Assembly (NCBI GenBank): GCA_964521085.1
Contig: CAZFPL010000002.1
Location: forward strand, 85,579 to 149,578
Direction: 5' to 3'
DNA length: 64,000 nucleotides
From: an uncultured Anaerolineales bacterium
GTDB lineage: Bacteria > Chloroflexota > Anaerolineae > Anaerolineales > RBG-16-64-43
Shown: positions 1 through 64,000 of the stretch, one piece after another
How positions within the stretch are numbered: position 1 is the stretch's first letter
How the letters are laid out: each line of letters begins with the position of its first letter
Notes under the pieces: generated by a model
Seen by the model: the letters and a program-made list of their open reading frames with translations, nothing else
Told to the model about the DNA's origin: nothing
The model's database searches: none
Program-made: the position numbers and the translations under genes

Positions 1-1591
1 TGCAAACCAGGGAAATGTGGAAATCGAGGTCGTAGACAAAGAAGTAGAGATGCTGAAACAATCCAGTGATCGACAGACCCGCCATGATGGATGCTGTTTC
101 TCCGGACAACCAGTCCCGCCGTTTCCATCCCGCGTATAGTACGGTCACGATTGTGCCGACGTACACTGCGGCTGCCACCCCCGTCCAAAAGGCATGAAAA
201 TTAATGTGGTGGCCGCCGTCTGCAGTGGAGAATCTTTTGAACACGTCAAAATAATAGGACAGGTTCGGCGGCTGTCCGGAGAATATCCATGTAGCGGCCC
301 ACCATGCGCTCCAACAGAAAAAAACCACTGCGATCTGGAGCAGGACCCGCTTGATGAAATCGTGCAGGCTGGTTTTCCGCTGACGGGAAAAGAGCACCTC
401 CCCGATGAAAAGCAGGGCGTCCAAAGAGAGGATCGAGTAGAGAAATACCTCCAAACTCCACACGGAGGCGGCCCCTAAAAGCGCCAGTTCGACGATCCGC
501 CAAAATCTACCTGCGCGGTTGATCCCGATCCATCCCACGCCCAGAACAAGGTATGTCAATCCATAACGCAAAGGACTTTGCCCGGGAAGGCGAAGCATGC
601 TCGGCCAAGCCAGGGCGAAGAAGGCGAAATATAGGATCGCGCCGAGTCCGGCCAGGCTGAGGAAAATATTTTTGGTCGCTTTGTATAGGATGAGGAACAG
701 CAAGGCGAAGTGGAGGATGTACAACACATTTAGGACGGCGGACAAACCGGCGTAGGATATCGGCAGGCGGAAGAATTCAAAGACGGCCAGCAGGAAATAA
801 ATCACCCCGACCCCATATTGGGACAATGAATTGACAAATATGGCTTTCCCGCTTGAGACATCCTGCATGGTCGCCAACACGGGGTTGAAATGGGATCGAA
901 GAAATGGGAGTTCCGGTTGAAACACCAATCCCACTAGGAGCAGTCCGAGCAGAAGGTAGATCCACCAATGAGCCCTCAACCGAAGCCGGACGTTCTGCAG
1001 CCTTTCCGATTGCGCATATATCGTGAAAACGGCGACCATTACGGTCAGCGCTGCGATCCATCCCGATCCGTAGCGGGGTTGATATCGCTGGTAAAACCAG
1101 CCCCAAAAAATTCCGCCATAGAAAAGCGGAAGCATTGGAACGACCCGTTTGTTCATGGACGCCAGGAAGGCGGACGATGCCACCCGCTTTCGGCCAAACC
1201 ACCAAGTCAGAAGAAAAGCCAGATGAACCAATACGATCCCCATTAAATATCCCACCATGGGGAATTGGAGGATCACCGTCAGCGCGATTAAAAGACAGAT
1301 CCAAGGGATGACCAGGGTCACATACGCCGCAGGCAGGCCACGAACAAGCAAAGGAGTCCGCATGAGCACCCATTCGCCCGCAATGACCAGAAGGCAGAAG
1401 AAAGCGACGAGGACCGCGATCGTGATGAGGAAGGCGCTCATTGCGCTTTTCCGGGTCACCCAATCGCCGCCCAGTACGAATAATGTCGTCGGCAGGGCCG
1501 CGGCCGAGAGGATCCCTATGAGACTTAGGAGGTTATTGGGGTCGTGAATCCCGGATGGTAGGGGAAGACCACGGTCGGATGGATTATTCAT
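1..1591 (-). CDS. Polytopic integral membrane protein; C-terminus runs off the left window edge. Function unknown, possibly GT-C-like.
   Basis: Absent from the supplied ORF track because it has no stop inside the window. My hand translation of the minus strand from the ATG at 1591-1589 (MNNPSDRGLPLPSGIHDPNNLLSLIGILSAAALPTTLFVLGG...) stays open for about 530 codons to position 1. It contains many helix-length hydrophobic segments. Confidence 0.6.
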   Translation of the reverse strand, partial: MNNPSDRGLPLPSGIHDPNNLLSLIGILSAAALPTTLFVLGGDWVTRKSAMSAFLITIAVLVAFFCLLVIAGEWVLMRTPLLVRGLPAAYVTLVIPWICLLIALTVILQFPMVGYLMGIVLVHLAFLLTWWFGRKRVASSAFLASMNKRVVPMLPLFYGGIFWGWFYQRYQPRYGSGWIAALTVMVAVFTIYAQSERLQNVRLRLRAHWWIYLLLGLLLVGLVFQPELPFLRSHFNPVLATMQDVSSGKAIFVNSLSQYGVGVIYFLLAVFEFFRLPISYAGLSAVLNVLYILHFALLFLILYKATKNIFLSLAGLGAILYFAFFALAWPSMLRLPGQSPLRYGLTYLVLGVGWIGINRAGRFWRIVELALLGAASVWSLEVFLYSILSLDALLFIGEVLFSRQRKTSLHDFIKRVLLQIAVVFFCWSAWWAATWIFSGQPPNLSYYFDVFKRFSTADGGHHINFHAFWTGVAAAVYVGTIVTVLYAGWKRRDWLSGETASIMAGLSITGLFQHLYFFVYDLDFHISLVC

Positions 1592-1916
1592 CCCGTCGGA
1601 CACCTGCCGTCGCGTTATGCATCGAGTAAATTAAGAACGGGCTATCCATAGCAACGCACGATATTTTACACCGGAACGAAGGGGAAGGAATGACTGAAGA
1701 TTACTCTCGATCGCAAAGCGATGCCCGGTTCCTATCTCGACTCGGCTGATTTGCCATATTCTCCAGACCGATAAGATTGGAGTCCGCGAATAGATAGCGA
1801 GGATATCTTATTCAGTTCTTATGAAGGATCCATGAATATCCGATTTTTTCGTCTCTCCCCCATGGACTTCCCCATCGACTCCTCATAGAATCAATTTCAC
1901 AGGAACCCTCGCATCC

Positions 1917-3962
1917 ATGAGCCGCCTCGACCGCATTCTCGCCCTGGCCATCACTCTCGCCGCGCTGATTGTCTACGCGCTGACCCTCACTCCGAGCCTT
2001 TCCTACCTAAGCCCCGACGGCAGCGAGTTGGCGACCGTTCCTTTTGTCCTCGGCCTGGCCCATTCCCCTGGATATCCGCTCTATACCTGGCTGGGTTTCC
2101 TCTTCAGTCATTTGGTGCCGCTGGGTGACGTGGCGTACCGGATCAACTTGATGTCCGCCGTAATGGCTTCACTCGCGGCGGGCGGCCTCTTCTGGATCCT
2201 GATTCGCATTCTTCCGCAGGGAATCCCGCCGGCTTTACGGAGGGCGGTGGCCGCGCCAAGCGCGCTGTTGCTCGCCTTCTCCAAGACATTTTGGGCGCAG
2301 GCATTGATCGCGGAAGTGTATGCTCCGAACGCCGCGGGGATTGTACTAACGCTGCTGGTCCTTCTGCGCTGGGAACGCACACGCCGGAATCGTGATTTCT
2401 TTCTCTTTGCGCTCGTCTTCAGCCTTTCGCTCGGCCTGCACATTTCGGACCTGGGTTTCGCACCCGCCTTCATCGTCTTCACACTGCTTTGCCTTTTTGA
2501 ACCGGCCGGCGCGCCCATGGATCCGAACGCGCAATCGATGGCCGCAACCCTCACCGGCAAGTTCCGTTCCCTGATCGCCGTTGCCCTCTTCGGTTTGTTC
2601 GGATTCTTGCTCGGCGTTGCGCAATTCCTTTGGCTTCCACTCCAGGCCAGCTCGCTGATCGACCGCGCGATGCTGCGCAGCGCACCGACGACCCTGTCCG
2701 GAATTTACAATTACACGCTGGGGGCGTTCCCGAACTTCAAATTCGCATTCCCGATCACGGCACTGCCCGACCGGCTGGTTATTTACCTCGACCTGCTGAA
2801 TCAACAATTCGGCCTGATCGGAATCGGTTTGGGTATCATCGGATTATTCTCGCTGCTGGCGCGCCGCACCCGGCATTTCTTCCTCTTTGTGGGAATGTAC
2901 CTGGTGCAGATCTGGTTCTTCATCCAATATAGCGCGTTCGATCTTGACGTATTCTTCATCCCCGCCCATTTGATCTGGGCCGTCTTCATCGGCTTCGGAT
3001 TGTCCGAAATTCTCAACGCTGCTCAATTCCTTTGGGAAAGACGGAGTCAGATCCCGCGCCCCTCCGTCAAACGAGTCGTTGCGATCGCCGCCGCATTCAT
3101 CCTGTTGTTGTTCGTCTTCCCTTCGCTGTGGAACAATTGGTCCGCGAACGATTTTTCCAAGGACACGGCGGTCAATGATTTTTATGCCGGCGTGTGGGCC
3201 TTGCTCCCCGGAAACTCCGCCCTGATCACCCAGTCGGGCGTGTTCGGCTACGATGCCTTCTACTGGCAGCTTGTCTATGATACGCGGCCGGACGTGCTCC
3301 TTCCGCTTTTGCCGGGCCCGAATCCATCGGCGAAAGATCTTGCCGGGCGCGACCTTTTTACGACGACCCGCGCGATGACGGGAAATCAGGGTCCCGGCGC
3401 GCTGCCCTCCAACCTGCTTAACCAGAATTATTGGTCGCTTCCCGTCCTGTTCGGGCAGCAGCCGGAGGAGAGTTTCGGCCGCCGCGAGACCCTGGTGCTT
3501 TATCACCTTCTCGCGGACCCGCCTCCCCTGCGTGAGCCTGATCCCCATCCGCAATTCATCACGGGGGAGGATTTTGGCCCGGTTCAACTGCTCGGTTTTG
3601 ATATTTCCTCGCAGCGGATTGAAAGCGGGGATATTCTCTTTGTTAAGTTATATTGGAGGTTAAAAGCCGTCTCCACCTTGCGGGTGGAGACTCGCCTGGG
3701 AGACCTTTCCCTCGAACAGCATGAAATCGGATTCGGATTGTTGACGCGGTATGCACAGAGCACCCCATTGCCCGCGGGAAGCGTGATCGTCGATTCCTAC
3801 GGGCTGATCATCCCCTCCGGCGTTCAACCCGGACCCTACGCGTTCACGATCCGGTCGACCGGCCTTGGAACCTCCCAGGGGAATTCGATCACTCTCAGCA
3901 TGGTGGACATCATCAACGAAACAGGGACAATGGAACGATGGCTGCAAATCGCTGGAAAATAA
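1917..3962 (+). CDS. DUF2723/TMEM260-like GT-C family membrane glycosyltransferase (putative protein O-glycosyltransferase)
   Basis: 681-aa ORF. The N-terminal loop LSPDGSELATVPFVLGLAHSPGYPLYTWLG resembles the acidic-residue plus HPPGYP signature of DUF2723 proteins. Many TM segments are followed by a soluble C-terminal domain. Confidence 0.8.
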   Translation: MSRLDRILALAITLAALIVYALTLTPSLSYLSPDGSELATVPFVLGLAHSPGYPLYTWLGFLFSHLVPLGDVAYRINLMSAVMASLAAGGLFWILIRILPQGIPPALRRAVAAPSALLLAFSKTFWAQALIAEVYAPNAAGIVLTLLVLLRWERTRRNRDFFLFALVFSLSLGLHISDLGFAPAFIVFTLLCLFEPAGAPMDPNAQSMAATLTGKFRSLIAVALFGLFGFLLGVAQFLWLPLQASSLIDRAMLRSAPTTLSGIYNYTLGAFPNFKFAFPITALPDRLVIYLDLLNQQFGLIGIGLGIIGLFSLLARRTRHFFLFVGMYLVQIWFFIQYSAFDLDVFFIPAHLIWAVFIGFGLSEILNAAQFLWERRSQIPRPSVKRVVAIAAAFILLLFVFPSLWNNWSANDFSKDTAVNDFYAGVWALLPGNSALITQSGVFGYDAFYWQLVYDTRPDVLLPLLPGPNPSAKDLAGRDLFTTTRAMTGNQGPGALPSNLLNQNYWSLPVLFGQQPEESFGRRETLVLYHLLADPPPLREPDPHPQFITGEDFGPVQLLGFDISSQRIESGDILFVKLYWRLKAVSTLRVETRLGDLSLEQHEIGFGLLTRYAQSTPLPAGSVIVDSYGLIIPSGVQPGPYAFTIRSTGLGTSQGNSITLSMVDIINETGTMERWLQIAGK

Positions 3963-4426
3963 TTTCCGTATCCGTCGGCGGCGCAGTTCTCCTGCTGATG
4001 CTCCTGACGTCTTCCTTCGCGCTCGGGGTGTACGTTGGCGAACATGGCTGGACCCGCGATGGATTGAGTTATTCCGGTCCAAACATGGGCAACCCGGTGG
4101 GGCCCAACAACCGGCCGGCCCAGGGCGGTCCCGCGCCGGCGATTACCCAACAAGCGCCGCTCGTTCCCGGCGGTCTGCCGTCGGGGCGGCCGAATCTGAC
4201 CGGGCGCATCCTGCGCATTCATCCGCAAAGCATCGAGGTGACATCCGCCAGCGGGCCGCGGGTGATTCTCGTAACCGCCCAAACGCGCTTCCTGGAACAA
4301 GACGGCCGGACGATCACGTTGAAGGATCTGCTGAAGGGGGATTTAATCGCGGTCTACGGGCTTACGACGGGCGACGGCGGGGAATTGCAGGCGGAATTCA
4401 TCGTCCGTCTGCCGGCCAAACAGTAG
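3938..4426 (+). CDS. Hypothetical N-terminally membrane-anchored protein with Pro/Gly-rich linker
   Basis: 162-aa ORF whose ATG overlaps the last 25 nt of the DUF2723 gene. It has a single N-terminal TM (IISVSVGGAVLLLMLLTSSFALGVYV), a PG-rich linker, and a C-terminal globular part. No family recognised. Confidence 0.55.
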   Translation: MAANRWKIISVSVGGAVLLLMLLTSSFALGVYVGEHGWTRDGLSYSGPNMGNPVGPNNRPAQGGPAPAITQQAPLVPGGLPSGRPNLTGRILRIHPQSIEVTSASGPRVILVTAQTRFLEQDGRTITLKDLLKGDLIAVYGLTTGDGGELQAEFIVRLPAKQ

Positions 4427-4457
4427 TTGTTGTCGCGGAAAAAGAATCCACGAAGGA

Positions 4458-4511
4458 CACGAAGAGCACGAAGGAGAAAACAAATCATTAGTGCCCTTCG
4501 TGCTCTTCGTG
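4458..4511. terminator. Perfect 17-bp-stem hairpin between convergent genes (putative bidirectional terminator)
   Basis: Arms are cacgaagagcacgaagg (4458-4474) and ccttcgtgctcttcgtg (4495-4511), with a 20-nt loop. It lies between the stop at 4426 (+) and the stop at 4525 (-). A T-rich run follows only on the minus-strand side. Confidence 0.5.
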
Positions 4512-4524
4512 GATGATTAATAGA

Positions 4525-5370
4525 TTAGGTTAATCCGAGTATCACCGCTGTCATCTTCACATGCAGGGCGGGATTGGCCGCAATCACCGACGGGGATTCG
4601 GTCATATAGGGACTCTCACCGTCCATGGCGGTCACACGCGCCCCGGCCTCCTCGGCGATCAGCCCGCCGGCGGCCACGTCCCACGGCGCCAGCCGCATCT
4701 CCCAATAACCGTCGAATCTTCCGGCGGCAAGGTAGGAAAGATCAAGCGCCGCCGAACCCAGACGCCTGACCCCCCGGCTGCGGACCGCGAACTTTGCAAA
4801 GTAATCCAGGTTGTTCTGCGGATTCGACCAGGCGTCATACGGGAAGCCCGTCACCAAAAGGCTTTTCCCGAGTTCTGCGGTCGCGGATACATGCACGCGG
4901 GCCGTCCCGCAGTACGCCCCTTTGCCGCGTTCCGCCCAAAAACATTCTTTGCGGGTTGGATCATAGACAACGCCCAGTTTCGTGCGGCCGTCCTCCCGCA
5001 GCGCGATGGATACGCTGAAGATCGGCAGCCCGTGGGCGAAATTGGTCGTCCCATCCAGCGGATCCACCATCCAAATAGGCCCGTCCCCGGCGCCCGCCTG
5101 CCCTCGCGCCTGCCCTCGCGCCCGCCCTCGCGAAGCGGGGGAAGCGGGGGTGCGCCCGCTTTCTTCGGCGAGGATGTGATGTCCCGGGAAGGCCTGATGA
5201 ATTTTTCCAAGGATAAATTCCTCCGAGCGGCGGTCGAATTCCGTGACCAGATCGATCTCGCGGCGTTTGTGCTCGACCCGCAGACGCGTGCCGAATCCTT
5301 CCATAAGGATTTTGCCGGCGGCTTTTGCCGTGCGGATTGCGAATTCCGTTTCCGCGCTTGGCTTTCCCAA
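4525..5370 (-). CDS. Inositol monophosphatase family protein (SuhB/IMPase-like)
   Basis: Motifs WMVDPLDGTTNF, WDVAAG and AAGRFDGYWE. The track ORF extends to 5511 but would overlap the upstream gene. A TTG at 5370 sits 7 nt after AAGGAG, and that AAGGAG overlaps the upstream TGA stop, so I take it as the start. Confidence 0.85.
   Translation of the reverse strand: MGKPSAETEFAIRTAKAAGKILMEGFGTRLRVEHKRREIDLVTEFDRRSEEFILGKIHQAFPGHHILAEESGRTPASPASRGRARGQARGQAGAGDGPIWMVDPLDGTTNFAHGLPIFSVSIALREDGRTKLGVVYDPTRKECFWAERGKGAYCGTARVHVSATAELGKSLLVTGFPYDAWSNPQNNLDYFAKFAVRSRGVRRLGSAALDLSYLAAGRFDGYWEMRLAPWDVAAGGLIAEEAGARVTAMDGESPYMTESPSVIAANPALHVKMTAVILGLT
5096..5149. repeat. In-frame coding microsatellites inside the IMPase gene
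   Basis: gcctgccctcgc x2 plus gcccgccctcgc (5096-5131), followed by gaagcgggg x2 (5132-5149). Together they encode the low-complexity stretch TPASPASRGRARGQARGQAGAG. Confidence 0.8.
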
Positions 5371-5375
5371 AGGAT

Positions 5376-6590
5376 TCACTCCTTGATCCAGCGGCTGACC
5401 GTTTCCAAATGGCTGGTCTGCGGAAACATGTCGATCGGAACGACGGCGGTCAGCCGGTATCCCGCGCCGGAGAGGATGCGCGCATCCCGCGCCAGGGTGG
5501 ACATATCGCACGACGCCATCACGATCCGCGGGGGCGCCGCGTGCAAGAGCGCTCGCATCGCGCGCGCGGTCAGTCCGCTCCGCGGCGGGTCGACTACCGC
5601 CAGATCCGGTTTCTCCGCAATCGCCTCGAGCGCCGCTTCGGCGGACGCGGCGTACAGTTCAACCGTATCGAACGAATCCAGATTGAGTTCGAAATCCGCC
5701 GCCGCCAGCGGGGATTCTTCGATCCCGATCACCCGCGCCGCGCGTTCGGCGAGAAACGCGCTGAATAAACCCGTGCCGCAGTAGAGATCCAATACGGTTT
5801 CGTTCCGCGCCGGATCGGCCAGCTCCATCACCGCTTTGACCATCGCCGGGATCTGCGCGGTGTTGACCTGGAAAAAACTGCCGGCCGAAACCGTGAACAC
5901 CCGGCCGAGGATTGCATAATGCAAAGGCCCGCCGGCAAGGTAGACCATCCCTCCCTGCGGATCTAGCCACGCGGCGGATACTGCGGACTCGACGCTCACC
6001 TCCGGCAGTTGCCCCGCATCCCCCTCGAGCACGATCATTTCATCGTCGTCGGAAGCCCGGAACCCGATTTGGCGCAGCCCGGGAAAGGATTCCCAATCCA
6101 ACGTTTTCCACAAATCCAGGAGCTTTCCCTCCGGCAGGTGGCACTCGTCCACCGGCAGGACCGAATGCGTCGCGGGGCGGAAGAATCCAAGCCGGTTTCC
6201 CTCGGCCGGCGTGCACTGAATATGATTTCGATAGTTCCACTCGCTGGGGGACGGCAGCGTCGGCCGAAGCGGAACATCAGCAATCCCCCCCAGGCGCTGA
6301 AGCTGCTCGCGCAGGACCGCTTCCTTGGCCCGCACCTGGCAGGCATACCCCAGGTGTTGAAATTGGCATCCGCCGCACTGGCCGAAATACCGGCAGCGCG
6401 GTTTAACCCGGTCGGCCGAGGGCTCCATGACCTCGATCAACCGCGCCCGGAAAAAGCCCTTGTGGGATTCCCCCGGTTCCACGCGAACCCACTCCCCCGG
6501 CGCGGCATACGGCACGAATACCGGCCTGCCGTCAGGCGCGTATCCCATGGCGTCTCCGCCGTGGATGATCTTTTCTATTCGGATTTCCAT
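5376..6590 (-). CDS. rlmD: 23S rRNA (uracil-C5)-methyltransferase, RlmD/RumA family (TRAM + Fe-S + SAM MTase)
   Basis: 404 aa. Cys cluster CRYFGQCGGCQFQH, SAM motif VLDLYCGTGLFS, C-terminal DPPRSG and catalytic-Cys region. Confidence 0.85.
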   Translation of the reverse strand: MEIRIEKIIHGGDAMGYAPDGRPVFVPYAAPGEWVRVEPGESHKGFFRARLIEVMEPSADRVKPRCRYFGQCGGCQFQHLGYACQVRAKEAVLREQLQRLGGIADVPLRPTLPSPSEWNYRNHIQCTPAEGNRLGFFRPATHSVLPVDECHLPEGKLLDLWKTLDWESFPGLRQIGFRASDDDEMIVLEGDAGQLPEVSVESAVSAAWLDPQGGMVYLAGGPLHYAILGRVFTVSAGSFFQVNTAQIPAMVKAVMELADPARNETVLDLYCGTGLFSAFLAERAARVIGIEESPLAAADFELNLDSFDTVELYAASAEAALEAIAEKPDLAVVDPPRSGLTARAMRALLHAAPPRIVMASCDMSTLARDARILSGAGYRLTAVVPIDMFPQTSHLETVSRWIKE

Positions 6591-6633
6591 CCGGGCTTTT
6601 TCCGCCTTCCCTCAAGCGAGCGCGTCGCCGCCC

Positions 6634-7260
6634 CTACCCAATAACTCCCGCCGCGACGAGGATCGTAAAGGTGGCAACGAACCAATGAATGAGGAATGGA
6701 TACAGGAAGGAACGGGTCCGCCACGCCACCCATCCGAATGCAAATCCTCCGAAAATGGTCGAAAGCGTTTCCACGGCCGGCTTGGTGATGTGCGCCATGG
6801 CGAAGGGAACCGCCTGCAGCCAAAGCGCGTGAACGCCGAATTTCCGTTCGTATCCGAACAGCAGGAATCCCCGGAAGAAAAATTCCCACCCCAGCAAGTC
6901 CAGGAACGTCATCCACGGCAGGATCCGTGTGGCTTGCCAGGAGTAATAGTTGCGCATGGCCGGATCGGAACGGCCGATCAGCCAGAGGATTGGCGCCATG
7001 ATGAGGACGGCCGCGCCGGTGATGAGCAGGCCCGCCTTCCAATCCCCCAGGGTGAAGCCGTATTCCCTCACCGGTTTGCGGAAGCCGAAGATGATCATCG
7101 CCAGGGGAATCAGCAGGTATAACGCCAAACCGTCGATCACGGGCACCGGCGTAAGCGGGTAATAGTAATCCACCATCAGGAGCAACGTGCTGGCGATGGT
7201 GATCGCTACGATCTCCCGGTCGAAGGTCAGTTCCTCAAGCCTAAGCCATTTTCTGATCAT
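6634..7260 (-). CDS. CPBP family intramembrane glutamic endopeptidase (CAAX protease-like)
   Basis: Motifs GWEFFFRGFLL (EExxxR-type) and FAMAH, plus several TM helices. ATG at 7260; the track start at 7287 is a TTG that overlaps the upstream stop. Confidence 0.75.
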   Translation of the reverse strand: MIRKWLRLEELTFDREIVAITIASTLLLMVDYYYPLTPVPVIDGLALYLLIPLAMIIFGFRKPVREYGFTLGDWKAGLLITGAAVLIMAPILWLIGRSDPAMRNYYSWQATRILPWMTFLDLLGWEFFFRGFLLFGYERKFGVHALWLQAVPFAMAHITKPAVETLSTIFGGFAFGWVAWRTRSFLYPFLIHWFVATFTILVAAGVIG

Positions 7261-7283
7261 GGGATCCGTTCCCGTCCTTTGAG

Positions 7284-8759
7284 TCAATACGGAAAATACG
7301 TTTCGTTGCCGCCGGGTCCTAAAAGCGCCGCCAAATGGGCGGAATCGGAAATCAGTTCATATCCCCAATTGAAAAGAAGAAGGATGGAAACCACTGCAGG
7401 CAGCAGCCACTTCCGCCACCCGAACGGAGCGCGCAGCGACGCGAGGATTTCGCGCCGGCGCAGGAACGCCGCGGCGGCAAGCACCGCGAAAAAAGGAATC
7501 AACGTCATATGGAACCGTTCTTCTGCGAGAATTATGAGATGGGGAGTGATATAAGCCGCCAGGAACAGCGCGACGAGGGTTTTCGCGTCCGAGCGCGGCA
7601 CCGCCGCGGCGCCGAACGCCGCCGACGGCACGAGGAAAACCAGCGGCAGCAGGAAAACCGCCGCGATCGCCAAAAGCAGGGGCGTGGGAATGTAACCGAA
7701 GAAATTGCTGGAATAGAAAAATTGGATCGCGCGCCGTTCCAAACCGAAGAAATACCCGGCTTTGCGCACAATTAATTCCGGGATCCGCCCCGGATCATCG
7801 CGGATGAACTGACCGGCCTTCTGGATCCCCACCGTATCGCGGTCCATATCGTTGAAAATCGTCAACAGATCCGTCGAGATTCCAAACTGAAACGTCCCGG
7901 TGCTTTTCGGGTGGTACCCCATGTAGAGGTTGTATCCCAGCGAGACTTCGACGAATGCCGGGCGGCCCGCCAGGATGGTGTTTCGCAGCGCCCAAGGAAA
8001 AACCAGCCCTGCGGCGGCGCACGCGAATACGACCGCACCACGGAGGCTTTTCGCGTTTCGCCAAATCCAGTACATCGCGAAGGGTATGAACAACGTGAAC
8101 ACCGACCGGGTGAGGATGGCCATCCCGGCTACCGCGCCGGCGAGGGCGAACCACCGCACCCCGGGCCTGTCCCAGACGCCCGGTGCGGAAGCGGATGGAC
8201 CACCGCCGATGGTGTTCCCTTGCGCCCCGCGCAGGAGGAGCAGCACGCTGCCCAGAGTCAGGACGAAGAATAAATTCTCCGTCGCCAGCGCCAGCGGATA
8301 CAACGCAAGGATCGGGTAGCCCGCTACAATCCACGCGCCGATGCGGGCGGTGCGCTCATGCTCGGGATCCAGCCTGCGTCCCAGGGCATAGGTCATCGGG
8401 GCCAGCAGCGCGTTGAGCGCGGCCTGCGCCAGGCGGGCGATGAAGAACCGGTGCGTCAATCCGCTGAAAAAATAAATGACGGCCAGGAAGATCGGGTACA
8501 TCGGCCCGCGGAAGGCAGCCTCGATCCCCCGCGGATCGTACGGCACATTGGTTAAATCCACCGCAATGTATGGCCGGATCAAATCCAGGTCCGGTTCGGA
8601 ATACCAGCGGAAACCGTTTCCCGAGACCAAACTGCGCGCGAGCATGTCGTATTGGTGCATGTCGTCCAGTCCGATCCCCAGGTTGAAAGCAAACAGGACC
8701 GGAACCAGCCGGATGACGAGCGCCACGATGAAGAATCGCTTTGGGATTTTTAATTCCAT
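7284..8759 (-). CDS. GT39/ArnT-PMT-like GT-C membrane glycosyltransferase
   Basis: About 490 aa and polytopic. The N-terminal loop LGIGLDDMHQYDMLARSLVSGNGF is typical of PMT_2/ArnT-type enzymes. ATG at 8759 is preceded by GGGGAG; the track start at 8774 is a TTG. Confidence 0.75.
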   Translation of the reverse strand: MELKIPKRFFIVALVIRLVPVLFAFNLGIGLDDMHQYDMLARSLVSGNGFRWYSEPDLDLIRPYIAVDLTNVPYDPRGIEAAFRGPMYPIFLAVIYFFSGLTHRFFIARLAQAALNALLAPMTYALGRRLDPEHERTARIGAWIVAGYPILALYPLALATENLFFVLTLGSVLLLLRGAQGNTIGGGPSASAPGVWDRPGVRWFALAGAVAGMAILTRSVFTLFIPFAMYWIWRNAKSLRGAVVFACAAAGLVFPWALRNTILAGRPAFVEVSLGYNLYMGYHPKSTGTFQFGISTDLLTIFNDMDRDTVGIQKAGQFIRDDPGRIPELIVRKAGYFFGLERRAIQFFYSSNFFGYIPTPLLLAIAAVFLLPLVFLVPSAAFGAAAVPRSDAKTLVALFLAAYITPHLIILAEERFHMTLIPFFAVLAAAAFLRRREILASLRAPFGWRKWLLPAVVSILLLFNWGYELISDSAHLAALLGPGGNETYFPY

Positions 8760-8867
8760 TCCGCATCTCCCCAACCGCCCTTCATTTTACTATGCGCCAG
8801 GGCGCGCCGATGCAAGGCCGCCTTGTCCAAATTTATTTTTGAGGGGTGTGAATGGAAAAACGAGGAG

Positions 8868-9176
8868 TTATTTCGATCCCCTACGGGTGTCATCTCTCGA
8901 CCAGGGAGAAGGGTTCTCTGCCGGAAGCCGTCTTCTGGGATTGGAAAAGGAAGGGATATGGGCCGCGGGACCAAGGATGACTCGTAACGCTTCCAGAGCG
9001 TTCTCATCATATTCGCAATGGCGGCAGATATCGCAAATCCATGCCGGAAAATTCGGGATAATCACAAGCGTTCCCTCCAATTTCGCGTAATAGGGAACGG
9101 TGCTGTGTCCCAGCGTGCCCACCTGACATTCCGGGCAACTCTCCTTCAGGTTGATCAAATTCCGTCCGTCCGTCAT
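8868..9176 (-). CDS. YgiT-type zinc-ribbon protein
   Basis: 102 aa. CPECQ...(28 aa)...CDICRHCEYDE matches the YgiT/MqsA N-terminal Zn-finger pattern. The C-terminal tail looks disordered with no HTH. The ATG overlaps the lepB stop (ATGA). Confidence 0.65.
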   Translation of the reverse strand: MTDGRNLINLKESCPECQVGTLGHSTVPYYAKLEGTLVIIPNFPAWICDICRHCEYDENALEALRVILGPAAHIPSFSNPRRRLPAENPSPWSRDDTRRGSK

Positions 9177-9868
9177 GCGACACTCCAGCCTCTACACGAT
9201 CCGCGCGCGAAGATGGGAAACTCGCACCCGGGAAAGGGGCGAAGGATATTGTACCGGAAAGCGGCTTCCTCCACCGGCGTCGCGTCCGGGTCGGTCGCTT
9301 CATTTCTCCAATCCAACGGACCCCATTCCGAGGGGGGCCAATAAATGATCCAGGCCTTTCCCACAACTTCTTTCATTGAAACGGGCCCGAAGGAGCGGGA
9401 ATCCAGCGAAAGTCCCCGATTATCGCCCATTACAAACAACTCGTCCGCACCCAGCTGCCAGCGGTTATCCGGCGACGTGGTTCCGGAGGTGTAGTGTTCC
9501 TCCAACATTATTCCGTTGATCCAAACCGATCCATCCCGGATTTCCACTGTCTCCCCCGGCAGGCCGATCACCCTTTTTATCAGATCGTCGGTCTGGGCAT
9601 TGGTCGGGGGGAGGAATACGACGATATCCCCGCGCCGGGGGGAACCCAGTTTATACGTCAGCCGGCTGACGACGATCCATTCTCCGCTGAGCAGGGTCGG
9701 CCGCATGCTCGGACCCTCGACAACCACCCGCGCGGTCACCAGGCTGATGACGAGATAAAACGCTCCGGCAAGCGCAAGCGTTTGCAGGATTTCGAAAACG
9801 ATCGCGCGCAGCCGGGATTTGGGTTTTTCCGGCGCCACCGCCTGCGGAAGGTACGATCCTTGTTTCAT
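9173..9868 (-). CDS. lepB: Signal peptidase I
   Basis: Boxes GPSMRPTL, GDIVVF, IKRVIGLPGE and GDNRGLSLDSR. I take the start at ATG 9868 (MKQGSY) because a strong promoter (9929-9958) lies inside the longer track ORF (to 9994). Confidence 0.9.
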   Translation of the reverse strand: MKQGSYLPQAVAPEKPKSRLRAIVFEILQTLALAGAFYLVISLVTARVVVEGPSMRPTLLSGEWIVVSRLTYKLGSPRRGDIVVFLPPTNAQTDDLIKRVIGLPGETVEIRDGSVWINGIMLEEHYTSGTTSPDNRWQLGADELFVMGDNRGLSLDSRSFGPVSMKEVVGKAWIIYWPPSEWGPLDWRNEATDPDATPVEEAAFRYNILRPFPGCEFPIFARGSCRGWSVA

Positions 9869-9928
9869 GACACCTCGGAAGTCGGAGATACGCAGCCGCC
9901 GGTAGATTTCCCAACGACAGCGGGGGAG

Positions 9929-9958
9929 ATTATACGGCTTCGCGGCGCGGGATGTAAA
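9929..9958 (-). promoter_or_regulatory. Sigma70-like promoter for lepB
   Basis: On the minus strand: TTTACA (9958-9953), an 18-nt spacer, then TATAAT (9934-9929). It is about 60 nt upstream of ATG 9868. Confidence 0.55.
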
Positions 9959-10003
9959 GGAATCGAATTGGGAAATGATTTTGCACTCATCCAAGGATTT
10001 TCT

Positions 10004-10050
10004 AAAAAAGCCGCAAAAAGGATATGGAATAATTCCGTCTCTTCTGCGGC
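10004..10050 (-). terminator. Rho-independent terminator downstream of der
   Basis: On the minus strand: GCCGCA...TGCGGC stem, extendable with G-U/A-U pairs, with an inner GGAAT/ATTCC stem, followed by TTTTTT. It lies about 50 nt after the der stop. Confidence 0.55.
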
Positions 10051-10099
10051 AATTCTCCTGATATTCGATGAGCGCGTGTGTCCGACCGCGAACGCAGAC

Positions 10100-11467
10100 T
10101 TAGGATTTCTTTCGGAAGGAGAAGACCAGCGGGGTTCCCAGAAACGCATAATGCTTGCGAATTTGGTTTTCGAGGAAACGGCGGTAGGAAAAATGGACCA
10201 GAACCGGATCGTTCACGTGGAACAGAAAAGTCGGTGGGTCGGCTTTCACCTGCGAACCGTAAGAGATCTTCAATTTCCGGCCCGCATGCGACGGGGGTGC
10301 GTGTTTCGCCTGCGCTTCCCGCAGAATCCGGTTTAATTCAGAGGTGGGAATTCTCACCAGCCGCTCTTCCTGGACCCGCAACGCCATCGGCAGAATATCC
10401 CCCGTGCGCTGACCGGTTTTCGCGGACACAAACAGCACCGGAACATAATCCAAAAAATCCAGCTCTTCGCGAATCCATTGTTCGAAGGCATCCTGGGAAC
10501 GCGAGTCTTTCTCCACCGCGTCCCATTTGTTGACCACCACCACCGTGCTGCGCCGGGAATCGGAAATGAAACCGGCGATGTGCGCATCCTGCATGGCGAT
10601 TCCCTGCGTGGCATCCAGCACCAGAAGCGCGACGTCCGCGCGCTCGATCGCCCGCAACGAACGCAACACACTGTATTTTTCCACCCCCGGTTCGATCTTC
10701 CCCCGGCGGCGGATTCCGGCGGTGTCGATCAAGACGACGGGCGTTCCCTGAAAATCCACAAGGGTATCCACGGCGTCGCGGGTCGTGCCGGGGATCGGGC
10801 TGACGATCACCCGTTCCTCTCCCAGCAGACGGTTGAGCAGGCTGCTCTTGCCCACATTCGGTTTGCCCACAATGGCGATGTGGATTCGATCTTCGACCTC
10901 CTCCGTCTCCGGAACGGCGGGCAACATCGCCGTCAGCGCATCCAGCAGATCCCCCACCCCGGTTCCGTGCAGGGCGGATACGGGGTAAGGATCCCCCATC
11001 CCCAATTCATAGAATTCGGCGGCCTGCTCCCGGCGGGAACGGTTCTCGCACTTGTTCACCACCAACAGGATCGGCGTGGCGGATCCCCCTTCGCGCGAAC
11101 CCTGCTGCTTGCGGAGAATCTCCGACACCTCGCGGTCGGGATGCGTCACCCCGGCGTCAGCGTCGACCAGGAACAGCACCAGGTCCGCGTCGCGGATCGC
11201 CATTTCCGCCTGGGACCGGATTTGCTGGATGTAATCCACCGATCCGACGGAGAGCGGCTTTCCGTGCCGGAAAAACTCCGGATCGATTCCGCCGGTATCC
11301 ACAATATCGAACATCCGCCCCTGCCACTCGCCTTCCGCCATCAACCGGTCGCGAGTCGTGCCGGGAGTATCGTCGACGACGGCCAGGCGCTGGCCGACCA
11401 GACGGTTGAAGAGGGTGGATTTGCCGACATTCGGCCGGCCCACCAGGGCGACGATCGGTTTACGCAT
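10100..11467 (-). CDS. der: Ribosome-associated GTPase Der (EngA)
   Basis: 455 aa with two tandem G domains (GRPNVGKSTLFN, DTGG; GKPNVGKSSLLN, DTAG, NKWD) plus a KH-like C-terminus. Confidence 0.95.
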   Translation of the reverse strand: MRKPIVALVGRPNVGKSTLFNRLVGQRLAVVDDTPGTTRDRLMAEGEWQGRMFDIVDTGGIDPEFFRHGKPLSVGSVDYIQQIRSQAEMAIRDADLVLFLVDADAGVTHPDREVSEILRKQQGSREGGSATPILLVVNKCENRSRREQAAEFYELGMGDPYPVSALHGTGVGDLLDALTAMLPAVPETEEVEDRIHIAIVGKPNVGKSSLLNRLLGEERVIVSPIPGTTRDAVDTLVDFQGTPVVLIDTAGIRRRGKIEPGVEKYSVLRSLRAIERADVALLVLDATQGIAMQDAHIAGFISDSRRSTVVVVNKWDAVEKDSRSQDAFEQWIREELDFLDYVPVLFVSAKTGQRTGDILPMALRVQEERLVRIPTSELNRILREAQAKHAPPSHAGRKLKISYGSQVKADPPTFLFHVNDPVLVHFSYRRFLENQIRKHYAFLGTPLVFSFRKKS

Positions 11468-11489
11468 CGGATGTTTTCGCTAGGAAGGA

Positions 11490-12725
11490 TTACTGCGTCG
11501 GTGTCGCTGTTTCTTCCACGATCACCACTTCCACCTGCTCCGGCGAGAGGGTTACCAGCTGCAATTCATTCGGCTTGTTCACTTCCGGGGTCAATTTGTA
11601 CGTACCCGGGCCCTTTCCTTTCAGGTCCAGGAAGACATCGATATCCGCCGGTTTAAGCGACCAAATGATGGGAGCGGGACCCGAGAGGATGACATCCACG
11701 AATGCCGGCGAGAGGGTAACCGACAATCCCGGCTCCAAACCCTGGAAGCGGATCGGCCGCGAGATGGTGATGCTGTCTTCGATGGCGGAGATGCTCACCT
11801 GGACGATGATTTTCGGATCCCCCACCACCTGGACGCCGGCGGGCAGGACCAGAGAAAGCGATCGGGTGATATCGGCCGAAGCCCCGGAAATATCCAGCGG
11901 CTGAGTCTCCACATAACCGGGAAGAGCCCGGATCACTTCCGGATCATCAGAATAAAGGGTCACCACCTGCGGATTGATGGTCAATCCGGTCAGCCGGTAT
12001 CCGCTTTTCACCACACCCAGCAGGGGAACCTTCACCACCAGGTCGCGGTATCCGCCAAGCTGCTGCACGGGGACCGAGATGGAAACCGCCGCCGGATCGA
12101 TGGAAACGCCGGTGACGACGTTCCCCTCCGGATCCAGCGGCACGAGGGCAACACTCTGATCCGTCGCGCTGCGCATCCCTTCCACGTCGACCGTGGCGAC
12201 GATTTCGGCAATTCGATCCACAAGCGATTCCGGTCCGGATACAATTACGGTCTCCGGCGACAGGGTGGGCGTGCCGGCTTGAAATCCCGGCGCCAGGTTG
12301 CCGGCCAGTTGAACATGGACAGCCATGGAGCGGGTGGCCAGGCGGTCGATGAGAATCCGCAGCGTATCGGGATCCACTTTTTCCACCAGCACCGGAGAGA
12401 TATCCGTCTGGATGCTCACCGGAACCGAATATTCGCCTTCGGTTTTTCCCGTCAGATCCAGCCGGGCATGGATGTTTTCCGGCACGAGCTGATCCCAGAT
12501 CGAACGCGGCGCGCGGATCGTCACCTGGACTGTGGTGGTTTCGTATCCTTGTGCGACCAATCCCTGCTGAAGCCCGACCACTTCCACCATAAGCGGCGCG
12601 GAGAGGGTCCGGGTTTCATTCGGGTCCTCGGTGGATACGGCGTTCACCCACACCGCTAAGGCGAGAATGGCGGCGAGCAGAAAAGAAAAAATATTGGCTC
12701 CCAGGGAGAGCAGTTTCTGCTTCAT
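11490..12725 (-). CDS. cdaR: YbbR-domain protein, CdaA regulator CdaR
   Basis: 411 aa. N-terminal TM followed by repeated YbbR-like beta modules. The ATG overlaps the cdaA stop (ATGA). Confidence 0.8.
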   Translation of the reverse strand: MKQKLLSLGANIFSFLLAAILALAVWVNAVSTEDPNETRTLSAPLMVEVVGLQQGLVAQGYETTTVQVTIRAPRSIWDQLVPENIHARLDLTGKTEGEYSVPVSIQTDISPVLVEKVDPDTLRILIDRLATRSMAVHVQLAGNLAPGFQAGTPTLSPETVIVSGPESLVDRIAEIVATVDVEGMRSATDQSVALVPLDPEGNVVTGVSIDPAAVSISVPVQQLGGYRDLVVKVPLLGVVKSGYRLTGLTINPQVVTLYSDDPEVIRALPGYVETQPLDISGASADITRSLSLVLPAGVQVVGDPKIIVQVSISAIEDSITISRPIRFQGLEPGLSVTLSPAFVDVILSGPAPIIWSLKPADIDVFLDLKGKGPGTYKLTPEVNKPNELQLVTLSPEQVEVVIVEETATPTQ

Positions 12726-13621
12726 TCGGAATGCCTTTCTTCCCCGTCCATACCCTCCCCATCCGCTTGCCGGGTGAGGACTCCCGCTCCCTTCCGTCGA
12801 AACAGCGGCCAGGGGATGATCGGGGAACGCGATACATTCCGGGTGAACGCCAGCAGGATGTTCTGCAGGCGTTGCGGATCAAGCCGCCGGATCATGCGGC
12901 CGTTATGGGCCACCGAGAGGATGCCCGTTTCCTCTGAGACCACCACCGCCACGGCGTCGCTCACTTCGCTGATTCCCAGCGCCGCGCGGTGGCGCAATCC
13001 CATCCGTCGTTCCGACGCGGCGAGCGCGTTGCCGGAGGAAAGCGGCACGACGCATCCGGCGGCGAGGATCCGTTCGCGGCGCAGGATGACCGCGCCGTCA
13101 TGCATCGGCGTATTCGGGTAGAAAATCTGCAGGAGCAGTTCTGTCGAAACGTCGGCGTCCAACCGCAGTCCGGTGCACGAAAAATCATCCAGCCCGACGT
13201 CGCGTTCGATCACAAGCAGCGCTCCGTGCCGCCTTTCGGAAAGCCGTTTGGCGGCGGCGACAACCGCCTGAATGTAGGGCGGAATTTCCGTCGCCGGCGA
13301 CGCGCGGCGGAAAAAGTCCGCCCGCCCCACCCGCTCCAGGGTGCGACGGATTTCCGGGGCGAACACGACCGGGATGACGATGAGAAGCGCCGGGAGAATG
13401 GTCTGTAGAATCCAGGAAACCGCCGGAAGCTTGGTTATGCTGGTCAGGAGCGCGACCCCGACGATCATGATCGCGATCCCGCGCAGAACCGTGCCGGCCT
13501 GAGTGCCCCGGAATTGGGTCAACACGATGAAGAACAGCAGCGCGACCAGGCCGATATCCAGAACGTCATACCATTGTATTCGCTCGAACAGGAAGAGGAT
13601 GTTCTGGACGATGTGAGTCAT
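12722..13621 (-). CDS. cdaA: Diadenylate cyclase CdaA (DisA_N domain)
   Basis: Three N-terminal TMs followed by the DAC domain, with motifs DGAVIL, RHRAALG and VVVSEETG. Confidence 0.9.
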   Translation of the reverse strand: MTHIVQNILFLFERIQWYDVLDIGLVALLFFIVLTQFRGTQAGTVLRGIAIMIVGVALLTSITKLPAVSWILQTILPALLIVIPVVFAPEIRRTLERVGRADFFRRASPATEIPPYIQAVVAAAKRLSERRHGALLVIERDVGLDDFSCTGLRLDADVSTELLLQIFYPNTPMHDGAVILRRERILAAGCVVPLSSGNALAASERRMGLRHRAALGISEVSDAVAVVVSEETGILSVAHNGRMIRRLDPQRLQNILLAFTRNVSRSPIIPWPLFRRKGAGVLTRQADGEGMDGEERHSE

Positions 13622-13630
13622 CGGATATGG

Positions 13631-15967
13631 TCAGGAAACGGAGCCGGATTCCAATTTTTGAAGCAGATCCTGATATCCTTCCGCGTTGGGCGGGCGTAAC
13701 GCGAGGATCGCGCGCACCGTAAGAATCGCGTCGGGGATGTTGCCGGCTTCCACCTGCGCATCACCCAGCGCGTCCAGTTGCCCGATCGCTTCGGCGATCC
13801 GCCCCCGCTGCTGATAGGTCTCCGCCAGTTTCCGCCGAAGCAACGCCTCCTCCGGGCGGACGCGCACCAATTCCTCGAGCCATGCCAGCACCTGGTCCTG
13901 GCGTCCGATCCGGGTCCACTCGCGGGATACGCTGTCGATCAAATTCTGCGCGTCGGTGACTTTCCCCAAGCGCATCATCAGGTCCACCAGCTGGGTGCCC
14001 GCTTTTTCATCGGTTGGGTCGAGTTGTTGCAGGCGCTGGAAGGTCTGCAACGCAGCCCGGTAATCGAGTCGCTGCATATACAGGTCGCCCAGCCGGTAGA
14101 GAAGTTGGATCTGCCAGGATTTGTCGGCGTTGTTCCGGATCGCAAGCATCAGTGCGGACTCGTACGTCTGGCGCGCCCCTTCCAGATCCGCGAGTTGCGT
14201 GTACACATCCGCCAGGTCGAGGTAGAAACTCAGCGCGCTTCGCAGGTCACCCTGTTGCACCAGCAGGTTGATCAACTCGGTGCGTGAATTCACATCCATC
14301 GGGTTTATCTGCAGGACGCGTTCATAGGTCTTTGCGGCCTGCAGCGTTTCGCCCCGGATCCGGTAGGTCCGCGCGATCAGCGCCAGTTTGGAAAGCGCCT
14401 CCGTTTGTTTGTCTTCCTTCAATTGGATTTCCGTGATGCGCAAGTGCAGCGGCAGATACGTCGGACCATGGTCGAGGGCGAGCATCGCCTGTTCCATCGC
14501 TGTCCGCCAGAAACCGCGCTGTACGGCCAGATCCAGGTAGCCCATGGCTTCGATGAGGGCCTGCGGTTTACCGAGCGAGAGCATTTCGGCCAGCGGAGCT
14601 GTCCCGGGGGCATCCGATTGCGCATCCAACTGGGCACGCGCCAATCTCAGGCGGCTTTCCCAATCCGGGGATGTCAACAGGGATTCGATCCGCTCTCCCG
14701 TTTGATTCCATTGATCCCCTTCCTGCTCGGATTCCGGGACTTCGAGAAAGGCCTCGTAGGTGCGCTGCAGGGCATCCCGCTGGTCTTCCGGGACGGTGTT
14801 CATATCCGCCAGGCGCAGCGCGGAGAGAAAATGAATGGCCGACTGGTACGGCTTTCCCGAATCGCGGCAAGCCCGGCCGAGGATGTAATGCGCACCCATC
14901 GAGAGGTCCGGGTGTTCGACCGCTTTTTGCAGCGAGAGCATCGCCTGCTCCAACTGCCCTTCCGCCAGCTGCAGCGTGCCGAACAAAAACGACGCCGCCG
15001 GATGCTCGAAACCCACCCGGAAGGCGCGGTCAAAATATTGCATGGCTTCCTTTTGCTGCTGCCGGGAATAAGCATCGATGGCCAGGGCGAGGTACCGGTT
15101 TTGGTCGGCGTGTGCCGACGACGCCTTATCCTCACCGCGCGTGAATTGGTCGATGGATGTGCGCCGCTGATCGAAAGTGTCCCTGTCCGCCTCGAAAAGT
15201 TTTTCGGCCAGGACCGCCATCGCCTTCTTCTGCGCCGCGTCCTGAGGGCTGGTGGAGCGCTGTTCCAGGCTGGTCGTCGCCGGCCGGGGCGCCGGAGCGG
15301 CCGGCTCCGGCTGCATACCGGGCGGCGTCAGCATTCCGGTCATGCCCGGTTTATAGGGTGCTGGAATGGCGAGCATCTTGCCGGACTTCAACGCCGAACG
15401 AGCGCGGGCAAGTTCCGGGGAATCGGGGAGGATTTTCATCCCCTGTTCGACGGCCTGCATCGCTTTTTCGGGCTGGCGGGCGCGTTGCATGATGGCGGCA
15501 AGAGCCAGGTATTCGGTAACCGCCTGCTTGGGCTGCCCCGTCCGTTCGAATGCCAGCGCCAGCCTGGATCGGGCAACCATGTTTTCCGGAACCAGCCGCG
15601 CGGCGGCCAGCCAGTTATCGATGGCCTTGTCCGCCTCATGCGAGGCGAGGAAGAGTTCCGCCGCACTCAGCCGGAGTTGGACCGATTCCACGACCTTGCC
15701 GCTGCGCTCCAGGATTTCAGCGATCTTCTCGTGCGGAATCGGATTATGCGAATCGGTGCGGATGGCCTCCTGGTACACCGATTGGGCCTGCTCGAGTTGC
15801 CCGCTTTGCATATAGGCCAGGCCCAAATGGTCCATCGCCACCGGGTCGCCGGGGAATTCTGTCAGGGCGCGTTGGTAGGCGGTGATCGCCTGCTCCCACT
15901 TCTGGTCCCAAGCCGCGCTGTTCCCCTGCCTGAGCGCTTGTTCGTACACTTCTCGATTACCGGCCAT
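13631..15967 (-). CDS. TPR-repeat protein (778 aa)
   Basis: Long array of 34-aa TPR-like repeats (A/Y/L periodicity) with a Pro/Ala-rich linker in the middle. It ends 10 nt upstream of cdaA. Confidence 0.75.
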   Translation of the reverse strand: MAGNREVYEQALRQGNSAAWDQKWEQAITAYQRALTEFPGDPVAMDHLGLAYMQSGQLEQAQSVYQEAIRTDSHNPIPHEKIAEILERSGKVVESVQLRLSAAELFLASHEADKAIDNWLAAARLVPENMVARSRLALAFERTGQPKQAVTEYLALAAIMQRARQPEKAMQAVEQGMKILPDSPELARARSALKSGKMLAIPAPYKPGMTGMLTPPGMQPEPAAPAPRPATTSLEQRSTSPQDAAQKKAMAVLAEKLFEADRDTFDQRRTSIDQFTRGEDKASSAHADQNRYLALAIDAYSRQQQKEAMQYFDRAFRVGFEHPAASFLFGTLQLAEGQLEQAMLSLQKAVEHPDLSMGAHYILGRACRDSGKPYQSAIHFLSALRLADMNTVPEDQRDALQRTYEAFLEVPESEQEGDQWNQTGERIESLLTSPDWESRLRLARAQLDAQSDAPGTAPLAEMLSLGKPQALIEAMGYLDLAVQRGFWRTAMEQAMLALDHGPTYLPLHLRITEIQLKEDKQTEALSKLALIARTYRIRGETLQAAKTYERVLQINPMDVNSRTELINLLVQQGDLRSALSFYLDLADVYTQLADLEGARQTYESALMLAIRNNADKSWQIQLLYRLGDLYMQRLDYRAALQTFQRLQQLDPTDEKAGTQLVDLMMRLGKVTDAQNLIDSVSREWTRIGRQDQVLAWLEELVRVRPEEALLRRKLAETYQQRGRIAEAIGQLDALGDAQVEAGNIPDAILTVRAILALRPPNAEGYQDLLQKLESGSVS

Positions 15968-15991
15968 TCGTCCTCGAAAGTTTCATCTCAG

Positions 15992-16056
15992 AGTATAGCA
16001 TACCGAGGAAGCAGCCCATTTCCCGGATATATTTTTTTTAAAGGGATTTTTTTTAT
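15992..16056 (-). promoter_or_regulatory. Extended -10 promoter (TGCTATACT) with A/T-tract UP-like region
   Basis: On the minus strand: TGC-TATACT at 16000-15992, about 25 nt upstream of ATG 15967, with GAGGA as SD. A8/T8 tracts at 16027-16056 lie upstream. No good -35 element. Confidence 0.4.
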
Positions 16057-16264
16057 CGGCGGTTCGGGGGGATCGCCCTGAAATCGGGATGGGATGGATT
16101 GTCCGCATGCGCCGATGGGGTGCGAATCCGACGGTCGGAAGAGGCTACCCGACGTGAGGCCGATTGGATGAATCGAGGGAGGTGCGAGGAAGAACCGGAA
16201 GCGCCGTCCGCGCAGGCGGATTTCCCGGGGCGGGAGGAATGCGCTATTCCAACCGTTTAAAATG

Positions 16265-17248
16265 TTATTCCTCCGGATACTTCAGTCCCCATTCGCCGCG
16301 GATGGCGTCCAAGGTTTGCATGATGTGAAGCGTCTCCTCAAGCGGCATCACCCCGCTTTCCAGTTTGCCGCTCCGCAGGCAATCCATCACTTCCAACGCC
16401 TCGTGGGCATACCCGTTGCCGAGGTAGGGCATCGAAATTTCTTCCTCCGCCTGTCCCGATCGGGTCAGGGTGATGGTGTTTGCGAACCACCATGGGCGGT
16501 GGATCCGGATCCGCCCGCCCGTTCCGATAATGTGCGCTTCCTGGGGGGATGTGAACCGCAAGGAACACGAGACAACCGCCAGCCGGCCGGCGGAATATTC
16601 CATAATCGCCGCCGATTGCTCGTCCACCCCGGTGGAGCCGAGCGTCGCCGCCGAAACCAGCCGCCGCGGGACTTCGCCGAACACCATCGAGGCCAGGGAG
16701 ACCGGATACACTCCGAGGTCCAGCAACGCGCCGCCGCCGAGCGCCGGATCGAAGAGCCTGCTTTTCGGATCAAACGCCGGTCGGATACCGAAGTCGGCCT
16801 GCACTTGACGCACTTCCCCGAGCGCCCCTTCCGCCAGCAGGCTGCGGATCTTCACGAAGATGGGGAAGTAGCGGGTCCACATCGCTTCCATGAGAAAGAT
16901 CCGCTTTTTCCGCGCCAGGGCGACGACTTCTTCCGCCTGGCGCGCATTGATCGTAAACGGTTTTTCGCACAATACCGCCTTTCCGGCGGATAAGCACCCG
17001 AGGGCGTTTTCCCGGTGCAAAGTATGCGGGGTCGCGATATACACCGCGTCCACTTCCGGATCATCCATAAGCGCCGCATAGCTTCCGTGGCGGTGCGGGA
17101 TATTCCATTTCGCGCCGAAGGCTTCCGCGGAATCCTGCGTGCGTGATCCCACGGCGGTCATGCGCGCATCCGGCAGGATATCCAGGGCTTCCGAAAATTT
17201 TTGGGCAATCCCGCCCGTTCCCAGAATTCCCCAGCGTATGGTTTTCAT
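16265..17248 (-). CDS. Gfo/Idh/MocA family NAD(P)-dependent oxidoreductase
   Basis: N-terminal Rossmann motif IRWGILGTGGIA and an EKP motif (VLCEKPF). 327 aa. Confidence 0.85.
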   Translation of the reverse strand: MKTIRWGILGTGGIAQKFSEALDILPDARMTAVGSRTQDSAEAFGAKWNIPHRHGSYAALMDDPEVDAVYIATPHTLHRENALGCLSAGKAVLCEKPFTINARQAEEVVALARKKRIFLMEAMWTRYFPIFVKIRSLLAEGALGEVRQVQADFGIRPAFDPKSRLFDPALGGGALLDLGVYPVSLASMVFGEVPRRLVSAATLGSTGVDEQSAAIMEYSAGRLAVVSCSLRFTSPQEAHIIGTGGRIRIHRPWWFANTITLTRSGQAEEEISMPYLGNGYAHEALEVMDCLRSGKLESGVMPLEETLHIMQTLDAIRGEWGLKYPEE

Positions 17249-17269
17249 GTTCCTCGCTTTCGATCCAGC

Positions 17270-20296
<3,027 letters not shown>

Positions 20297-20353
20297 TTTG
20301 AATTTCCCATGGGGGCTGGATTTTGGGATTATATCTTATCGGGCATCCGGTCC

Positions 20354-20385
20354 GGAAAAGAAACCGCCGCCCGGATTCGGCGGCG
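20354..20385 (-). terminator. Rho-independent terminator of tRNA-Leu
   Basis: On the minus strand: CGCCGCC-gaauccg-GGCGGCG, followed by GTTTCTTTTCC. It begins 8 nt after the tRNA 3' end. Confidence 0.65.
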
Positions 20386-20392
20386 ATTGGAG

Positions 20393-20474
20393 TGCGCTGG
20401 GGGGGAGTTGAACCCCCACGCCTTGCGGCACATGGCCCTCAACCATGCCTGTCTGCCAGTTCCAGCACCAGCGC
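20393..20474 (-). tRNA. tRNA-Leu (anticodon GAG), CCA not encoded
   Basis: Cloverleaf folded by hand. Acceptor GCGCUGG/CCAGCGC. D-arm contains GG. Anticodon stem CAUGG/CCAUG with loop UUGAGGG. Long variable arm UGCCGCAAGGCG. T-arm GGGGG-UUCAACU-CCCCC. Discriminator A. Confidence 0.9.
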
Positions 20475-20490
20475 GGCAGGAAGCGCCGGA

Positions 20491-20518
20491 ATTATAGCCC
20501 AGCAAGGGGGCGTGTCAA
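20491..20518 (-). promoter_or_regulatory. Consensus sigma70-type promoter for tRNA-Leu
   Basis: On the minus strand: TTGACA (20518-20513), a 16-nt spacer, then TATAAT (20496-20491). An A7 tract lies upstream. The -10 element ends 17 nt before the mature 5' end. Confidence 0.7.
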
Positions 20519-20549
20519 CCGTCGGTTTTTTTCGCGCTCACAACGCCGT

Positions 20550-21659
20550 TCACTGCGAACCTGCGTTCACATTGGGTTTTTTAAAAACCAACACCAACCA
20601 TGGAAGAAAGGCCGCATTGGGAATTTTCAGGATTGAAAGAACAGGCGTCAAAATAGTTAAGAAAGCCGCAAGGGCTTTTTTGAGAACATTTCTACCCCGT
20701 GGGTCATCCGGTTTTCGCCAGAGGTTCTCCCACAGGGCGAGATCCTTCCTCCGGTCAGAAAGATTGACGCATTCGGCTTCGGGCAGCGGATTCCGGATTT
20801 CCCAATAGGTGCAGCCGCGGAATCCACGGGCAAGCAGCTTTTCCTCCGTCTGATCCGGCGGGACCCTGGGGGAAAACCGGCGGGCCAATCCCGCCGCAAT
20901 CCGGAGTGGGAGGTAGTTCACCAGAGGCAGCCCGGACGTATGGTCTTCGCGGATCCACAACCGGTTCGGCGTGGCGTCGATTACGAGCAAACCCCCGGGC
21001 CGCAGGACGCGCCAGAGTTCCCGCAGCACGAACCCGCGCTGCTGCGGATGAACATGTTCCATGACGGCATGCGCCCAAACGAGATCGAACCGTTCGTCGC
21101 CCAGCGGCATCTGGTATTTTCCGTCGATGTAATCGATTTTCTGCAGTTGGAACCGCCCCGGGAAAAAATCCTGCAACCGGGAGGCCGCCACCGCGAGCAG
21201 GTCCGCGTCGACTTCGACCCCTGTGACGCGGGTCGCGCCCAGCCGCAGGAGATTCAGCGAGAAGGCGCCTGCGCCGCAGCCGAAATCCAATATCCGTTTT
21301 TGATCGAGGACGATTCCAAACTCACGGATCAGGTCCGCCAATCCCCGCTGCATGTATTTTGGATTTTCGCTGCGCTCGATCTCATCCCGGACGTGCCGGC
21401 CTTGAACCGCGGCGATCCTGCGGATGGTCTCGCACGATAATTGCGTTTCCAACTCGCTTTGCGCACAGCGATACTCGCCGCCCGGAACAACGTGCGCTCC
21501 GCGGAAGATAATCGACCTCGACGATCCGCCGTCCTTGACCCAGACCTCCAGGTCCTCGGCGCTCGAGGGGAGTTGGACGTAATCCTCGCCGGGTTTATCG
21601 GGACGCATTCCGGATATCTCCACTTTTTTGTGCGCAGCGGGGGATGCATCCGCCGTCAT
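20550..21659 (-). CDS. Class I SAM-dependent methyltransferase with N-terminal extension and hydrophobic C-terminal tail
   Basis: Motif I ILDFGCGAG and post-I GVEVD. The C-terminus ALAAFLTILTPVLSILKIPNAAFLPWLVLVF is hydrophobic. ATG 21659 forms an ATGA overlap with the upstream stop; the track start at 21668 is a GTG. Confidence 0.75.
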   Translation of the reverse strand: MTADASPAAHKKVEISGMRPDKPGEDYVQLPSSAEDLEVWVKDGGSSRSIIFRGAHVVPGGEYRCAQSELETQLSCETIRRIAAVQGRHVRDEIERSENPKYMQRGLADLIREFGIVLDQKRILDFGCGAGAFSLNLLRLGATRVTGVEVDADLLAVAASRLQDFFPGRFQLQKIDYIDGKYQMPLGDERFDLVWAHAVMEHVHPQQRGFVLRELWRVLRPGGLLVIDATPNRLWIREDHTSGLPLVNYLPLRIAAGLARRFSPRVPPDQTEEKLLARGFRGCTYWEIRNPLPEAECVNLSDRRKDLALWENLWRKPDDPRGRNVLKKALAAFLTILTPVLSILKIPNAAFLPWLVLVFKKPNVNAGSQ

Positions 21660-22579
21660 GCCGAACACGCGCTTTCGAAAACCGGAAGCGCGGTGGCGCC
21701 GTCGAACGTAAAGACCAGGGTTCCCCCTCCCTCCCAGCGCTTCATATCCACCAGCACTTCCATCCGTCCGTCGCCGTTGAGATCCAACACAGATAGCACA
21801 CTGTAGGATTCCGGGAAGGCAAGCGATTGCGCGTCGGGATAAAACTTACCTGCCAGCCGGATCGTCCGCGGGACGGTCTCCCCATATAGGAGTACCAGGG
21901 AGTAATCTCCGGCGGCGACGTCGTGCCCGTTCGTTTCGATCGTCCTGCTCGCGCGGATGAGCGCCTCCACGGTTCCATCGCCATCCAGGTCGATCAGTAG
22001 AACACTCGTCGGGCGGAGGACTTCCACATCCGGATATCCCTGCGCCGCCAACCAGTCGACGACCACTTTCCGGTAGGTTTCATATGCGTCTGCGGAAGAT
22101 TCCACGGGAGTGCGCGGCAGCGCGTTCCATCCGCCTCCCAACCCAACGAGCGACGTTGCGGACGGCGGAGGGCTCCATTCCAAATTGTATTGGGGGCAAA
22201 TTATGTCCTGAGCCGGTTTCGATCCGACGGCGGTTCCGACCGGTCCGGTGGGTGCATAAAGGGTGTATGTCTCCCCTCCGGATAGGCGCGCCGCGGCAGT
22301 CGCCGCGTCGATCCAGGCGCCATTCTCGGTTCCACCCAACAGGGTGGCCATTTCCGGATTGTACGCGTTCCCGACAACTATCGGAAAGAATCCGGCGGGA
22401 ATGGTCGGGCTGGGCGTTTCGGTTGCGGCCGGTTCGGGAGTTGCGATCGGTATCCCTTCCGTCGCGCCGGAGGGTAGGATTGGACCCTCGCCCAGCGTTG
22501 GCGTGAAGCCGGGAGTGAGATTGCATGCATAGACTGTGAAAAATCCACTCAAAAGAAGTACAAGCTTCCTTTTTTTCAT
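21656..22579 (-). CDS. Secreted protein or possible lipoprotein with FG-GAP/VCBS-like Ca-binding motifs
   Basis: Signal peptide MKKRKLVLLLSGFFTVYAC. DLDGDGTVE and DLNGDGRMEV loops. No family assigned. Confidence 0.6.
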   Translation of the reverse strand: MKKRKLVLLLSGFFTVYACNLTPGFTPTLGEGPILPSGATEGIPIATPEPAATETPSPTIPAGFFPIVVGNAYNPEMATLLGGTENGAWIDAATAAARLSGGETYTLYAPTGPVGTAVGSKPAQDIICPQYNLEWSPPPSATSLVGLGGGWNALPRTPVESSADAYETYRKVVVDWLAAQGYPDVEVLRPTSVLLIDLDGDGTVEALIRASRTIETNGHDVAAGDYSLVLLYGETVPRTIRLAGKFYPDAQSLAFPESYSVLSVLDLNGDGRMEVLVDMKRWEGGGTLVFTFDGATALPVFESACSA

Positions 22580-22634
22580 TTGGGAATCTTCCCTTTCCCA
22601 TTCGCGGTAAAAAACGCCGACGATCGCCCCCCGT

Positions 22635-23075
22635 TCAATCCTTTATTTCCGGCGCAAACCGGATGATCACCCGATCCCGAGCGACTCGCTTCAGTTCTTC
22701 CTCGGGAATTTTTCCCCCGGCGTCCGTGCGCATGCCGAAGTACTTGGCGTAGGCGGGATACCGTTCGAAATAATCTTTCAATCCTGCTTCCACTTCGGAA
22801 GCCGATTCCAAAATTCGCGCCTTCACGGTCATCGTTTTTCCGGCGACCCGCAGCTTGCCCATGCGATTGTCACGCAAATTTCTCCACCAGGTGCGGTTGC
22901 GATAACTCACGACGGTCCAGCCCTCATCCTGGGGGGCGATGTTGATGGGAGTGGAAATCCGCCGCCCGGTTTTCCGTCCGGTCACGATGATCACACCAAA
23001 ACTGTTTCCAAGCAGGGAATGCAGCGGCGAATACAGGATCGCTTTCATGAAGGCGTTGCCGAATGCAGTAGGCAT
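22635..23075 (-). CDS. PNPOx-fold, deazaflavin-dependent nitroreductase-like (DUF385-type) protein
   Basis: VIIVTGRKTGRRISTPINI...WWRNL pattern. I chose the start at ATG 23075 (MPTAFG), which gives the typical ~146 aa. Longer track starts would overlap the upstream small gene. Confidence 0.5.
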   Translation of the reverse strand: MPTAFGNAFMKAILYSPLHSLLGNSFGVIIVTGRKTGRRISTPINIAPQDEGWTVVSYRNRTWWRNLRDNRMGKLRVAGKTMTVKARILESASEVEAGLKDYFERYPAYAKYFGMRTDAGGKIPEEELKRVARDRVIIRFAPEIKD

Positions 23076-23110
23076 GACGGATACTCTTGGAATTAAATTG
23101 GAATTGTGCG

Positions 23111-23308
23111 CTAGCGCTTCAACAGATTGGCCCGGATCCATGGCCAATTGAGGAAGATATGAAATCCGACTCCTGCGCCGATTAGGATTCCCATAATCCG
23201 GTGGACTTCATACGGCACGACGGCGGGCAGCAACCCGGAGACAAGTTGAAAGATCAGCAGTACGGCCAGACACGGATTAAGGACTTTAAGAATTTTGGTT
23301 TTTTGCAT
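23111..23308 (-). CDS. Small two-TM membrane protein, hypothetical
   Basis: 65 aa with two hydrophobic helices. AAGGA lies 7 nt upstream of the ATG, and a TATAAT sits at 23337-23332 on the minus strand. Confidence 0.45.
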   Translation of the reverse strand: MQKTKILKVLNPCLAVLLIFQLVSGLLPAVVPYEVHRIMGILIGAGVGFHIFLNWPWIRANLLKR

Positions 23309-23434
23309 GTTGGTATCCTTTGTGGAGACTCATTATAACCGGGCGAATTGTTTTCTTCACTTTTTCGGCACGCAGAGAATCTTCTCGCGCGTTGCCGCAA
23401 CCGGTCTTCGCTTTCGCGGCGAGATGGAATTCCG

Positions 23435-24859
23435 TCATTGTTTTTCCAGCAATTCCTTCGCCCGGTGTCCGGCGGAACCGTCAGGATCCAACCGGAGGAC
23501 GGTTTCCCATTCGGCCTTCGCCTCAGGGATGCGCCCCTGCTCCCAATAGCACATCCCTAAATGCAGATGAGTACTGGCGGAATTCGGATTTTGCTCCAGC
23601 GCGCGCAGGAACATGCGTTCCGCCTCGGAGAAATCACCAACTTTGAACCAACCCAGACCGAGCATATCCAGGGCTCGGTCGTTATTCGGCGCCAGGATCA
23701 CCGCCTGCCGAGCCGCCGGAATTCCGCTTTCTTCCACACGAAAATCATTCTCGATATAGAATCCCGCCAGCATGATCCATGCTTCCGGTTCGTTTGGATT
23801 GGCTTCCACCGCCTGCAGAACCCATCCCTCGGCATCTCCCAGATTTCCCAGAACAAAATCCACCTGGGCGAGCTCCGCCGCGATGATCCAATCCCCCGGA
23901 CGTGCGATCCATGCCTGGATCAGCCACCAACGGGCGAGCGCGAGTTCCCCCTGGCGCCGCAGCCAGGCCCCATAGACCAGACAGGCGAATGCAGAATTCG
24001 GCGCCAGGGCGACCCCTTTTCGATAAGACTCCTCCGGATCTTCGCCGGTGGCTTCTTGCGCCAAACCAAGCAAGGTGTATGCCTCACCGTAATTCGGATT
24101 TCGTTCAATTGCCCGGCGCAGGGCTTCCTTCGCGAGTGCGGGTTCATCCAGCCGGAGCAATTCTTCCCCGGTTGCGGCAAAGATGTATTCAGGAATACGC
24201 TTGGCAATAGCCGCCCGAATAACCGCCTCCAGGGATCGCGCGTTTTCTGCAATCGGCTTCGGCGCCGATTGCAGATCAACCAGCAAATCCAGCGCACTCC
24301 CCGGATTGCGGGCGGCGCGGATCAGCGCCAGAGCGTATTTCGCTTCCACGTCGTCCGCCTGCCGCGATAGCCAGCGCCCGATAGCCTGCTCCGCCTGATC
24401 CCAGTATTCAGCCTGAAAATATCCCTTCCACAACCGGCTCAACAGATCATCTAGATCGGGATTCAGCACAAGCGCTTTTTCCCATTGCGCAAACGCCATT
24501 TCGCGGTTGCCGGTTCCCCAGTAGGCTTCTCCCAGCTCGGAAAGAAACTCTGGATCCTGTTGATGCGATTCCTCCGCCAGGCGAAGGTAACAAAGCGCCG
24601 CCGGATAATCCGGGCGGGCAAGCAGTTCCCGCCCGGCGGCAAGGGCAAAATTGGAATCGCGCGGGAACCACAGCACGCCCCAGCCGGCCGCCGGTCGGGG
24701 ATCCGCGATACAGAGAGGAAGATAAGGAATGGCGCCGTGGGGGGAGGAAGCCGGGATCAGCCAAAGCAACGCGCTGAGACCGATCAGCAGGTATTTTTTC
24801 GCGAAATTTTTTCGAACCCACTCTTTAATTATCGCGAACTTGTTCTTGAAATTTTTCAT
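23435..24859 (-). CDS. Membrane-anchored TPR-repeat protein
   Basis: 474 aa. N-terminal TM (YLLIGLSALLWLIPA) followed by multiple TPR-like repeats. Confidence 0.7.
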   Translation of the reverse strand: MKNFKNKFAIIKEWVRKNFAKKYLLIGLSALLWLIPASSPHGAIPYLPLCIADPRPAAGWGVLWFPRDSNFALAAGRELLARPDYPAALCYLRLAEESHQQDPEFLSELGEAYWGTGNREMAFAQWEKALVLNPDLDDLLSRLWKGYFQAEYWDQAEQAIGRWLSRQADDVEAKYALALIRAARNPGSALDLLVDLQSAPKPIAENARSLEAVIRAAIAKRIPEYIFAATGEELLRLDEPALAKEALRRAIERNPNYGEAYTLLGLAQEATGEDPEESYRKGVALAPNSAFACLVYGAWLRRQGELALARWWLIQAWIARPGDWIIAAELAQVDFVLGNLGDAEGWVLQAVEANPNEPEAWIMLAGFYIENDFRVEESGIPAARQAVILAPNNDRALDMLGLGWFKVGDFSEAERMFLRALEQNPNSASTHLHLGMCYWEQGRIPEAKAEWETVLRLDPDGSAGHRAKELLEKQ

Positions 24860-24912
24860 CGGAAAAATGCCGTGGGATGATCCAAGGAAAGGCGGATCAC
24901 ATCGCGCCTGGA

Positions 24913-26796
24913 TCAGACGCTGGTTAAATCCGGAGGAGGAGCTTGCCCGATCGTCCCTTCGACCATTTCGTTCAATCCCTTGATCAGTTTCTGCACTTCC
25001 CCTTGTTCCGCCAAGCGTGCCAGGTCATCCACCCTGCGTTTCAGTTCCGAAGGTTCGAGCTTGTGATTCTCTCCGAGAAGCCGGAGGATATCGGGGTGGC
25101 TGGTCGGTCGCAGCATGGTTTCATCTTCCCATAGCTGCTCGCTGAGCTTTTCTCCGGGCCGCATCCCGGTGAATACGATCGGGATGTCTTTGCCGGGCTC
25201 CAGACCGGATAACAGGATCAGGTCTTCGGCGAGGGAGACGATCCGCACCGGCCGGCCCATGCGCAGCAGTAGGGTTCCCCCGCCCTCTCCCAGGATGGCC
25301 GCCTGCAGCACCAAATGAACCGCTTCCGGGATGGTCATGAAATAGCGTTCCATATCCGGATGCGTCACTGTCACCGGCCCGCCGCGCGCAATCTGGCGCT
25401 TGAACACCGGGATGACCGATCCGCGGCTTCCAAGCACGTTTCCGAATCGGACGGATACGTAAGGTTTTCCGCTCCGCAGGGCGGCTTCCTGGACGATCAT
25501 TTCCGCCAGACGCTTGGTGGCGCCCATCACGCTGGTCGGCCGGATCGCTTTATCGCTGGAGATAAGCACCAACCGTTCTGTATTTCCCTCGAGTCCCACT
25601 TCGACGATGTTGCGCGTCCCAACAACGTTGTTGGTGAACGCTTCCTCAACGTTGATCTCCATCAGCGGCACGTGTTTGTGCGCCGCCGCGTGGAACACCA
25701 CTTGGGGCGAATGGGTATGGAAGATGGATTGCAGGCGGGTCCGGTCGCGGATATCGGCGATGACCGGATGCAGAGCCAACTCGGGATAATCTTCCCCAAG
25801 CGCAAGCATCGCTTCGAAAATACTGTTTTCCCCGTGCCCGAGCAGGAGGATCTCACTCGGCCCCCAGCGCGCAATTTGCCGGCAGAGTTCGAATCCGATC
25901 GACCCGCCGGCGCCGGTGACCATCACCCGTTTGCCGCTCAGGGCATACCCCACCGCCTTGTCGGCCGTGTGCGCGGGCGCCCGGCGCAGCAGATCGCTTA
26001 CCTCGACGTTGCGCAGCCGTCCGGCGCTCACCCTTCCGCCGATCAACTCGTAGAGGCCGGGCATCGTGAGGTATGGCAGCTTCCCCTTGCGACAAAGGTC
26101 CGAAAGTTTGCGGAACACGTCGCCCGACGCGGAGGGGATCGCGATCACCACCTCGTCGGCTTCCTGCTCGGCCGCGATCCGTCGTACCTGATCCAGCCGC
26201 CCCAGCACCTGCACCCCGTGGATGCGCTGGTTTAATTTTTCCGGCGCGTCGTCGAGGAAGCCGACCGGGATCATGCGCAGTTGCGGGTTCCGCTCCATCT
26301 CGCGGGCCACGAGCGCCCCGGCGTCGCCCGCCCCGGCGATCAGCACCCGCTTGGTCGCCCCGCTGCCCGGCATCCGGCGGCGGAACTGCATCAATTCGGA
26401 AAGCAGGCGGATGGAATACCGCAGACCGCCGGTCAAAACCAAGCTGACCAATCCGTCAATGAACGGGATCGAGCGCGGGATACGCGGCAGACCGATTATG
26501 ACTGTGAAAAAATAATACCCGATCATCAACACGACGTTAACCGCGACCGCGCCGATGATCAACATCGCTTCCTTCGTGCTCGCATACGCCCAAAAACGCC
26601 GGTATAAACCGAAGCGCCAATAGACGATCGGTTTGATCACCAGCGCGGCGGCGATCATCCAGACCGCCGCCGGGAGGTAAGTGCGGAAGATCGTGTAATC
26701 GCGTAGGGCGAAGGAGATCAGTATCGAAACGGCGATGATCACCAGATCGGCGAGGAAGAGGTAGCGGTTGCGCAGCAACACGATGGATTTCTTCAT
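24913..26796 (-). CDS. Membrane-bound nucleotide-sugar 4,6-dehydratase, CapD/PglF/WbpM family (Polysacc_synt_2)
   Basis: Four N-terminal TMs, then two Rossmann regions (LIAGAGDAGALVA; VMVTGAGGSIGFELCRQI), then GATKRLAE. ATG 26796 forms an ATGA overlap with the upstream stop. Confidence 0.85.
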   Translation of the reverse strand: MKKSIVLLRNRYLFLADLVIIAVSILISFALRDYTIFRTYLPAAVWMIAAALVIKPIVYWRFGLYRRFWAYASTKEAMLIIGAVAVNVVLMIGYYFFTVIIGLPRIPRSIPFIDGLVSLVLTGGLRYSIRLLSELMQFRRRMPGSGATKRVLIAGAGDAGALVAREMERNPQLRMIPVGFLDDAPEKLNQRIHGVQVLGRLDQVRRIAAEQEADEVVIAIPSASGDVFRKLSDLCRKGKLPYLTMPGLYELIGGRVSAGRLRNVEVSDLLRRAPAHTADKAVGYALSGKRVMVTGAGGSIGFELCRQIARWGPSEILLLGHGENSIFEAMLALGEDYPELALHPVIADIRDRTRLQSIFHTHSPQVVFHAAAHKHVPLMEINVEEAFTNNVVGTRNIVEVGLEGNTERLVLISSDKAIRPTSVMGATKRLAEMIVQEAALRSGKPYVSVRFGNVLGSRGSVIPVFKRQIARGGPVTVTHPDMERYFMTIPEAVHLVLQAAILGEGGGTLLLRMGRPVRIVSLAEDLILLSGLEPGKDIPIVFTGMRPGEKLSEQLWEDETMLRPTSHPDILRLLGENHKLEPSELKRRVDDLARLAEQGEVQKLIKGLNEMVEGTIGQAPPPDLTSV

Positions 26797-27740
26797 GCGC
26801 CCCCGTGCCCGGCTTCGCCCTGCTGCCATTGCAGAGTGACAGCCAATCCCGCCCGGAAATCCGTCCGCGGCCGGAAATTAATCAACGTACGCGCGCGCGA
26901 GGGATCGCAACGCGAATGGTAGATATCTCCCGGCCGCGCCGCAGCATACTTAACCGGAAGGGAGGTTCCGCAGAGGGAAGCCAACTCGGACTGCAAGTTC
27001 AGGAGGCTGCGTCCGCGTCCGGTGCCGATATTCAACACCTTGCCCGCCGCGCGTTCCGATGCGCATGCCCGGAGATTGGCCTCGACGACATCCCCTACGT
27101 ATATGAAATCCCGGGTTTGACGACCGTCGCCGAAAATGGTGACCGGCTCGCCGGAAACCGCCCGGGAGGTAAAAACGGCGATCACGCCCGAATACGGCGA
27201 GTTGGGATCCTGGCGCGGGCCGAACACATTGAAATACCGCAAACAGGTGACCGGTAATCCGTAGGAGTGATAAAAGGAGACGGCGAGTGATTCGCCCGCC
27301 AGTTTGCTGACGGCGTAAGGCGAAAGCGGAAGAGGCGCCTGATCTTCCTTGGAAGGAACCGGGCCTGATCCATAGACCGCACACGAGGAGGCCATGACCA
27401 CCCGCCTGATGCGGGCCTTCTTCGCCGCCTGAAGTACGTTCAGCGTTCCGTTCACATTGACGTCGAGCGTCTCCTCCGGATGTTCCACGGATTCGGCCAC
27501 CGAGACCAGCGCCGCGTGGTGGAATATGAAATCCATGCCGCGCACGGCCGCCAGTACCGCCTGCCGGTCGCGGATATCGCCTTTCAGAATTTCCGCTTGG
27601 CCGCGGATCCCCGCCAGATTCCCCTTTCGGCCGGAGCGGAAATTATCTAGAATCCTGACCGTGTGCCCTTGTTGGACCAGCGTTTCTGCGAGATGCGATC
27701 CGATGAAACCGGCGCCGCCGGTGATGAGATATTTTGCCAA
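26793..27740 (-). CDS. NAD-dependent epimerase/dehydratase (WbpP/GalE-like SDR)
   Basis: ITGGAGFIGSHL, LDNFRSGRKGNL, and YAVSKLAGE (YxxxK). TTG start, with GGAGG 9 nt upstream. Confidence 0.85.
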   Translation of the reverse strand: MAKYLITGGAGFIGSHLAETLVQQGHTVRILDNFRSGRKGNLAGIRGQAEILKGDIRDRQAVLAAVRGMDFIFHHAALVSVAESVEHPEETLDVNVNGTLNVLQAAKKARIRRVVMASSCAVYGSGPVPSKEDQAPLPLSPYAVSKLAGESLAVSFYHSYGLPVTCLRYFNVFGPRQDPNSPYSGVIAVFTSRAVSGEPVTIFGDGRQTRDFIYVGDVVEANLRACASERAAGKVLNIGTGRGRSLLNLQSELASLCGTSLPVKYAAARPGDIYHSRCDPSRARTLINFRPRTDFRAGLAVTLQWQQGEAGHGGA

Positions 27741-27792
27741 CGCGATCCGCCTCCGCGCGGAAGGATGCCATTTTACCGAATCGGGCCGCCAC

Positions 27793-28821
27793 TTAGGAGT
27801 CGGCTTCCCCCCGAAGCAATCGTCCGAGGTTTTTCACGGCTCCGATCCAAAATCCCACTCCCCAGGCGATATGAATGCAGAAGAACACGATTATAAGCGC
27901 CTGCAAAAGCGCCGGATCTTTTCTTCGAGCCGCTTCGCCCACAGCGAAGGTCAGGGCGGCCGCCCCGTATACCAGCAACTCCGCACCCAGCATTATAGCC
28001 AACGGACGGGAGAAGAAGGCTGCGACGACTCCCACCGCCAGAGACGGGGCAAATAAAGCCGGGATTAATTGCCGGAGTCGGATCGATTTCGGATGAAACG
28101 AGAGCATCACCGCTTTTTGATGCCCGTAGAAATAATACTGGCGGATGAGCGCGCCCAAACTGCCGCGGGCGATATAACGCGACCGGATCGCCGGGGAGAA
28201 GCAGATCCTTCCTCCGGCCGCCCTTACCCGGTAATTGAATTCGTAATCCTCATTGACCGGAACCTGTTCGTTGAACGTTCCCACGCGCTGGAATACTTCG
28301 CGGCGGAACGCCGCAAAGGGGACGGTATCCACTTCGCCTGCTTCCCCGCCCACCCGGTAGCGAACCCCCCCGGTGGCGAACGGATTGGCCACGGCGGCGG
28401 CGATGGCGCGCGCGACGACCCCCGAACCGCCCGGTTGGATGACGATCCCGCCGCCCGCCCCCTCGCATCCCGTGCGGTTCAAGACTTCGACACAGCGTTC
28501 CACATAATCCGGATCGGGTATGGCGTGCGCGTCCATGCGTAGAATGATCTCGCCTTTCGCTTCCCGCAGACCGGCGTTCAAACCCGCCGGGGCGGAACGT
28601 CCGGGATTGTCGATCCAGCGCAGCCGCCATCCGGAATGGGATTGCGCGTACGATTCGATCTTTCCGCGCGTCCCGTCCGTCGAGCGGCCGTCGGCGACGA
28701 TCATCTCCATCCGATCCGCCGGATAGGTCTGGGCGCGCAACGCATCGAGGACCTGTTCAATCGTTTGTTCCTCGTTGTAGCACGGAATCAAGATGGATAC
28801 CGGAGGCCGGGATTCGGTCAT
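27793..28821 (-). CDS. GT2 family glycosyltransferase with C-terminal TM helices (ExoA-like)
   Basis: VSILIPCYNEE, MDAH (DxD-equivalent) and NEDYEFNYR motifs, plus a hydrophobic C-terminal third. Confidence 0.8.
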   Translation of the reverse strand: MTESRPPVSILIPCYNEEQTIEQVLDALRAQTYPADRMEMIVADGRSTDGTRGKIESYAQSHSGWRLRWIDNPGRSAPAGLNAGLREAKGEIILRMDAHAIPDPDYVERCVEVLNRTGCEGAGGGIVIQPGGSGVVARAIAAAVANPFATGGVRYRVGGEAGEVDTVPFAAFRREVFQRVGTFNEQVPVNEDYEFNYRVRAAGGRICFSPAIRSRYIARGSLGALIRQYYFYGHQKAVMLSFHPKSIRLRQLIPALFAPSLAVGVVAAFFSRPLAIMLGAELLVYGAAALTFAVGEAARRKDPALLQALIIVFFCIHIAWGVGFWIGAVKNLGRLLRGEADS

Positions 28822-30014
28822 AGGCTGCGGGAACCCACCAGAGCCTGATATTCCCCCTCGAGGTCGGCGGCGATACGGCCCCAGCCATACCCCTCCGCCC
28901 AGGCGCGGGCGGCTTTTCCGATCCGTTTGCGCTCCGCATCTTGACGGAGCAGGCGGATGACTTCCACGCTGAAGGATCGGTCGGCATTTGCCAGGACGAT
29001 TTCCTCCCCGTTCCGGGCGGAGATTCCCTCGGCGCCCATGGGAGTGCTAACCACAACTTTACCGGTGGCCATCGCTTCCAGGATTTTCAGCCGCATTCCT
29101 CCCCCGCTTCTAAGGGGAACGACCACCACCGCGGCACGCTGCAGATACGTCCGGATGTCGTCCACGTATCCGGTTACCTGGATGTTGCGGTCTTCCTCCG
29201 GCCAGTGGAGAATATCCGCCGGCGGTGATTTCCCCACTACGATCCAACGCGCGGTCGGCTCCTCTTGCACTATCCGCGACCATACTTTGGCTCGAAACCA
29301 GCGGATTGCGTCGGCGTTCGGCGGCCAATCCAGCGCACCCACGAAAACCACGGTGCCGGGTTCCTCGCTCATCAATTGGGGATGAAACCGCTCGAGGTCC
29401 ACGCCGGCCGGCGAAACGGCGATCGAGGCATCCGGGGCAAGCTGCAGCACCCGTTCCGCGTCCTCCTGGGTGATGGCCAGGCAAAGATCCGCCTGCTTGC
29501 AGGCCCGGATTTCAAACGCACGCATCCGCCGCGCCTGTTCCTGCACATACAGGTTCAACGGGAAAACGGCCGTCTTCGCATAACGCTCCGCCAGCATCGA
29601 TTCCACATTGTGCAGCCGCAGAACGACGCGTCCTCCAAGCCCCTGGACCAGACCAAGATAATGCGCCATGTGGGTGCCTTCGAGCTGCACGAGGTCGAAT
29701 CGCTCCTCGTTGAATGCTTCCCGGATGGCGGACGCCATGGCGCCGGAGCGATATTTCGACACGGTGTACGGCATGGGCGAAAGGAGTGCCAGAAGCGCCT
29801 TTAAATAATTCGTCGAGGTATCGTGCGCGATGGCTTTGGCCCAGATTAATCCCGCCCGGGCGCGCAATTCGTCGGCTGCTTCCGGATTGCCGAATCCCAA
29901 TAAGGCCGCCCGATGTCCGCGGGCCGTCAAATGCCGGATCAGCTCGTAGATGGCGATCCGGGCGCCATCGGTGGCCGGCCACGGAACTTTCGGAGCAACA
30001 AACAGAATTTTCAT
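28818..30014 (-). CDS. GT4 family glycosyltransferase
   Basis: The MKILFVAPK N-terminus and a C-terminal E-x7-E region (MRLKILEAMATGKVVVSTPMGAEG). Confidence 0.85.
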   Translation of the reverse strand: MKILFVAPKVPWPATDGARIAIYELIRHLTARGHRAALLGFGNPEAADELRARAGLIWAKAIAHDTSTNYLKALLALLSPMPYTVSKYRSGAMASAIREAFNEERFDLVQLEGTHMAHYLGLVQGLGGRVVLRLHNVESMLAERYAKTAVFPLNLYVQEQARRMRAFEIRACKQADLCLAITQEDAERVLQLAPDASIAVSPAGVDLERFHPQLMSEEPGTVVFVGALDWPPNADAIRWFRAKVWSRIVQEEPTARWIVVGKSPPADILHWPEEDRNIQVTGYVDDIRTYLQRAAVVVVPLRSGGGMRLKILEAMATGKVVVSTPMGAEGISARNGEEIVLANADRSFSVEVIRLLRQDAERKRIGKAARAWAEGYGWGRIAADLEGEYQALVGSRSL

Positions 30015-30015
30015 G

Positions 30016-31539
30016 CTATCGAACCCTCACCAGTTGCGCATCCCGCCGCCGCCGCATCCGGACATGCCATATGAAAATTCCAACCGCCGCCAATCCCACG
30101 ACCAGCAGGATCGGCACGATGCTGCTTAACTTCCACGCGATGAATCCCACCAGCGGGATCCAGACCAGCAGACCGAGCGCCCACCATCTCCGGCTGAACA
30201 CCAACCCTTCCGCCGCCAGAAGTAAAGCCATGGGCATCATCATATCCCGGTGGCGGGCTTCCCGCGGGACGAAAATCGAGACGATGAGGAAAATCGCCGC
30301 CGCAAAGAACACCAACGGCCAGGCATCCCCCTTGCTGCGGCGGACAGTCTGCAGGATTCCGAAAAGCGAGAATGGAATTAACAAATACCACATCCACATG
30401 CCCGGGTAAGCAATCATGTAGGTTTCGAATTTCGGTACATCGGGTAATGTCCCCGGCAAGAGCCAGGCATACGGTGCGAGTGCCGTGGAAAACATCGTTA
30501 AGGCCAAGTATCGGATGAACCCCACCGGATGGCTGAAGATCCAAACCAGGAATGTGTCGACGGATCTCGTATCGGGCACTTCGGTGATCTGACCCAACAT
30601 GGACTGGGAACCGAGCGTTACTGGATTAAGAGTATGGGCGGTAATCGACGGCCAAAGGATCAGAAGGGCGGCCGCCGCCGAACCAAGGACCAACAACCAA
30701 CGCCAGAGCCGACCACCCCTTAGGAAATCCACAAGGGGTAGAAGCACAGCGGAAAAGATCAGGACGGGAGGGATGTAATTGCGCAACTCCCCGGCGATCC
30801 GGAAGATCAGGATCAGCACCGCCGCCCATACGATTGCAGTGAGTATCCGGCCGCGGGATTTTTCCTGAAAGGCCAAGATGGACCAGAGGCGATAAATCCC
30901 CAGGAAGAACAGCAGGATGAGAAAAAGGAAAAGCGCATCCTTCAACGTCATCATTTCCCACAACCAGAAGCCGGTGTAAAACGCCGTCAACCAACCGGCC
31001 CATCGAGCCGTGACCGGGCCGAAGAGCATTGTTCCGATGCGGTACACCAGATACACCGACGATGCGCCGAGCACGGTGTTGATAGCAATCGCCGCCAAAG
31101 ACGAATGACCGATGATGAAATACAATCCGGCGAGCAGCCGCGGGTAAATATCATCCAGCACAAAATTCACCGGACCCACCCCGCCTATGGAAAGGCCGGG
31201 GGAATGCCATGCTTGAGCCAGGACCCAAGCCACCCGGTCGTAGCTGTTGGCATCGGAATACAGGCACCCTTCATTTTTCCCTACGGCTATTTGGAAGATG
31301 ACGGCAGCCAGCACGCGGATGCCAAGTGCTGCGAGGAATAACCGGATAACGAAGCGTCGTTCTTCAAACGGGGAATCAAAAAGCGCCAATCCAAGCGCGA
31401 TCCCGCCGATCACGAGAAGGGCCAAAACGGGCGCACCAAAATCTTCCCAGGGAAGGAAGGCAACTGCGAACGCCCCCGCCGCGGCGAGGAACAGGGAAAT
31501 CCAAAAAAATATCCGTGGCCGGAAATTAAGCGAATTCAT
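30016..31539 (-). CDS. Polytopic membrane protein; GT-C-like glycosyltransferase or polymerase/ligase candidate
   Basis: 507 aa, hydrophobic throughout. An early loop carries acidic residues (CLYSDANSYDRVAW). No family assigned confidently. Confidence 0.55.
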   Translation of the reverse strand: MNSLNFRPRIFFWISLFLAAAGAFAVAFLPWEDFGAPVLALLVIGGIALGLALFDSPFEERRFVIRLFLAALGIRVLAAVIFQIAVGKNEGCLYSDANSYDRVAWVLAQAWHSPGLSIGGVGPVNFVLDDIYPRLLAGLYFIIGHSSLAAIAINTVLGASSVYLVYRIGTMLFGPVTARWAGWLTAFYTGFWLWEMMTLKDALFLFLILLFFLGIYRLWSILAFQEKSRGRILTAIVWAAVLILIFRIAGELRNYIPPVLIFSAVLLPLVDFLRGGRLWRWLLVLGSAAAALLILWPSITAHTLNPVTLGSQSMLGQITEVPDTRSVDTFLVWIFSHPVGFIRYLALTMFSTALAPYAWLLPGTLPDVPKFETYMIAYPGMWMWYLLIPFSLFGILQTVRRSKGDAWPLVFFAAAIFLIVSIFVPREARHRDMMMPMALLLAAEGLVFSRRWWALGLLVWIPLVGFIAWKLSSIVPILLVVGLAAVGIFIWHVRMRRRRDAQLVRVR

Positions 31540-32672
31540 CGATTATGGCTGCCTGCGGAATGGCTTTGGGTAAGCACCTCTTGATATACAGAACGCATCC
31601 CGTCGATCATCCGCTCCAGAGTATACTCCCGCGCCCGGAGGGCACCTTCCCGCCCCATGGCAATCCGCATTTCCGGATCGCCCGCCAGGCGGATCATCGC
31701 ATCGGCCAATCGCTGCGGGTTGTCCCGGGGAACCAGAAGACCCGTTCGGTCCGGCTCGACCAAATCCCGGTTTCCGCCCACATCGGTGGCGATGCACGGC
31801 AATCCGCTGGCCATGGCTTCGAGCAGCGTATACGAGAAGCTCTCGAAGTCGGAGGGCAGCACAAAGACATCGGCGGTGTGCATGACCTCGCGGGCTTTCC
31901 CGCGCATGAGCAGCCCGAGCAGGTCGAGGTGTTTTCTCCAGCCGCCGGTCTCCGCCGTGCGGAGCAGGTCCTCCCGTTTCGGCCCCTCGCCCACGATTTG
32001 AAGACGCGCCCCGGGAATCGTTCCGGCAACAATCCCAAACGCGGCCGCCAGATTCTCGATCCCTTTTTCGCGCGCCACCCGGCCGACAAACAGGAAGTGG
32101 ATTTCCGTCTCCGGCCGCAGGATGTGCTGGGCCGGCGAAAACCATTCGGGCTCCAATCCATTCGGGACCCATCCGGCTTTTTCCGTCGTTACCAGACGGC
32201 CATCCAGATAAATTTGCCGGATCGTCCTTGAAACGAAGATGACCTTTTCGCTCGCGAGTCGGTTTAGCTGCCGTTCCGCCTGTCGGTACGCCAGGACCAC
32301 GAGCGGATTCCGGGGGAGGAAAAACGACGGCGTGTGAACCGTGTGGACCGCGGGTAGCCCCGCCAGGCGGGCGGCCATGCGTCCGAGCAACCCGCCGCGG
32401 GTGTCGTGCGTGTGCACCAGGTCGATCCGGTGCGCGCGGAATTCCTTCCGCAGGCGAAGCAGGGTTATCGGGTTGAGTTTGCCGGAGGCCGGAAGCGGAA
32501 TGCATTTCACCCCCACACCGCCGGCAAGGGAAAGAAACGGCTCCGCGAGCGTCCCGATCACGGTGAATTCGTATTCCCGGCCGAGGCCGTGGAATATTTG
32601 CAGCAAATGGGTTTCTATGCCGCCGGTTGCCAGGGGAGAGAGCGAAACCATCGCCACCCGGAGCCTGTTCAT
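31536..32672 (-). CDS. GT4 family glycosyltransferase
   Basis: 378 aa. GGIETH near the N-terminus. FESFSYTLLEAMASGLPCIATDVGG is the E-x7-E region. ATGA overlaps at both ends. Confidence 0.85.
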   Translation of the reverse strand: MNRLRVAMVSLSPLATGGIETHLLQIFHGLGREYEFTVIGTLAEPFLSLAGGVGVKCIPLPASGKLNPITLLRLRKEFRAHRIDLVHTHDTRGGLLGRMAARLAGLPAVHTVHTPSFFLPRNPLVVLAYRQAERQLNRLASEKVIFVSRTIRQIYLDGRLVTTEKAGWVPNGLEPEWFSPAQHILRPETEIHFLFVGRVAREKGIENLAAAFGIVAGTIPGARLQIVGEGPKREDLLRTAETGGWRKHLDLLGLLMRGKAREVMHTADVFVLPSDFESFSYTLLEAMASGLPCIATDVGGNRDLVEPDRTGLLVPRDNPQRLADAMIRLAGDPEMRIAMGREGALRAREYTLERMIDGMRSVYQEVLTQSHSAGSHNR

Positions 32673-33802
32673 CGTCCTCCCTCCACCGCCCGCTCGAATG
32701 CGCGCCCGAACGCATCGGCCATGCGTTCGATGGTGAACTCTTCGCAGCGCGCGCGGGCCCGGTTGCCGCAGGCGCGCGCCGTTTCGGGGGATTGGAGGAA
32801 TTCGGAGATCGCACCGGCTAGTGCGCGCGCATCCCCCTGCTTCACCACCCTTCCGGTATCGCCGTCGCGGATCAAATCCCCCGCCGCGCCCACGCCGTCG
32901 GTGGTGACGATCGCCAACCCGGCGGAAGCTGCTTCATTCAAGACCAGCCCCCACGGCTCCGCGATCCGCCCTCTGCGCGAGGGCAGAACGAACACGCCGG
33001 CCAGCGAGTACAGAAGATCCTTCTCATTTTCACCGCGCACTTCCGCTCCGGTGACGAGAATATCTTTCAGGCCAAGCCGCTCCACCCGGCGGCGGAGGGC
33101 GCCGAGCTCCGGTCCATCCCCTGCAATTAAAAGGAACGACGGTATGTCGCCGCGCAGGATGGAAAACGCCTCGACCAAAACCCCCGGTGCTTTGAAGGAA
33201 AGCAGCCGGCCCAGGAAAAGGATGACCGGTTTGGTGCCGATCTGCCACTCGTGCCGGGTTTGTTCGAGGTCGGCGGCGGCGGCCGGGGTGAATTGGTAGG
33301 GGCTGGCGTTGCCGGTGACCAATATACGTTCGGGATCGACGCCCATCGAGACCAGGCGTTCCTGCACGCGGGTGCCATACGCCAGGCAGCATGCCGCACC
33401 GCGCACAAGGGACCGTTCGAGGAGGAAGGTCAGGGCCCGGCGTGGATGACGCGCCGTATACCATTCGCCGCTGAACACGACATACGGGCGGCGGATGCGG
33501 CGCGCAACCCAGCCCGCGGCAAGCGCCGAGAAATAGGAGGGTTCCGGGCAGAGTACCACGTCGAACTGTTCCTGCCGGTGCGCATCGAGGATCTTCCCGG
33601 CCAACGACGGGGCAACCACGAAATCCGACATTTCCGGGATGCGGTACCCGCGGACGGTGACGGAACGCGGTGGAAGCGCGGCTTTCTCCTCATTGAGGAA
33701 GAAGCAGCGCAGATCAAAGCGGTCCGCCAGCCGGTTGAACAGCGGCCGCCGGTACGCCGGATAGGAATCGTGCACGAAGGCCACCCGGATTCGCGCGCTC
33801 AT
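32669..33802 (-). CDS. GT4 family glycosyltransferase
   Basis: True start is ATG 33802 (MSARIRVAFV), forming an ATGA overlap with the upstream stop. The 577-aa track ORF is an Arg/Gly-rich extension across the neighbouring gene. C-terminal EPWGLVLNEAASAGLAIV. Confidence 0.8.
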   Translation of the reverse strand: MSARIRVAFVHDSYPAYRRPLFNRLADRFDLRCFFLNEEKAALPPRSVTVRGYRIPEMSDFVVAPSLAGKILDAHRQEQFDVVLCPEPSYFSALAAGWVARRIRRPYVVFSGEWYTARHPRRALTFLLERSLVRGAACCLAYGTRVQERLVSMGVDPERILVTGNASPYQFTPAAAADLEQTRHEWQIGTKPVILFLGRLLSFKAPGVLVEAFSILRGDIPSFLLIAGDGPELGALRRRVERLGLKDILVTGAEVRGENEKDLLYSLAGVFVLPSRRGRIAEPWGLVLNEAASAGLAIVTTDGVGAAGDLIRDGDTGRVVKQGDARALAGAISEFLQSPETARACGNRARARCEEFTIERMADAFGRAFERAVEGGR

Positions 33803-34941
33803 CGGCGTCCGATCAACTCCTCGTACAACGATTCGTACTTGCGGGTGGTCAAGCGGGTGGAGTATTGGCCTTCGACGAGTGAGCGGGCCGCGCGGCCCAT
33901 CGCCACGCGCTTTTCCGGCGGCGTGGCGATCGCCCGGCGCAGGCACCCGACGAGCGCCAGCACATCGCCGGCGGGAAATTCCCACCCGGTTTCCCCCTCC
34001 ACGACAATCCGCTCTGCGTTGGCGGCGTCGGAAACGATCACCGGTTTCCCGCAGGCCATCGCTTCGAGAACCGAATTGGGAAATCCCTCGAAACGCGAGG
34101 ACAGGATCAGCCAGTCGAGCGCGGCATAGGCGCGTTCGACTTCCGCCATCACGCCCATCGGAAGAACGGTGCCTTCCAATCCGAATTCCCGGATCCGGTC
34201 GTCCACTTCCTTGCGGGCGTCGGCGAAGGTCGTACCGCCGATCAGGATCAGTTTGGCGAATGCGGGCCAATACCCGGAATTCTCCATCTGTGCGACGGCG
34301 GTGAGCAGGGTCGCATGATCCTTCACCGGTGAATAACGGGCGATCATTCCGAAAACCAGGTCGGAGGGTGATAAACCGAACTCCGCGCGCGGCGCGCGCC
34401 AATCCATCCCGGGATGGAAGCGCTCAAGATCGACCCCGTTGGGGATGACGACCAGCCGCGAAGCGGGAATGTGCAGCAGGGTTTCCGCCTCGCGCGCCGC
34501 CGCCTTGGAATTCGAAACGATACGCACACTCAAGCGCCAGAGAATCCGCTCGGTCCACTGCCACGGCGCGCTCCAAAATCCGCCGATACGCGTTCGCAGG
34601 GAGGTGACGATCCGGCGGTGGAATGCGAGCCCGCCGGCTATCCGGGCGTATAAATCGGCGTGGCGCAGGAACGATTGCACGACGACCGGACGCTCGCGGA
34701 GGATCAAACGCCACAGGCGGATAAGCGCCACCAGATTCCCGGGGATGCCAAGCGGCTTGCGCAGGCTGATCAGACGGGCATCGCCGATGGAAATTTCCAC
34801 CGGGACGCGGTCGAGCCCGTACATCACGACCACAACCGGGTCAAACCGATCGCGGTCCAGATGCCGTACCAGTTCGGCCGCCTGGCGTTCCGTTCCGCCC
34901 GAAGCCAGCGTGGGAAGCAGGTAGAGGATCTTCTCTCTCAA
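33799..34941 (-). CDS. GT4 family glycosyltransferase
   Basis: 380 aa. SGGTERQ N-terminal motif and FEGFPNSVLEAMACGKPVIVSD. TTG start overlaps the upstream stop (TTGA). Confidence 0.85.
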   Translation of the reverse strand: MREKILYLLPTLASGGTERQAAELVRHLDRDRFDPVVVVMYGLDRVPVEISIGDARLISLRKPLGIPGNLVALIRLWRLILRERPVVVQSFLRHADLYARIAGGLAFHRRIVTSLRTRIGGFWSAPWQWTERILWRLSVRIVSNSKAAAREAETLLHIPASRLVVIPNGVDLERFHPGMDWRAPRAEFGLSPSDLVFGMIARYSPVKDHATLLTAVAQMENSGYWPAFAKLILIGGTTFADARKEVDDRIREFGLEGTVLPMGVMAEVERAYAALDWLILSSRFEGFPNSVLEAMACGKPVIVSDAANAERIVVEGETGWEFPAGDVLALVGCLRRAIATPPEKRVAMGRAARSLVEGQYSTRLTTRKYESLYEELIGRR

Positions 34942-36071
34942 CGGGATATCACCTCGAGGATTTTACGGGTCCGTTCCTCCCAGGTAAATGACTTCACGTC
35001 CTCCCCCGCGCGGCGGGAAATGGACCCGGCGAGCGTTCTGTCCTCCAAAGCGCGCCGCAATCCACGGGCGATTTCCTCCGCGCTGTCGGGCGCCACGAGC
35101 AGCGCGTTTTCGCCGTCGCGCAGCACTTCGCGCACGGCCGGGAAATCGGTGGCCAGAATGGGACGCTCCGCCGCCATGTATTCGAACATCTTCAACGGCG
35201 ACATGGCGCGCACCGTCGCGGTGCGTGAAGTATAGGGCATGATCAGAACATCCGCCGCCCGGAGATAGAGCGGGATTCTTCCGTTTGGGACGGTCCCCTC
35301 GAAGCGCACCCGGTCAATCACACCGCAATCGGCGGCGAAGGCGCGGATGCGTTCGATGTCCTCGGGATTGCCGCCGACCAGAAGGAGCAGGACATCCGGA
35401 AACGATTTCACCGCTTCGACCGTTTCTTCGATTCCGCGGCCCGGATACAGATGCCCTGCGTGGCAGGCGATTCGCGCCGCGGCGGGCAGACTCAATTGGG
35501 CGCGGGCGTCCCCCTTATCAACAGCCGGCGTAAACCGCTGCAGATCCACCCCGTCCGGAGCCCAATGCAGGAGCTCGCGGCGCGCGCCGGCGGCGGCGTA
35601 ATCCTCGATCAGGGATTTCGAGATGCAGAAGATTCCCCGCAATGCGGGTGACAGGGAAGTGTCGCTCACCAGTTTCTGCCAAACGGGATAGCGCCGGTCT
35701 TCCTCGAGGTAATGGGCTTCGAATCCCACCCGGGCGCCGGCGCGCGCCAGCCAATAAGCGGACCACGGCTCGCGCGAATGAACGTACCGGCTGCGCCGCG
35801 TACGCGCATACAACGCCGCTGCGAGTGCGTACCCGCGCACCGCGAAACGTTCCCCCCAGTGCGGAAAAGGCACCCAGGTCACCTCGAAGGCGCGCGCCAG
35901 GGCGAACCGCTCGCGGAGGGAATCCTTTTGCAGTGCATCCTCCGGGTAGTACGGCGCAATCAACTCCACCGGCAAATGCGCGGCGAATCCGGAACACATT
36001 TTCAGCGTCTGCACGCAATTGGCCCGGTTGGAGGGAATGCGCGAGCGGGCGATGAACATCAATTTATCCAT
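34938..36071 (-). CDS. GT4 family glycosyltransferase (paralog of 36064..37245)
   Basis: Start at ATG 36071 (MDKLMFIARS); the longer track ORF overlaps the neighbouring gene. SPLKMFEYMAAERPILATD motif is shared with the next gene. Confidence 0.8.
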   Translation of the reverse strand: MDKLMFIARSRIPSNRANCVQTLKMCSGFAAHLPVELIAPYYPEDALQKDSLRERFALARAFEVTWVPFPHWGERFAVRGYALAAALYARTRRSRYVHSREPWSAYWLARAGARVGFEAHYLEEDRRYPVWQKLVSDTSLSPALRGIFCISKSLIEDYAAAGARRELLHWAPDGVDLQRFTPAVDKGDARAQLSLPAAARIACHAGHLYPGRGIEETVEAVKSFPDVLLLLVGGNPEDIERIRAFAADCGVIDRVRFEGTVPNGRIPLYLRAADVLIMPYTSRTATVRAMSPLKMFEYMAAERPILATDFPAVREVLRDGENALLVAPDSAEEIARGLRRALEDRTLAGSISRRAGEDVKSFTWEERTRKILEVISR

Positions 36072-37245
36072 GGCTGCCTGCGGTGAAATCCAGAATTTGC
36101 TTAACGCGGTTCCGCCAGGTGCAGGACCGGACGTCCGCCCGAGCCCGGGCGGCGATCCGCTTTCTGCGGTCCGCATTCTTGCGGATTTTCGCAAGAGCAT
36201 CCGCCCACGCAACGGGATTGTCGGGCGGAAGCAGGATGCTGTTGTTTTCATTAAGCATCACTCGCAGCGCGGGAAGATCGCTGGAAAAGATAACCCGTCC
36301 GGCTGCCATGTATTCATACAGCTTCATCGGGCTCATGATCTCAGCGGTGTTGCCCCTGCCTCGGATCGTCACTTCCCGCTGATACGGCATGAGCAGGACA
36401 TCGCATGCCGCCTGGTAAAGCGGGATTTCGGCATTCGGGATATGTCCCTGCCAATGCATGTTCTGCGATGCCGCTGTCCGCGCCTTCCAAACCTCAACCT
36501 CTTCGGGATATCCCCCCAGCATGAGAAAACCCACCGCGGGAAACCGCTGCGCCAACTCACAAATGAGTTCCACACCCCGGCCGGCCACCAGGCTGCCGAA
36601 GTATCCCGCGGTGAATCGTCCGGCCGGCAGTTTCAAACGCGTGCGCGCGCGGCTCGGTGCGGGGAGGTTGCGATATTGATCCCCGTCCACCGCGTCGGGC
36701 ACGACGAGAAGATCGCGACTGCGGAGCGCGGGATACGCCCGGCGAAGTTTTTCTTCCAGCGCGCGGCTGATGACCGCCAGTTGGAGGTTGCGCCTTCCAA
36801 GAATCTGCCGGAAATATAACGGGCCGATCCGGCCGGTGGGCTCGTGATGCACCTCGAGCAGGACGGGAAACCCGTGCTGCGCGACCGCCCAGGCAATATC
36901 GATTCCGCGCGTATAGACCAGATCCGGGACGATACGCGCGGCTTCGTCCGCTTCGGCCCATGCCAACCCGCGGCGTCCCAAGAGCGGAAGCAATTTGACG
37001 CGATGGATGGGAAAAGAGACGGTCAGGCCATATTGCCGGATTACATCCTTGGGGAGAGGGATGCCGCCGGTGACCGGCGCGGGAAGTTTTACGCCGGCCT
37101 CATCCGATTGTGCTTCCTCCGCGGGCGGAAGGATCAAATGAACCACATGGCCTTCCTGGGCGAAAGCCTGGCACATCTTCATCACCTGGAGGCTGTTGGC
37201 GGATGCGGAGGGCACGGTGGCGGAACTTAGATAGGCAATCCTCAT
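36064..37245 (-). CDS. GT4 family glycosyltransferase
   Basis: 393 aa. The MRIAYLSS N-terminus and SPMKLYEYMAAGRVIFSSD motif. ATGA overlap upstream and an 8-nt overlap downstream. Confidence 0.85.
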   Translation of the reverse strand: MRIAYLSSATVPSASANSLQVMKMCQAFAQEGHVVHLILPPAEEAQSDEAGVKLPAPVTGGIPLPKDVIRQYGLTVSFPIHRVKLLPLLGRRGLAWAEADEAARIVPDLVYTRGIDIAWAVAQHGFPVLLEVHHEPTGRIGPLYFRQILGRRNLQLAVISRALEEKLRRAYPALRSRDLLVVPDAVDGDQYRNLPAPSRARTRLKLPAGRFTAGYFGSLVAGRGVELICELAQRFPAVGFLMLGGYPEEVEVWKARTAASQNMHWQGHIPNAEIPLYQAACDVLLMPYQREVTIRGRGNTAEIMSPMKLYEYMAAGRVIFSSDLPALRVMLNENNSILLPPDNPVAWADALAKIRKNADRRKRIAARARADVRSCTWRNRVKQILDFTAGSHG

Positions 37246-38414
37246 GGTGTCCCCGTTACCAAATGGTAGATATCCAACTGCTCGCCGGCGAAGCGTTCCC
37301 AGGTCAGGGCTTCGGCGCGGGCACGGCCGGCCAATCCCATTGTACGCGAGAGGCCTGGATTTTCCGCCAGCGTGATCATCGCCCGGGCGATTCCTTCCAC
37401 GTCCTCGGGAGGCAGGAGGTATCCCGTCTCGCCGTCCACGATTGCATCCGGGATTCCGCCGCTGCGGGTGCCGATGACCGGCAACCCGTACGCTCCGGCT
37501 TCCAGGAAGACAAAGACAAAACCCTCGAAATGATCGCCCTCATCCTGGGAAGTCATCGCCAGCATATCCGCCGAGCGGTAATGGGGATCCAGCTGCTCCC
37601 AGGTCAGCGCACCCAGGAACTCGATGTTGCGGATCCCTTCGCGGCGGATAAGATCCTGCAACTCCCGGTGGTAGCGGTTCCCGATCCCGCCCCCGGCCAG
37701 AAGGAAACGGGCGCCGGGAAACCGCTTCTGCAATCTTCCAAAGGCCTGCAGGCAGATGTGATACCCCTTGCGCGGCTTGATACCCCCGACCGATATCACC
37801 ACGGGGTCCGAGGAAAATTTTTTCTGTTCCACGAATTCGCGGGGGACGCGGGCGGCAAAATCGGATCCCTGGAGAACGACCCGGACTGGCGCACCGGCGA
37901 GCGCATCGGTGAATCGCACCTTCATTTTTTCGGCGGTTCCGCTGGACATCGGGCAGATGCAGGCCGCCCGCCGGATGACCCCGGCGCAAAGCCGCGCTGG
38001 AATCCGCCAGCGATGCCAGATCACGCCATATGTTCCGAAGGTCGTGACGATATGCGGAACCCGCTCGCGCCGGGCGAGGATATCCCCGATCCAACCGGTG
38101 GGAAAAAGTTCCAGCGAATGGACGATACGCACCCCGAGGTTCGGGAACTTGCGCAGCGCAAGGAGTGTGGGCAGCATGTGCGCATACGTGCGGAGGGAGC
38201 CGGCTACATTCGGTTGAATCTCCGGAAGCGTGTGCATTTCAGCATCCGGGAACAATTCGCGCGCCGATTCCCGATCCGCCCGGGAAACGATCAGCACCGG
38301 CTCCACGCGGGACTCGAGCGAACGCAGAATACCGAGGGTCGCCGTCGGCCAGCCGCCCCGCCCTCTGAGGAGCGGGATGATGAAAGCGATCCGGATGCGG
38401 GAAGACATGCTCAA
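37242..38414 (-). CDS. GT4 family glycosyltransferase (paralog B1)
   Basis: 390 aa. FEGFVFVFLEAGAYGLPVIGTRSGGIPD motif. Collinear similarity to 38590..39783. The start may be TTG 38414 or ATG 38408. Confidence 0.8.
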   Translation of the reverse strand: MSMSSRIRIAFIIPLLRGRGGWPTATLGILRSLESRVEPVLIVSRADRESARELFPDAEMHTLPEIQPNVAGSLRTYAHMLPTLLALRKFPNLGVRIVHSLELFPTGWIGDILARRERVPHIVTTFGTYGVIWHRWRIPARLCAGVIRRAACICPMSSGTAEKMKVRFTDALAGAPVRVVLQGSDFAARVPREFVEQKKFSSDPVVISVGGIKPRKGYHICLQAFGRLQKRFPGARFLLAGGGIGNRYHRELQDLIRREGIRNIEFLGALTWEQLDPHYRSADMLAMTSQDEGDHFEGFVFVFLEAGAYGLPVIGTRSGGIPDAIVDGETGYLLPPEDVEGIARAMITLAENPGLSRTMGLAGRARAEALTWERFAGEQLDIYHLVTGTP

Positions 38415-38432
38415 TGTGAGATCCTATCTTTC

Positions 38433-38574
38433 TGCGTCATTCCGAGCCCCGAAATACGGGGCGAGGAATCGGTAACTAAAGGAAAGAATGGTTTATCCAT
38501 TTGATGCGACACCGATTCCTTCCCTCGCTATGCTCGGGACAGGCGCCCTGCTTTGCAGGGCTCGGAATGACACA
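38433..38574. repeat. Nested inverted-repeat element (MITE/REP-like)
   Basis: Outer arms tgcgtcattccgagcc (38433-48) and ggctcggaatgacaca (38559-74) match 15 of 16. Inner arms are gcgaggaatcggt (38461-73) and accgattcct..tcgc (38511-28). Each half contains its own small hairpin (ccccgaaatacgggg; gccctgctttgcagggc). Confidence 0.7.
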
Positions 38575-38589
38575 TTCGCGAATGATCCC

Positions 38590-39783
38590 TTAACCGCCCA
38601 GCAGGCGGCCGTATTGCTCCCACTGTTCCGCCGCGTAATGGTCCCAGGTAAGATGTTCCGCACGCCCGCGGCCGCCCAGGCCCATCCTGGAGGAAAGCGC
38701 CGGATCCTCCACCAGCCGGATCATCGCCTGACCGGCGGCCTCGGCATCCAAGGGATCCACCACAAAGCCGGTTTCTCCGTCGATCACAACATCCGGAATT
38801 CCCCCGCTGCGGGATCCGACGGACGGCAATCCATACGCGCCGGCTTCCAGGAACACCAGTCCGAACCCCTCGAAGTGCCGGTCTACCTCCTGCGAAAGGA
38901 GGAGGAAGATCGACGCCTCCCGATACAGCCGGTCTAATTGAGCAGGGTCGATCGTTCCCAGAAAACGGACGCCGCGCAACTCCGCCCGGCGGATAATGCC
39001 TTCCAAGTACGTCCGATAGGCTTGATCCGGCGGCCGCCCGACGATGTTGTAGACCGCTTCGGGAAAACGCTTTTGGAGATGGGCAAACGCATTCAGGCTG
39101 ATGTGATATCCCTTGCGGGGTTTAACCATGCCGACGGAAAGGACAACCGGGGCGGGAGGTTGCCGTCTTCCCCGCGCCACTTCGGGCGGAACCTGTTCCG
39201 CGGCGCGGGAGCCGCACAAGACCGTCCGTACCGCCGTCGAAGAGAGTTCGGTTTCATAGGAATGCCACAGTTTCGCTTCCGTACCGTGCGAGATGGGATA
39301 GATCGCCGCCGCCCGCCGCAAGACACCGCGGTAGAAGCGGTCCAAGAGCGGCCATTTATTCCACAGGATGGCATACGTCCCGAATGCGGTAAGCGCATGC
39401 GGAGTTTTCTGCGCGCGCGCCAAAGCGTCCCCCGCCCAACCGGCCGGGAACATTTCCAACGAATGCACAAGCTGGACCCGCAGCGGCGGAAGCCGGCCGG
39501 CACTCCAGATCGACGGGATCATCCAACGCAGCATCGAGCGGGTGGTGCCGTTCCAATCCTCCGCCTGAACCGTGGGCAATACATGGTGTTCCAGATCCGG
39601 AAATTTTTCCCGGGCCGCCGCCTGATCCCCGCGGGAAATGATCAGGACCGGCTCGACGTATTTCTGGAGCGACCGGATCGCCCCTTCCACGAATGTCACC
39701 CATCCGCGAAATCCACGGAGATAGGGAATCAGATAGGCGATTCGGGGTTTGAAACCGGAGACAGTCGATTTGTCCGCAGGCAT
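38590..39783 (-). CDS. GT4 family glycosyltransferase (paralog B2)
   Basis: 397 aa. FEGFGLVFLEAGAYGLPSVGSRSGGIPD motif. The N-terminal RIAYLIPYLRGFRGW parallels RIAFIIPLLRGRGGW of B1. Confidence 0.8.
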   Translation of the reverse strand: MPADKSTVSGFKPRIAYLIPYLRGFRGWVTFVEGAIRSLQKYVEPVLIISRGDQAAAREKFPDLEHHVLPTVQAEDWNGTTRSMLRWMIPSIWSAGRLPPLRVQLVHSLEMFPAGWAGDALARAQKTPHALTAFGTYAILWNKWPLLDRFYRGVLRRAAAIYPISHGTEAKLWHSYETELSSTAVRTVLCGSRAAEQVPPEVARGRRQPPAPVVLSVGMVKPRKGYHISLNAFAHLQKRFPEAVYNIVGRPPDQAYRTYLEGIIRRAELRGVRFLGTIDPAQLDRLYREASIFLLLSQEVDRHFEGFGLVFLEAGAYGLPSVGSRSGGIPDVVIDGETGFVVDPLDAEAAGQAMIRLVEDPALSSRMGLGGRGRAEHLTWDHYAAEQWEQYGRLLGG

Positions 39784-39858
39784 CCTGCATCATCCTCGCC
39801 AATGGAATCGCATCCGATTATCCGACCGGGGAACCATCCGGTCGATGTGCCGCCTGCC

Positions 39859-41523
39859 CTACCGATCGCCGAGCTGCTGCAAGGCCTGGACCAGGGAGGC
39901 CGCCCCGTTCCTAATCTCTCCCCCCCACAGGCGTTCCCGGCGCCGCCGGCGTTCGGCATCCGGGAGCGCGAACGCCCGGAGGACGGCGGCCGGCATCTCT
40001 TCCGGCCTATCCGCCGCTTCGGCCAATCCTTCTTCCACAAGCTCGCGGCCGTAGGCGCGCGTGGTTTTCATCCACACGATCGGGATCCCCGTCAAAGCCG
40101 CTTCGTAGAGTACGGAACTGTACGAACCGACGGCCAGATCCACTTGCGCGAAGGCTTCATAGACGGTGCCGGTTTGCAGCAAGCGGACGCGCGAGGCGGG
40201 AAGCGAATATTCCTCAAGGCTCTTTCCGGATTCGCCGGGGCGGAGTTTCAAGACGAGTTCGAAGCGGGGATCCTCCAGCAGCGTTTGTATAAACGCCGCC
40301 ACCTCGCGCTTTCTCGCCAGCGGTTCAGACACCACCAGGATCCGGATCTTCCCCCGCGGATCAGATTCCTTTTTGTGCCGGTCCAGGGACGGGGGTGAAA
40401 CGTCCGGCGGCCGGAGGGGGCCGGACACGAACACCTGATCCGATGTATAGAGCGCAGTGTCGCGCAGCAAGCGGTCCCGGAAAAGGTCGCTCCATACCCC
40501 GTAGCGGTTGAAGGCGTGGGCGCGTGCGCCGGAAAAGCCGTACGCCATCAGGCCGGCATGGAATTTATTAAACACCCCGTGCTGGAATCCGAGAACCGGG
40601 ATTCCCAAAGAGATGCAGGCGGCGACGAGCTCATGATTGTGCCGGTTGTCGTCGAAGACCACCGCCCGGCGAACGCGTTGGAAACGAAGCGCCCGTTTCA
40701 GCATGCGCTGGCGGGCGACGGACTGCCGGCAGCCTTCCATCACGACCGGAACGAGCGCCCGCAGCGCGCGTTCTTCGAGGACATTCGAGCCCATCGCGGG
40801 CATTTCCACCGCGGGGACGACGATCCTCTCGCCGGAAAGTTGCGCCCAGAAATCCGCGGCTTCAAGAAAAAAAACCGGCCTTCCCCTACGGAAAAAATTT
40901 TTAAGCGCCTGATAGGGCGAAAGGGTGTGGGCGTATTCCGCATACCGGAATCCGCACCGGTCCAATTCGCGGTACAGCGGAGTAAACCGGAAATCCTGAC
41001 GGAGTCCGGGGCTGACATGATCGATAATATACAAAAGCGTATCGCGCGAGGCGATTCGAAAGAGCGCGAGGGAGAAAAACGCAAGAGCCAGAACCGCCCA
41101 CTTTCCAATCGACCCTTTGGGGGGCGGAAGCATGTCCCCTTCCAGGGAAGCGAATCCCATTTTCCCGCTGATCGCCCGCAGCACCCGCTCCAAATCCGGC
41201 GGGGCATTTTCGATGCGTATGCTTTTCATGCCATCGGCGGCTTTAAGAAGGGGAAAAAGCTGGGTCAGCGGGACGAGGTAGAAACGCAACAGCCGGTCCT
41301 GGCCGTACCACCATGGTTCGAAGCCGTCTTCGACCGGGATCGAGGAAATCCGTTTTCCCGATGCATCGGTGAGGGTGTTCATCCTGCGGAGGAGATCCAG
41401 TGCGCGGTCCCAATCCGGGGCGGAGACCGGAATGGACGCGCCCTCCGTCTGCTCGAACTCCCCGTCGGTATCGGGGTTCGGGCGGAAGCGTAGGTGCCGT
41501 GGGATTCCGCCGCCGTCACTCAC
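39859..41523 (-). CDS. Hypothetical 554-aa protein with one TM and a GT-B-like C-terminal half (family not recognised)
   Basis: GTG start, with GGTGAGG 5 nt upstream. Central TM KWAVLALAFFSLALFRIA. The C-terminal region VGSYSSVLYEAALTGIPIVWM resembles the donor-binding end of TagF/KpsS-type enzymes. Confidence 0.6.
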   Translation of the reverse strand: MSDGGGIPRHLRFRPNPDTDGEFEQTEGASIPVSAPDWDRALDLLRRMNTLTDASGKRISSIPVEDGFEPWWYGQDRLLRFYLVPLTQLFPLLKAADGMKSIRIENAPPDLERVLRAISGKMGFASLEGDMLPPPKGSIGKWAVLALAFFSLALFRIASRDTLLYIIDHVSPGLRQDFRFTPLYRELDRCGFRYAEYAHTLSPYQALKNFFRRGRPVFFLEAADFWAQLSGERIVVPAVEMPAMGSNVLEERALRALVPVVMEGCRQSVARQRMLKRALRFQRVRRAVVFDDNRHNHELVAACISLGIPVLGFQHGVFNKFHAGLMAYGFSGARAHAFNRYGVWSDLFRDRLLRDTALYTSDQVFVSGPLRPPDVSPPSLDRHKKESDPRGKIRILVVSEPLARKREVAAFIQTLLEDPRFELVLKLRPGESGKSLEEYSLPASRVRLLQTGTVYEAFAQVDLAVGSYSSVLYEAALTGIPIVWMKTTRAYGRELVEEGLAEAADRPEEMPAAVLRAFALPDAERRRRRERLWGGEIRNGAASLVQALQQLGDR

Positions 41524-41530
41524 GGGAGCC

Positions 41531-42574
41531 TCACCCGCCCGGGGATTGCCGGATGACGCGTTCGAACTCGGCGCCGAACCGCTCGTTTAACTCCTCCACA
41601 TGCAACGCCTCCTCGGGCGAAGTGGGATTGATGCCGTCGTGCAGCACGTAATCCACAAAGTGGTTGATTACATATTCATGCGGCGAAGGCGGGGCGGCGC
41701 GTTTGGGTTTGGGAAGGATGCGGGCGGATGCCCAACGGCGGAACAACTCCGCCGACAGCTTCGCGTTGGGTCGTTCGGCCAACGCGAAGGCGGTTTTATA
41801 GGAAAACATATAGGAAGCCTTGGTGCCGTGCAGCACGTTGATCCGGCGCTTGGTCTCCTCGGGATTGGCCGACATGCGGATGTTGACATAGCCATCCTTG
41901 CTTTCCAGAACCACATCCACTTCGTCGGCGCTCATCCACGGCCATTTGGCGGTGGTCTTGCGCGCCGCCACGCTCAGGAGTCGCATCTCTCCGACCAGCG
42001 CGTAGGCGATGTAGAGTTGATGCGGAAGGCTCTCCGCCCAGCGCCCGCCGGGGATCTTGTGACACCAGAAGTTCGGATCGATCACCATCCGGTCCTGGTC
42101 TCCGTTGGTCATCCAGGTCAATCCGATATGCAGCACGCGGCCCGCCTCGCCGCGTTTGACGATCTCCGTCATGCGCAGGATGCCCGCCATGAATTTATTC
42201 TGATGGACAACCGACAGCTTGCGGCCGGTGCGCTTCTGGGCGGCCACAACCTCGCGCGCTTCGTCGAGGGTGACGGCAAACGGTTTTTCCAGGAGCACAT
42301 CCGCCCCGTGTTCAAAAGCGTAGATCGACAGATCCTTGTGGGTCTGGGGAGGGGTGCAGATCGAAACGATCCGCGCGCCGGTCTCGCGGAGTCCTTCCTC
42401 CAGCGAGGGATACGCCCCGGGAATCCCGTTCTCGTCCGCCACACGGCGTGCCCGTGCCAGATCCGGATCGCACATGCCGACGAGATGCACCGCGGGATGG
42501 TTCTTGAAGAAGGGCAAATGCCGGACAGCGCCGGCAACACCGCTGCCGACGATGAGTACTTTGACCTTTTCCAT
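41531..42574 (-). CDS. Gfo/Idh/MocA family oxidoreductase
   Basis: VLIVGSGVAG Rossmann motif and EKPF motif. I take the start at ATG 42574 (GGAG 5 nt upstream), because the TGGTATAAT promoter lies at 42640-48, inside the longer track ORF. Confidence 0.85.
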   Translation of the reverse strand: MEKVKVLIVGSGVAGAVRHLPFFKNHPAVHLVGMCDPDLARARRVADENGIPGAYPSLEEGLRETGARIVSICTPPQTHKDLSIYAFEHGADVLLEKPFAVTLDEAREVVAAQKRTGRKLSVVHQNKFMAGILRMTEIVKRGEAGRVLHIGLTWMTNGDQDRMVIDPNFWCHKIPGGRWAESLPHQLYIAYALVGEMRLLSVAARKTTAKWPWMSADEVDVVLESKDGYVNIRMSANPEETKRRINVLHGTKASYMFSYKTAFALAERPNAKLSAELFRRWASARILPKPKRAAPPSPHEYVINHFVDYVLHDGINPTSPEEALHVEELNERFGAEFERVIRQSPGG

Positions 42575-42639
42575 TCCGTCTCCGATTTCGGGGCTTTCGC
42601 CCCCGGTTTTTCCAGGGGCATGCGCCACCGGGGTTTGGA

Positions 42640-42648
42640 ATTATACCA
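42640..42648 (-). promoter_or_regulatory. Extended -10 promoter (TGGTATAAT)
   Basis: On the minus strand TGG-TATAAT, about 66 nt upstream of ATG 42574. It sits in the divergent region shared with the small + strand gene. Confidence 0.5.
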
Positions 42649-42739
42649 GCAGCAGCCCGGGCTTCGATGCCGCCGTCGATTTGTTGTATCATGAAACCGC
42701 CCCCATATTCCGCGCGGAATCGCCGGGAAAGGACACCCC

Positions 42740-42964
42740 ATGTGGCAAATCTACCGACCCCAGCAGAAAACGGACTTGGGTTTTTCCGCCACCGTGGAAG
42801 ACTTGCAGCGCTCGACGGGACGGTCGATCCTCTTTTCGATTCTCGCCGTTTGTCTGCTTGCTTTTTTCGCCGTCGTCATCACGTCCCCCTTCTCGTGGAA
42901 TTTCTGGCTGGTCATGAGCATCGCCCTGTTCTCCTGCGCCGCTTCCTACCTTCTGCTTAATTGA
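42740..42964 (+). CDS. Small two-TM membrane protein, hypothetical
   Basis: 74 aa. AAAGGA lies 6 nt upstream of the ATG. Two hydrophobic helices. This is one of only a few + strand genes in the window. Confidence 0.5.
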   Translation: MWQIYRPQQKTDLGFSATVEDLQRSTGRSILFSILAVCLLAFFAVVITSPFSWNFWLVMSIALFSCAASYLLLN

Positions 42965-43047
42965 ATTCCACTATGGTGGCGATGATTATGGCGATCGTCG
43001 CCATCGCCGCGGGAGTTCTTATCTTGATCCGCAGGTAATGGGGCGTT

Positions 43048-43094
43048 AAAAAAAACCGTCCCGTGGTTCTTTCTCCACGGGACGGTTTTTTTTA
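43048..43094. terminator. Bidirectional rho-independent terminator
   Basis: A8, then ccgtcccgtgg (43056-66), an 8-nt loop, ccacgggacgg (43075-85), then T8. The stem is a perfect 11 bp. The T-run overlaps the stop of 43092..43880. Confidence 0.85.
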
Positions 43095-43880
43095 TTCCGT
43101 AATCCCGAAGGACGAGGCCGATCCGTCGGCCATCGCCAGAGTCAGATCCCTCCGCTTATCTTCCGACGCCAGGAGCCTGGCAAAAACCATGTAATCACAA
43201 ATCAACGCCGCGCGGATGGGAGCCACATGCGCATGGATTGACTCGCAGATGGTGGCCAGATCTTTCGGGCTGGTCGGCAATCCGGCGACGGGCACGTCGA
43301 ACCGCGCCAGAAAGTCGATCGTCGTGATCAGACGGACTTTCTTATCCACCACACGGAGGATCAGCGTCAACCACGGGGCGGAATTCCGTAGAATTCCCAA
43401 GAAATACGAACAGGGATCCGGACCGGAAGCCACCCAGGTCCGGATCTGATCCAGGGAAAAGCCGTTCCATTTCCAGGAAAACGGCGGGAAGAATGCCAGG
43501 CCAGCGGGATCTTGTTCCGCAAGAAGAAATGCCTTGAACGCGAAATCCTCCAGATCGTTCGACATCCAATCCGCGCGCTGGGCGCGGTCTGAAAAGAGGA
43601 CCAAGCTGTCCCTTTCCAGAATCTGGACGCTTTCCAAACCCGGCAATTGATAATAAAGCTTCTTCGCCATCTCCTGCGGATCATCCACCTGCTCAATCGC
43701 CGGAATCCGGAAACCCGCCGGTGCATATACGCGGAGGACCTTGCCGCCGTGATGCAGGATCGAAAGCAGATTCGGGTGCTCGGGCCGGATATCGGCAATC
43801 CGGGAGGTGTCGACCAGGGACATCAGGTTTCTCCAGACGTCGGGACGCAGGTCGGTAATCTCCACATCGCGGGCTATCAT
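43092..43880 (-). CDS. Hypothetical cytoplasmic protein (262 aa), translationally coupled to the GH35-like gene
   Basis: ATG 43880 forms an ATGA overlap with the upstream stop. No TM or signal peptide. No motif recognised. Confidence 0.6.
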   Translation of the reverse strand: MIARDVEITDLRPDVWRNLMSLVDTSRIADIRPEHPNLLSILHHGGKVLRVYAPAGFRIPAIEQVDDPQEMAKKLYYQLPGLESVQILERDSLVLFSDRAQRADWMSNDLEDFAFKAFLLAEQDPAGLAFFPPFSWKWNGFSLDQIRTWVASGPDPCSYFLGILRNSAPWLTLILRVVDKKVRLITTIDFLARFDVPVAGLPTSPKDLATICESIHAHVAPIRAALICDYMVFARLLASEDKRRDLTLAMADGSASSFGITE

Positions 43881-45865
43881 TTCAAGACCTCCCATACTTG
43901 CACGGTCAACGGCGCCACTTCGGCCGTCACGGATCCGGTTTGGGTTTCTGCCGCTGGAGCATTCCACACTCCGCGCAACGGCCAGGAGGAGATCATCATC
44001 GAGCGCTGCATCGTACTGGTCGGATTGGCGAGGAAGACGAGGATCGAGGAACCGCCGCGGATTGTCAACCGCAGGTCCGGATTGTCGATGAGGACGACGT
44101 TCGGCATATCCGGGGTGATCAGATCCTTCGCCTGGTCGAAAGAGGGCAGAAACGTGATCTTACCCGATTCGCGGTTTTGGGTCCCGGGGACCTGGATTGC
44201 GGCCCCGAAGATCGAGGCCGGATTCATCCGCTCATCCAGTGTCGGAAGCGCCGGCCCGAAGACCAAATGCCCGCCGCGGTCGGCGAATTCCAGGAGTTTT
44301 TCCTGTTCCTTCGGATCCATAAAATCGGCGGTGGGGACAAACACCATGTCGTACTTGGTAAGCTCGTCGAGCATCAAGCGGCTGTTTGCCAGATTGTATT
44401 CCACCTGGGCGCCTTCCAGATACCGGCAGGCTTCCTGAATCCAGCTCCCTTCCTCCAGAATGGATTGCCGCATCGGCTCGGTCTGGAAACCCAGAGAGGA
44501 CGGCACTTCGGAGAACAATTTCGGAATGCGCAGAAGGCCGAGGTAGGCGTGGTTCAAGGTCGAGAAGGCGCTGTGGTACTTCTCCAACCCGGAGGAGATC
44601 AGCACCAGCGTGCGGCAATTCTTCTTGCTGTCAAAAATTTTATATTGGGTGAAGAAGGCGCTCAACCGCCGGAACAGGTTTGCATACTCCTCCCGGAACG
44701 CGCCGGAGCGCTGGATCGGGGCTCCCACCCAGCGGTCTCCCTCGGCCAATACGTGAAAATCCACCGCCGACATACCGTGCATCACGGCGCACATAACGGC
44801 GAATTCTTCCTCGGCCGGGGAGTTGACATGCGAGGTAAACCAAGAATGCCCGGAACCGAACCGCGAGACATACGGCAGCCGGCTGGTCCCCGTCAGGAAG
44901 CGGATGTGCCGCGCCAGCCCTTGATAATCCGTCGGGCGGGGATCGATCTCCATTCCGAAGAGCGGCGTCTCGATGACTTTCTGAAGTTCCAAGGAATCGA
45001 CCGGCGTAGAAAAAACCGAAGGACCGTCTATTGCCAGGGGGATGGTAATTCCCCTTTCCCGGAGCATCTGCGAAAGGCGGCTGTGGAAGCGGCGGATCAA
45101 ATATTCCTTGTAATCCACCCAATCCAAGTACCAGGGGAGATCCCGCTGGACGACGGCCTCACAGGATTTGGGAGGGGCAATCTCTGCGATGGATGTGTAT
45201 TTTCCACCGTACACGTCGTTCAAAGCCTCGACGGACCCGTACTTTTCGGAAAGGAATTGGCGGTACAGGGCGATGGATTCCGCCGAATAATCCAGGTCGT
45301 AGGCTTGAATCCGCCCCATGAATGCGGTTTCCCTGTTCACCTGGCAGATGATGATCGGCCCGTCGGGAAATTGGCGCGGAGTGAGAATCGGAATCAATTG
45401 TTCGAGGAATTTTCCGACTTCCTGCATGAACTTCTCGCTGGCATAGGAAGGGATGGCGACCGGCGGAGTGAACCGGGAGGAAACCGCCGGCGCGCCCGTC
45501 GAGGTTAACGCCCAGACGGCGGGGTTGCGAATCACCCGCAAGGGGAAGCCGCCATACGGCATGTCCTCGTCCACGATCGGTCCGAGTCGGACTACCACCA
45601 GAAGCCCGAGTTCGCGGCACAATTCCAGAAAATTGGGGAGCCCTTTTTGGGGATTCTTTTCTCCAAAATCAAAAATCCCGGGGCCTGATTCATGCAGACC
45701 CCAGGGGACGGGCAGGCTTACAACCTCGAAACCCAGGTCCTTGATTTCCTCCAAAATGGTCCGCCAAGTTTCCGGCGCGTGACGCCAATAATGGACGGAC
45801 CCTGAATACAATGGGATTTGACGCCCTTCCAGGTAAAGCCCGTTGGATTCAATCCGGATGGCCAT
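43877..45865 (-). CDS. Glycoside hydrolase family 35-like protein (beta-galactosidase fold), no signal peptide
   Basis: The N-terminal TIM-barrel region YSGSVHYWRHAPETWRTILEEIKDLGFEVVSLPVPWGLHESGPGIFDF...RLGPIVDEDMPYGGFP parallels GH35. The catalytic motifs are divergent (see findings). Confidence 0.65.
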   Translation of the reverse strand: MAIRIESNGLYLEGRQIPLYSGSVHYWRHAPETWRTILEEIKDLGFEVVSLPVPWGLHESGPGIFDFGEKNPQKGLPNFLELCRELGLLVVVRLGPIVDEDMPYGGFPLRVIRNPAVWALTSTGAPAVSSRFTPPVAIPSYASEKFMQEVGKFLEQLIPILTPRQFPDGPIIICQVNRETAFMGRIQAYDLDYSAESIALYRQFLSEKYGSVEALNDVYGGKYTSIAEIAPPKSCEAVVQRDLPWYLDWVDYKEYLIRRFHSRLSQMLRERGITIPLAIDGPSVFSTPVDSLELQKVIETPLFGMEIDPRPTDYQGLARHIRFLTGTSRLPYVSRFGSGHSWFTSHVNSPAEEEFAVMCAVMHGMSAVDFHVLAEGDRWVGAPIQRSGAFREEYANLFRRLSAFFTQYKIFDSKKNCRTLVLISSGLEKYHSAFSTLNHAYLGLLRIPKLFSEVPSSLGFQTEPMRQSILEEGSWIQEACRYLEGAQVEYNLANSRLMLDELTKYDMVFVPTADFMDPKEQEKLLEFADRGGHLVFGPALPTLDERMNPASIFGAAIQVPGTQNRESGKITFLPSFDQAKDLITPDMPNVVLIDNPDLRLTIRGGSSILVFLANPTSTMQRSMMISSWPLRGVWNAPAAETQTGSVTAEVAPLTVQVWEVLK

Positions 45866-46074
45866 AAGCGCTTTCTCCGCATTTAGAATACCCGATTATC
45901 GCAAGGCGTGCAATCAGAATCACAGCACTTAACCGCTTCATTTCCGGCGGGTATGAAAATTTATTCGTTCTTTATTGGAAAAAAAGTCCTCGGGAAAAGA
46001 CGCACCTGCATCGGCGGGAATCCGGACAGGGAACGGTTCACATAAAAAACCCGTTTACGTTTGCGGACTGTCCG

Positions 46075-47226
46075 TTAGGAACGGACCATCTCTTGGAACA
46101 AGCCAAGGTACGCCGTGACGTATCGCTCTTCGGAGAATGCGTTCCGCGCCGCTTCCGCCAGGCTCGAGCGGTATGCGGATGACCCGGGCTCTTCTTGAAG
46201 GGCGTTACGGATTTCTCCGGCGAGATCTTCCGCCGTCTGGGTCCGGCCGTCGAAGGCTTTGCCGACGGGAATACCCAGGACGTTTTCCAATTCCGCCATC
46301 TGCGGCGCCCAACCGATCGCCGGCACTCCGCTGCAGAGCGCTTCCAGCAAGGCGATGCTGAATCCCTCCAACCGGCTTGGGATAACCACCAGGCGCATCC
46401 CCGGGAGTCTTTCCGCCAATTCTTCCTGAGAGAGTTGTCCCAACGCATGGACCGGCAAACCATCCCGGACCGCCTGCCGGACAAGCTCTTCATCTTCTCC
46501 GCGTCCGCAAATAAAAAGCGGATCCCGCCACAAACCGCGATTCCCGCGATAGGCGTCCAAAAGCAGATCGATGCCTTTTCGCCGCCGGACTGCGCCGATG
46601 AACATCACCCCCTGTCGGGAACGGCCGGAATCCACCGGAGTGCGGCAGAAAACAGGTGCGACCGGATAATGGATCGACCGCGTGCGCTCCTTCGGAAACC
46701 GGATCAGCGATGGGATGCGCTCCCGGGCGGATTGCGAGGGGAAAACGATCCGATCGTAGACATCCAATTCCTCACCCACCTCTCCGTGATGATGAGTCAG
46801 GATCAGATTGCCGTGCAACCCGAGTGCCCGGGCCAGCCGCGGGAACGGCCGCCGGGCGAGGTGGTTGTGAATGACATCCGGGTGGAACAGCCGCACCTCC
46901 CGGCGCAAGGCGGTTAAGGCAAAAGCGTCATAAAAAAGATTCTTTATTCCCGCAGGCCAAGGCCGCAGCCGCAGCAGGCTCCACGGCAGCCAAACCATTT
47001 CCCTCCAGGACGGGATGTGCATGGCCGCGGCCACTTCCACCGCGCGCCCCGGCGCCACCTCCCATAACTCCCGGCTGCCCACACCCTCCGGGATGGGCAG
47101 CACCTGGACATCGTGCCCCCGTTCGAGGAGCAGCCGGGTGAGCTGCAGCGCCGCGCGCGCCATTCCGCCCGCCGCCGGCGCCAGCGCTTCCGATTTCATC
47201 AGCGGATGAATCTGAAGTATTCGCAT
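46075..47226 (-). CDS. GT4 family glycosyltransferase (paralog A1)
   Basis: The MRILQIHP N-terminus and EGFSIALLEALCSGVPAIGW motif. An alternative TTG start at 47235 overlaps the upstream stop. Confidence 0.8.
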   Translation of the reverse strand: MRILQIHPLMKSEALAPAAGGMARAALQLTRLLLERGHDVQVLPIPEGVGSRELWEVAPGRAVEVAAAMHIPSWREMVWLPWSLLRLRPWPAGIKNLFYDAFALTALRREVRLFHPDVIHNHLARRPFPRLARALGLHGNLILTHHHGEVGEELDVYDRIVFPSQSARERIPSLIRFPKERTRSIHYPVAPVFCRTPVDSGRSRQGVMFIGAVRRRKGIDLLLDAYRGNRGLWRDPLFICGRGEDEELVRQAVRDGLPVHALGQLSQEELAERLPGMRLVVIPSRLEGFSIALLEALCSGVPAIGWAPQMAELENVLGIPVGKAFDGRTQTAEDLAGEIRNALQEEPGSSAYRSSLAEAARNAFSEERYVTAYLGLFQEMVRS

Positions 47227-47231
47227 CGTGC

Positions 47232-48401
47232 TCAATCACCATGCAGGAGTTCGGAATAATGGCCGATCATTTCCCTGCCGTAACGCTCCATCGAAAACGA
47301 TTCCCTGGCCAATCCGGCCAGCTCCATCCGGGAACGGTCTTCCAGAACGGGATCCTCCAGCGCGCGAAGCAACACGCCCTCTAACTCCTCTTCGGGTTGA
47401 GTCCTGCCGTCGAACGCAAAGCCGACGGGCCTGTGCCACCACTCCTCAAGCTCCCACACCTGTGAAGCCCAACCGAGGACCGGGGTCCCGCAGGCAAGAG
47501 CTTCCAGAAGCGCGACGGAGAATCCCTCCATCCGGCTGGGATTTACCAGCAGCTTGGCCTTGGAGACGATCGCCTTCACTTCCGGAGCGGACAACCGTCC
47601 ATGGAAAACGACCGGAAGGTCATTCCGGGCAACCAGTTCTTTGTATTTTTCTTCATCCGCTCCGCTCCCACACAGGTGCAACGGATGCCTGCGCAGGCGG
47701 TCGTTCCGGCGATACGCCTCGAGCAGCAGATCAATCCCCTTGGCGTCCTTCAAATTTCCGACGCTGACCAATCCATTTCGTTCCTGCGCCGGAACGACCT
47801 CTCCCGACAGAAATTCATCCGCAATCGGGTAGTAAAGGATCCAGGTCCGCTCTTCGGGATAATCGGACAAGAGGCAGACCTCCTCCTGCATGGACCGGCT
47901 CAAGAAAATAATACGGTCATATGTGTCCAAGCCCCGGCCGATACGACCCGAGTGGTGGGTCAGGATGGCGGGAGGCTTCATTCCAGTCAGGGGAAGCAGG
48001 ATGGGAATGTCGGATTCGGTTTGGTGGCAATGCAGGATGTCGGGTTGGAACCGATCGATGGCGATTCTCAATCCCTCGAGGAAAGCCATATCCTGAAAAA
48101 GGGAATGCCGATCCGTCCCGGGGAATTTCGCCATCCGCAAACGGATCGCATCCGGCAGAAAATGCCGCACGCTGGGGAGTGCAAGCGTCGGCAACACCTG
48201 GGCGGGAACAGACGGCGAAGCGGCGAATGCCATCGTCTCTCCCCAGATCCGCTCGGGCCACGGATACAGCGCGATCGTATGCCCCGCTTCCAGCAGAAAA
48301 CGCGTCAGCATCAGTGCCACGCGGGATTTTCCGCCCGCCCTCGGATTGATCCTTTCCGAGCGTAAATAAGTTTGAATCTGCAGTATGCGAAGGGCTTTCA
48401 T
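47232..48401 (-). CDS. GT4 family glycosyltransferase (paralog A2)
   Basis: MKALRILQIQ...NPRAGGKSR N-terminus and EGFSVALLEALACGTPVLGW motif. Confidence 0.85.
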   Translation of the reverse strand: MKALRILQIQTYLRSERINPRAGGKSRVALMLTRFLLEAGHTIALYPWPERIWGETMAFAASPSVPAQVLPTLALPSVRHFLPDAIRLRMAKFPGTDRHSLFQDMAFLEGLRIAIDRFQPDILHCHQTESDIPILLPLTGMKPPAILTHHSGRIGRGLDTYDRIIFLSRSMQEEVCLLSDYPEERTWILYYPIADEFLSGEVVPAQERNGLVSVGNLKDAKGIDLLLEAYRRNDRLRRHPLHLCGSGADEEKYKELVARNDLPVVFHGRLSAPEVKAIVSKAKLLVNPSRMEGFSVALLEALACGTPVLGWASQVWELEEWWHRPVGFAFDGRTQPEEELEGVLLRALEDPVLEDRSRMELAGLARESFSMERYGREMIGHYSELLHGD

Positions 48402-48423
48402 TGGAATGACAAGAGGAATGACC

Positions 48424-49599
48424 TTAACCTTCCTCCATCACCTCTTCGTAGGCCAGAAGGTTTTCGGTTGTATAGCGTTCAATGCAAAAGAATTTTCGGG
48501 CCCGCGCCGCAAGCGCTTTCCGGTAGGCCGGGGAGTGATTTTCCTTCCCCTTCATCCACTTTAATACCAATCCGGCAAGCTCATCCGGTTTTGCCTGCGC
48601 CGGATCGAAGCCGACCCCGCACTCCATGCGCAGCAGTTTCTGGGTTTCCTCCACCTGTGGCTTCCATCCGACGACCGCCGTCCCGCAGCATATCGCTTCC
48701 GCCAGGGCGAGGCTGAAGCCTTCCGCCGGACTTGGATTCACCAGCAGTTCCGAGCGCAGTAATTCCTTGCGAACCGATTCCGGCGCGACTCGCCCCAGAA
48801 ATAAAGCCGGAATTTTATGCTTCTTGGCGTACGCTTCGAAGCGCTCCTGTTCGGGACCGATCCCGCAGATCCGAAGCGGTATCTTGCGTAAGGCGGAAGA
48901 TTTGGCATACGCCGCCAGGAGATTCTGCAGTCCCTTGTCGAGCCGCAATCCGCCGACGAAAAGGATCCCGTTTCGATTTCCCGAAACGGGGATCGACATA
49001 TCGGAGAATATTCTTTCGACCGCCGGGCGGATCAATCGGGAGCGTTCCAGCAGAGAGGCATCGCGCCCGCACACCAGCGAGCGCAAGGCGTCCGACGCGA
49101 AAATGATTCTGCGGTACGACAGCAGGTGCTGGCCGGCGGTGTGGGTATGATGGGTGAGGAAAAGGGGGATCTTCAAATCCAGCGCGTGGTACAAGGGGGG
49201 AAAATCGGAAAACGACAGGTGGTTGTGGATGATATCCGGTTGGAAATCCTTGATGGCTTCGCTTAATCCGGCCAGGAACATCGAGTCCAAGCGGACCGAA
49301 TGCGCCGATCGGTCCGCCGCCGGCAGCCGCGAAGCCGCCCAGGAAAACCAGGCCAACTTCTTCATGGCGGGGATGCGCGCCGTCGGTATCAGACGGATGG
49401 GTTTTCCCGGATTGTCGATCCAATAGGGTTTTTCCAGAATGGGTTCCGGGAATGGAAAAATCGCCACCTCGTTTCCGCGGGCGGCAAGTTCGCGCGAAAG
49501 CTGAAGCGAAAGCCGCGATTTTCCCCCGGCGCGCGGATTCAACCCTTCGCCTTTCAAAAACGGGTGGATTTGCAGAATTTTTAAGGATGTTTGATCCAT
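48424..49599 (-). CDS. GT4 family glycosyltransferase (paralog A3)
   Basis: Start at ATG 49599 (MDQTSLKILQIHP), with AGGA 8 nt upstream. NPRAGGKSR and EGFSLALAEAICCGTAVVGW motifs. Confidence 0.8.
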   Translation of the reverse strand: MDQTSLKILQIHPFLKGEGLNPRAGGKSRLSLQLSRELAARGNEVAIFPFPEPILEKPYWIDNPGKPIRLIPTARIPAMKKLAWFSWAASRLPAADRSAHSVRLDSMFLAGLSEAIKDFQPDIIHNHLSFSDFPPLYHALDLKIPLFLTHHTHTAGQHLLSYRRIIFASDALRSLVCGRDASLLERSRLIRPAVERIFSDMSIPVSGNRNGILFVGGLRLDKGLQNLLAAYAKSSALRKIPLRICGIGPEQERFEAYAKKHKIPALFLGRVAPESVRKELLRSELLVNPSPAEGFSLALAEAICCGTAVVGWKPQVEETQKLLRMECGVGFDPAQAKPDELAGLVLKWMKGKENHSPAYRKALAARARKFFCIERYTTENLLAYEEVMEEG

Positions 49600-49609
49600 A
49601 AGGAACGTC

Positions 49610-50302
49610 CTACGATGCAGATGCATCCAGTCGCCGAATTCCATCCGGGCCTTCGTTCAGGAGCAGGTCGATGCTGGCCATGCCCGGCACGAAGGGGGAG
49701 AACATCTGGGAATATTCCGGATGCTGGAACTCATGATATTCCACGCCGATCCCCGCGTCTGTAAAAAGCGATTCCACGAGGTAGCCCCTTCCACTCGGTC
49801 CAGAGAGGTACACCGTGGCTCCCGTCTTGCGGCAAATATCCAGCAGAAGGTCGCTTTTCTTTCCGGCAACGTTCAAAGTCGACGCCCGCCGGGCGGGGGT
49901 GGATATGCCGAACGCGGACCACAGGAACTCGATCAGCGCGAGATTCAGATCGACCAGGCGAGTCCACGGCCGCCGGAAGAGATCCTCCAGCGCCGGCGCG
50001 TACATCTTCCAGTGCGGCGCCCGGGAGTAATTCTGCAGCAGGGTCCGGAAATACACTTCCGCCCAGCGGGTTTTGTTGTTGATTTCCACATCCAGAAAAG
50101 CCTGGCCGAATTTTCCCTTCGTCAGGACCGGGACATTAACCCAGCCCCACCCCTGCGGCGTACGGATCCGGTTCCGATTTTCGAAGTAGTTCTTTTTAAA
50201 CGCGACCGTGTCGAGAAAAATGAATTCGTCGGCTTTACGGGCCTTGTCGAGGTATCCAAGCCAGGGGAGATGCTCGGGTTGATGGATGGCTATCCGCGTC
50301 AT
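49610..50302 (-). CDS. WbqC family protein
   Basis: 230 aa. The N-terminal IAIHQPEHLPWLGYLDK and overall length fit the WbqC-like family seen in O-antigen clusters. Confidence 0.7.
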   Translation of the reverse strand: MTRIAIHQPEHLPWLGYLDKARKADEFIFLDTVAFKKNYFENRNRIRTPQGWGWVNVPVLTKGKFGQAFLDVEINNKTRWAEVYFRTLLQNYSRAPHWKMYAPALEDLFRRPWTRLVDLNLALIEFLWSAFGISTPARRASTLNVAGKKSDLLLDICRKTGATVYLSGPSGRGYLVESLFTDAGIGVEYHEFQHPEYSQMFSPFVPGMASIDLLLNEGPDGIRRLDASAS

Positions 50303-50305
50303 GCG

Positions 50306-50959
50306 CTATTTCAAGCCGAGATCCCACTGCCAACGCAGGGTTTCATAGCACTCCGCATGGCCCACGCCGATCTCATACCCGCGGTGAACTCCGCGGGCGA
50401 TCACCGCGTCCAGCCAGATATCGCCATACTTCTTGTATTGCGAGTCGTGCGCCAGGAGGGACTCGCGCTTGGCCTGGACCGCCTCCGGCGAAACAGCGAC
50501 GTACACCTGCGGACGGAACGGCGAGTAGGAGCGGCCGGAGGGAGTCATCGGTTCGTAGAAGAGGATCGAGTTGAAATAGCGGCAGGCTGAGATCGAGGCG
50601 AGGGATGTGGCGCGGTGGTCCTGGTGCGTATCGTGCGGCCAATGGGTGAGGACCACATCCGGCTTTAATTTGCGAAGCGGCACCTCGATGGCTTCCACCA
50701 CATGGAAATCGTACGGGATCTGCTTGGTGGGGAAATCCAGAATCTCCAACCCCACATTACCGAGCTTGCGCGCCGCCTCCCTGCCCTCCACCATCGCCTG
50801 GTCGTCCGTGCGGAAGACCCGCCCGTCCAAGTCAACGTAATCCGAATGGGAGAGGACGAGCATGTACGTTTCCCAGCCTTTGCGTGCGGCTTCAGCCAGC
50901 GTCCCCCCGCAGCCGATTTCGATGTCGTCCAGGTGCGCCCCGATCGCCAGGAGTCTCAT
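50306..50959 (-). CDS. PIG-L/LmbE family N-acetylglucosaminyl deacetylase
   Basis: AIGAHLDDIEIGCGGT (the AHPDD-like motif) and HQDH motifs. Confidence 0.8.
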   Translation of the reverse strand: MRLLAIGAHLDDIEIGCGGTLAEAARKGWETYMLVLSHSDYVDLDGRVFRTDDQAMVEGREAARKLGNVGLEILDFPTKQIPYDFHVVEAIEVPLRKLKPDVVLTHWPHDTHQDHRATSLASISACRYFNSILFYEPMTPSGRSYSPFRPQVYVAVSPEAVQAKRESLLAHDSQYKKYGDIWLDAVIARGVHRGYEIGVGHAECYETLRWQWDLGLK

Positions 50960-50962
50960 CGG

Positions 50963-51571
50963 TCATCCTTTCCGGTACAGGTACAGCGTGAAATCGTGGG
51001 GAAGGTAATCGTGCCGAAGGGTGACCCAGCGCGTGATGGCGTGCGCCTCAAGGAGCGCGCGTTCCGGCGAGCAGTAGAACATGTCATCCCGGAAATGCCC
51101 CGGATCGTAATAGGTACTGAGCATGTTGATCCCCACGCCGCGCTTGGCCACGTCGAACAGCCTGCGCAGGATGCGGAACACCCAGGCTTCCTGATCCTCA
51201 CGGAATTTTACGTTAAAAGTCCCGCTGATCAAAATGTAATCCGGCGCAGATTTTGGCTCGAAACTCTCAATATCGGCGCAGAAAAATTCGTCACCCGGGT
51301 GGCGGCGGCGCGCTTCTTCAATGAAGGCCGGCTGGAGATCCAGCCCCGTGTAACGCATCGCGATCCCCCTCTTCTCAAGGTAGGAGCGCAAGTCGCCGAA
51401 TCCACAGCCCACGTCCAGCACCGAAGCATTCGTCAGATCGCCGATTTGGGTCAGCACGTCGAACCGGACTTCCTGGGATTCCCGGCTGCCGATTCCCAGC
51501 GAGCGCGTATCGTACCCGTATTCCTGCCAGCGCTGTGCGTAAAAATCCAACACTTTGCGTTCTTCGCTCAT
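50963..51571 (-). CDS. Class I SAM-dependent methyltransferase
   Basis: VLDVGCGFGDL motif I. ATG 51571 with GAGG 5 nt upstream; the track start at 51577 is a GTG. Confidence 0.8.
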   Translation of the reverse strand: MSEERKVLDFYAQRWQEYGYDTRSLGIGSRESQEVRFDVLTQIGDLTNASVLDVGCGFGDLRSYLEKRGIAMRYTGLDLQPAFIEEARRRHPGDEFFCADIESFEPKSAPDYILISGTFNVKFREDQEAWVFRILRRLFDVAKRGVGINMLSTYYDPGHFRDDMFYCSPERALLEAHAITRWVTLRHDYLPHDFTLYLYRKG

Positions 51572-51592
51572 CGGCACCTCGGATCGCGTCCG

Positions 51593-52924
51593 CTACTTCC
51601 GCTCCCGGGACAAGGATGTTCCGGCCGCGGACCCCAGCGGACGGACCTCCGTCTCCCAGGGCAGAATCGGCGCCACCACGCCGGACCAGGCTCGCGGGTA
51701 ATCGCCTTTAACCGACCGGCCGGAACCGCTGTCCTCCACCCGGAAGGAGAGCAGATTCGACTCGCGGATAAAATAACGGCGGGGGACCAGCACGCGCAGC
51801 AACACGTCGACGGTGAACATTCCCTCGTTCAGGAAATCACCTGGGATCTTGCACACGCTGCGGTAGATCCCCTTTTTGCGCGACTTCCCGGTATAGGCCG
51901 AGTCGTGATTGGCGGCGGATTCCAATACGCAAATGCCATCGTCGTTGTGGAGCAGGATGATCGGCATAAACGGCTGCCCTGAATCGAACGCCCAATATTC
52001 CACCTCGATCTGCAACGGCTCGCGGATTTCGAATATCGAGCGCGGCTTGCCGTTGCGGTCGAGCAGGCGGACCCGCTTCAGGCGAGCCGTGGCATCCCCC
52101 GGCGCCTGGTCGGGCGAATCCCATTCTTTGTGGTCGGCGGCCGAGCGGTCGGCGTTCAGATAATGCGAGATGACTTCCGAGGTATCCCCGTCTGCGGAAA
52201 TCCGCCCTTCATCGAGCAGGATAACCCGCTGGCACAGGCGATGGATGGCGGTCATATTGTGGGAGACAAACAGCACCGTGCGGCCTTCTTTGCCGACGCT
52301 CTCCATCTTGCCCATGCATTTCTTCTGGAAGCGGTCGTCGCCCACGGCCAGGACTTCGTCCACCAGCAGGACTTCCGGATTCAGATGCGCCGCGACGGCG
52401 AACGCCAGCCGCAAGAACATCCCGCTGGAATAATGCTTGACGGGCGTGTCGATGAACTTTTCGATCTCGGAGAAGGCGACGATTTCATCGAAGCGCCGTT
52501 CGATCTCGGCATTGCGCATGCCCAGAATCGCACCGTTGAGGAAGATGTTCTCCCGTCCGGTAAGCTCCGGATGGAAGCCGGTTCCGACCTCGAGCAGCGA
52601 CCCGATCCGTCCGGAAAGCCGGACGCGCCCGACGGTCGGATCGGTGATCCGCGAGAGCACTTTCAGCAGCGTGCTTTTCCCCGCGCCATTGCGTCCGATG
52701 ATGCCGAGCACCTCCCCCTGGCGGACCTCGAAATTGATATCCTTCAAAGCCCAGATCATCTGCGCGGCGGGAATGGGCTCGCGCCGGATGATGCGCCGCG
52801 CCAAGCGAAAGGGCATTTTCGCGGCGTCGGCCAGCGTATCCCGGAGGGTTTTATATCCCTCCTGGAGGGCGCCGATGCGGTATTGCTTGCCGAGGTTTTC
52901 CACCCGGATGACGAGGTCGCCCAT
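51593..52924 (-). CDS. wzt: Polysaccharide ABC exporter ATP-binding protein with C-terminal extension (Wzt-type)
   Basis: Walker A GRNGAGKST, signature YSSGM, and Walker B LLVDE. A ~190-aa beta-rich C-terminal domain is consistent with a Wzt_C carbohydrate-binding domain. Confidence 0.85.
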   Translation of the reverse strand: MGDLVIRVENLGKQYRIGALQEGYKTLRDTLADAAKMPFRLARRIIRREPIPAAQMIWALKDINFEVRQGEVLGIIGRNGAGKSTLLKVLSRITDPTVGRVRLSGRIGSLLEVGTGFHPELTGRENIFLNGAILGMRNAEIERRFDEIVAFSEIEKFIDTPVKHYSSGMFLRLAFAVAAHLNPEVLLVDEVLAVGDDRFQKKCMGKMESVGKEGRTVLFVSHNMTAIHRLCQRVILLDEGRISADGDTSEVISHYLNADRSAADHKEWDSPDQAPGDATARLKRVRLLDRNGKPRSIFEIREPLQIEVEYWAFDSGQPFMPIILLHNDDGICVLESAANHDSAYTGKSRKKGIYRSVCKIPGDFLNEGMFTVDVLLRVLVPRRYFIRESNLLSFRVEDSGSGRSVKGDYPRAWSGVVAPILPWETEVRPLGSAAGTSLSRERK

Positions 52925-52925
52925 G

Positions 52926-53777
52926 TCACACCACGTCCGCGAAGTTTCGTTCCATGCGCCGGAAATAAAAGGTGCCGGTGATAAGCAACACCATGGCGAC
53001 GACGGCGGAGACTCCGACCATCAGGCCCGGAGGAGACCCGCTTCCCAGAAGCGCCCAGCGGAACCCGTCGAGTACGCCGGCCATCGGGTTGAGCCCGTAG
53101 ATCGTCCTCCACGGTTCGTCAAGAAGACTACTGGGGTAGACGACTGGGCTGATAAACATCCAGACCTGGAGCAGGAACGGGACCATGTAGCGGATATCCC
53201 GGTACTCCACGTTCAGCGCCGAAAGCCAGAGCCCCACCCCAAGGGCGGTGATGAACGCCAAAAGAAGAAACAACGGCAGCCAGACCACGTTGATCGTGAT
53301 GGTTATACCAAAGGCCAGTACCATCCCGACCAGGACGACAAAGGCGAGTGCGAAATCCACCAATCCCGAAAGCACGCTGGCGATCGGCATCACCAGGCGC
53401 GGGAAGAAGACCTTCTTGATCAATTGCGAATTTCCGACCAGGCTGTCTGAGGATTGGGCCAAGCCGTACGCGAAGAATGCCCAAGGGACGGTTCCGGCGG
53501 CGCTGAACACCTCATAGGGCAGGCCCGCGGTTCCGGAGGAGATTTTCGCCAGCCTTCCGAAGAACAGGCTGAACACGACCATCGTCAGGAAGGGCTGGAG
53601 GATCGCCCACGCCGCGCCGAGCACGGTCTGCTTATAACGGACTTTGATATCCCGCCAGGTAAGGAAAAACAACAGCTCGCGGTACGCCCAGACCTCGCGC
53701 AGCTTAAGGTTCACCCATCCGCGCGAGGGGACGATTTCAGTGACGGGACCGACAAATTCGCTTTGCGATGATTCCAT
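52926..53777 (-). CDS. wzm: Polysaccharide ABC exporter permease (ABC-2 type, Wzm/TagG-like)
   Basis: 283 aa. RDIKVRYKQTVLGAAWAILQP signature and six hydrophobic segments. Confidence 0.85.
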   Translation of the reverse strand: MESSQSEFVGPVTEIVPSRGWVNLKLREVWAYRELLFFLTWRDIKVRYKQTVLGAAWAILQPFLTMVVFSLFFGRLAKISSGTAGLPYEVFSAAGTVPWAFFAYGLAQSSDSLVGNSQLIKKVFFPRLVMPIASVLSGLVDFALAFVVLVGMVLAFGITITINVVWLPLFLLLAFITALGVGLWLSALNVEYRDIRYMVPFLLQVWMFISPVVYPSSLLDEPWRTIYGLNPMAGVLDGFRWALLGSGSPPGLMVGVSAVVAMVLLITGTFYFRRMERNFADVV

Positions 53778-53800
53778 TCGATTTATTAAACCTGCAGGTT

Positions 53801-53835
53801 AAGATACAGACGATGGACCATAGACTATGGACCAT
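53801..53835. repeat. Left arm of ~35-bp inverted repeat flanking the four-helix-bundle gene
   Basis: aagatacagacgatggaccatagactatggaccat. It matches the reverse complement of 54326-54360 at 31 of 35 positions (counted by hand). Confidence 0.8.
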
Positions 53836-53842
53836 GGCCGAC

Positions 53843-54217
53843 CTATGTTCGGGACGCATTCACCTTTCCTTGGACCGTTTTTCTAAAGGATTGCATTTTC
53901 TTGATCAGCGTCACCATTCGGTTTTCCATCTTCTCACTATCTTCGGACAGATATTTTCTTCGTTGAGCAATTCGATGGCAGGCGCTGGATTCTTCGAGCG
54001 ATCGAATCGCGTAACCTAGAAATCGCACCTGCTCCGAGTCGGTCTGTCCCGTGGATCCTTCGGCAATATTAAGTGCAATCGATGTCGCCGCGCGAATCCA
54101 CTGACTTCGCAGATTATATAATTCCTCTTTCGGAAGACATTCGGTCACTCGGTATACATCGTCGAGGTAATCAAGCGCCAGCTTCCACACCTCGAGATTC
54201 TCGAACTTGAAAGCCAT
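53843..54217 (-). CDS. Four-helix-bundle protein (23S rRNA intervening-sequence protein / Avd family)
   Basis: 124 aa. The N-terminal FENLEVWKLALDYLDDVYRVT...LRSQWIRAATSIALNIAEG is the hallmark of this family. GGGGGA SD. The sequence is visibly more A/T-rich than its flanks. Confidence 0.85.
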   Translation of the reverse strand: MAFKFENLEVWKLALDYLDDVYRVTECLPKEELYNLRSQWIRAATSIALNIAEGSTGQTDSEQVRFLGYAIRSLEESSACHRIAQRRKYLSEDSEKMENRMVTLIKKMQSFRKTVQGKVNASRT

Positions 54218-54325
54218 GGATCCCCCTTTTTATCATCGATTTCCCTACTATGGATAGATGATACCACGGGCAGTGTTCAATCCCTCGATTGTCGTGCCTC
54301 AGCCATCGAATAGAAACCATCGACA

Positions 54326-54360
54326 ATAGTCCATGGTCTATAGTCCATCGTCTCTATCTT
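54326..54360. repeat. Right arm of the inverted repeat; overlaps the last codons of the HAD gene
   Basis: atagtccatggtctatagtccatcgtctctatctt. It covers the HAD stop codon (54338-40) and the last 7 codons. Confidence 0.8.
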
Positions 54361-54997
54361 CAAGCCAGGATTCCATCTCCGTAAGATCTTTCACCTTAGC
54401 AACAGACAATTTATCGAAGTTCGTCTCCGTCTCGCGGGCCAGGAAACGCGTGCCCGCTTCGCGCGCGGCATCGTAATCGCTCATGCCGTCGCCGACCATC
54501 AGCACTTCCTGCGGGGAAAGCGCGTGCCGCGCCATCACGTCGCGCAGGATGTCCGCCTTCAACCGCGGGGTGCCCCACAATTCCTCGAACCAGGCGCCCA
54601 TTCCGCGTTTGGCGACGATGAGTTCCAACTCCGCCTGCGGGGTTCCCGAACCGACAATCCGCACCACCCGCCCTCTCAATCCGAGAAGCAAATCCTCCGC
54701 GCCCGGCACTTGCGGGCAGCGGAAAATCCGCTCACGGGTGAGGCACTCGAAATCGGCGCTTACCTGCTTGCGGATTTTCTCGGTGTAAGGCAGCCCCAGG
54801 ATGTTGCGCTGAATGTGCTCGAACTTGACGTACCGGGAAATACCGGCCTGGGCAATGTGGTAGTCGCGGATCGCCTGAACCTTCTCCGGGTAATCCGCGT
54901 ACAGTTCCATGAAAGCCTCGGTCTTGATATTGGCGGATTCCAGGATCACGCCGTCGAAATCGAAAACGATTGCGCGCAGGGAATCAATTCGCTTCAA
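54338..54997 (-). CDS. HAD-IA family phosphatase
   Basis: IVFDFDGV (motif I), the VGSGT region, and GDGMSDYDAA (motif IV). The likely start is TTG 54997, with GAGGA 7 nt upstream; the track GTG at 55024 lacks an SD. Confidence 0.75.
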   Translation of the reverse strand: MKRIDSLRAIVFDFDGVILESANIKTEAFMELYADYPEKVQAIRDYHIAQAGISRYVKFEHIQRNILGLPYTEKIRKQVSADFECLTRERIFRCPQVPGAEDLLLGLRGRVVRIVGSGTPQAELELIVAKRGMGAWFEELWGTPRLKADILRDVMARHALSPQEVLMVGDGMSDYDAAREAGTRFLARETETNFDKLSVAKVKDLTEMESWLEDRDDGL

Positions 54998-55046
54998 CGC
55001 AGGTTCCTCTCGAAGATCACGCACCGGAAAGGAAGGCGCGTGAAAT

Positions 55047-55766
55047 CTATAATTTCTTCACGTCCGGATAATGGGCCAGCCACCACTCGGAAAAACCGGC
55101 GTCGAGGTGGGTGTGAATATCCCGGCCGGTTACCCAATTGCGCAGGATCGGCGCCGACCGCTTTCCCATCCACCACCACGGGCTGGGCCCGTCGCGCCGC
55201 TGGACGCATTCTTTTCGGAAGGCCCATACGCCCTGGTCGTAGTAATACGCCGCCGGGTACGACTGGCGTTCGGTCGAGGCCTGGCGGTTGGGGTCTCCAT
55301 ATGGGCGCAGCAACCCATCGACGATCTCAAGCGAGCGCAGCGGGTGGTCGTCGGCCGCCTGCCATACGCTCATGACAGAATCCAGGTCCGGACGGTCATC
55401 GAGCATCCCGAGCGCCCGGTCCAGCAGTTCGCCGTCGAGCATCACGGTGTTCCCCAGGAGGAGAACCACGTTGCGCAAATCCTTTTCGCGCGCGTCGGCG
55501 TATTCCACGGCATGCTTGATCACCTCGCCGTGGTTGATGTGATCGCCGCACAACCCCTCGGGCCGGACGATGATCTCGCAGCCGTTCTCGCGCCCGACCT
55601 GCATAACCTCCGGCGAATCGGTGGAGATGTACGTCTTGGAAATGCGTTTCGCCTCCCGGGCGGCCTGGATCGGGTAGTAGACCAGCGGTTTTCCCGCGAG
55701 ATCCATCACATTCTTATTGAGGATCGATTTGCTTCCGGCGCGGGCGGTGATGATGGCAACGTTCAC
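55047..55766 (-). CDS. NeuA/KdsB-fold cytidylyltransferase (CTP_transf_3 family)
   Basis: VAIITARAGSKSILNKNVMDLAGKPLVYYPI matches the acylneuraminate cytidylyltransferase N-terminus. The likely start is GTG 55766, with AGGAG 6 nt upstream; the track start at 55820 is a TTG. Confidence 0.8.
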   Translation of the reverse strand: MNVAIITARAGSKSILNKNVMDLAGKPLVYYPIQAAREAKRISKTYISTDSPEVMQVGRENGCEIIVRPEGLCGDHINHGEVIKHAVEYADAREKDLRNVVLLLGNTVMLDGELLDRALGMLDDRPDLDSVMSVWQAADDHPLRSLEIVDGLLRPYGDPNRQASTERQSYPAAYYYDQGVWAFRKECVQRRDGPSPWWWMGKRSAPILRNWVTGRDIHTHLDAGFSEWWLAHYPDVKKL

Positions 55767-55859
55767 GGCACTCTCCTGCAGGTTTTTTTCCTGCGAATTC
55801 AACGGGGTAAATTTTATCAAAAGCCGAGCGCTCGCTTCGCGAGGGCAACCGATCGCTCA

Positions 55860-57653
55860 TCAACGCTTAATCGCCCGGGCGCACACCTCGATCGCGAACC
55901 GCTCGTCAAGGGTATCAAGTTCGCGCCGGGAAAACTCCTCCGCCGTCAACCCGCGCATCGCCGCGGCGGCGAGGAGCGAGTTGCCGTAAGCCCGGACCTG
56001 GACATTTTCGCTTCCGAAGGTTCCCCCCACCAGCCCGGCGAATCCCTCAGGGGTGAAGCGCCAGAGCTCATGCCACCAGGGCTCGATCATATCCGTCATC
56101 GGCACCGCCGCCAGAAGCACGCCGCCGGGGCGGAGGATGCGCCGTATCTCTGAGAGAATCGCCGGCAGATCCTTCACGATATGCAGGACGCGCGTGCAGA
56201 TGATGCAGTCGTAATACCCGGAGGGAATGTTGTTGGGCCGGCTCAGGTCGGCGATGATGGTCGCGTGCTTGCTGTGGCCGGACCCTTCCTTGTGCAGAAT
56301 ATCGAGTTTTTGGATGTTCGGCCCGCCGAAGCGAGAAGCGTATTGGTCGTTCTGAAATTCCAGCACCCGGCCGCGCACGTCCGCACGGAATTCCCCGAAG
56401 AAACGGTCGATGTAGTAGCGATGCACGGGCGTGCCGCGTTCGTTTCCGGAAACGACCGAGAGCGGCGATAGTCCATTCCCGAGCCGGAACCGCGCCCAGA
56501 GTGCGGTCAGAATCGGAATGCGCAGCTGCTTTCGGCGAACCTGCCCGGACCGGATATTCTGCCAGCGGTATGCCAGCCACTGGAAAACCCGTTTCGGCAG
56601 CAGCGGCAGGCGATTCCAATCGGTGACCGCTTTGGGATCCTCGCGGATCTTCTTTTCCGCCCCCGCGTATCCCTTCGGAGTGCGGGGAGACCGGACGGAC
56701 TCCATATGCTCCTCGAGCCGGCGTGAAAATTCCCGTCCGCCCGCGTCACCGGGGGTGACGCGCGGAATCCAATACCGGTCGGAGCCGCCGTGGACCGCCG
56801 CTTTGACATTGGCGCAGGCGTAGTTGAACCCCAATTCCCGCGCCAGGCGCAGCGTGACCGTCGTCTCCGATTCGCGGCTGCCGTACGGATAGGACAGCGC
56901 ACGGACCGGCCGCCCGAGCAGCTTTTCCAGCGCGTGTCGGGAATCTGCCATTTCAGTTTTTTGAGAGGTATCTTTCAGTGCGGCCAGCCAGGCGTGGCGC
57001 ACGGTGTGCGCGCCGATCGATATCAAACCGTTGGCTGCCAGCCGGCTGCATTCCCGTGCCGTCAGCGGGCGGACATCGGGGCGCGGTGCCGCCGGGCGGC
57101 ATCGGGCTTCCCTGCAAATTCGATCCATCTCCGCCCGGATTTCATCCGGCGGGAAAGCGCGCAACGCATAATGGAGAATCCCGAAGGCATCCTCCCGCGG
57201 CATGCCCAGATAAAACCGCATCCGCGCATCCTCCGGTAGTCCTTTCCACTCAGCGGGCTCGCGCTTGGATTCCCAGACAATTCGCTGCAATTCATCCCAC
57301 CAGAATTCCTTTTTACCGTCCAGATAACCGGAGGAGATAAAAACGGTTGCGGGGATTTTCCAGCGTTCCAGGGCGGGAAGCGCGCCGAAGAGAACTCCGG
57401 CATAGCCGTCATCGAAGGTCACGGCGACCGATCTGCGCGGAAGGTTTCCCTGCGCCAGACCCCCGACCATTTCGTCCAGGGTCACCGGATTCCAAGAACG
57501 GCGCAACTCCTCCATTTGCGATGCGAACAGCTTCTCCGGCACGCTGACGTGAAGCGGGTCCGGGGATTGGCGGCCGACCTGGTGATAGGCAAGCACTACT
57601 CCGTGGGGGGAAAGGATTTCGGCCAGCCGGTTAATTCTTTCCTTAACGCCCAT
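55860..57653 (-). CDS. Bifunctional polysaccharide deacetylase (CE4/NodB) - SAM methyltransferase fusion
   Basis: 597 aa. The N-terminal half carries VTFDDGY and IGAHTVRH. The C-terminal ~200 aa carries a class I MTase-like core (RVLEF..., DCIICTRVLHIVKD, LRPGGVLL). Confidence 0.75.
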   Translation of the reverse strand: MGVKERINRLAEILSPHGVVLAYHQVGRQSPDPLHVSVPEKLFASQMEELRRSWNPVTLDEMVGGLAQGNLPRRSVAVTFDDGYAGVLFGALPALERWKIPATVFISSGYLDGKKEFWWDELQRIVWESKREPAEWKGLPEDARMRFYLGMPREDAFGILHYALRAFPPDEIRAEMDRICREARCRPAAPRPDVRPLTARECSRLAANGLISIGAHTVRHAWLAALKDTSQKTEMADSRHALEKLLGRPVRALSYPYGSRESETTVTLRLARELGFNYACANVKAAVHGGSDRYWIPRVTPGDAGGREFSRRLEEHMESVRSPRTPKGYAGAEKKIREDPKAVTDWNRLPLLPKRVFQWLAYRWQNIRSGQVRRKQLRIPILTALWARFRLGNGLSPLSVVSGNERGTPVHRYYIDRFFGEFRADVRGRVLEFQNDQYASRFGGPNIQKLDILHKEGSGHSKHATIIADLSRPNNIPSGYYDCIICTRVLHIVKDLPAILSEIRRILRPGGVLLAAVPMTDMIEPWWHELWRFTPEGFAGLVGGTFGSENVQVRAYGNSLLAAAAMRGLTAEEFSRRELDTLDERFAIEVCARAIKR

Positions 57654-57773
57654 CGATCAACCCGCGTCCTTTCCCATTTCGACTTCCCGAAGTGTAAATG
57701 GAGATACACCGATTATCCATGTAGAAGGGGATATACGCCAGTTCACGGGGATCGGCGGGAATTGCGAACGCAA

Positions 57774-57806
57774 GGAGAATCCGGGTGGCTTGCAAGCCCG
57801 GTCTCC
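57774..57806 (-). other. GC-rich imperfect hairpin directly after the SDR stop codon (intercistronic structure or weak terminator)
   Basis: ggaga..ccggg...cccgg-tctcc pairing around a ggcttgcaagcc palindrome. No U-tract follows. Confidence 0.3.
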
Positions 57807-58688
57807 TCACGTTGTATGTTCTTCCCGGGAGATTTGTTCGAGGACCTGGAGAATCCCCTGGCCGAAATCGACATACAAATTCGACGTCAGTTTTCTTCCC
57901 ACCCGCGGGTGGAACTGGTAGGGAGTGATCCGGTAGTGCCCGTCGGGGATTTCCGGCCGGGCGTACTCCACCTGGATCTCGCGGCCGAGGATTTCCGAGA
58001 ACATCGTGAACAAGTCGCGGGCGCGCATCGGGTAGTGGCCGGTGATGATCAGATGCTGGTTGGCGTATTCGGAAGCAAGAATGTCGACGGAGAGGCGGGC
58101 TGCATCGGCCACATGGATGTATTCCCGCGAATCTTCCGGTTCGCCGTAGTAGCGGATCTTCCCGCTTCGCGCGGCTTCGCGCAGAAGGCGGTATAGGCCG
58201 TTGCTCTCATCGGCCCGCGGGCCGTACAGGCTGCCGAATCGCAGGATCGTGTACTCCAGTCCGTACCGGTGCTGGTACTCTTCGATATACGCTTCGCACG
58301 CCTGCTTGCTGGCGCGGTAGAAGGAGCCCTCACTGCTGTACACATAGATGGTGCTGGAAAACACGAAGCGCTTGACCTTGGCGCGCCGGGCGGCTTCGAG
58401 CACGTTGACCGTGCCCTCCACATTGACCTTCACCGTCTCGCGCGGAAGCTCGCGCGCCTTGTTGAGGTCGGAAAGCGCGGCGTAATGGTAGACGTAGTCC
58501 GCGCCTTCGATCGTCCGGCACAACAGATCGAAATCCTCCAGGCTTCCGATCACTTGCTTTTGATCCGCCGGAAGCGCGGCGGCCTTCTTTTGATCGAAGA
58601 TCGTCACGCTATGCCCGCGGCATGCGAGTTCATCCGCCAGATGGCTGCCGAGGAATCCCGCCCCGCCGGTGACGACCGATACCGTCAT
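57807..58688 (-). CDS. NAD-dependent epimerase/dehydratase (SDR)
   Basis: Start at ATG 58688 (MTVSVVTGGAGFLGSHL), forming an ATGA overlap with the upstream stop. YRASKQACE is the YxxxK motif. Confidence 0.85.
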   Translation of the reverse strand: MTVSVVTGGAGFLGSHLADELACRGHSVTIFDQKKAAALPADQKQVIGSLEDFDLLCRTIEGADYVYHYAALSDLNKARELPRETVKVNVEGTVNVLEAARRAKVKRFVFSSTIYVYSSEGSFYRASKQACEAYIEEYQHRYGLEYTILRFGSLYGPRADESNGLYRLLREAARSGKIRYYGEPEDSREYIHVADAARLSVDILASEYANQHLIITGHYPMRARDLFTMFSEILGREIQVEYARPEIPDGHYRITPYQFHPRVGRKLTSNLYVDFGQGILQVLEQISREEHTT

Positions 58689-59620
58689 TTCGCTTTTTCT
58701 TTCTGGAAGAAGTCGATCACTTTCTGCGCCGCTTCCACCTCCATGCCGATCCGGCATTCCAGGGCATACGATCCGATGTGCGCAGTCAGCACGATGTTGT
58801 CCAATTCGGAAAGGGGGCCTTTATACGGTTCGGCGGCAAATACGTCCAGGTACGCACCGCCCAACTTGCCGGAGCGCAGAGCCTCGAGCAGCGCGGTTTC
58901 GTCGACCCATCCGCCGCGCGCTGCATTTACCAAAAGCGCGCCTGGTTTCATCTTCGCAAACTCCGGTGCGCCCAGCAGCGCGGTTTTCGTCGAACCCGAG
59001 AGATGCAAGGAAAATACATCCGCCTGGGGCAGGGCTTCGTCGAGTGAAACGTATCGGACCGCGTGCTGGCTGGCGAACAAATCATCGTGCACCGGATCGA
59101 CCGCCAGAATATGGACCGAAAACGGCTGCATCAGCCGCACCAGCGCCTTGCCGATGCGCCCCAACCCGATGATGGCGACGGTTTTCCCGCGCAGCAGCCT
59201 ACCCATCGGTTTGGAGAATTCCCCGCGGCGGACGGAGGCGTCGGATTGCGGGATGCGCCGCAACAGCGCAAGCAGCCCGCCGAGGGCGAGCTCGGCCACG
59301 CCATTGGTCGGTCCATCGGGCGTGTTGAACACCGATATGCCGCGCTCCTTGGCGTATTCCCGGTCAACGTTGTCGACCGCCGTGCCGACGCGCGAGATGA
59401 CCTTCAGGCGGGGAAGCTGGGAAAGCACCTCGCGGTCAAGCGCCTCGGTGCCGGCGATCAGGCCGTCCGCGTCGCGGAGCAGTTCGACCGTTTCGGGTTT
59501 CGTCAGCTTGCGGCCATGCGGATTGAAGATCAGTTCGAAGCCGGCCAGACGGAGATCGTCGACCGGTTCGCTGCTTTCTTTTCCGAACGAGGACGTGGTG
59601 ATGGCGATTTTTGGGCTCAC
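58685..59620 (-). CDS. D-isomer-specific 2-hydroxyacid dehydrogenase (PGDH-like)
   Basis: GKTVAIIGLGRIGKAL NAD-binding site, NAARGGWVDE motif, and the TAHIGS catalytic-His region. Start is GTG 59620 (GGAG 8 nt upstream) or GTG 59629. Confidence 0.8.
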   Translation of the reverse strand: MSPKIAITTSSFGKESSEPVDDLRLAGFELIFNPHGRKLTKPETVELLRDADGLIAGTEALDREVLSQLPRLKVISRVGTAVDNVDREYAKERGISVFNTPDGPTNGVAELALGGLLALLRRIPQSDASVRRGEFSKPMGRLLRGKTVAIIGLGRIGKALVRLMQPFSVHILAVDPVHDDLFASQHAVRYVSLDEALPQADVFSLHLSGSTKTALLGAPEFAKMKPGALLVNAARGGWVDETALLEALRSGKLGGAYLDVFAAEPYKGPLSELDNIVLTAHIGSYALECRIGMEVEAAQKVIDFFQKEKAK

Positions 59621-59625
59621 GAGGT

Positions 59626-60609
59626 TCACTCCGTGGAAATCTGGCTAGCCCAGGATTGCTCGGCCCGGTACCAATCGACGAGGTTGTGAACGCCGTCTTC
59701 GAGTTTGGTCTGCGGTTCCCAATTCAGGAGTCTTCGGGCTTTGCTGATATCCGCCCAGGTGGCGGGCACGTCCGCCGGATGGGCGGGCTTTTGTTCGATG
59801 ACGGCCTTCTTGCCGGTGAATTCTTCGACCATCGCGATGATGTCGCGGATTTTCGCCGGACGGTCGCCGCCCAGGTTGATTGTCTCGAAGCCGAGCGGTT
59901 TGACAGCGGCAATCGTTCCGCGGGCGATATCGTCGACGTAGGTGAAATCGCGTTCCTGGCTGCCATCCCCGAAAAGCACGATCGGCTTGCCCTCGGAGAT
60001 GCGCTGCACGAAACGGAACATGCTCATATCCGGGCGGCCGGCCGGGCCGAACACCGTGAAGTAGCGAAGCACGGTGACATCCATCCCGTACAGGAAATGC
60101 CAGGTATAGCACATCGCTTCGGCGGCCTTCTTCGAGGCGGCGTACGGGGAAAGCGGTTTGTCGGTGGAGGCATCTTCCTTGAAGGGGCGCGGATTCTCCG
60201 CGCCATACAGGCTCGAGGTGGAGGCGAGGACGAATTTCTTCACCCCGCCCTGGCGGGCCAGCTCAAGGAGGTTCAGCGTTCCGGAGACGTTGGTCTCGAA
60301 ATACACATATGGATTCTCCGTGCTCTGCCTGACTCCGGCGCGCGCCGCCAGGTTGATCACCGCATCGAGCACGTTGCCGTCGTGCTTGTTCCACAGCGTC
60401 TCGACCACCACCCGGTCGGCCAGATCTCCGCGCGAGAAGGCAAACCCTGGAGCAGCCTGCAGTTTCTGCAACCGCCACTGCTTCAGGCGCACGTCGTAGG
60501 CGTTGTTCAGGCTGTCGATTCCCACAACCTGATGGCCTTGCTCCAGGAGCAGCGCGGTGACCCGCGCGCCGATGAACCCGGCCGCACCCGTGACCAGATA
60601 GCGAGCCAT
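59626..60609 (-). CDS. UDP-glucuronate 4-epimerase-like SDR
   Basis: Start at ATG 60609 (MARYLVTGAAGFIGARV). IDSLNNAYDVRLKQWRL is typical of uronate epimerases. YAASKKAAE is the YxxxK motif. The longer track ORF overlaps the upstream gene. Confidence 0.8.
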   Translation of the reverse strand: MARYLVTGAAGFIGARVTALLLEQGHQVVGIDSLNNAYDVRLKQWRLQKLQAAPGFAFSRGDLADRVVVETLWNKHDGNVLDAVINLAARAGVRQSTENPYVYFETNVSGTLNLLELARQGGVKKFVLASTSSLYGAENPRPFKEDASTDKPLSPYAASKKAAEAMCYTWHFLYGMDVTVLRYFTVFGPAGRPDMSMFRFVQRISEGKPIVLFGDGSQERDFTYVDDIARGTIAAVKPLGFETINLGGDRPAKIRDIIAMVEEFTGKKAVIEQKPAHPADVPATWADISKARRLLNWEPQTKLEDGVHNLVDWYRAEQSWASQISTE

Positions 60610-62516
60610 TACAGCCGGACCACTTTCGGGCTTTGCTTGCCGTCCGCACCCAGGGCGTTGCGGGTGTCGACCACCAGCCGGGCGAGTTCGAGGATCCTCT
60701 TCCAATGGTAGACATCGTGGTTGGTGGTAATCACCACGCAATCCGCTTGCTGCACAGCACCTTCCAAATCCGCTACGCTCTTGAGATGGAATGATTCGTG
60801 GCGCACTTCGGGAACGTAGGGGTCGTGGTAATCCACGACGGCGCCCTTCTTCCGAAGCAGGCCGATCACATCCAGGGCGGGCGATTCACGCAGGTCGGAG
60901 ACGTTCGGTTTATACGCCACGCCGAGCACGAGGATCCGGCTGCCGTTGATCGCCTTGCGATGCTTGTTAAGCGCATCCTGGACCTTGCCCACCACATAGC
61001 GGGGCATGTTTGTGTTGATCTCGCTGGCCAGCTCGATGAAGCGGGCGTTGTAATTGACCGCTTTCAGTTTCCAGGAAAGGTACAACGGATCGATGGGGAT
61101 GCAGTGCCCGCCCAGACCGGGGCCGGGGGTGAATTTCATATACCCGAAAGGTTTGGTGGCGGCGGCGTCGATAATCTCCCACACATCGAGTCCGAGGTGA
61201 TCGCACATGATGGCCACTTCGTTGACCAGCCCGATATTCACGGCGCGAAACGTGTTCTCCAAAAGTTTCGACATTTCCGCGGCATCGGCGGAGGAGACCG
61301 GCACCAGCGTCTTGATCGCCCGCCCGTAATAGGCAAGGGCGGTTTCCAGGCATGCCGGCGTGATCCCGCCGATCACCTTGGGGGTATTGACCGTGGTCCA
61401 ATCCTCCCGTCCGGGATCGACCCGTTCCGGGGAAAAGGCCAGGAAAATATCCTTGCCCACTTTCAAACCGCGACTCTCGATTTTCGGGAGCAGGAGTTCG
61501 CGGGTTGTTCCCGGGTAGGTCGTGGACTCGAGTACGATCACCATCCCGGGATGGAGGTACTTGGAAACTTCTTCGGTCACATTGACGATGAAGGAAAGAT
61601 CCGGATCGCCCGTCTTGCGCAGCGGGGTGGGCACGCAGATGGAGAGGGCGTCCAGCGTTTTTACCTGGGAGAAATCGGTGGTGGCATGGAGGGCGCCCTT
61701 GCGGACCAGGGAAGCGACATGGGAGGAAGGGATATCCTCGATATAGGATTTTCCCTTGTTGAGCATCTCGATCTTTCTCGAATCCACATCGATCCCGACC
61801 ACCGAATATCCGGCGCGGCCGAATACATCCACCAGCGGCAAGCCGACATACCCCAGCCCGATCACGCCGACGCGGGCTTTGCCGCTCCGGAACTTTCGGA
61901 TCAGATTCTGGGCTGTCTCCCCGCCCTTGGTTGACATCACATCCTTCTTTGCCATGCCTGCCTTCTCCTTTGCATTCCATCGGTTCTGCAGAAATTGGCC
62001 GCCGAAGCCGGCTGCCGATCCCAACAAAGCCGCGGCTAGAATCTTCCAAAAAAGAAAATTTTCCGTCCGTTTGGCAGAAGCCGGGGCTGATTCGTAGCAG
62101 ACGGCGCCCGACATCGAAGCCTTTTCTTCCAACGCCGCGCACAACGCCTGTGCCCAGGCAAGCGCCCGGTCCGCCGCGCGGTACGGATCAGTATCGCGGA
62201 TGTTCAACCGGAGGACGCCGTCTTCCAGCAACTCCTCCACTTCTGATCCGCGCAAGAAATTGTTGCGGGTTAAATTGTACCCGGAGACGACCGGCCGGGA
62301 GACAGCGGCGGACGCAACCTCCGGCTCCTTCGCGAGCGCCTCCGCCTCGTCGGCGGAGTAGCCCCCCGTGCTTAAAATCCGAATCCCAGCCTGATATTCC
62401 GGCAGCTGGGCGAGCACTGCCAGCAGGGCAAGGATTGCCGAGACCGCACCGACGACCAGCGCCGGCAGGATCCCGTTTCGAATGTCCCATCCTTGGATGG
62501 GCGCTGCATTCTTCAT
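60609..62516 (-). CDS. Nucleotide-sugar 6-dehydrogenase (WbpA/TviB/WecC-like) with an in-frame N-terminal two-TM Wzz/PCP-like domain
   Basis: 635-aa ORF with no internal stop. The C-terminal ~430 aa carries GLGYVGLP, CVPTPL and GGHCIPIDP. The N-terminal ~187 aa has TM1 (ILPALVVGAVSAILALLAVLA), a hydrophilic segment, and TM2 (FLFWKILAAALLGSAAGFGG). An alternative internal start is ATG 61955, with AAGGAG upstream. Confidence 0.8.
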   Translation of the reverse strand: MKNAAPIQGWDIRNGILPALVVGAVSAILALLAVLAQLPEYQAGIRILSTGGYSADEAEALAKEPEVASAAVSRPVVSGYNLTRNNFLRGSEVEELLEDGVLRLNIRDTDPYRAADRALAWAQALCAALEEKASMSGAVCYESAPASAKRTENFLFWKILAAALLGSAAGFGGQFLQNRWNAKEKAGMAKKDVMSTKGGETAQNLIRKFRSGKARVGVIGLGYVGLPLVDVFGRAGYSVVGIDVDSRKIEMLNKGKSYIEDIPSSHVASLVRKGALHATTDFSQVKTLDALSICVPTPLRKTGDPDLSFIVNVTEEVSKYLHPGMVIVLESTTYPGTTRELLLPKIESRGLKVGKDIFLAFSPERVDPGREDWTTVNTPKVIGGITPACLETALAYYGRAIKTLVPVSSADAAEMSKLLENTFRAVNIGLVNEVAIMCDHLGLDVWEIIDAAATKPFGYMKFTPGPGLGGHCIPIDPLYLSWKLKAVNYNARFIELASEINTNMPRYVVGKVQDALNKHRKAINGSRILVLGVAYKPNVSDLRESPALDVIGLLRKKGAVVDYHDPYVPEVRHESFHLKSVADLEGAVQQADCVVITTNHDVYHWKRILELARLVVDTRNALGADGKQSPKVVRL

Positions 62517-62554
62517 GCGGAAATACCGGGACGAAAAAGGATGAGAGCGGAGGG

Positions 62555-62584
62555 ATTAAACCACGGTGCGATATGGGCTGTCAA
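62555..62584 (-). promoter_or_regulatory. Sigma70-like promoter of the glycan supercluster
   Basis: On the minus strand: TTGACA (62584-62579), an 18-nt spacer, then TTTAAT (62560-62555). It lies about 40 nt upstream of ATG 62516. Confidence 0.55.
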
Positions 62585-62600
62585 CGAGTCCGCCGCAATA

Positions 62601-62640
62601 CCGCCGATTTCCGCCAAAGAATGCGAAAATCGGCGGTTTT
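62601..62640 (+). other. Orphan terminator-like hairpin (10-bp stem plus TTTT on the + strand only)
   Basis: Arms ccgccgattt (62601-10) and aaatcggcgg (62627-36), a 16-nt loop, then tttt. No + strand gene lies upstream. Confidence 0.35.
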
Positions 62641-62755
62641 CCCTCCAAAGGGAAACCCCAAACGGCAACATGGGCATTTCCAGCGCCTGATATATACTTG
62701 GATTAGGAGATCCTTTTCCGAGAAAGGCTATCCCAGCGGCGATTCGGTTCGGCAA

Positions 62756-62771
62756 GTGCGATCGATCGCAC
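62756..62771. promoter_or_regulatory. Perfect 16-bp palindrome (possible operator)
   Basis: GTGCGATCGATCGCAC, 10 nt upstream of the AAGGAG SD of the small + strand ORF. Confidence 0.3.
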
Positions 62772-62790
62772 AACGCGAACCAAGGAGTGG

Positions 62791-62967
62791 ATGATGATAA
62801 AACTCACCCCGCCAAAGCACATCACATTTTGGATCGCTATCGGTTTGGGAGTGCTCGCCGTCATTCTTCAGATCGTGCCGGATTTCGGGTTTCACCAATA
62901 CACCTTCGCCCTCGCGATCGCGGGTCTGGCCATCCTGGGGCTGGGAAATCTTATCAAGAGCCTTTAA
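62791..62967 (+). CDS. Small two-TM membrane protein, hypothetical (below the ORF-track size cutoff)
   Basis: Hand translation gives MMIKLTPPKHITFWIAIGLGVLAVILQIVPDFGFHQYTFALAIAGLAILGLGNLIKSL (58 aa). AAGGAG at 62782-87. The overlapping track ORF 62787..63056 is Arg/His-rich and implausible. Confidence 0.5.
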   Translation: MMIKLTPPKHITFWIAIGLGVLAVILQIVPDFGFHQYTFALAIAGLAILGLGNLIKSL

Positions 62968-63024
62968 CCGGCAGTCCATCGATCTCGATTCCCTGTAATC
63001 GCGCCCGCTATCAAGGCTGCCGGC

Positions 63025-63717
63025 TTAGGAGATCCAAACCATCAAGGACTGATTGATAATCCAAATCCCATCCTGTTTTTCCATAAGCAGAAGGTAACCA
63101 GCTCCGGCCAGATAGTTTGACTGGGTGCCGACGTATACCAATGCCCGATCCAAAGCGGCATTGAATCCGGCTCGGGAGAGTCCCGTGATGCCTTGGGCGC
63201 CTTCATAGGTCTTGTAAAAACCGTCCCAACCGCCCCCGCCTTCCGAAAAGAATTCAGAAATCTCTTCATCGGAAATCAGAATAACGGGAACATCCACCGT
63301 GAAGTTGAGTTCCAGCATAATGGAATTCTCATCTTGCAGGAAGAAATCCGTAAATAGGTCCTCGGTAGCTTCGGGTAAATTCTCCCGATAATATTTCATG
63401 CTCTCTTCGTCGTCCGCGGAAAGGAATTTCATAGTCGTGTGATCCATTAAGACAATGCACTGGGTTTGTCTGCCAATATATAAATCTTCCAAGATCGCCG
63501 AATAGACGGCATATTCCTCGACCCGGCGCGCCTCTTCGGAGAAGGTTGGTGTGAATGCGGGAGTCGGTTCCACGGTGGGGGTGATGGGCGTGGCGGTGTT
63601 TTCGATCGCAGCGGTCGGAGTTGCCGTCGAAGCAACTGTGCTGCGCGGTTCTATCCAAGGCAGCGAAAGACATGCCGCGTTCAAGAGAATAAGGACCAGT
63701 AGGAAACGTTTCAGCAT
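63025..63717 (-). CDS. Secreted hypothetical protein (possible lipoprotein)
   Basis: 230 aa. Signal peptide MLKRFLLVLILLNAAC followed by a Thr/Pro-rich linker. GGAGGA SD. Lower GC than the cluster. Confidence 0.6.
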   Translation of the reverse strand: MLKRFLLVLILLNAACLSLPWIEPRSTVASTATPTAAIENTATPITPTVEPTPAFTPTFSEEARRVEEYAVYSAILEDLYIGRQTQCIVLMDHTTMKFLSADDEESMKYYRENLPEATEDLFTDFFLQDENSIMLELNFTVDVPVILISDEEISEFFSEGGGGWDGFYKTYEGAQGITGLSRAGFNAALDRALVYVGTQSNYLAGAGYLLLMEKQDGIWIINQSLMVWIS

Positions 63718-64000
63718 GGATCCTCCTCGCAGACAAGGCGGTTTTTTTATGCCTTATCATTCACAGACGCCCGAACCTCCCATTGGTTCCGGACCGGCGC
63801 CGGCTGTCGGAAAACGTTTGTTCGAATACCCGCGCGGATATCCGCAACTCTTTTCGTTTCCGGGGGTTCTATGAAACAGGGAACCCTTGCGGTTTGATGT
63901 CCGGGGGAAAACTCCTATATACAATCGCATCAGTGAAGGTATAATTTTCATGGATCTAGTCTTTCGAACGGAAAGGGTCGCTGCAAGGGTTCGTTAATAA

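Follow-up and report, generated by a model that had tools for sequence, protein, structure and literature searches.

ORF-bearing intervening sequences (IVSs) interrupt the 23S rRNA of Leptospira, Coxiella burnetii, Brucella, and Haemophilus. To our knowledge, the S23p family has had no assigned function since it was discovered in these rRNA elements in the 1990s. The Coxiella IVS contains three to four GACAGAT heptamers and has a 28-bp stem; RNase III cleavage was mapped within the stem, and the 5' cleavage site falls at the first of the repeats (PMC4990558). We found a family member in the 23S rRNA gene (Rfam LSU, 1122 bits) of Azospirillum lipoferum (plasmid AZO_p2), where the IVS arms read GACGGAT GACAGAG GACGGAG GACAGAA ... 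ATCCGTC CTCTGTC TTCTGTC ATCCGTC. From the sequences of these two rRNA examples, we propose that arms of GACNNNN heptamers may be a feature of IVSs, and it is a feature that the cassette described below shares.

Heptameric repeats are also known from a second context. Rehm et al. (2015; PMC4692102) described heptameric SSR arrays in Xanthomonas, with the unit GGGAATC, and in Nostoc, with GGGGA(C/T)T. Bacterial genomes show a bias toward four-unit heptameric repeats (PMC4692102).

A four-helix-bundle gene between inverted heptamer arrays

The original prediction had placed a four-helix-bundle gene between a HAD gene and wzm in a polysaccharide operon, and profile matches and gene order bore this out. 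The gene (53843-54217, minus strand; 124 aa) lies in the 64-kb stretch of DNA that was analyzed (the window). Its product matched PF05635 (23S_rRNA_IVP; E 2.9e-28, 98.6 bits vs a cutoff of 33.8) and TIGR02436 ("four helix bundle protein"; E 5.8e-29, 100.5 bits vs a cutoff of 24). Both curated HMM cutoffs are exceeded, which places the protein in the S23p family. The nearest solved relative is 2GSC, Xanthomonas XCC0516 (E 5.5e-14, residues 5-108), and the helix-2 motif (Q..R...S...N..EG), present as QWIRAATSIALNIAEG, aligns with distant members. The HAD-family hydrolase gene (54338-55024) lies upstream; downstream come the ABC-2 permease gene wzm (52926-53777), the first gene 3' of the cassette, and then wzt, all on the minus strand. 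GC content had been judged low by eye, and 200-nt windows gave 0.455-0.51 over 53700-54400 vs 0.59-0.65 in the flanking genes. In 71 of 72 related loci, too, the flanks were richer in GC than the ORF. Low GC is thus general to these ORFs and is no evidence of recent transfer.

The start of the gene carries two conserved elements. A Shine-Dalgarno-like AAAGGGGGA (54221-54229, minus strand) sits 4 nt 5' of the ATG and is kept in orthologues. A leader motif, CCCGTGGTATCATCTATCC (54252-54270, minus strand), lies ∼35-50 nt 5' of the ATG and forms an invariant alignment block, found in the window and in the related loci L004, L007, L009, L010, L011, L012, L089, L090, and L098, and kept even in an ORF-less junction (L094). 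It resembles an extended -10 promoter element (TGnTATCAT); a simple promoter scan of the minus strand did not call it, and a -35 element was absent. No terminator was predicted by a simple scan of the minus strand of the cassette region, and read-through is therefore expected.

Inverted repeats of 35 nt had been predicted on both sides of the gene. A comparison by hand gave the same count of 31/35 agreeing positions, two of the four mismatches being U.G in the minus-strand RNA, and a repeat search extended the arms to 41 nt (53801-53841 and 54320-54360; 85% complementary). The 28-nt arm core, allowing up to three mismatches, occurred twice in the window vs 0 expected from 100 shuffles. As predicted, the arm at 54320-54360 spans the HAD stop codon (54338-54340) and the final seven codons, EDRDDGL. 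The prediction had overlooked that both arms are tandem arrays of four 7-nt units. Read on the sense strand, the upstream array is GACGATG GACTATA GACCATG GACTATT (54325-54352, minus strand) and overlaps the HAD stop and last codons. The downstream array, CATGGTC CATAGTC TATGGTC CATCGTC (53809-53836, minus strand), begins 6 nt past the stop codon of the four-helix-bundle gene. The sense-strand layout is thus GACNNNN x4 upstream and NNNNGTC x4 downstream. The upstream array encodes the C-terminal tail of the HAD protein, and the tail after residues WLE was different in every HAD orthologue.

The original prediction had suggested that the arms could form a long stem around the ORF, and the computed fold agreed. 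The MFE structure of 53780-54380 (minus strand; z = -3.7 vs shuffles) included a long-range helix with a predicted 46 pairs, 5 of them G.U, and a mean pair probability of 0.94. In the operon transcript, the 5' half of the predicted helix (54319-54373, minus strand) holds the upstream arm, the 3' half (53788-53842, minus strand) holds the downstream arm and ends 10 nt short of the wzm start codon, and the leader motif falls inside the loop. The isolated stem was predicted at -67.8 kcal/mol. By this fold, the terminal inverted repeats can enclose the ORF in a stem as they do in ORF-bearing rRNA IVSs; terminal inverted repeats are also what a transposon or MITE-like element would have.

The architecture of an rRNA IVS, which the prediction had recognized in this mRNA, was found to match down to the heptamer unit. 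The shared traits are the protein family, an ORF within terminal inverted repeats, a stem of ∼28 bp or more, an insert of ∼430-560 nt, and arms of GACNNNN units (four in Azospirillum, three to four in Coxiella). The host RNA differs: rRNA IVSs sit in rRNA, whereas the host of the window cassette is a polycistronic mRNA. An Rfam scan of the window returned no family at threshold and no rRNA, the neighbors of the cassette are protein-coding genes, and the cassette is not inserted in a 23S/16S rRNA helix. The ORFs differ as well, since the window ORF has a strong Shine-Dalgarno and is under purifying selection whereas in Coxiella the Shine-Dalgarno is poor and the ORF decaying (PMC4990558). RNase III excision has been shown for the rRNA elements only.

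The cassette arms also have the properties of heptameric SSR/STRR arrays: tandem 7-nt units, a preference for four, and an intergenic position between co-oriented genes, near starts and stops. Like the arms, the SSR arrays often form convergent (inverted) pairs and are transcribed (PMC4692102). The Xanthomonas arrays even share the polarity of the cassette, with GATTCCC upstream and GGGAATC downstream on the sense strand, whereas arrays of the Nostoc type, such as that of L170, are oriented the other way. Unlike the cassette, however, the SSR arrays are mostly ORF-less and number hundreds per genome (PMC4692102). They have been read as G-quadruplex formers, whereas the GACNATN units of the cassette are not G-rich, and PMC4692102 draws no link from heptameric arrays to S23p proteins. 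Long intercistronic dsRNA stems in polycistronic transcripts are also known as RNase III sites (phage T7 early mRNA, bacterial operon leaders), but these enclose no gene and lack heptamer periodicity.

Heptamer arrays in related loci

We collected 72 related loci, mostly from Chloroflexota, with some from Acidobacteriota, Bacteroidota relatives (Balneolaceae, Ignavibacteria), and Deltaproteobacteria. At least three GAC units upstream and at least three GTC units downstream, each within 150 nt, were present in 59 of the 72, and the reverse arrangement was seen in 6 loci. The modal number of units was four (37/67 upstream and 40/62 downstream arrays), with a range of 3 to 22. Arrays were concentrated at the gene, with a density of ∼6 per kb near ORFs vs 0.24 per kb at >500 nt. 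Positions 4 and 5 of the unit were left out of the array definition; 88% of units have S at position 4 and 99% have R at position 5. A GAC-S-R core conserved in every unit points to sequence-specific recognition besides pairing. In a limited full-text search of the literature, heptamer arrays were undescribed as a family-wide S23p feature, and only a note on Coxiella strain variation and the G-quadruplex paper came up. As judged from these sequences, four GAC-phased heptamers per side across the family would be a new result beyond the known IVS architecture.

The two arms of a locus match each other. Flank-to-flank inverted-repeat scores of at least 30 in local alignment were obtained for 45/72 loci vs 0/875 shifted controls. 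RNAduplex energies of the flanks did not separate real loci (-60.7 kcal/mol) from controls (-57.0 and -50.5 kcal/mol) since any GC-rich stretch of 110 nt will yield long loopy duplexes, and local-alignment scores were therefore used in their place. The variable N4 differs among loci yet matches across the two arms of one locus: its complementarity was 69% within loci vs 47% (maximum 52%) when arms were swapped between loci. Complementarity of the arms was imperfect across loci (69-93%). The arm mismatches showed no sense-strand excess of G.U (38 vs 75 A.C), and sense and antisense duplex energies did not differ (35 vs 37 loci, p = 0.76); selection for sense-RNA pairing is thus not demonstrated. 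In L034, L040, L055, and L076, a terminator and a promoter lie between the GAC array and the ORF, which prevents formation of an enclosing stem by the transcript of the ORF itself.

Inheritance and movement of the cassette

Some ten relatives (L004, L007, L009-L012, L089-L091, and L098) carry the cassette at the same HAD-wzm junction. Orthologous genes without repeats had been named as the outcome that would speak against the prediction; the orthologous loci have a GACNNNN x4 array at the corresponding position. Comparison with orthologues gave dS of 1.3-1.7, with synonymous sites saturated, and dN/dS of 0.07-0.08, and the non-coding arms were kept. The cassette in this polysaccharide operon is old and vertically inherited, and both its protein and its arms are under selection.

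The original prediction had viewed the insert as a possible mobile cassette and had looked to empty HAD-wzm sites and further arm copies for support. The only ORF-less junction, in L094/L095, lacks the ORF and arms and has a spacer of 145 nt. This spacer can be aligned to the leader of the cassette, starting at the TGGTATCAT motif and reaching the Shine-Dalgarno (score 35, equal to the best of 200 shuffles) and opens with two residual GAC heptamers. We rejected L094/L095 as a clean empty target since the leader is retained, and read it as a secondary loss or deletion remnant. In the 64-kb window, no arm copies were found beyond the pair, the cassette is single, and no direct target-site duplication is evident at its ends. 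The mobile-cassette view is supported only in part: this locus shows a single copy in the window, saturated synonymous sites, and about ten orthologous junctions, and in the wider family similar units occur in unrelated contexts. The L032 and L078 proteins are 86% identical and their arms use the same heptamers, but the sequences around the two cassettes are unrelated. By these sequences, the ORF-plus-arm unit appears to have moved, as seen only on an evolutionary scale. Tandem duplications of an arm plus the ORF end were found in L004 and L007.

Proposed processing and recognition of the arrays

We think that the 560-bp insert is probably an IVS-type S23p cassette residing in the mRNA of a polysaccharide operon, and the following would explain it best. 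The cassette would comprise a translated four-helix-bundle gene and its own leader, bracketed by (GACNNNN)4 and (NNNNGTC)4, and would be the element behind ORF-bearing 23S rRNA IVSs, here in an intercistronic gap. In transcripts reading through from the HAD gene, the arrays would pair into a 28- to 46-bp dsRNA helix. By analogy with rRNA, RNase III would cut this helix, freeing the four-helix-bundle message and parting the upstream (precursor) mRNA from the downstream wzm-wzt exporter mRNA. On the same analogy, RNase III processing in this mRNA is plausible, and so is an operon-processing site. HAD translation enters the 5' arm and may melt it transiently, and if the TGGTATCAT motif is a promoter, transcripts begun there would lack the 5' arm. 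We know of no requirement of RNase III for GAC periodicity, so that RNase III leaves the conserved core unexplained. The cassette's own protein would be the most plausible candidate for sequence-specific recognition of the arrays; we infer both its binding and a role of the GAC core. In our view the cassette is a passenger element whose effects on the operon, if any, are tolerated side-effects, and not a dedicated regulator of polysaccharide export.

The arrays might instead be RNA binding sites for the encoded oligomer, forming an autoregulatory or protective RNP with one GAC per subunit as in TRAP, and RNase III would then be inessential. The conserved core exceeds the needs of pairing, and the protein is made and important, as the strong Shine-Dalgarno and the dN/dS of 0.08 indicate. 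Avd, the accessory protein of diversity-generating retroelements (DGRs) and a homologous four-helix-bundle protein, forms pentamers and acts on structured RNA; it reportedly binds nucleic acid. Other relatives of the encoded protein form toroidal pentamers (2GSC; PMC4990558). However, the modal array has four units, and a search of the arrays for a conserved fifth heptamer to suit a pentamer gave no sign of one. Moreover, the Q..R...S...N..EG face is constant in members with other array cores (for example, GAG, GGCAGAG, or GGGAAAA), which ruled out the helix-2 motif as the determinant of core specificity. We consider binding without processing rather doubtful.

It seems unlikely that the arrays act as DNA, with RNA pairing incidental, and offer (sub-)terminal sites to a protein responsible for moving, copying, or recombining the cassette. 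GAC-S-R cores with a preferred count of four do resemble arrays of protein-binding sites, and the missing G.U excess and the equal energies of both strands fit such a role. In addition, the ORF keeps its arms where it turns up in unrelated surroundings (L032/L078 and, with GACGAAG units, the group of L020/L028/L080), and the spread in unit number together with the L004/L007 duplications suggests recombination-prone ends. Yet the cassettes come without an accompanying transposase, integrase, or nuclease gene. The lack of an evident target-site duplication and the long vertical persistence at the window locus also argue against a DNA-level role, and the arms of rRNA IVSs have been shown to function as an RNA stem that RNase III cleaves (PMC4990558).

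Although Avd is similar to PF05635 proteins (PMC10053308), the idea that the gene is the avd of a DGR, or a remnant of one, is effectively refuted at the window locus. Avd systems have a reverse transcriptase and template/variable repeats. A Pfam scan of 16 operon genes (43877-62516, the ORF at 58685-59629 lying outside the scan) found no reverse transcriptase; the domains were those of sugar-nucleotide, glycosyltransferase, methyltransferase, deacetylase, hydrolase, and ABC-transporter proteins only. The window has no template/variable repeat pair, and its direct repeats of at least 45 nt occur only in paralogous GT4 glycosyltransferase genes and at 10775/11348. The phage records and viral contigs searched contained no relatives of the protein's subfamily. 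Nothing beyond the metagenomic origin of the sequences suggests that the inverted repeat is a chance match, or was created in assembly, next to an ordinary small gene. Both are excluded by the shuffles (0 matches expected), by three independent assemblies in which the identical gene has the same structure, and by the presence of this structure in dozens of other genomes.

Returning to the IVS-type cassette, rRNA appears to be one of the contexts into which a general cassette, marked by a defined and recognizable nucleic-acid signature, inserts. A single-sequence search put the S23p/four-helix-bundle family at 8,410 cluster representatives at 50% identity, and its genes have repeatedly been reported inside cas operons (PMC3936711, PMC10910872). 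Speculatively, PF05635 genes and inverted heptamer arrays could make up one widespread, unrecognized class of cassettes that insert into transcribed DNA (rRNA helices, operon spacers, CRISPR-cas loci) and whose protein recognizes the arrays. The ORF-less arrays (cyanobacterial STRRs, Xanthomonas GGGAATC) would then be its non-autonomous derivatives. REP/RAYT systems offer a functional analogy only: they likewise combine a short structured intergenic repeat with one protein family flanked by the same repeats, but protein folds and repeats are unrelated. The catalytic mechanism of RAYTs is known, whereas nothing here shows that four-helix-bundle proteins spread arrays. We hold this broad reading tentatively, as more doubtful than not. 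If true, it would assign a function to a family numbering thousands of members and account together for three old orphan observations. The cassette itself links to the four-unit heptamer bias (PMC4692102) and to the genes in cas operons. Binding of the protein to heptamers and RNase III cutting of operon mRNAs at the stems become testable. Annotation pipelines could flag such cassettes and so avoid start-codon calls that reach into the arrays.

The cassette in the polysaccharide operon

The four-helix-bundle (4HB) gene (53843-54217, minus strand) encodes a 124-aa protein that matched PF05635 (23S_rRNA_IVP, E 2.9e-28) and TIGR02436 ('four helix bundle protein', E 5.8e-29) in HMM searches. The gene map places it between a HAD hydrolase gene upstream (54338-55024, minus strand) and wzm downstream (52926-53777, minus strand), with wzt also downstream, so both the family and the position given in the original prediction stand. 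A strong ribosome-binding site and sequence conservation were found for the protein. Its nearest solved relative is Xanthomonas XCC0516 (PDB 2GSC, E 5.5e-14), a pentameric ring as described in the Coxiella paper (PMC4990558). A single minus-strand polysaccharide operon spans ∼62.5 kb down to 43.9 kb of the window, and includes genes for sugar-nucleotide enzymes, a cytidylyltransferase, a deacetylase-methyltransferase, three tandem GT4 glycosyltransferases, WbqC, and PIG-L. The three paralogous GT4 genes (46075-49644) have in common a 101-nt direct-repeat family of ∼70% identity. Windowed GC was 0.455-0.51 over 53700-54400 versus 0.59-0.65 on both sides (window mean 0.599), in agreement with the low GC that had been judged by eye.

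The inverted repeat that brackets the gene is 41 nt long (arms 53801-53841 and 54320-54360, 85% complementarity). Rechecking on the sequence gave the same 31 matches in 35 positions, with two U.G pairs, that were first counted, and the coordinates bear out that the sense-upstream arm overlaps the stop codon and the last seven codons of the HAD gene. A 28-nt arm core occurs at only two places in the window, the two arms, and none is expected in shuffles. Each arm is also a tandem array of four heptamers, a feature absent from the original prediction. Read on the sense (minus) strand, the upstream array is GACGATG GACTATA GACCATG GACTATT and the downstream array is CATGGTC CATAGTC TATGGTC CATCGTC, giving the order (GACNNNN)4, leader, ORF, (NNNNGTC)4. 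RNA folding of 53780-54380 yielded the predicted stem enclosing the ORF, a 46-pair long-range helix (54319-54373 with 53788-53842, mean pair probability 0.94); the z-score of the whole fold was -3.7 and the isolated stem had an energy of -67.8 kcal/mol. The sole other heptamer-phased array in the window, three GTC units at 8378-8398, may be a chance match, of which ∼0.5 is expected per 64 kb.

We compared the cassette with related loci from other genomes (L numbers). Three further assemblies carry an identical protein with identical arms, and proteins 63-84% identical lie at the same HAD-wzm junction in L004, L007, L009-L012, L089, L090, L091, and L098, all from Anaerolineales or Chloroflexota metagenome-assembled genomes, which points to a similar origin for the window. 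In every same-junction locus, GAC arrays still follow HAD residues W-L-E directly, and GTC arrays still come after the stop codon. The units vary among these loci while the arms of each stay matched: in L091 both sides have changed relative to the window (GACCATC/GACGATC upstream, GATGGTC/GATCGTC downstream). Comparison of the window with L004 or L009 gave dN/dS of 0.07-0.08, which indicates strong purifying selection on the 4HB protein, and dS of 1.3-1.7. Because the non-coding arrays persist although synonymous sites are saturated, we infer that the arrays are maintained as well. A ∼90-nt unit, made of the 3'-terminal ∼45 nt of the 4HB ORF and the downstream GTC arm, is present in three tandem copies in L004 (3376-3650) and in two in L007 (3370-3520).

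Heptamer arrays across the family

Searching with a profile built from 37 relatives yielded 80 loci, each from a different genome, and 72 of them had enough flank to analyse. Upstream arrays of three or more GAC-phased units and downstream arrays of three or more GTC-phased units, each within 150 nt of the ORF, occurred together in 59 of the 72, and 6 loci showed the opposite polarity; the background array density was 0.24 per kb at >500 nt from ORFs. Four was the modal unit count on both sides (37/67 upstream, 40/62 downstream). Over the 72 loci, the upstream array finishes a median of 35 nt ahead of the start codon and the downstream array begins a median of 9 nt past the stop codon. Flank-to-flank local-alignment scores reached at least 30 in 45/72 loci versus 0/875 position-shifted controls, with medians of 32 and 16, respectively (window, 52). 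The search itself fixed unit positions 1-3 as GAC; at the free positions, position 4 was S in 88% and position 5 was R in 99%, for a consensus GAC-S-R-N-N. The remaining bases vary by locus (GACGAAG, GACCACA, GACGGTG, GACCGCC, and others) but agree between the two arms of a given locus: complementarity was 69% within loci versus 47% for arms swapped among loci (maximum 52% over 200 permutations). ORF GC was below that of the flanks in 71/72 loci, by a mean of 10.5 points; A/T-richness is therefore a family property and not evidence of recent transfer.

Several loci depart from this layout. The Acidobacteriota cassette L037 (1250-2110) has very long arrays of 17-22 units. On each side of its ORF a GAC array precedes a GTC array, an order that could allow local hairpins to form in competition with the long-range stem. 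In L040 (1090-1210) and L055 (1095-1215), an ORF-less pair of four GAC and four GTC units, ∼65 nt apart, lies within the coding region of the gene upstream of the cassette. Between that gene and the 4HB ORF, these two loci carry four GAC units followed by a terminator hairpin and TATAAT; next come GTC-phased sequence, with four units in L040 but degenerate in L055, a Shine-Dalgarno sequence, and ATG. Many database members (P0127, P0134, P0136, P0139, P0145, and others) are 150-200 aa long with homology starting at residues 30-67, which suggests that start codons were called too far upstream and heptamer arrays translated; over-long upstream ORF calls arise likewise at L043, L060, and L081.

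Cyanobacterial plasmids encode proteins ∼30% identical whose genes likewise lie between inverted heptamer arrays, of various cores: AGGAGTC upstream with reversed polarity in Nostoc punctiforme (L170), GGCAGAR/YTCTGCC in Stanieria (L174), GGGAARA/TYTTCCC in Geminocystis (L172), and a YTCTGCC array downstream only in Nostoc 7120 (L168, L169). On Anabaena sp. 90 plasmid pANA02 (L173), the gene sits between cas6 and cas4 with a long (GACAGGT)n array upstream and (ACCTGTC)4 downstream. This layout may explain the published 'associations' of the 4HB family with CRISPR-cas loci; reports of 4HB genes inside cas operons (PMC3936711; PMC10910872) fit a passenger cassette.

Intervening sequences and cassette movement

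A tblastn search of plasmid records gave a match on Azospirillum lipoferum 4B plasmid AZO_p2, in an unannotated stretch that is a 23S rRNA gene (Rfam, 1122 bits) containing a 4HB family member with the conserved motif. Its flanks are GACGGAT GACAGAG GACGGAG GACAGAA and ATCCGTC CTCTGTC TTCTGTC ATCCGTC. Judged by eye from the neighbouring rRNA sequence, the insert probably lies in the helix-45 region. The Coxiella intervening sequence (IVS) has three tandem GACAGAT repeats and GACAGAA upstream of its S23p ORF and a 28-bp terminal stem cleaved by RNase III in vitro; its mapped ends lie within the stem, with the 5' cut where the first repeat begins (PMC4990558). Since the heptamer layout is common to the Azospirillum and Coxiella IVSs, the window element has the architecture of an ORF-bearing IVS. 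All structural features are held in common, down to the repeat unit, but the window element lies in an mRNA and an Rfam search of the window found no rRNA, whereas an IVS is defined by its rRNA location. Thus, it is an IVS-type cassette outside rRNA, as was originally proposed, and the architectural interpretation is supported beyond this locus.

The original prediction also proposed a mobile cassette, and this is supported on an evolutionary scale only. The cassette is single-copy in the 64-kb window. Most pairs of highly similar 4HB proteins have common flanks. The exception is L032 (Thermoflexus) and L078 (Anaerolineae), whose proteins are 86% identical and whose unit types are the same (GACCACA/GACGACA; YGTGGTC), although the sequences flanking the two cassettes are unrelated on either side. 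Similar behaviour is seen in the GACGAAG group (L020, L028, L080). ORF and arms have therefore moved as a unit during evolution, for which L032/L078 is the best evidence. Two independent insertions lie between wzm and wzt of similar operons (L131:1448-1907, 29% identical; L151:3811-4329, 38%), with inverted arrays of another type, GAGCAAT/ATTGCTC, clear in L151 and a weaker match in L131. No recombinase was found alongside the cassettes.

Empty HAD-wzm junctions had been suggested as a check. The sole ORF-less junction, in one related operon (L094/L095; HAD 81%, Wzm 80% identical), lacks the arms as well and reads instead as a remnant. Its 145-nt spacer (L094:2844-2988, same in L095) opens with two leftover GAC heptamers. 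It also has 47 nt of homology to the leader of the cassette, GCACATGGTATCATCC through a Shine-Dalgarno-like GGAAAGG, now fused to wzm; the leader alignment score, 35, equals the best of 200 shuffles. These features are suggestive of a deletion that removed ORF and arms and left the leader ahead of wzm.

In many Chloroflexota, a gene ending ...IIRSRARAKRQW*, which we guess to be a permease gene, is a common upstream neighbour; the cassette directly follows its stop in L013, L015-L018, L022-L024, L031, L033, L057, and L086. Cassettes also recur at another site, after a gene ending ...WEPQAMF(L)LGYP.... Both sites look like conserved, vertically inherited insertion sites.

Possible roles of the arrays

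By the fold prediction, the arms can pair into a stable helix in the transcript of the operon. RNase III cleaves the homologous rRNA stems (PMC4990558) and, by analogy, may cut the operon mRNA at the stem; the 4HB message would then be released, and the two halves of the transcript, upstream and downstream, would no longer be coupled. The GTGGTATCATC motif, conserved in the loop, resembles an extended -10 element and may drive wzm-wzt because it survives in the ORF-less L094; a simple promoter scan did not call it.

Several results speak against a purely RNA-level role: arm mismatches show no excess of G.U over A.C, duplex energy is the same for both strands, and a terminator and promoter separate the GAC array from the ORF in some loci. 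From the invariant phase and GAC-S-R core we infer that a protein recognises the units, and the product of the cassette itself is the most plausible candidate. Given a pentameric relative, one subunit might bind each unit, but the modal count is four with no conserved fifth unit, and the helix-2 motif is constant whatever the array core. A diversity-generating retroelement accessory gene was rejected at the window locus: the operon genes scanned include no reverse transcriptase, a template/variable repeat pair is absent, and the viral collections searched held no relatives.

We found no description of the family-wide heptamer architecture in the limited literature collection searched. The heptameric arrays that Rehm et al. 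described in Xanthomonas and Nostoc show the same four-unit preference, adjoin gene starts and stops, and are often paired convergently; the authors proposed G-quadruplexes and did not link the arrays to S23p proteins (PMC4692102). The Xanthomonas arrays have the polarity of the window arrays, whose units are not G-rich. With 8,410 representatives at 50% identity and a common array signature, the function of the family is directly testable.

Follow-up and report, generated by a model that had tools for sequence, protein, structure and literature searches.

In the late steps of Kdo, Kdn and Neu5Ac biosynthesis (KdsC followed by KdsB; Kdn-9-P or Neu5Ac-9-P phosphatase followed by the CMP-synthetase), a HAD-superfamily phosphatase dephosphorylates a 2-keto sugar acid, which is afterwards converted to its CMP ester by a CTP_transf_3 enzyme. 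Within the D-2-hydroxyacid dehydrogenase family, KguD (2-keto-6-phosphogluconate reductase of Pseudomonas) and GhrB/TkrA (2-ketogluconate reductase of Escherichia coli) interconvert (6-phospho)gluconate and its 2-keto form, catabolically and in the direction of reduction. Azf of Haloferax volcanii (NF041293) is an SDR-type glucose-6-phosphate dehydrogenase, of the ‘epimerase/dehydratase’ type, that replaces Zwf. β-Kdo caps occur on Wzm/Wzt-exported O-antigens, as in Raoultella terrigena and Klebsiella O12 (WbbB). Hex-2-ulosonic acids are, to our knowledge, seldom reported in glycans. According to the passages cited here, the E. coli K3 capsule carries 4-deoxy-2-hexulosonic acid as a side branch with a very acid-labile linkage, which shows that bacteria can place six-carbon 2-ulosonic acids in their surface polysaccharides (Dengler et al. 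1988, cited in PMC10433991; 10.1101/2025.01.29.635457). The same passages describe its biosynthetic genes as not yet identified, and it is the only precedent for a hex-2-ulosonic acid in a glycan that we can cite from them. The EpaA/EpaB pair of Acinetobacter baumannii prophages, a CTP_transf_3–aldo-keto-reductase fusion and a classical SDR, changes the CMP-ulosonic acid of the cell and needs a pre-existing pseudaminic acid pathway (PMC12053666).

The window analysed here, a stretch of 64 kb, holds a four-gene cassette that appears to follow the same late-step logic. Like EpaA/EpaB, it combines a CTP_transf_3 protein with two redox enzymes and no synthase, and as in β-Kdo capping, a putative CMP-ulosonic acid pathway lies beside an ABC exporter whose Wzt has a C-terminal carbohydrate-binding domain. 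Unlike the Kdo, Kdn and Neu5Ac routes, it has no linked PEP-dependent synthase (KdsA or NeuB), and its phosphatase belongs to HAD-IA, not to HAD-IIIA as KdsC/YrbI does. It departs from EpaA/EpaB in having a 2-hydroxyacid dehydrogenase, an extended SDR and a phosphatase, and in persisting without a NeuB-type synthase. The sugar, moreover, would not be Kdo, and no GT99 domain of the kind found in β-Kdo capping was detected here. A published description was not found in the literature, and the cassette is apparently undescribed so far. We propose, with a probability of roughly 0.5, that the four genes form a self-contained route to a CMP-activated 2-keto sugar acid (2-ulosonic acid), whose keto-acid function arises by oxidation and not by aldol condensation. 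The block comprises the following genes.

58685..59620, minus strand: HADH, a PGDH-like D-isomer 2-hydroxyacid dehydrogenase, 311 aa (PF02826, 171 bits; PF00389, 90 bits)
57807..58688, minus strand: SDR1, an extended short-chain dehydrogenase/epimerase, 294 aa (PF01370, 143 bits)
55860..57653, minus strand: CE4 polysaccharide deacetylase::SAM methyltransferase fusion, 597 aa (PF01522, 79 bits, plus methyltransferase domains)
55047..55766, minus strand: CTP, a CTP_transf_3 cytidylyltransferase of the NeuA/KdsB fold, 239 aa (PF02348, 68.3 bits)
54338..55024, minus strand: HAD-IA phosphatase, at most 228 aa (PF00702, 58.9 bits; TIGR01549 HAD-SF-IA, 33.2 bits against a cut-off of 23.3)

The initial annotation had placed all four cassette genes, which lie on the minus strand, correctly, including the adjacency of phosphatase and cytidylyltransferase (CTP lies 22 nt upstream of HAD) and the 4-nt overlap of dehydrogenase and SDR, but had omitted the CE4–methyltransferase fusion. 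The overlap is an ATGA at 58685–58688 common to the HADH stop and the SDR1 start, through which SDR1 is predicted to be translationally coupled to HADH; it is seen again in Bacteroidota loci. The HADH gene may share a second 4-nt overlap, GTGA at 59626–59629, with the SDR gene that precedes it, though the likelier HADH start is the GTG at 59620, which has GGAG before it. The longest open reading frame for CTP, running to 55820, was rejected: because the relatives are 239 aa long, the true gene is taken as 55047–55766, with a GTG start. Among 80 related loci, the CE4–methyltransferase fusion separates SDR1 from CTP in this locus and L012 alone, and the other close relatives lack it; it is a lineage-specific insertion that does not belong to the conserved cassette.

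CTP is the sole PF02348 gene of the genome. It can be aligned with CMP-Neu5Ac synthetases of solved structure, with both the N-terminal R..SK..KN (CTP) loop and the RQ..P motif in register, and does not reach the NCBIfam equivalog cut-offs for PseF and KdsB. Of 865 relatives found, the 120 listed are 67–91% identical and mostly 239 aa long. In the tree, CTP falls in a clade of its own, separated by a very long branch from NeuB-linked paralogues. On these grounds we propose that it is a CMP-ulosonate synthetase. The HAD-IA protein has intact DxDGV and GDxxxD motifs, with motifs I–IV kept in 68 sequences, and occurs in 65 of the 80 loci; it is proposed to strip a terminal phosphate ahead of CMP activation.

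The Arg/Glu/His catalytic triad of HADH aligns with that of solved PGDHs. Its top NCBIfam match is PGDH, at 231 bits against a cut-off of 454; the GhrB model scores lower still (158 bits, cut-off 492), which sets HADH apart from a reductase whose reaction is the one proposed for it. A better PGDH paralogue lies elsewhere in the genome (contig C3, 398 bits), and HADH is distinct from the housekeeping enzyme. Orthologues are present in 69–73 of the 80 loci. We propose that HADH oxidises C2 of a phospho-aldonate, probably 6-phosphogluconate. SDR1 keeps GxxGxxG and YxxxK in a 102-row alignment and has orthologues (at least 50% identity) in 64 of the 80 loci. Its proposed role in many Zwf-less cassette genomes is that of Azf, yet it scores only 29 bits against the Azf model (cut-off 400), and among proteins of solved structure it is closest to small 4-epimerases of UDP-hexose or UDP-HexNAc. 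SDR1 may be either a hexose-6-phosphate 1-dehydrogenase or a CMP-sugar epimerase; in the latter case the product would be an epimer of 2-ketogluconate.

The comparison set of 80 loci (CTP 61–96% identical) spans Chloroflexota, Bacteroidota, Acidobacteriota, Myxococcota, Planctomycetota, Bacillota and Tectimicrobiota. Cultured carriers include Roseivirga echinicomitans KMM 6058, R. seohaensis SW-152 and R. ehrenbergii KMM 6017. HADH, SDR1 and HAD are all present within 7 kb in 54 loci; of the 52 loci with at least 5 kb on both sides, 40 show this grouping. Two gene orders are found, HADH-SDR1-CTP-HAD and CTP-HADH-SDR1-HAD, and in one case (P0121) CTP and HAD are fused, with an HADH gene alongside. 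Because the four genes recur together in at least six phyla and in two orders, their grouping is far beyond chance; the cassette is conserved across these bacterial phyla, where it is co-inherited as a unit. A minimal form, HADH-CTP-HAD without SDR1 (L045, L053, L063 and L066), leaves room only for oxidation, dephosphorylation and activation.

No NeuB, KdsA or HpcH aldolase was found in the 64-kb window, in agreement with the initial annotation. Across the whole genome, the only NeuB is a NeuB-like gene on contig C30 (261 bits), next to a KdsC-family phosphatase and without a cytidylyltransferase of its own; KdsA, HpcH aldolase or another obvious condensing enzyme was not found. The only DAHP_synth_1 gene, on contig C24, was rejected as a KdsA: its 510 bits, against 335, mark it as a true DAHP synthase, and with KDO8P synthase models it scores 128 bits against 242/314. 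The earlier suggestion that the synthase is encoded elsewhere is therefore borne out to the extent of the C30 gene pair, but that pair leaves the module unexplained. Within the same taxonomic family, 18 of 20 genomes have a CTP orthologue (74–96% identity) and only two of these 18 have a real NeuB; nine of the 16 NeuB-less genomes are at least 95% complete. A NeuB-like gene lies within 10 kb in only 11 of the 80 loci, and four of these (L042, L083, L085 and L087) have a second CTP paralogue, 26–28% identical, beside NeuB. The cassette is independent of NeuB and KdsA. In this genome and two others (G002 and G019), however, NeuB is present without a cytidylyltransferase of its own, and CTP may therefore serve NeuB too.

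We infer the substrates and the order of the steps as follows. Oxidation of a hexose-6-phosphate at C1 would lead through 6-phosphogluconolactone to 6-phosphogluconate, carried out either by SDR1 as an SDR-type sugar-phosphate dehydrogenase (with the lactonase of some cassettes) or by the pentose-phosphate pathway of the cell. HADH would oxidise C2 to give 2-keto-6-phosphogluconate, the HAD phosphatase would take off the 6-phosphate to leave a hex-2-ulosonate, and CTP would link the anomeric C2 hydroxyl to CMP, yielding CMP-hex-2-ulosonate. Hints to this precursor come from eight loci in two phyla, in which a 6-phosphogluconolactonase (Pgl, above the TIGR01198 cut-off) lies within the cassette at two positions. 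In the five of these eight genomes that were checked (G061–G065), no other Pgl exceeds the cut-off, and the cassette gene could simply be the housekeeping copy. Zwf was not detectable in any of the seven Bacteroidota genomes with a cassette Pgl. Overall, Zwf is missing in 32 of 76 cassette genomes, 31 of which have SDR1 in the cassette, and all four genomes with an SDR1-less cassette have Zwf, a complementarity that is not significant (4/4 against a background of ~59%; Fisher estimate p ~ 0.11; genomes related). The present genome has Zwf and two Gnd genes, and the precursor is thus predicted to be available.

An alternative, which we regard as unlikely, is that the compound activated is a 3-deoxy-2-ulosonic acid, such as KDG or a larger analogue. 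An aldolase or dehydratase with its gene outside the cassette would then provide the skeleton, and HADH and SDR1 would do no more than tailor the sugar or supply the aldehyde or keto partner. CTP relatives of 66–70% identity do lie beside HpcH/HpaI-aldolase cassettes in six loci (L033, L037, L039, L044, L046 and L047), so that a 3-deoxy acid may be a substrate in this clade; these aldolase-linked proteins form a subclade nested in the cassette clade, and L010 has an HpcH-CTP-HADH set adjoining a CTP of cassette type. Against this stand the absence of a detected condensing enzyme of this kind from the present genome and the distribution of HpcH, found in six of the 80 loci and in none of the 54 full four-gene loci. 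The aldolase sets of L039 and L033, moreover, have their own second, KdsB-like cytidylyltransferase, and a near-constant HADH fits a core step better than a tailoring step.

We give still less credence to the idea that the C30 NeuB-like synthase and KdsC-like phosphatase make a nonulosonic or octulosonic acid that the module both tailors and re-activates, with HADH and SDR1 as an oxidise-and-reduce epimerase pair. The lack of a cytidylyltransferase beside that synthase, in a genome with one PF02348 gene in all, speaks for it, and EpaA/EpaB shows that synthase-less modules of such a kind exist (PMC12053666). It is at odds with the scarcity of NeuB in the family and with the separate paralogue beside NeuB in four of the 11 NeuB loci, it offers no role for the HAD phosphatase or the 6-phosphogluconolactonase, and the fold families differ (HADH and extended SDR against AKR and classical SDR). 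Similarly improbable is a reading in which CTP activates no sugar but a small phospho- or keto-acid made from 3-phosphoglycerate, such as a derivative of glycerate or hydroxypyruvate, which would serve as a polymer substituent or cap. The 3-phosphoglycerate dehydrogenases are the closest to HADH, and the cluster has a Wzt_C-type exporter, such exporters often reading a terminal cap. Some CTP_transf_3 members also activate non-sugar acids, such as phosphonoformate in phosphinothricin biosynthesis. The arginines that we take to bind phosphate in human PHGDH (Arg54 and Arg135) are, however, not kept in HADH, which has Gly and a deletion there; keto acids of three carbons are unable to close into the cyclic hemiketal esterified by this enzyme class; and sialyltransferase-like transferases and 6-phosphogluconolactonase accompany the cassette. 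The evidence favours a further reading of the initial annotation, in which the dehydrogenase/SDR pair makes some other acidic or keto sugar: the unit recurs across phyla, a CTP::HAD fusion occurs, and CTP stands apart, below the PseF and KdsB cut-offs and in its own clade.

The surroundings of the cassette include genes for export and transfer, and possible members of an extended module.

60609–62516, minus strand: nucleotide-sugar 6-dehydrogenase (UGD) fusion (TIGR03026, 446 bits)
59626–60741, minus strand: second GalE/dehydratase-like SDR (PF01370, 207 bits)
52926–53777, minus strand: wzm (PF01061, 79.5 bits)
51593–52924, minus strand: wzt with a Wzt_C domain (PF00005, 82 bits; Wzt_C 28.5 bits, just below the cut-off of 30.4)
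41531..42628, minus strand: Gfo/Idh/MocA oxidoreductase (PF01408, 96 bits)
39859..41523, minus strand: 554-aa protein whose C-terminal half belongs to the family ‘c11’
36064..37245, minus strand: GT-B glycosyltransferase (Glyco_trans_1_2 and Glycos_transf_1 domains)

UGD and the second SDR accompany the cassette in Chloroflexota and Acidobacteriota only; UGD is adjacent in 35 of the 80 loci and was not found within 10 kb in Bacteroidota loci. The Gfo/Idh/MocA gene is the top genome-wide match of the corresponding protein from 11 related cassette loci (118–145 bits, 26–30% identity, near full length at about 84–100% of the query), and in L067 such a gene stands in for HADH, making it a possible member of the extended module. 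The 554-aa protein has no match in Pfam or NCBIfam. It aligns with 15 proteins of the c11 family (hhalign probability 95.9%, E 5.7e-9), which accompanies the cassette in 28 of the 80 loci. The c11 model (pLDDT 84) has NeuC/UDP-GlcNAc 2-epimerase as its top fold match (Z 26.8, rmsd 3.3, 337 aligned), with GT-B glycosyltransferases coming close behind (Z 22–24), and the protein is a candidate for either a transferase or a NeuC-like enzyme.

The cassette lies directly upstream of the wzm/wzt ABC exporter genes, as it does in Chloroflexota relatives; no Wzm/Wzt-type exporter was detected within 10 kb of it in Bacteroidota and Myxococcota loci. The exporter is the context for the suggestion of the initial annotation that the product may cap the polymer. 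Transferases of the kind that use CMP-sugars neighbour the cassette in some loci: GT29 sialyltransferase-like genes are found in L045 and L063 (three each) and L053 (one), a polysialyltransferase-like gene in L039 and MptE/Maf-like genes in L010. The GT-B protein encoded at 36064..37245 shares 30–38% identity, from end to end, with the glycosyltransferases of cluster 10. In 10 loci, the genes of that cluster overlap the CTP start, the overlap being 1 or 4 nt. As the counterpart of the transferase whose gene overlaps CTP in Bacteroidota cassettes, the GT-B protein is a candidate user of the CMP-sugar. In the last step of the proposed route, a dedicated glycosyltransferase would put the residue on the polysaccharide exported by the neighbouring Wzm/Wzt. 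The cassette probably makes a small, sialic-acid-like acidic sugar by oxidation of a sugar phosphate, without a condensing synthase, and activates it with CMP for use in a polysaccharide of the cell surface.

Between 62.5 kb and about 23 kb, the window is taken up by a single minus-strand polysaccharide cluster. In transcription order, the genes are:

60609-62516, minus strand: nucleotide-sugar dehydrogenase fusion, first
59626-60741, minus strand: GalE/dehydratase-like SDR, second
58685-59620, minus strand: PGDH-like D-2-hydroxyacid dehydrogenase (HADH), third
57807-58688, minus strand: extended SDR (SDR1), fourth
55860-57653, minus strand: CE4 deacetylase-methyltransferase fusion, fifth, mid-interval
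55047-55766, minus strand: CTP_transf_3 cytidylyltransferase, sixth
54338-55024, minus strand: HAD-IA phosphatase (HAD), seventh
53843-54217, minus strand: small conserved 124-aa gene, directly downstream of the phosphatase and before wzm
minus strand, downstream of the 124-aa gene: wzm, then wzt with a Wzt_C-like tail
minus strand, after wzm/wzt: methyltransferase, PIG-L deacetylase and WbqC
minus strand, after WbqC: an extended series of glycosyltransferases

The initial annotation described a module of HAD phosphatase, cytidylyltransferase, SDR and 2-hydroxyacid dehydrogenase. All four genes are present with their motifs, and the 4-nt overlap of HADH and SDR1 was confirmed as an ATGA in which the HADH gene ends and SDR1 begins (58685-58688), although the CE4-methyltransferase gene amid the interval had been missed. 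Catalytic motifs are intact throughout: DxDGV and GDxxxD in the phosphatase, GxxGxxG and YxxxK in SDR1, an Arg/Glu/His triad in HADH, and the CTP loop and RQ..P motif in the cytidylyltransferase. The probable start codon of HADH is a GTG at 59620 with GGAG ahead of it. The CE4-methyltransferase gene is a recent insertion into the cassette interval, found between SDR1 and the cytidylyltransferase only in the window and L012 among 80 related loci. In one Chloroflexota group (L030:10677-11279, also L032, L034 and L060), an inserted gene for a Uma2-family putative endonuclease (PF05685) separates the cytidylyltransferase and phosphatase genes.

Relatives of the cytidylyltransferase number in the hundreds and are mostly 239 aa long, with an uncommonly high 67-91% identity among the 120 listed. 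The 80 loci come from species-representative genomes (cytidylyltransferase identity 61-96%) of Chloroflexota, Bacteroidota (including cultured Roseivirga and Neolewinella), Acidobacteriota, Myxococcota, Planctomycetota, Bacillota and Tectimicrobiota. By tblastn and all-against-all clustering, 69-73 of these loci have HADH, 66-68 have SDR1 and 65 have the phosphatase. The full set of three is found within 7 kb in 54 of the 80, and in 40 of the 52 that no contig end truncates. The genes come in two orders: UGD-(SDR)-HADH-SDR1-cytidylyltransferase-HAD in Chloroflexota and Acidobacteriota, where UGD is a nucleotide-sugar 6-dehydrogenase, and GT-cytidylyltransferase-HADH-SDR1-HAD-(Pgl)-GT-c11-c13-GT in Bacteroidota, Myxococcota and others, where Pgl is 6-phosphogluconolactonase and c11 and c13 are accompanying protein clusters. 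The 4-nt overlap of HADH and SDR1 is present in both. The cytidylyltransferase and phosphatase are fused in one genome as a single 491-aa protein, which adjoins HADH. The four cassette genes are a unit, conserved across phyla; the minimal cassette has three genes, HADH-cytidylyltransferase-HAD. Among cultured bacteria, the cytidylyltransferase occurs in Roseivirga, Neolewinella and Roseimaritima strains, accompanied in the Roseivirga strains by HADH, SDR1 and HAD. In Planctomycetes bacterium SM23_32 (L033:4311-6113), a 600-aa protein ends in a cassette-type cytidylyltransferase, and its N-terminal ~350 aa have no Pfam match.

The cytidylyltransferase passes the PF02348 gathering score (68.3 vs 22.6 bits). 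Its N-terminal CTP-binding loop (R..SK....KN) and its RQ..P motif align with the solved structures 6ifd, 9ftb and 1eyr and are kept in 79 clade members. By sequence, the enzyme is a predicted CMP-ulosonate synthetase. It falls below the NCBIfam equivalog cut-offs for PseF (89.4 vs 205.7) and KdsB (27-39 vs 155-281), and NeuA and LegF models are absent from its NCBIfam matches. The phosphatase passes HAD-SF-IA (33.2 vs 23.3) but not HAD-IIIA (31.4 vs 44.6), and it has no TIGR01670 match; by these models it is not of the KdsC/YrbI type. No solved structural relative of the phosphatase was found at E 1e-5. By score, PGDH is the family nearest to HADH, yet HADH misses the TIGR01327 (SerA) cut-off (230.7 vs 454 bits) and a better paralogue lies elsewhere in the same genome (C3:34416-35327, 397.9 bits), which rules out a housekeeping PGDH. 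SDR1 carries the S/Y/K catalytic motif and scores below both the GalE cut-off (TIGR01179, 72.3 vs 262.3) and the Azf-type cut-off (NF041293, 29.1 vs 400 bits).

Profile searches of the window and of its whole genome (95% complete) confirmed the earlier observation that the 64 kb hold no NeuB or other condensing synthase. The suggestion that a synthase is encoded elsewhere holds in part. The genome has one NeuB-like gene, on contig C30 (261 bits, 287 aa), beside a KdsC-family phosphatase. The match of its product to the 329-position NeuB model is confined to positions 1-277, and the C-terminal extension of full-length NeuB is apparently missing. The C30 cluster also holds a glucose-1-phosphate cytidylyltransferase, a CDP-glucose 4,6-dehydratase, RfbH and two acetolactate-synthase-like thiamine-diphosphate enzymes, and it has no CMP-transferase of its own (L004:7503-19767). 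The genome has no PF02348 gene besides the window cytidylyltransferase. Since the C30 NeuB lacks a dedicated activating enzyme, the window enzyme may possibly serve it as an additional job. The sole DAHP_synth_1 gene, on contig C24, is a true DAHP synthase, and no HpcH aldolase was found in the genome.

Dependence on NeuB fails at the family level. An orthologue of the cytidylyltransferase (74-96% identity) is present in 18 of 20 genomes of the window's taxonomic family, the two without it being 72% and 77% complete, whereas a real NeuB occurs in only two of the 18 carriers, plus the window's genome; the PF03102 search did not find it in the other 16. Seven family genomes gave no PF03102 match at all. 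Where weak matches occur, they resemble the DAHP-synthase type, sharing the score range and profile span of the C24 gene, the one such match checked directly. Outside the family but within the same order, genomes combine NeuB with cytidylyltransferase paralogues that are no more than 39% identical. Among the 80 loci, 11 have a NeuB-like gene, accompanied in four (L042, L083, L085 and L087) by a second cytidylyltransferase that is 26-28% identical. In a quick maximum-likelihood tree, 75 cassette cytidylyltransferases form one clade, set apart from these four NeuB-linked paralogues, which served as the outgroup in place of named NeuA, KdsB, PseF or LegF sequences, by a branch of ~10 substitutions per site (SH-aLRT 100). 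The enzyme is thus not co-inherited with a PEP-dependent synthase (NeuB, PseI, LegI, KdsA), and we found no co-regulated synthase combined with nesting in a characterised clade.

Of the three alternatives in the initial annotation, a different keto sugar made by the cassette dehydrogenases is the best supported, given the conserved unit, the lack of NeuB in most carriers and the missed equivalog cut-offs. From the three-gene minimal cassette, the shortest consistent reading is that a phosphorylated 2-hydroxy acid would be oxidised to a 2-keto acid, then dephosphorylated, then esterified to CMP. The starting acid would be 6-phosphogluconate; we know of no other central metabolite that fits and forms the required cyclic hemiketal. 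With a probability of roughly 0.3, we propose that the cassette makes the undescribed CMP-D-arabino-hex-2-ulosonate (CMP-2-ketogluconate), or an epimer, from glucose-6-phosphate in four or five steps and with no aldolase-type synthase, the exact product being a hypothesis. The route would run from an SDR-type sugar-phosphate 1-dehydrogenase through an optional lactonase to a phospho-aldonate 2-dehydrogenase, a phosphatase and a CMP-transferase. Gene context would make SDR1 an Azf-like sugar-phosphate 1-dehydrogenase. Azf, an SDR-type glucose-6-phosphate dehydrogenase, is a precedent for the first redox step, and KguD, a member of the 2-hydroxyacid-dehydrogenase family that interconverts 6-phosphogluconate and its 2-keto form, is one for the second.

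Support for this precursor comes from Pgl, which is embedded in eight cassettes above the TIGR01198 cut-off of 124.45 (151.9 at L036, 129.9 at L040; the L084 copy scores 200.9 bits with PF01182). It follows the phosphatase in seven Bacteroidota loci and precedes the cytidylyltransferase in one Kofleriaceae locus. A dedicated extra copy was rejected: in the five genomes examined (G061-G065), no Pgl other than the cassette one scores above the cut-off. The usual glucose-6-phosphate dehydrogenase, Zwf, was not detectable in any of the seven Bacteroidota genomes with a cassette Pgl, so some other dehydrogenase must make the lactone, and SDR1 is the sole unassigned dehydrogenase in those cassettes. 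Zwf was not detectable in 32 of 76 cassette genomes; 31 of these carry SDR1 within the cassette, and the remaining one has an aldolase-type locus. As predicted beforehand, all four genomes whose cassettes lack SDR1 are Zwf-positive, against a background of 44/76. With p ~0.11 (our own Fisher estimate) and related genomes, we take this complementarity as weak support. Cassette Pgl, the missing lactone-maker and the Zwf/SDR1 pattern all point towards the 6-phosphogluconate route.

The Zwf-less genomes include 18 of 19 Acidobacteriota searched (Thermoanaerobaculia, Multivoradales), three Roseivirga isolates and seven of Cytophagales type. Pgl is still present in 12 of the 13 Zwf-less cassette genomes checked, and the pattern suggests that a glucose-6-phosphate dehydrogenase has gone unrecognised in these groups. 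In the Roseivirga isolates, Pgl lies elsewhere, near a small kinase of the shikimate-kinase family (SKI); this is possibly a gluconokinase, which would make gluconate an alternative source of 6-phosphogluconate. Neither Zwf nor Gnd was found inside any of the 80 loci. The window's genome has no detectable PF01182 gene; with Zwf and a pair of Gnd genes, it does have a source of the precursor.

Some observations count against the proposed chemistry, among them the nearness of HADH to PGDH by score. SDR1 resembles small UDP-hexose 4-epimerases more than Azf and may instead epimerise the CMP-sugar. A 3-deoxy substrate is also possible for the cytidylyltransferase clade, because its members adjoin HpcH-aldolase cassettes in a few genomes; some of those cassettes carry their own second, KdsB-like cytidylyltransferase. 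The metagenome-assembled genome SMAG_U4708 has three paralogues (L037, L044 and L046), 66-69% identical to the window enzyme, each adjoining an HpcH/HpaI aldolase gene.

Several neighbours of the cassette are, from their sequence likeness, genes typical of CMP-sugar use. GT29 sialyltransferase-like genes number three each in L045 and L063 and one in L053 (L045:6874-9023, L063:6582-8896, L053:8239-8949); these tandem ~225-aa proteins, encoded upstream of the cassette, pass the GT29 model (30.6 vs 23 bits). L039 has a polysialyltransferase-like gene and L010 has MptE/Maf-like genes. Limnochordia and Clostridia cassettes with GT29-like genes lack SDR1, and a protein-kinase-like gene follows the GT29-like genes. 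The window holds counterparts of further genes that accompany the cassette elsewhere:

41531-42628, minus strand: Gfo/Idh/MocA oxidoreductase, counterpart of a gene travelling with the cassette elsewhere
39859-41523, minus strand: 554-aa protein with no family match, C-terminal half of the c11 family (hhalign probability 95.9%)
36064-37245, minus strand: GT-B transferase, counterpart of the gene overlapping the cytidylyltransferase start in Bacteroidota

The c11 model (pLDDT 84) finds its best fold match in NeuC/UDP-GlcNAc 2-epimerase (Z 26.8, rmsd 3.3, 337 residues aligned), followed by GT-B transferases at Z 22-24, values too close to separate an enzyme from a transferase. A better-conserved c11 copy of 409 aa with a NeuC-like fold lies outside the window on contig C34 (L092:8946-11227), adjoining a NanM-like sugar O-methyltransferase and a valyl-tRNA synthetase.

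In all CMP-activated sugars known to us (Kdo, sialic, pseudaminic and legionaminic acids, Kdn), a condensation dependent on PEP or pyruvate supplies the keto-acid function. The cassette mirrors the late steps of these pathways, with the phosphatase-then-CMP-synthetase logic of KdsC and KdsB and of the Kdn and Neu5Ac phosphatase-synthetase pairs. A comparable synthase-less arrangement is EpaA/EpaB of Acinetobacter prophages, a nonulosonic acid 8-epimerisation module of a CTP_transf_3-aldo-keto-reductase fusion and a classical SDR (PMC12053666). EpaA/EpaB act on an existing CMP-nonulosonate pathway (PMC12053666), of a kind that most cassette carriers lack; moreover, the cassette has no AKR domain and its SDR is of the extended type. 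A six-carbon 2-ulosonic acid occurs in the E. coli K3 capsule, according to two sources (PMC10433991; 10.1101/2025.01.29.635457), and the SugarBase preprint covers higher-carbon CMP-ulosonic acids only. We found no published description of the cassette in literature on cytidylyltransferase/2-hydroxyacid dehydrogenase, hexulosonic acid, 2-keto-6-phosphogluconate, HpcH or Roseivirga polysaccharides.

If the proposal is true, C2 oxidation of an ordinary sugar phosphate would be a new route to this class of CMP-sugar donor, giving at least six phyla a six-carbon “mini sialic acid” for surface glycans without an aldolase-type synthase. A new and probably very acid-labile residue would join the bacterial surface sugars. 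It would also explain “orphan” NeuA-like genes, which hundreds of environmental genomes carry under the automatic annotation of CMP-sialic acid synthetase, a label that would wrongly imply sialic acid production. In the window's Anaerolineales family, where the cytidylyltransferase is nearly universal, the cassette glycan is probably a core component of the envelope.
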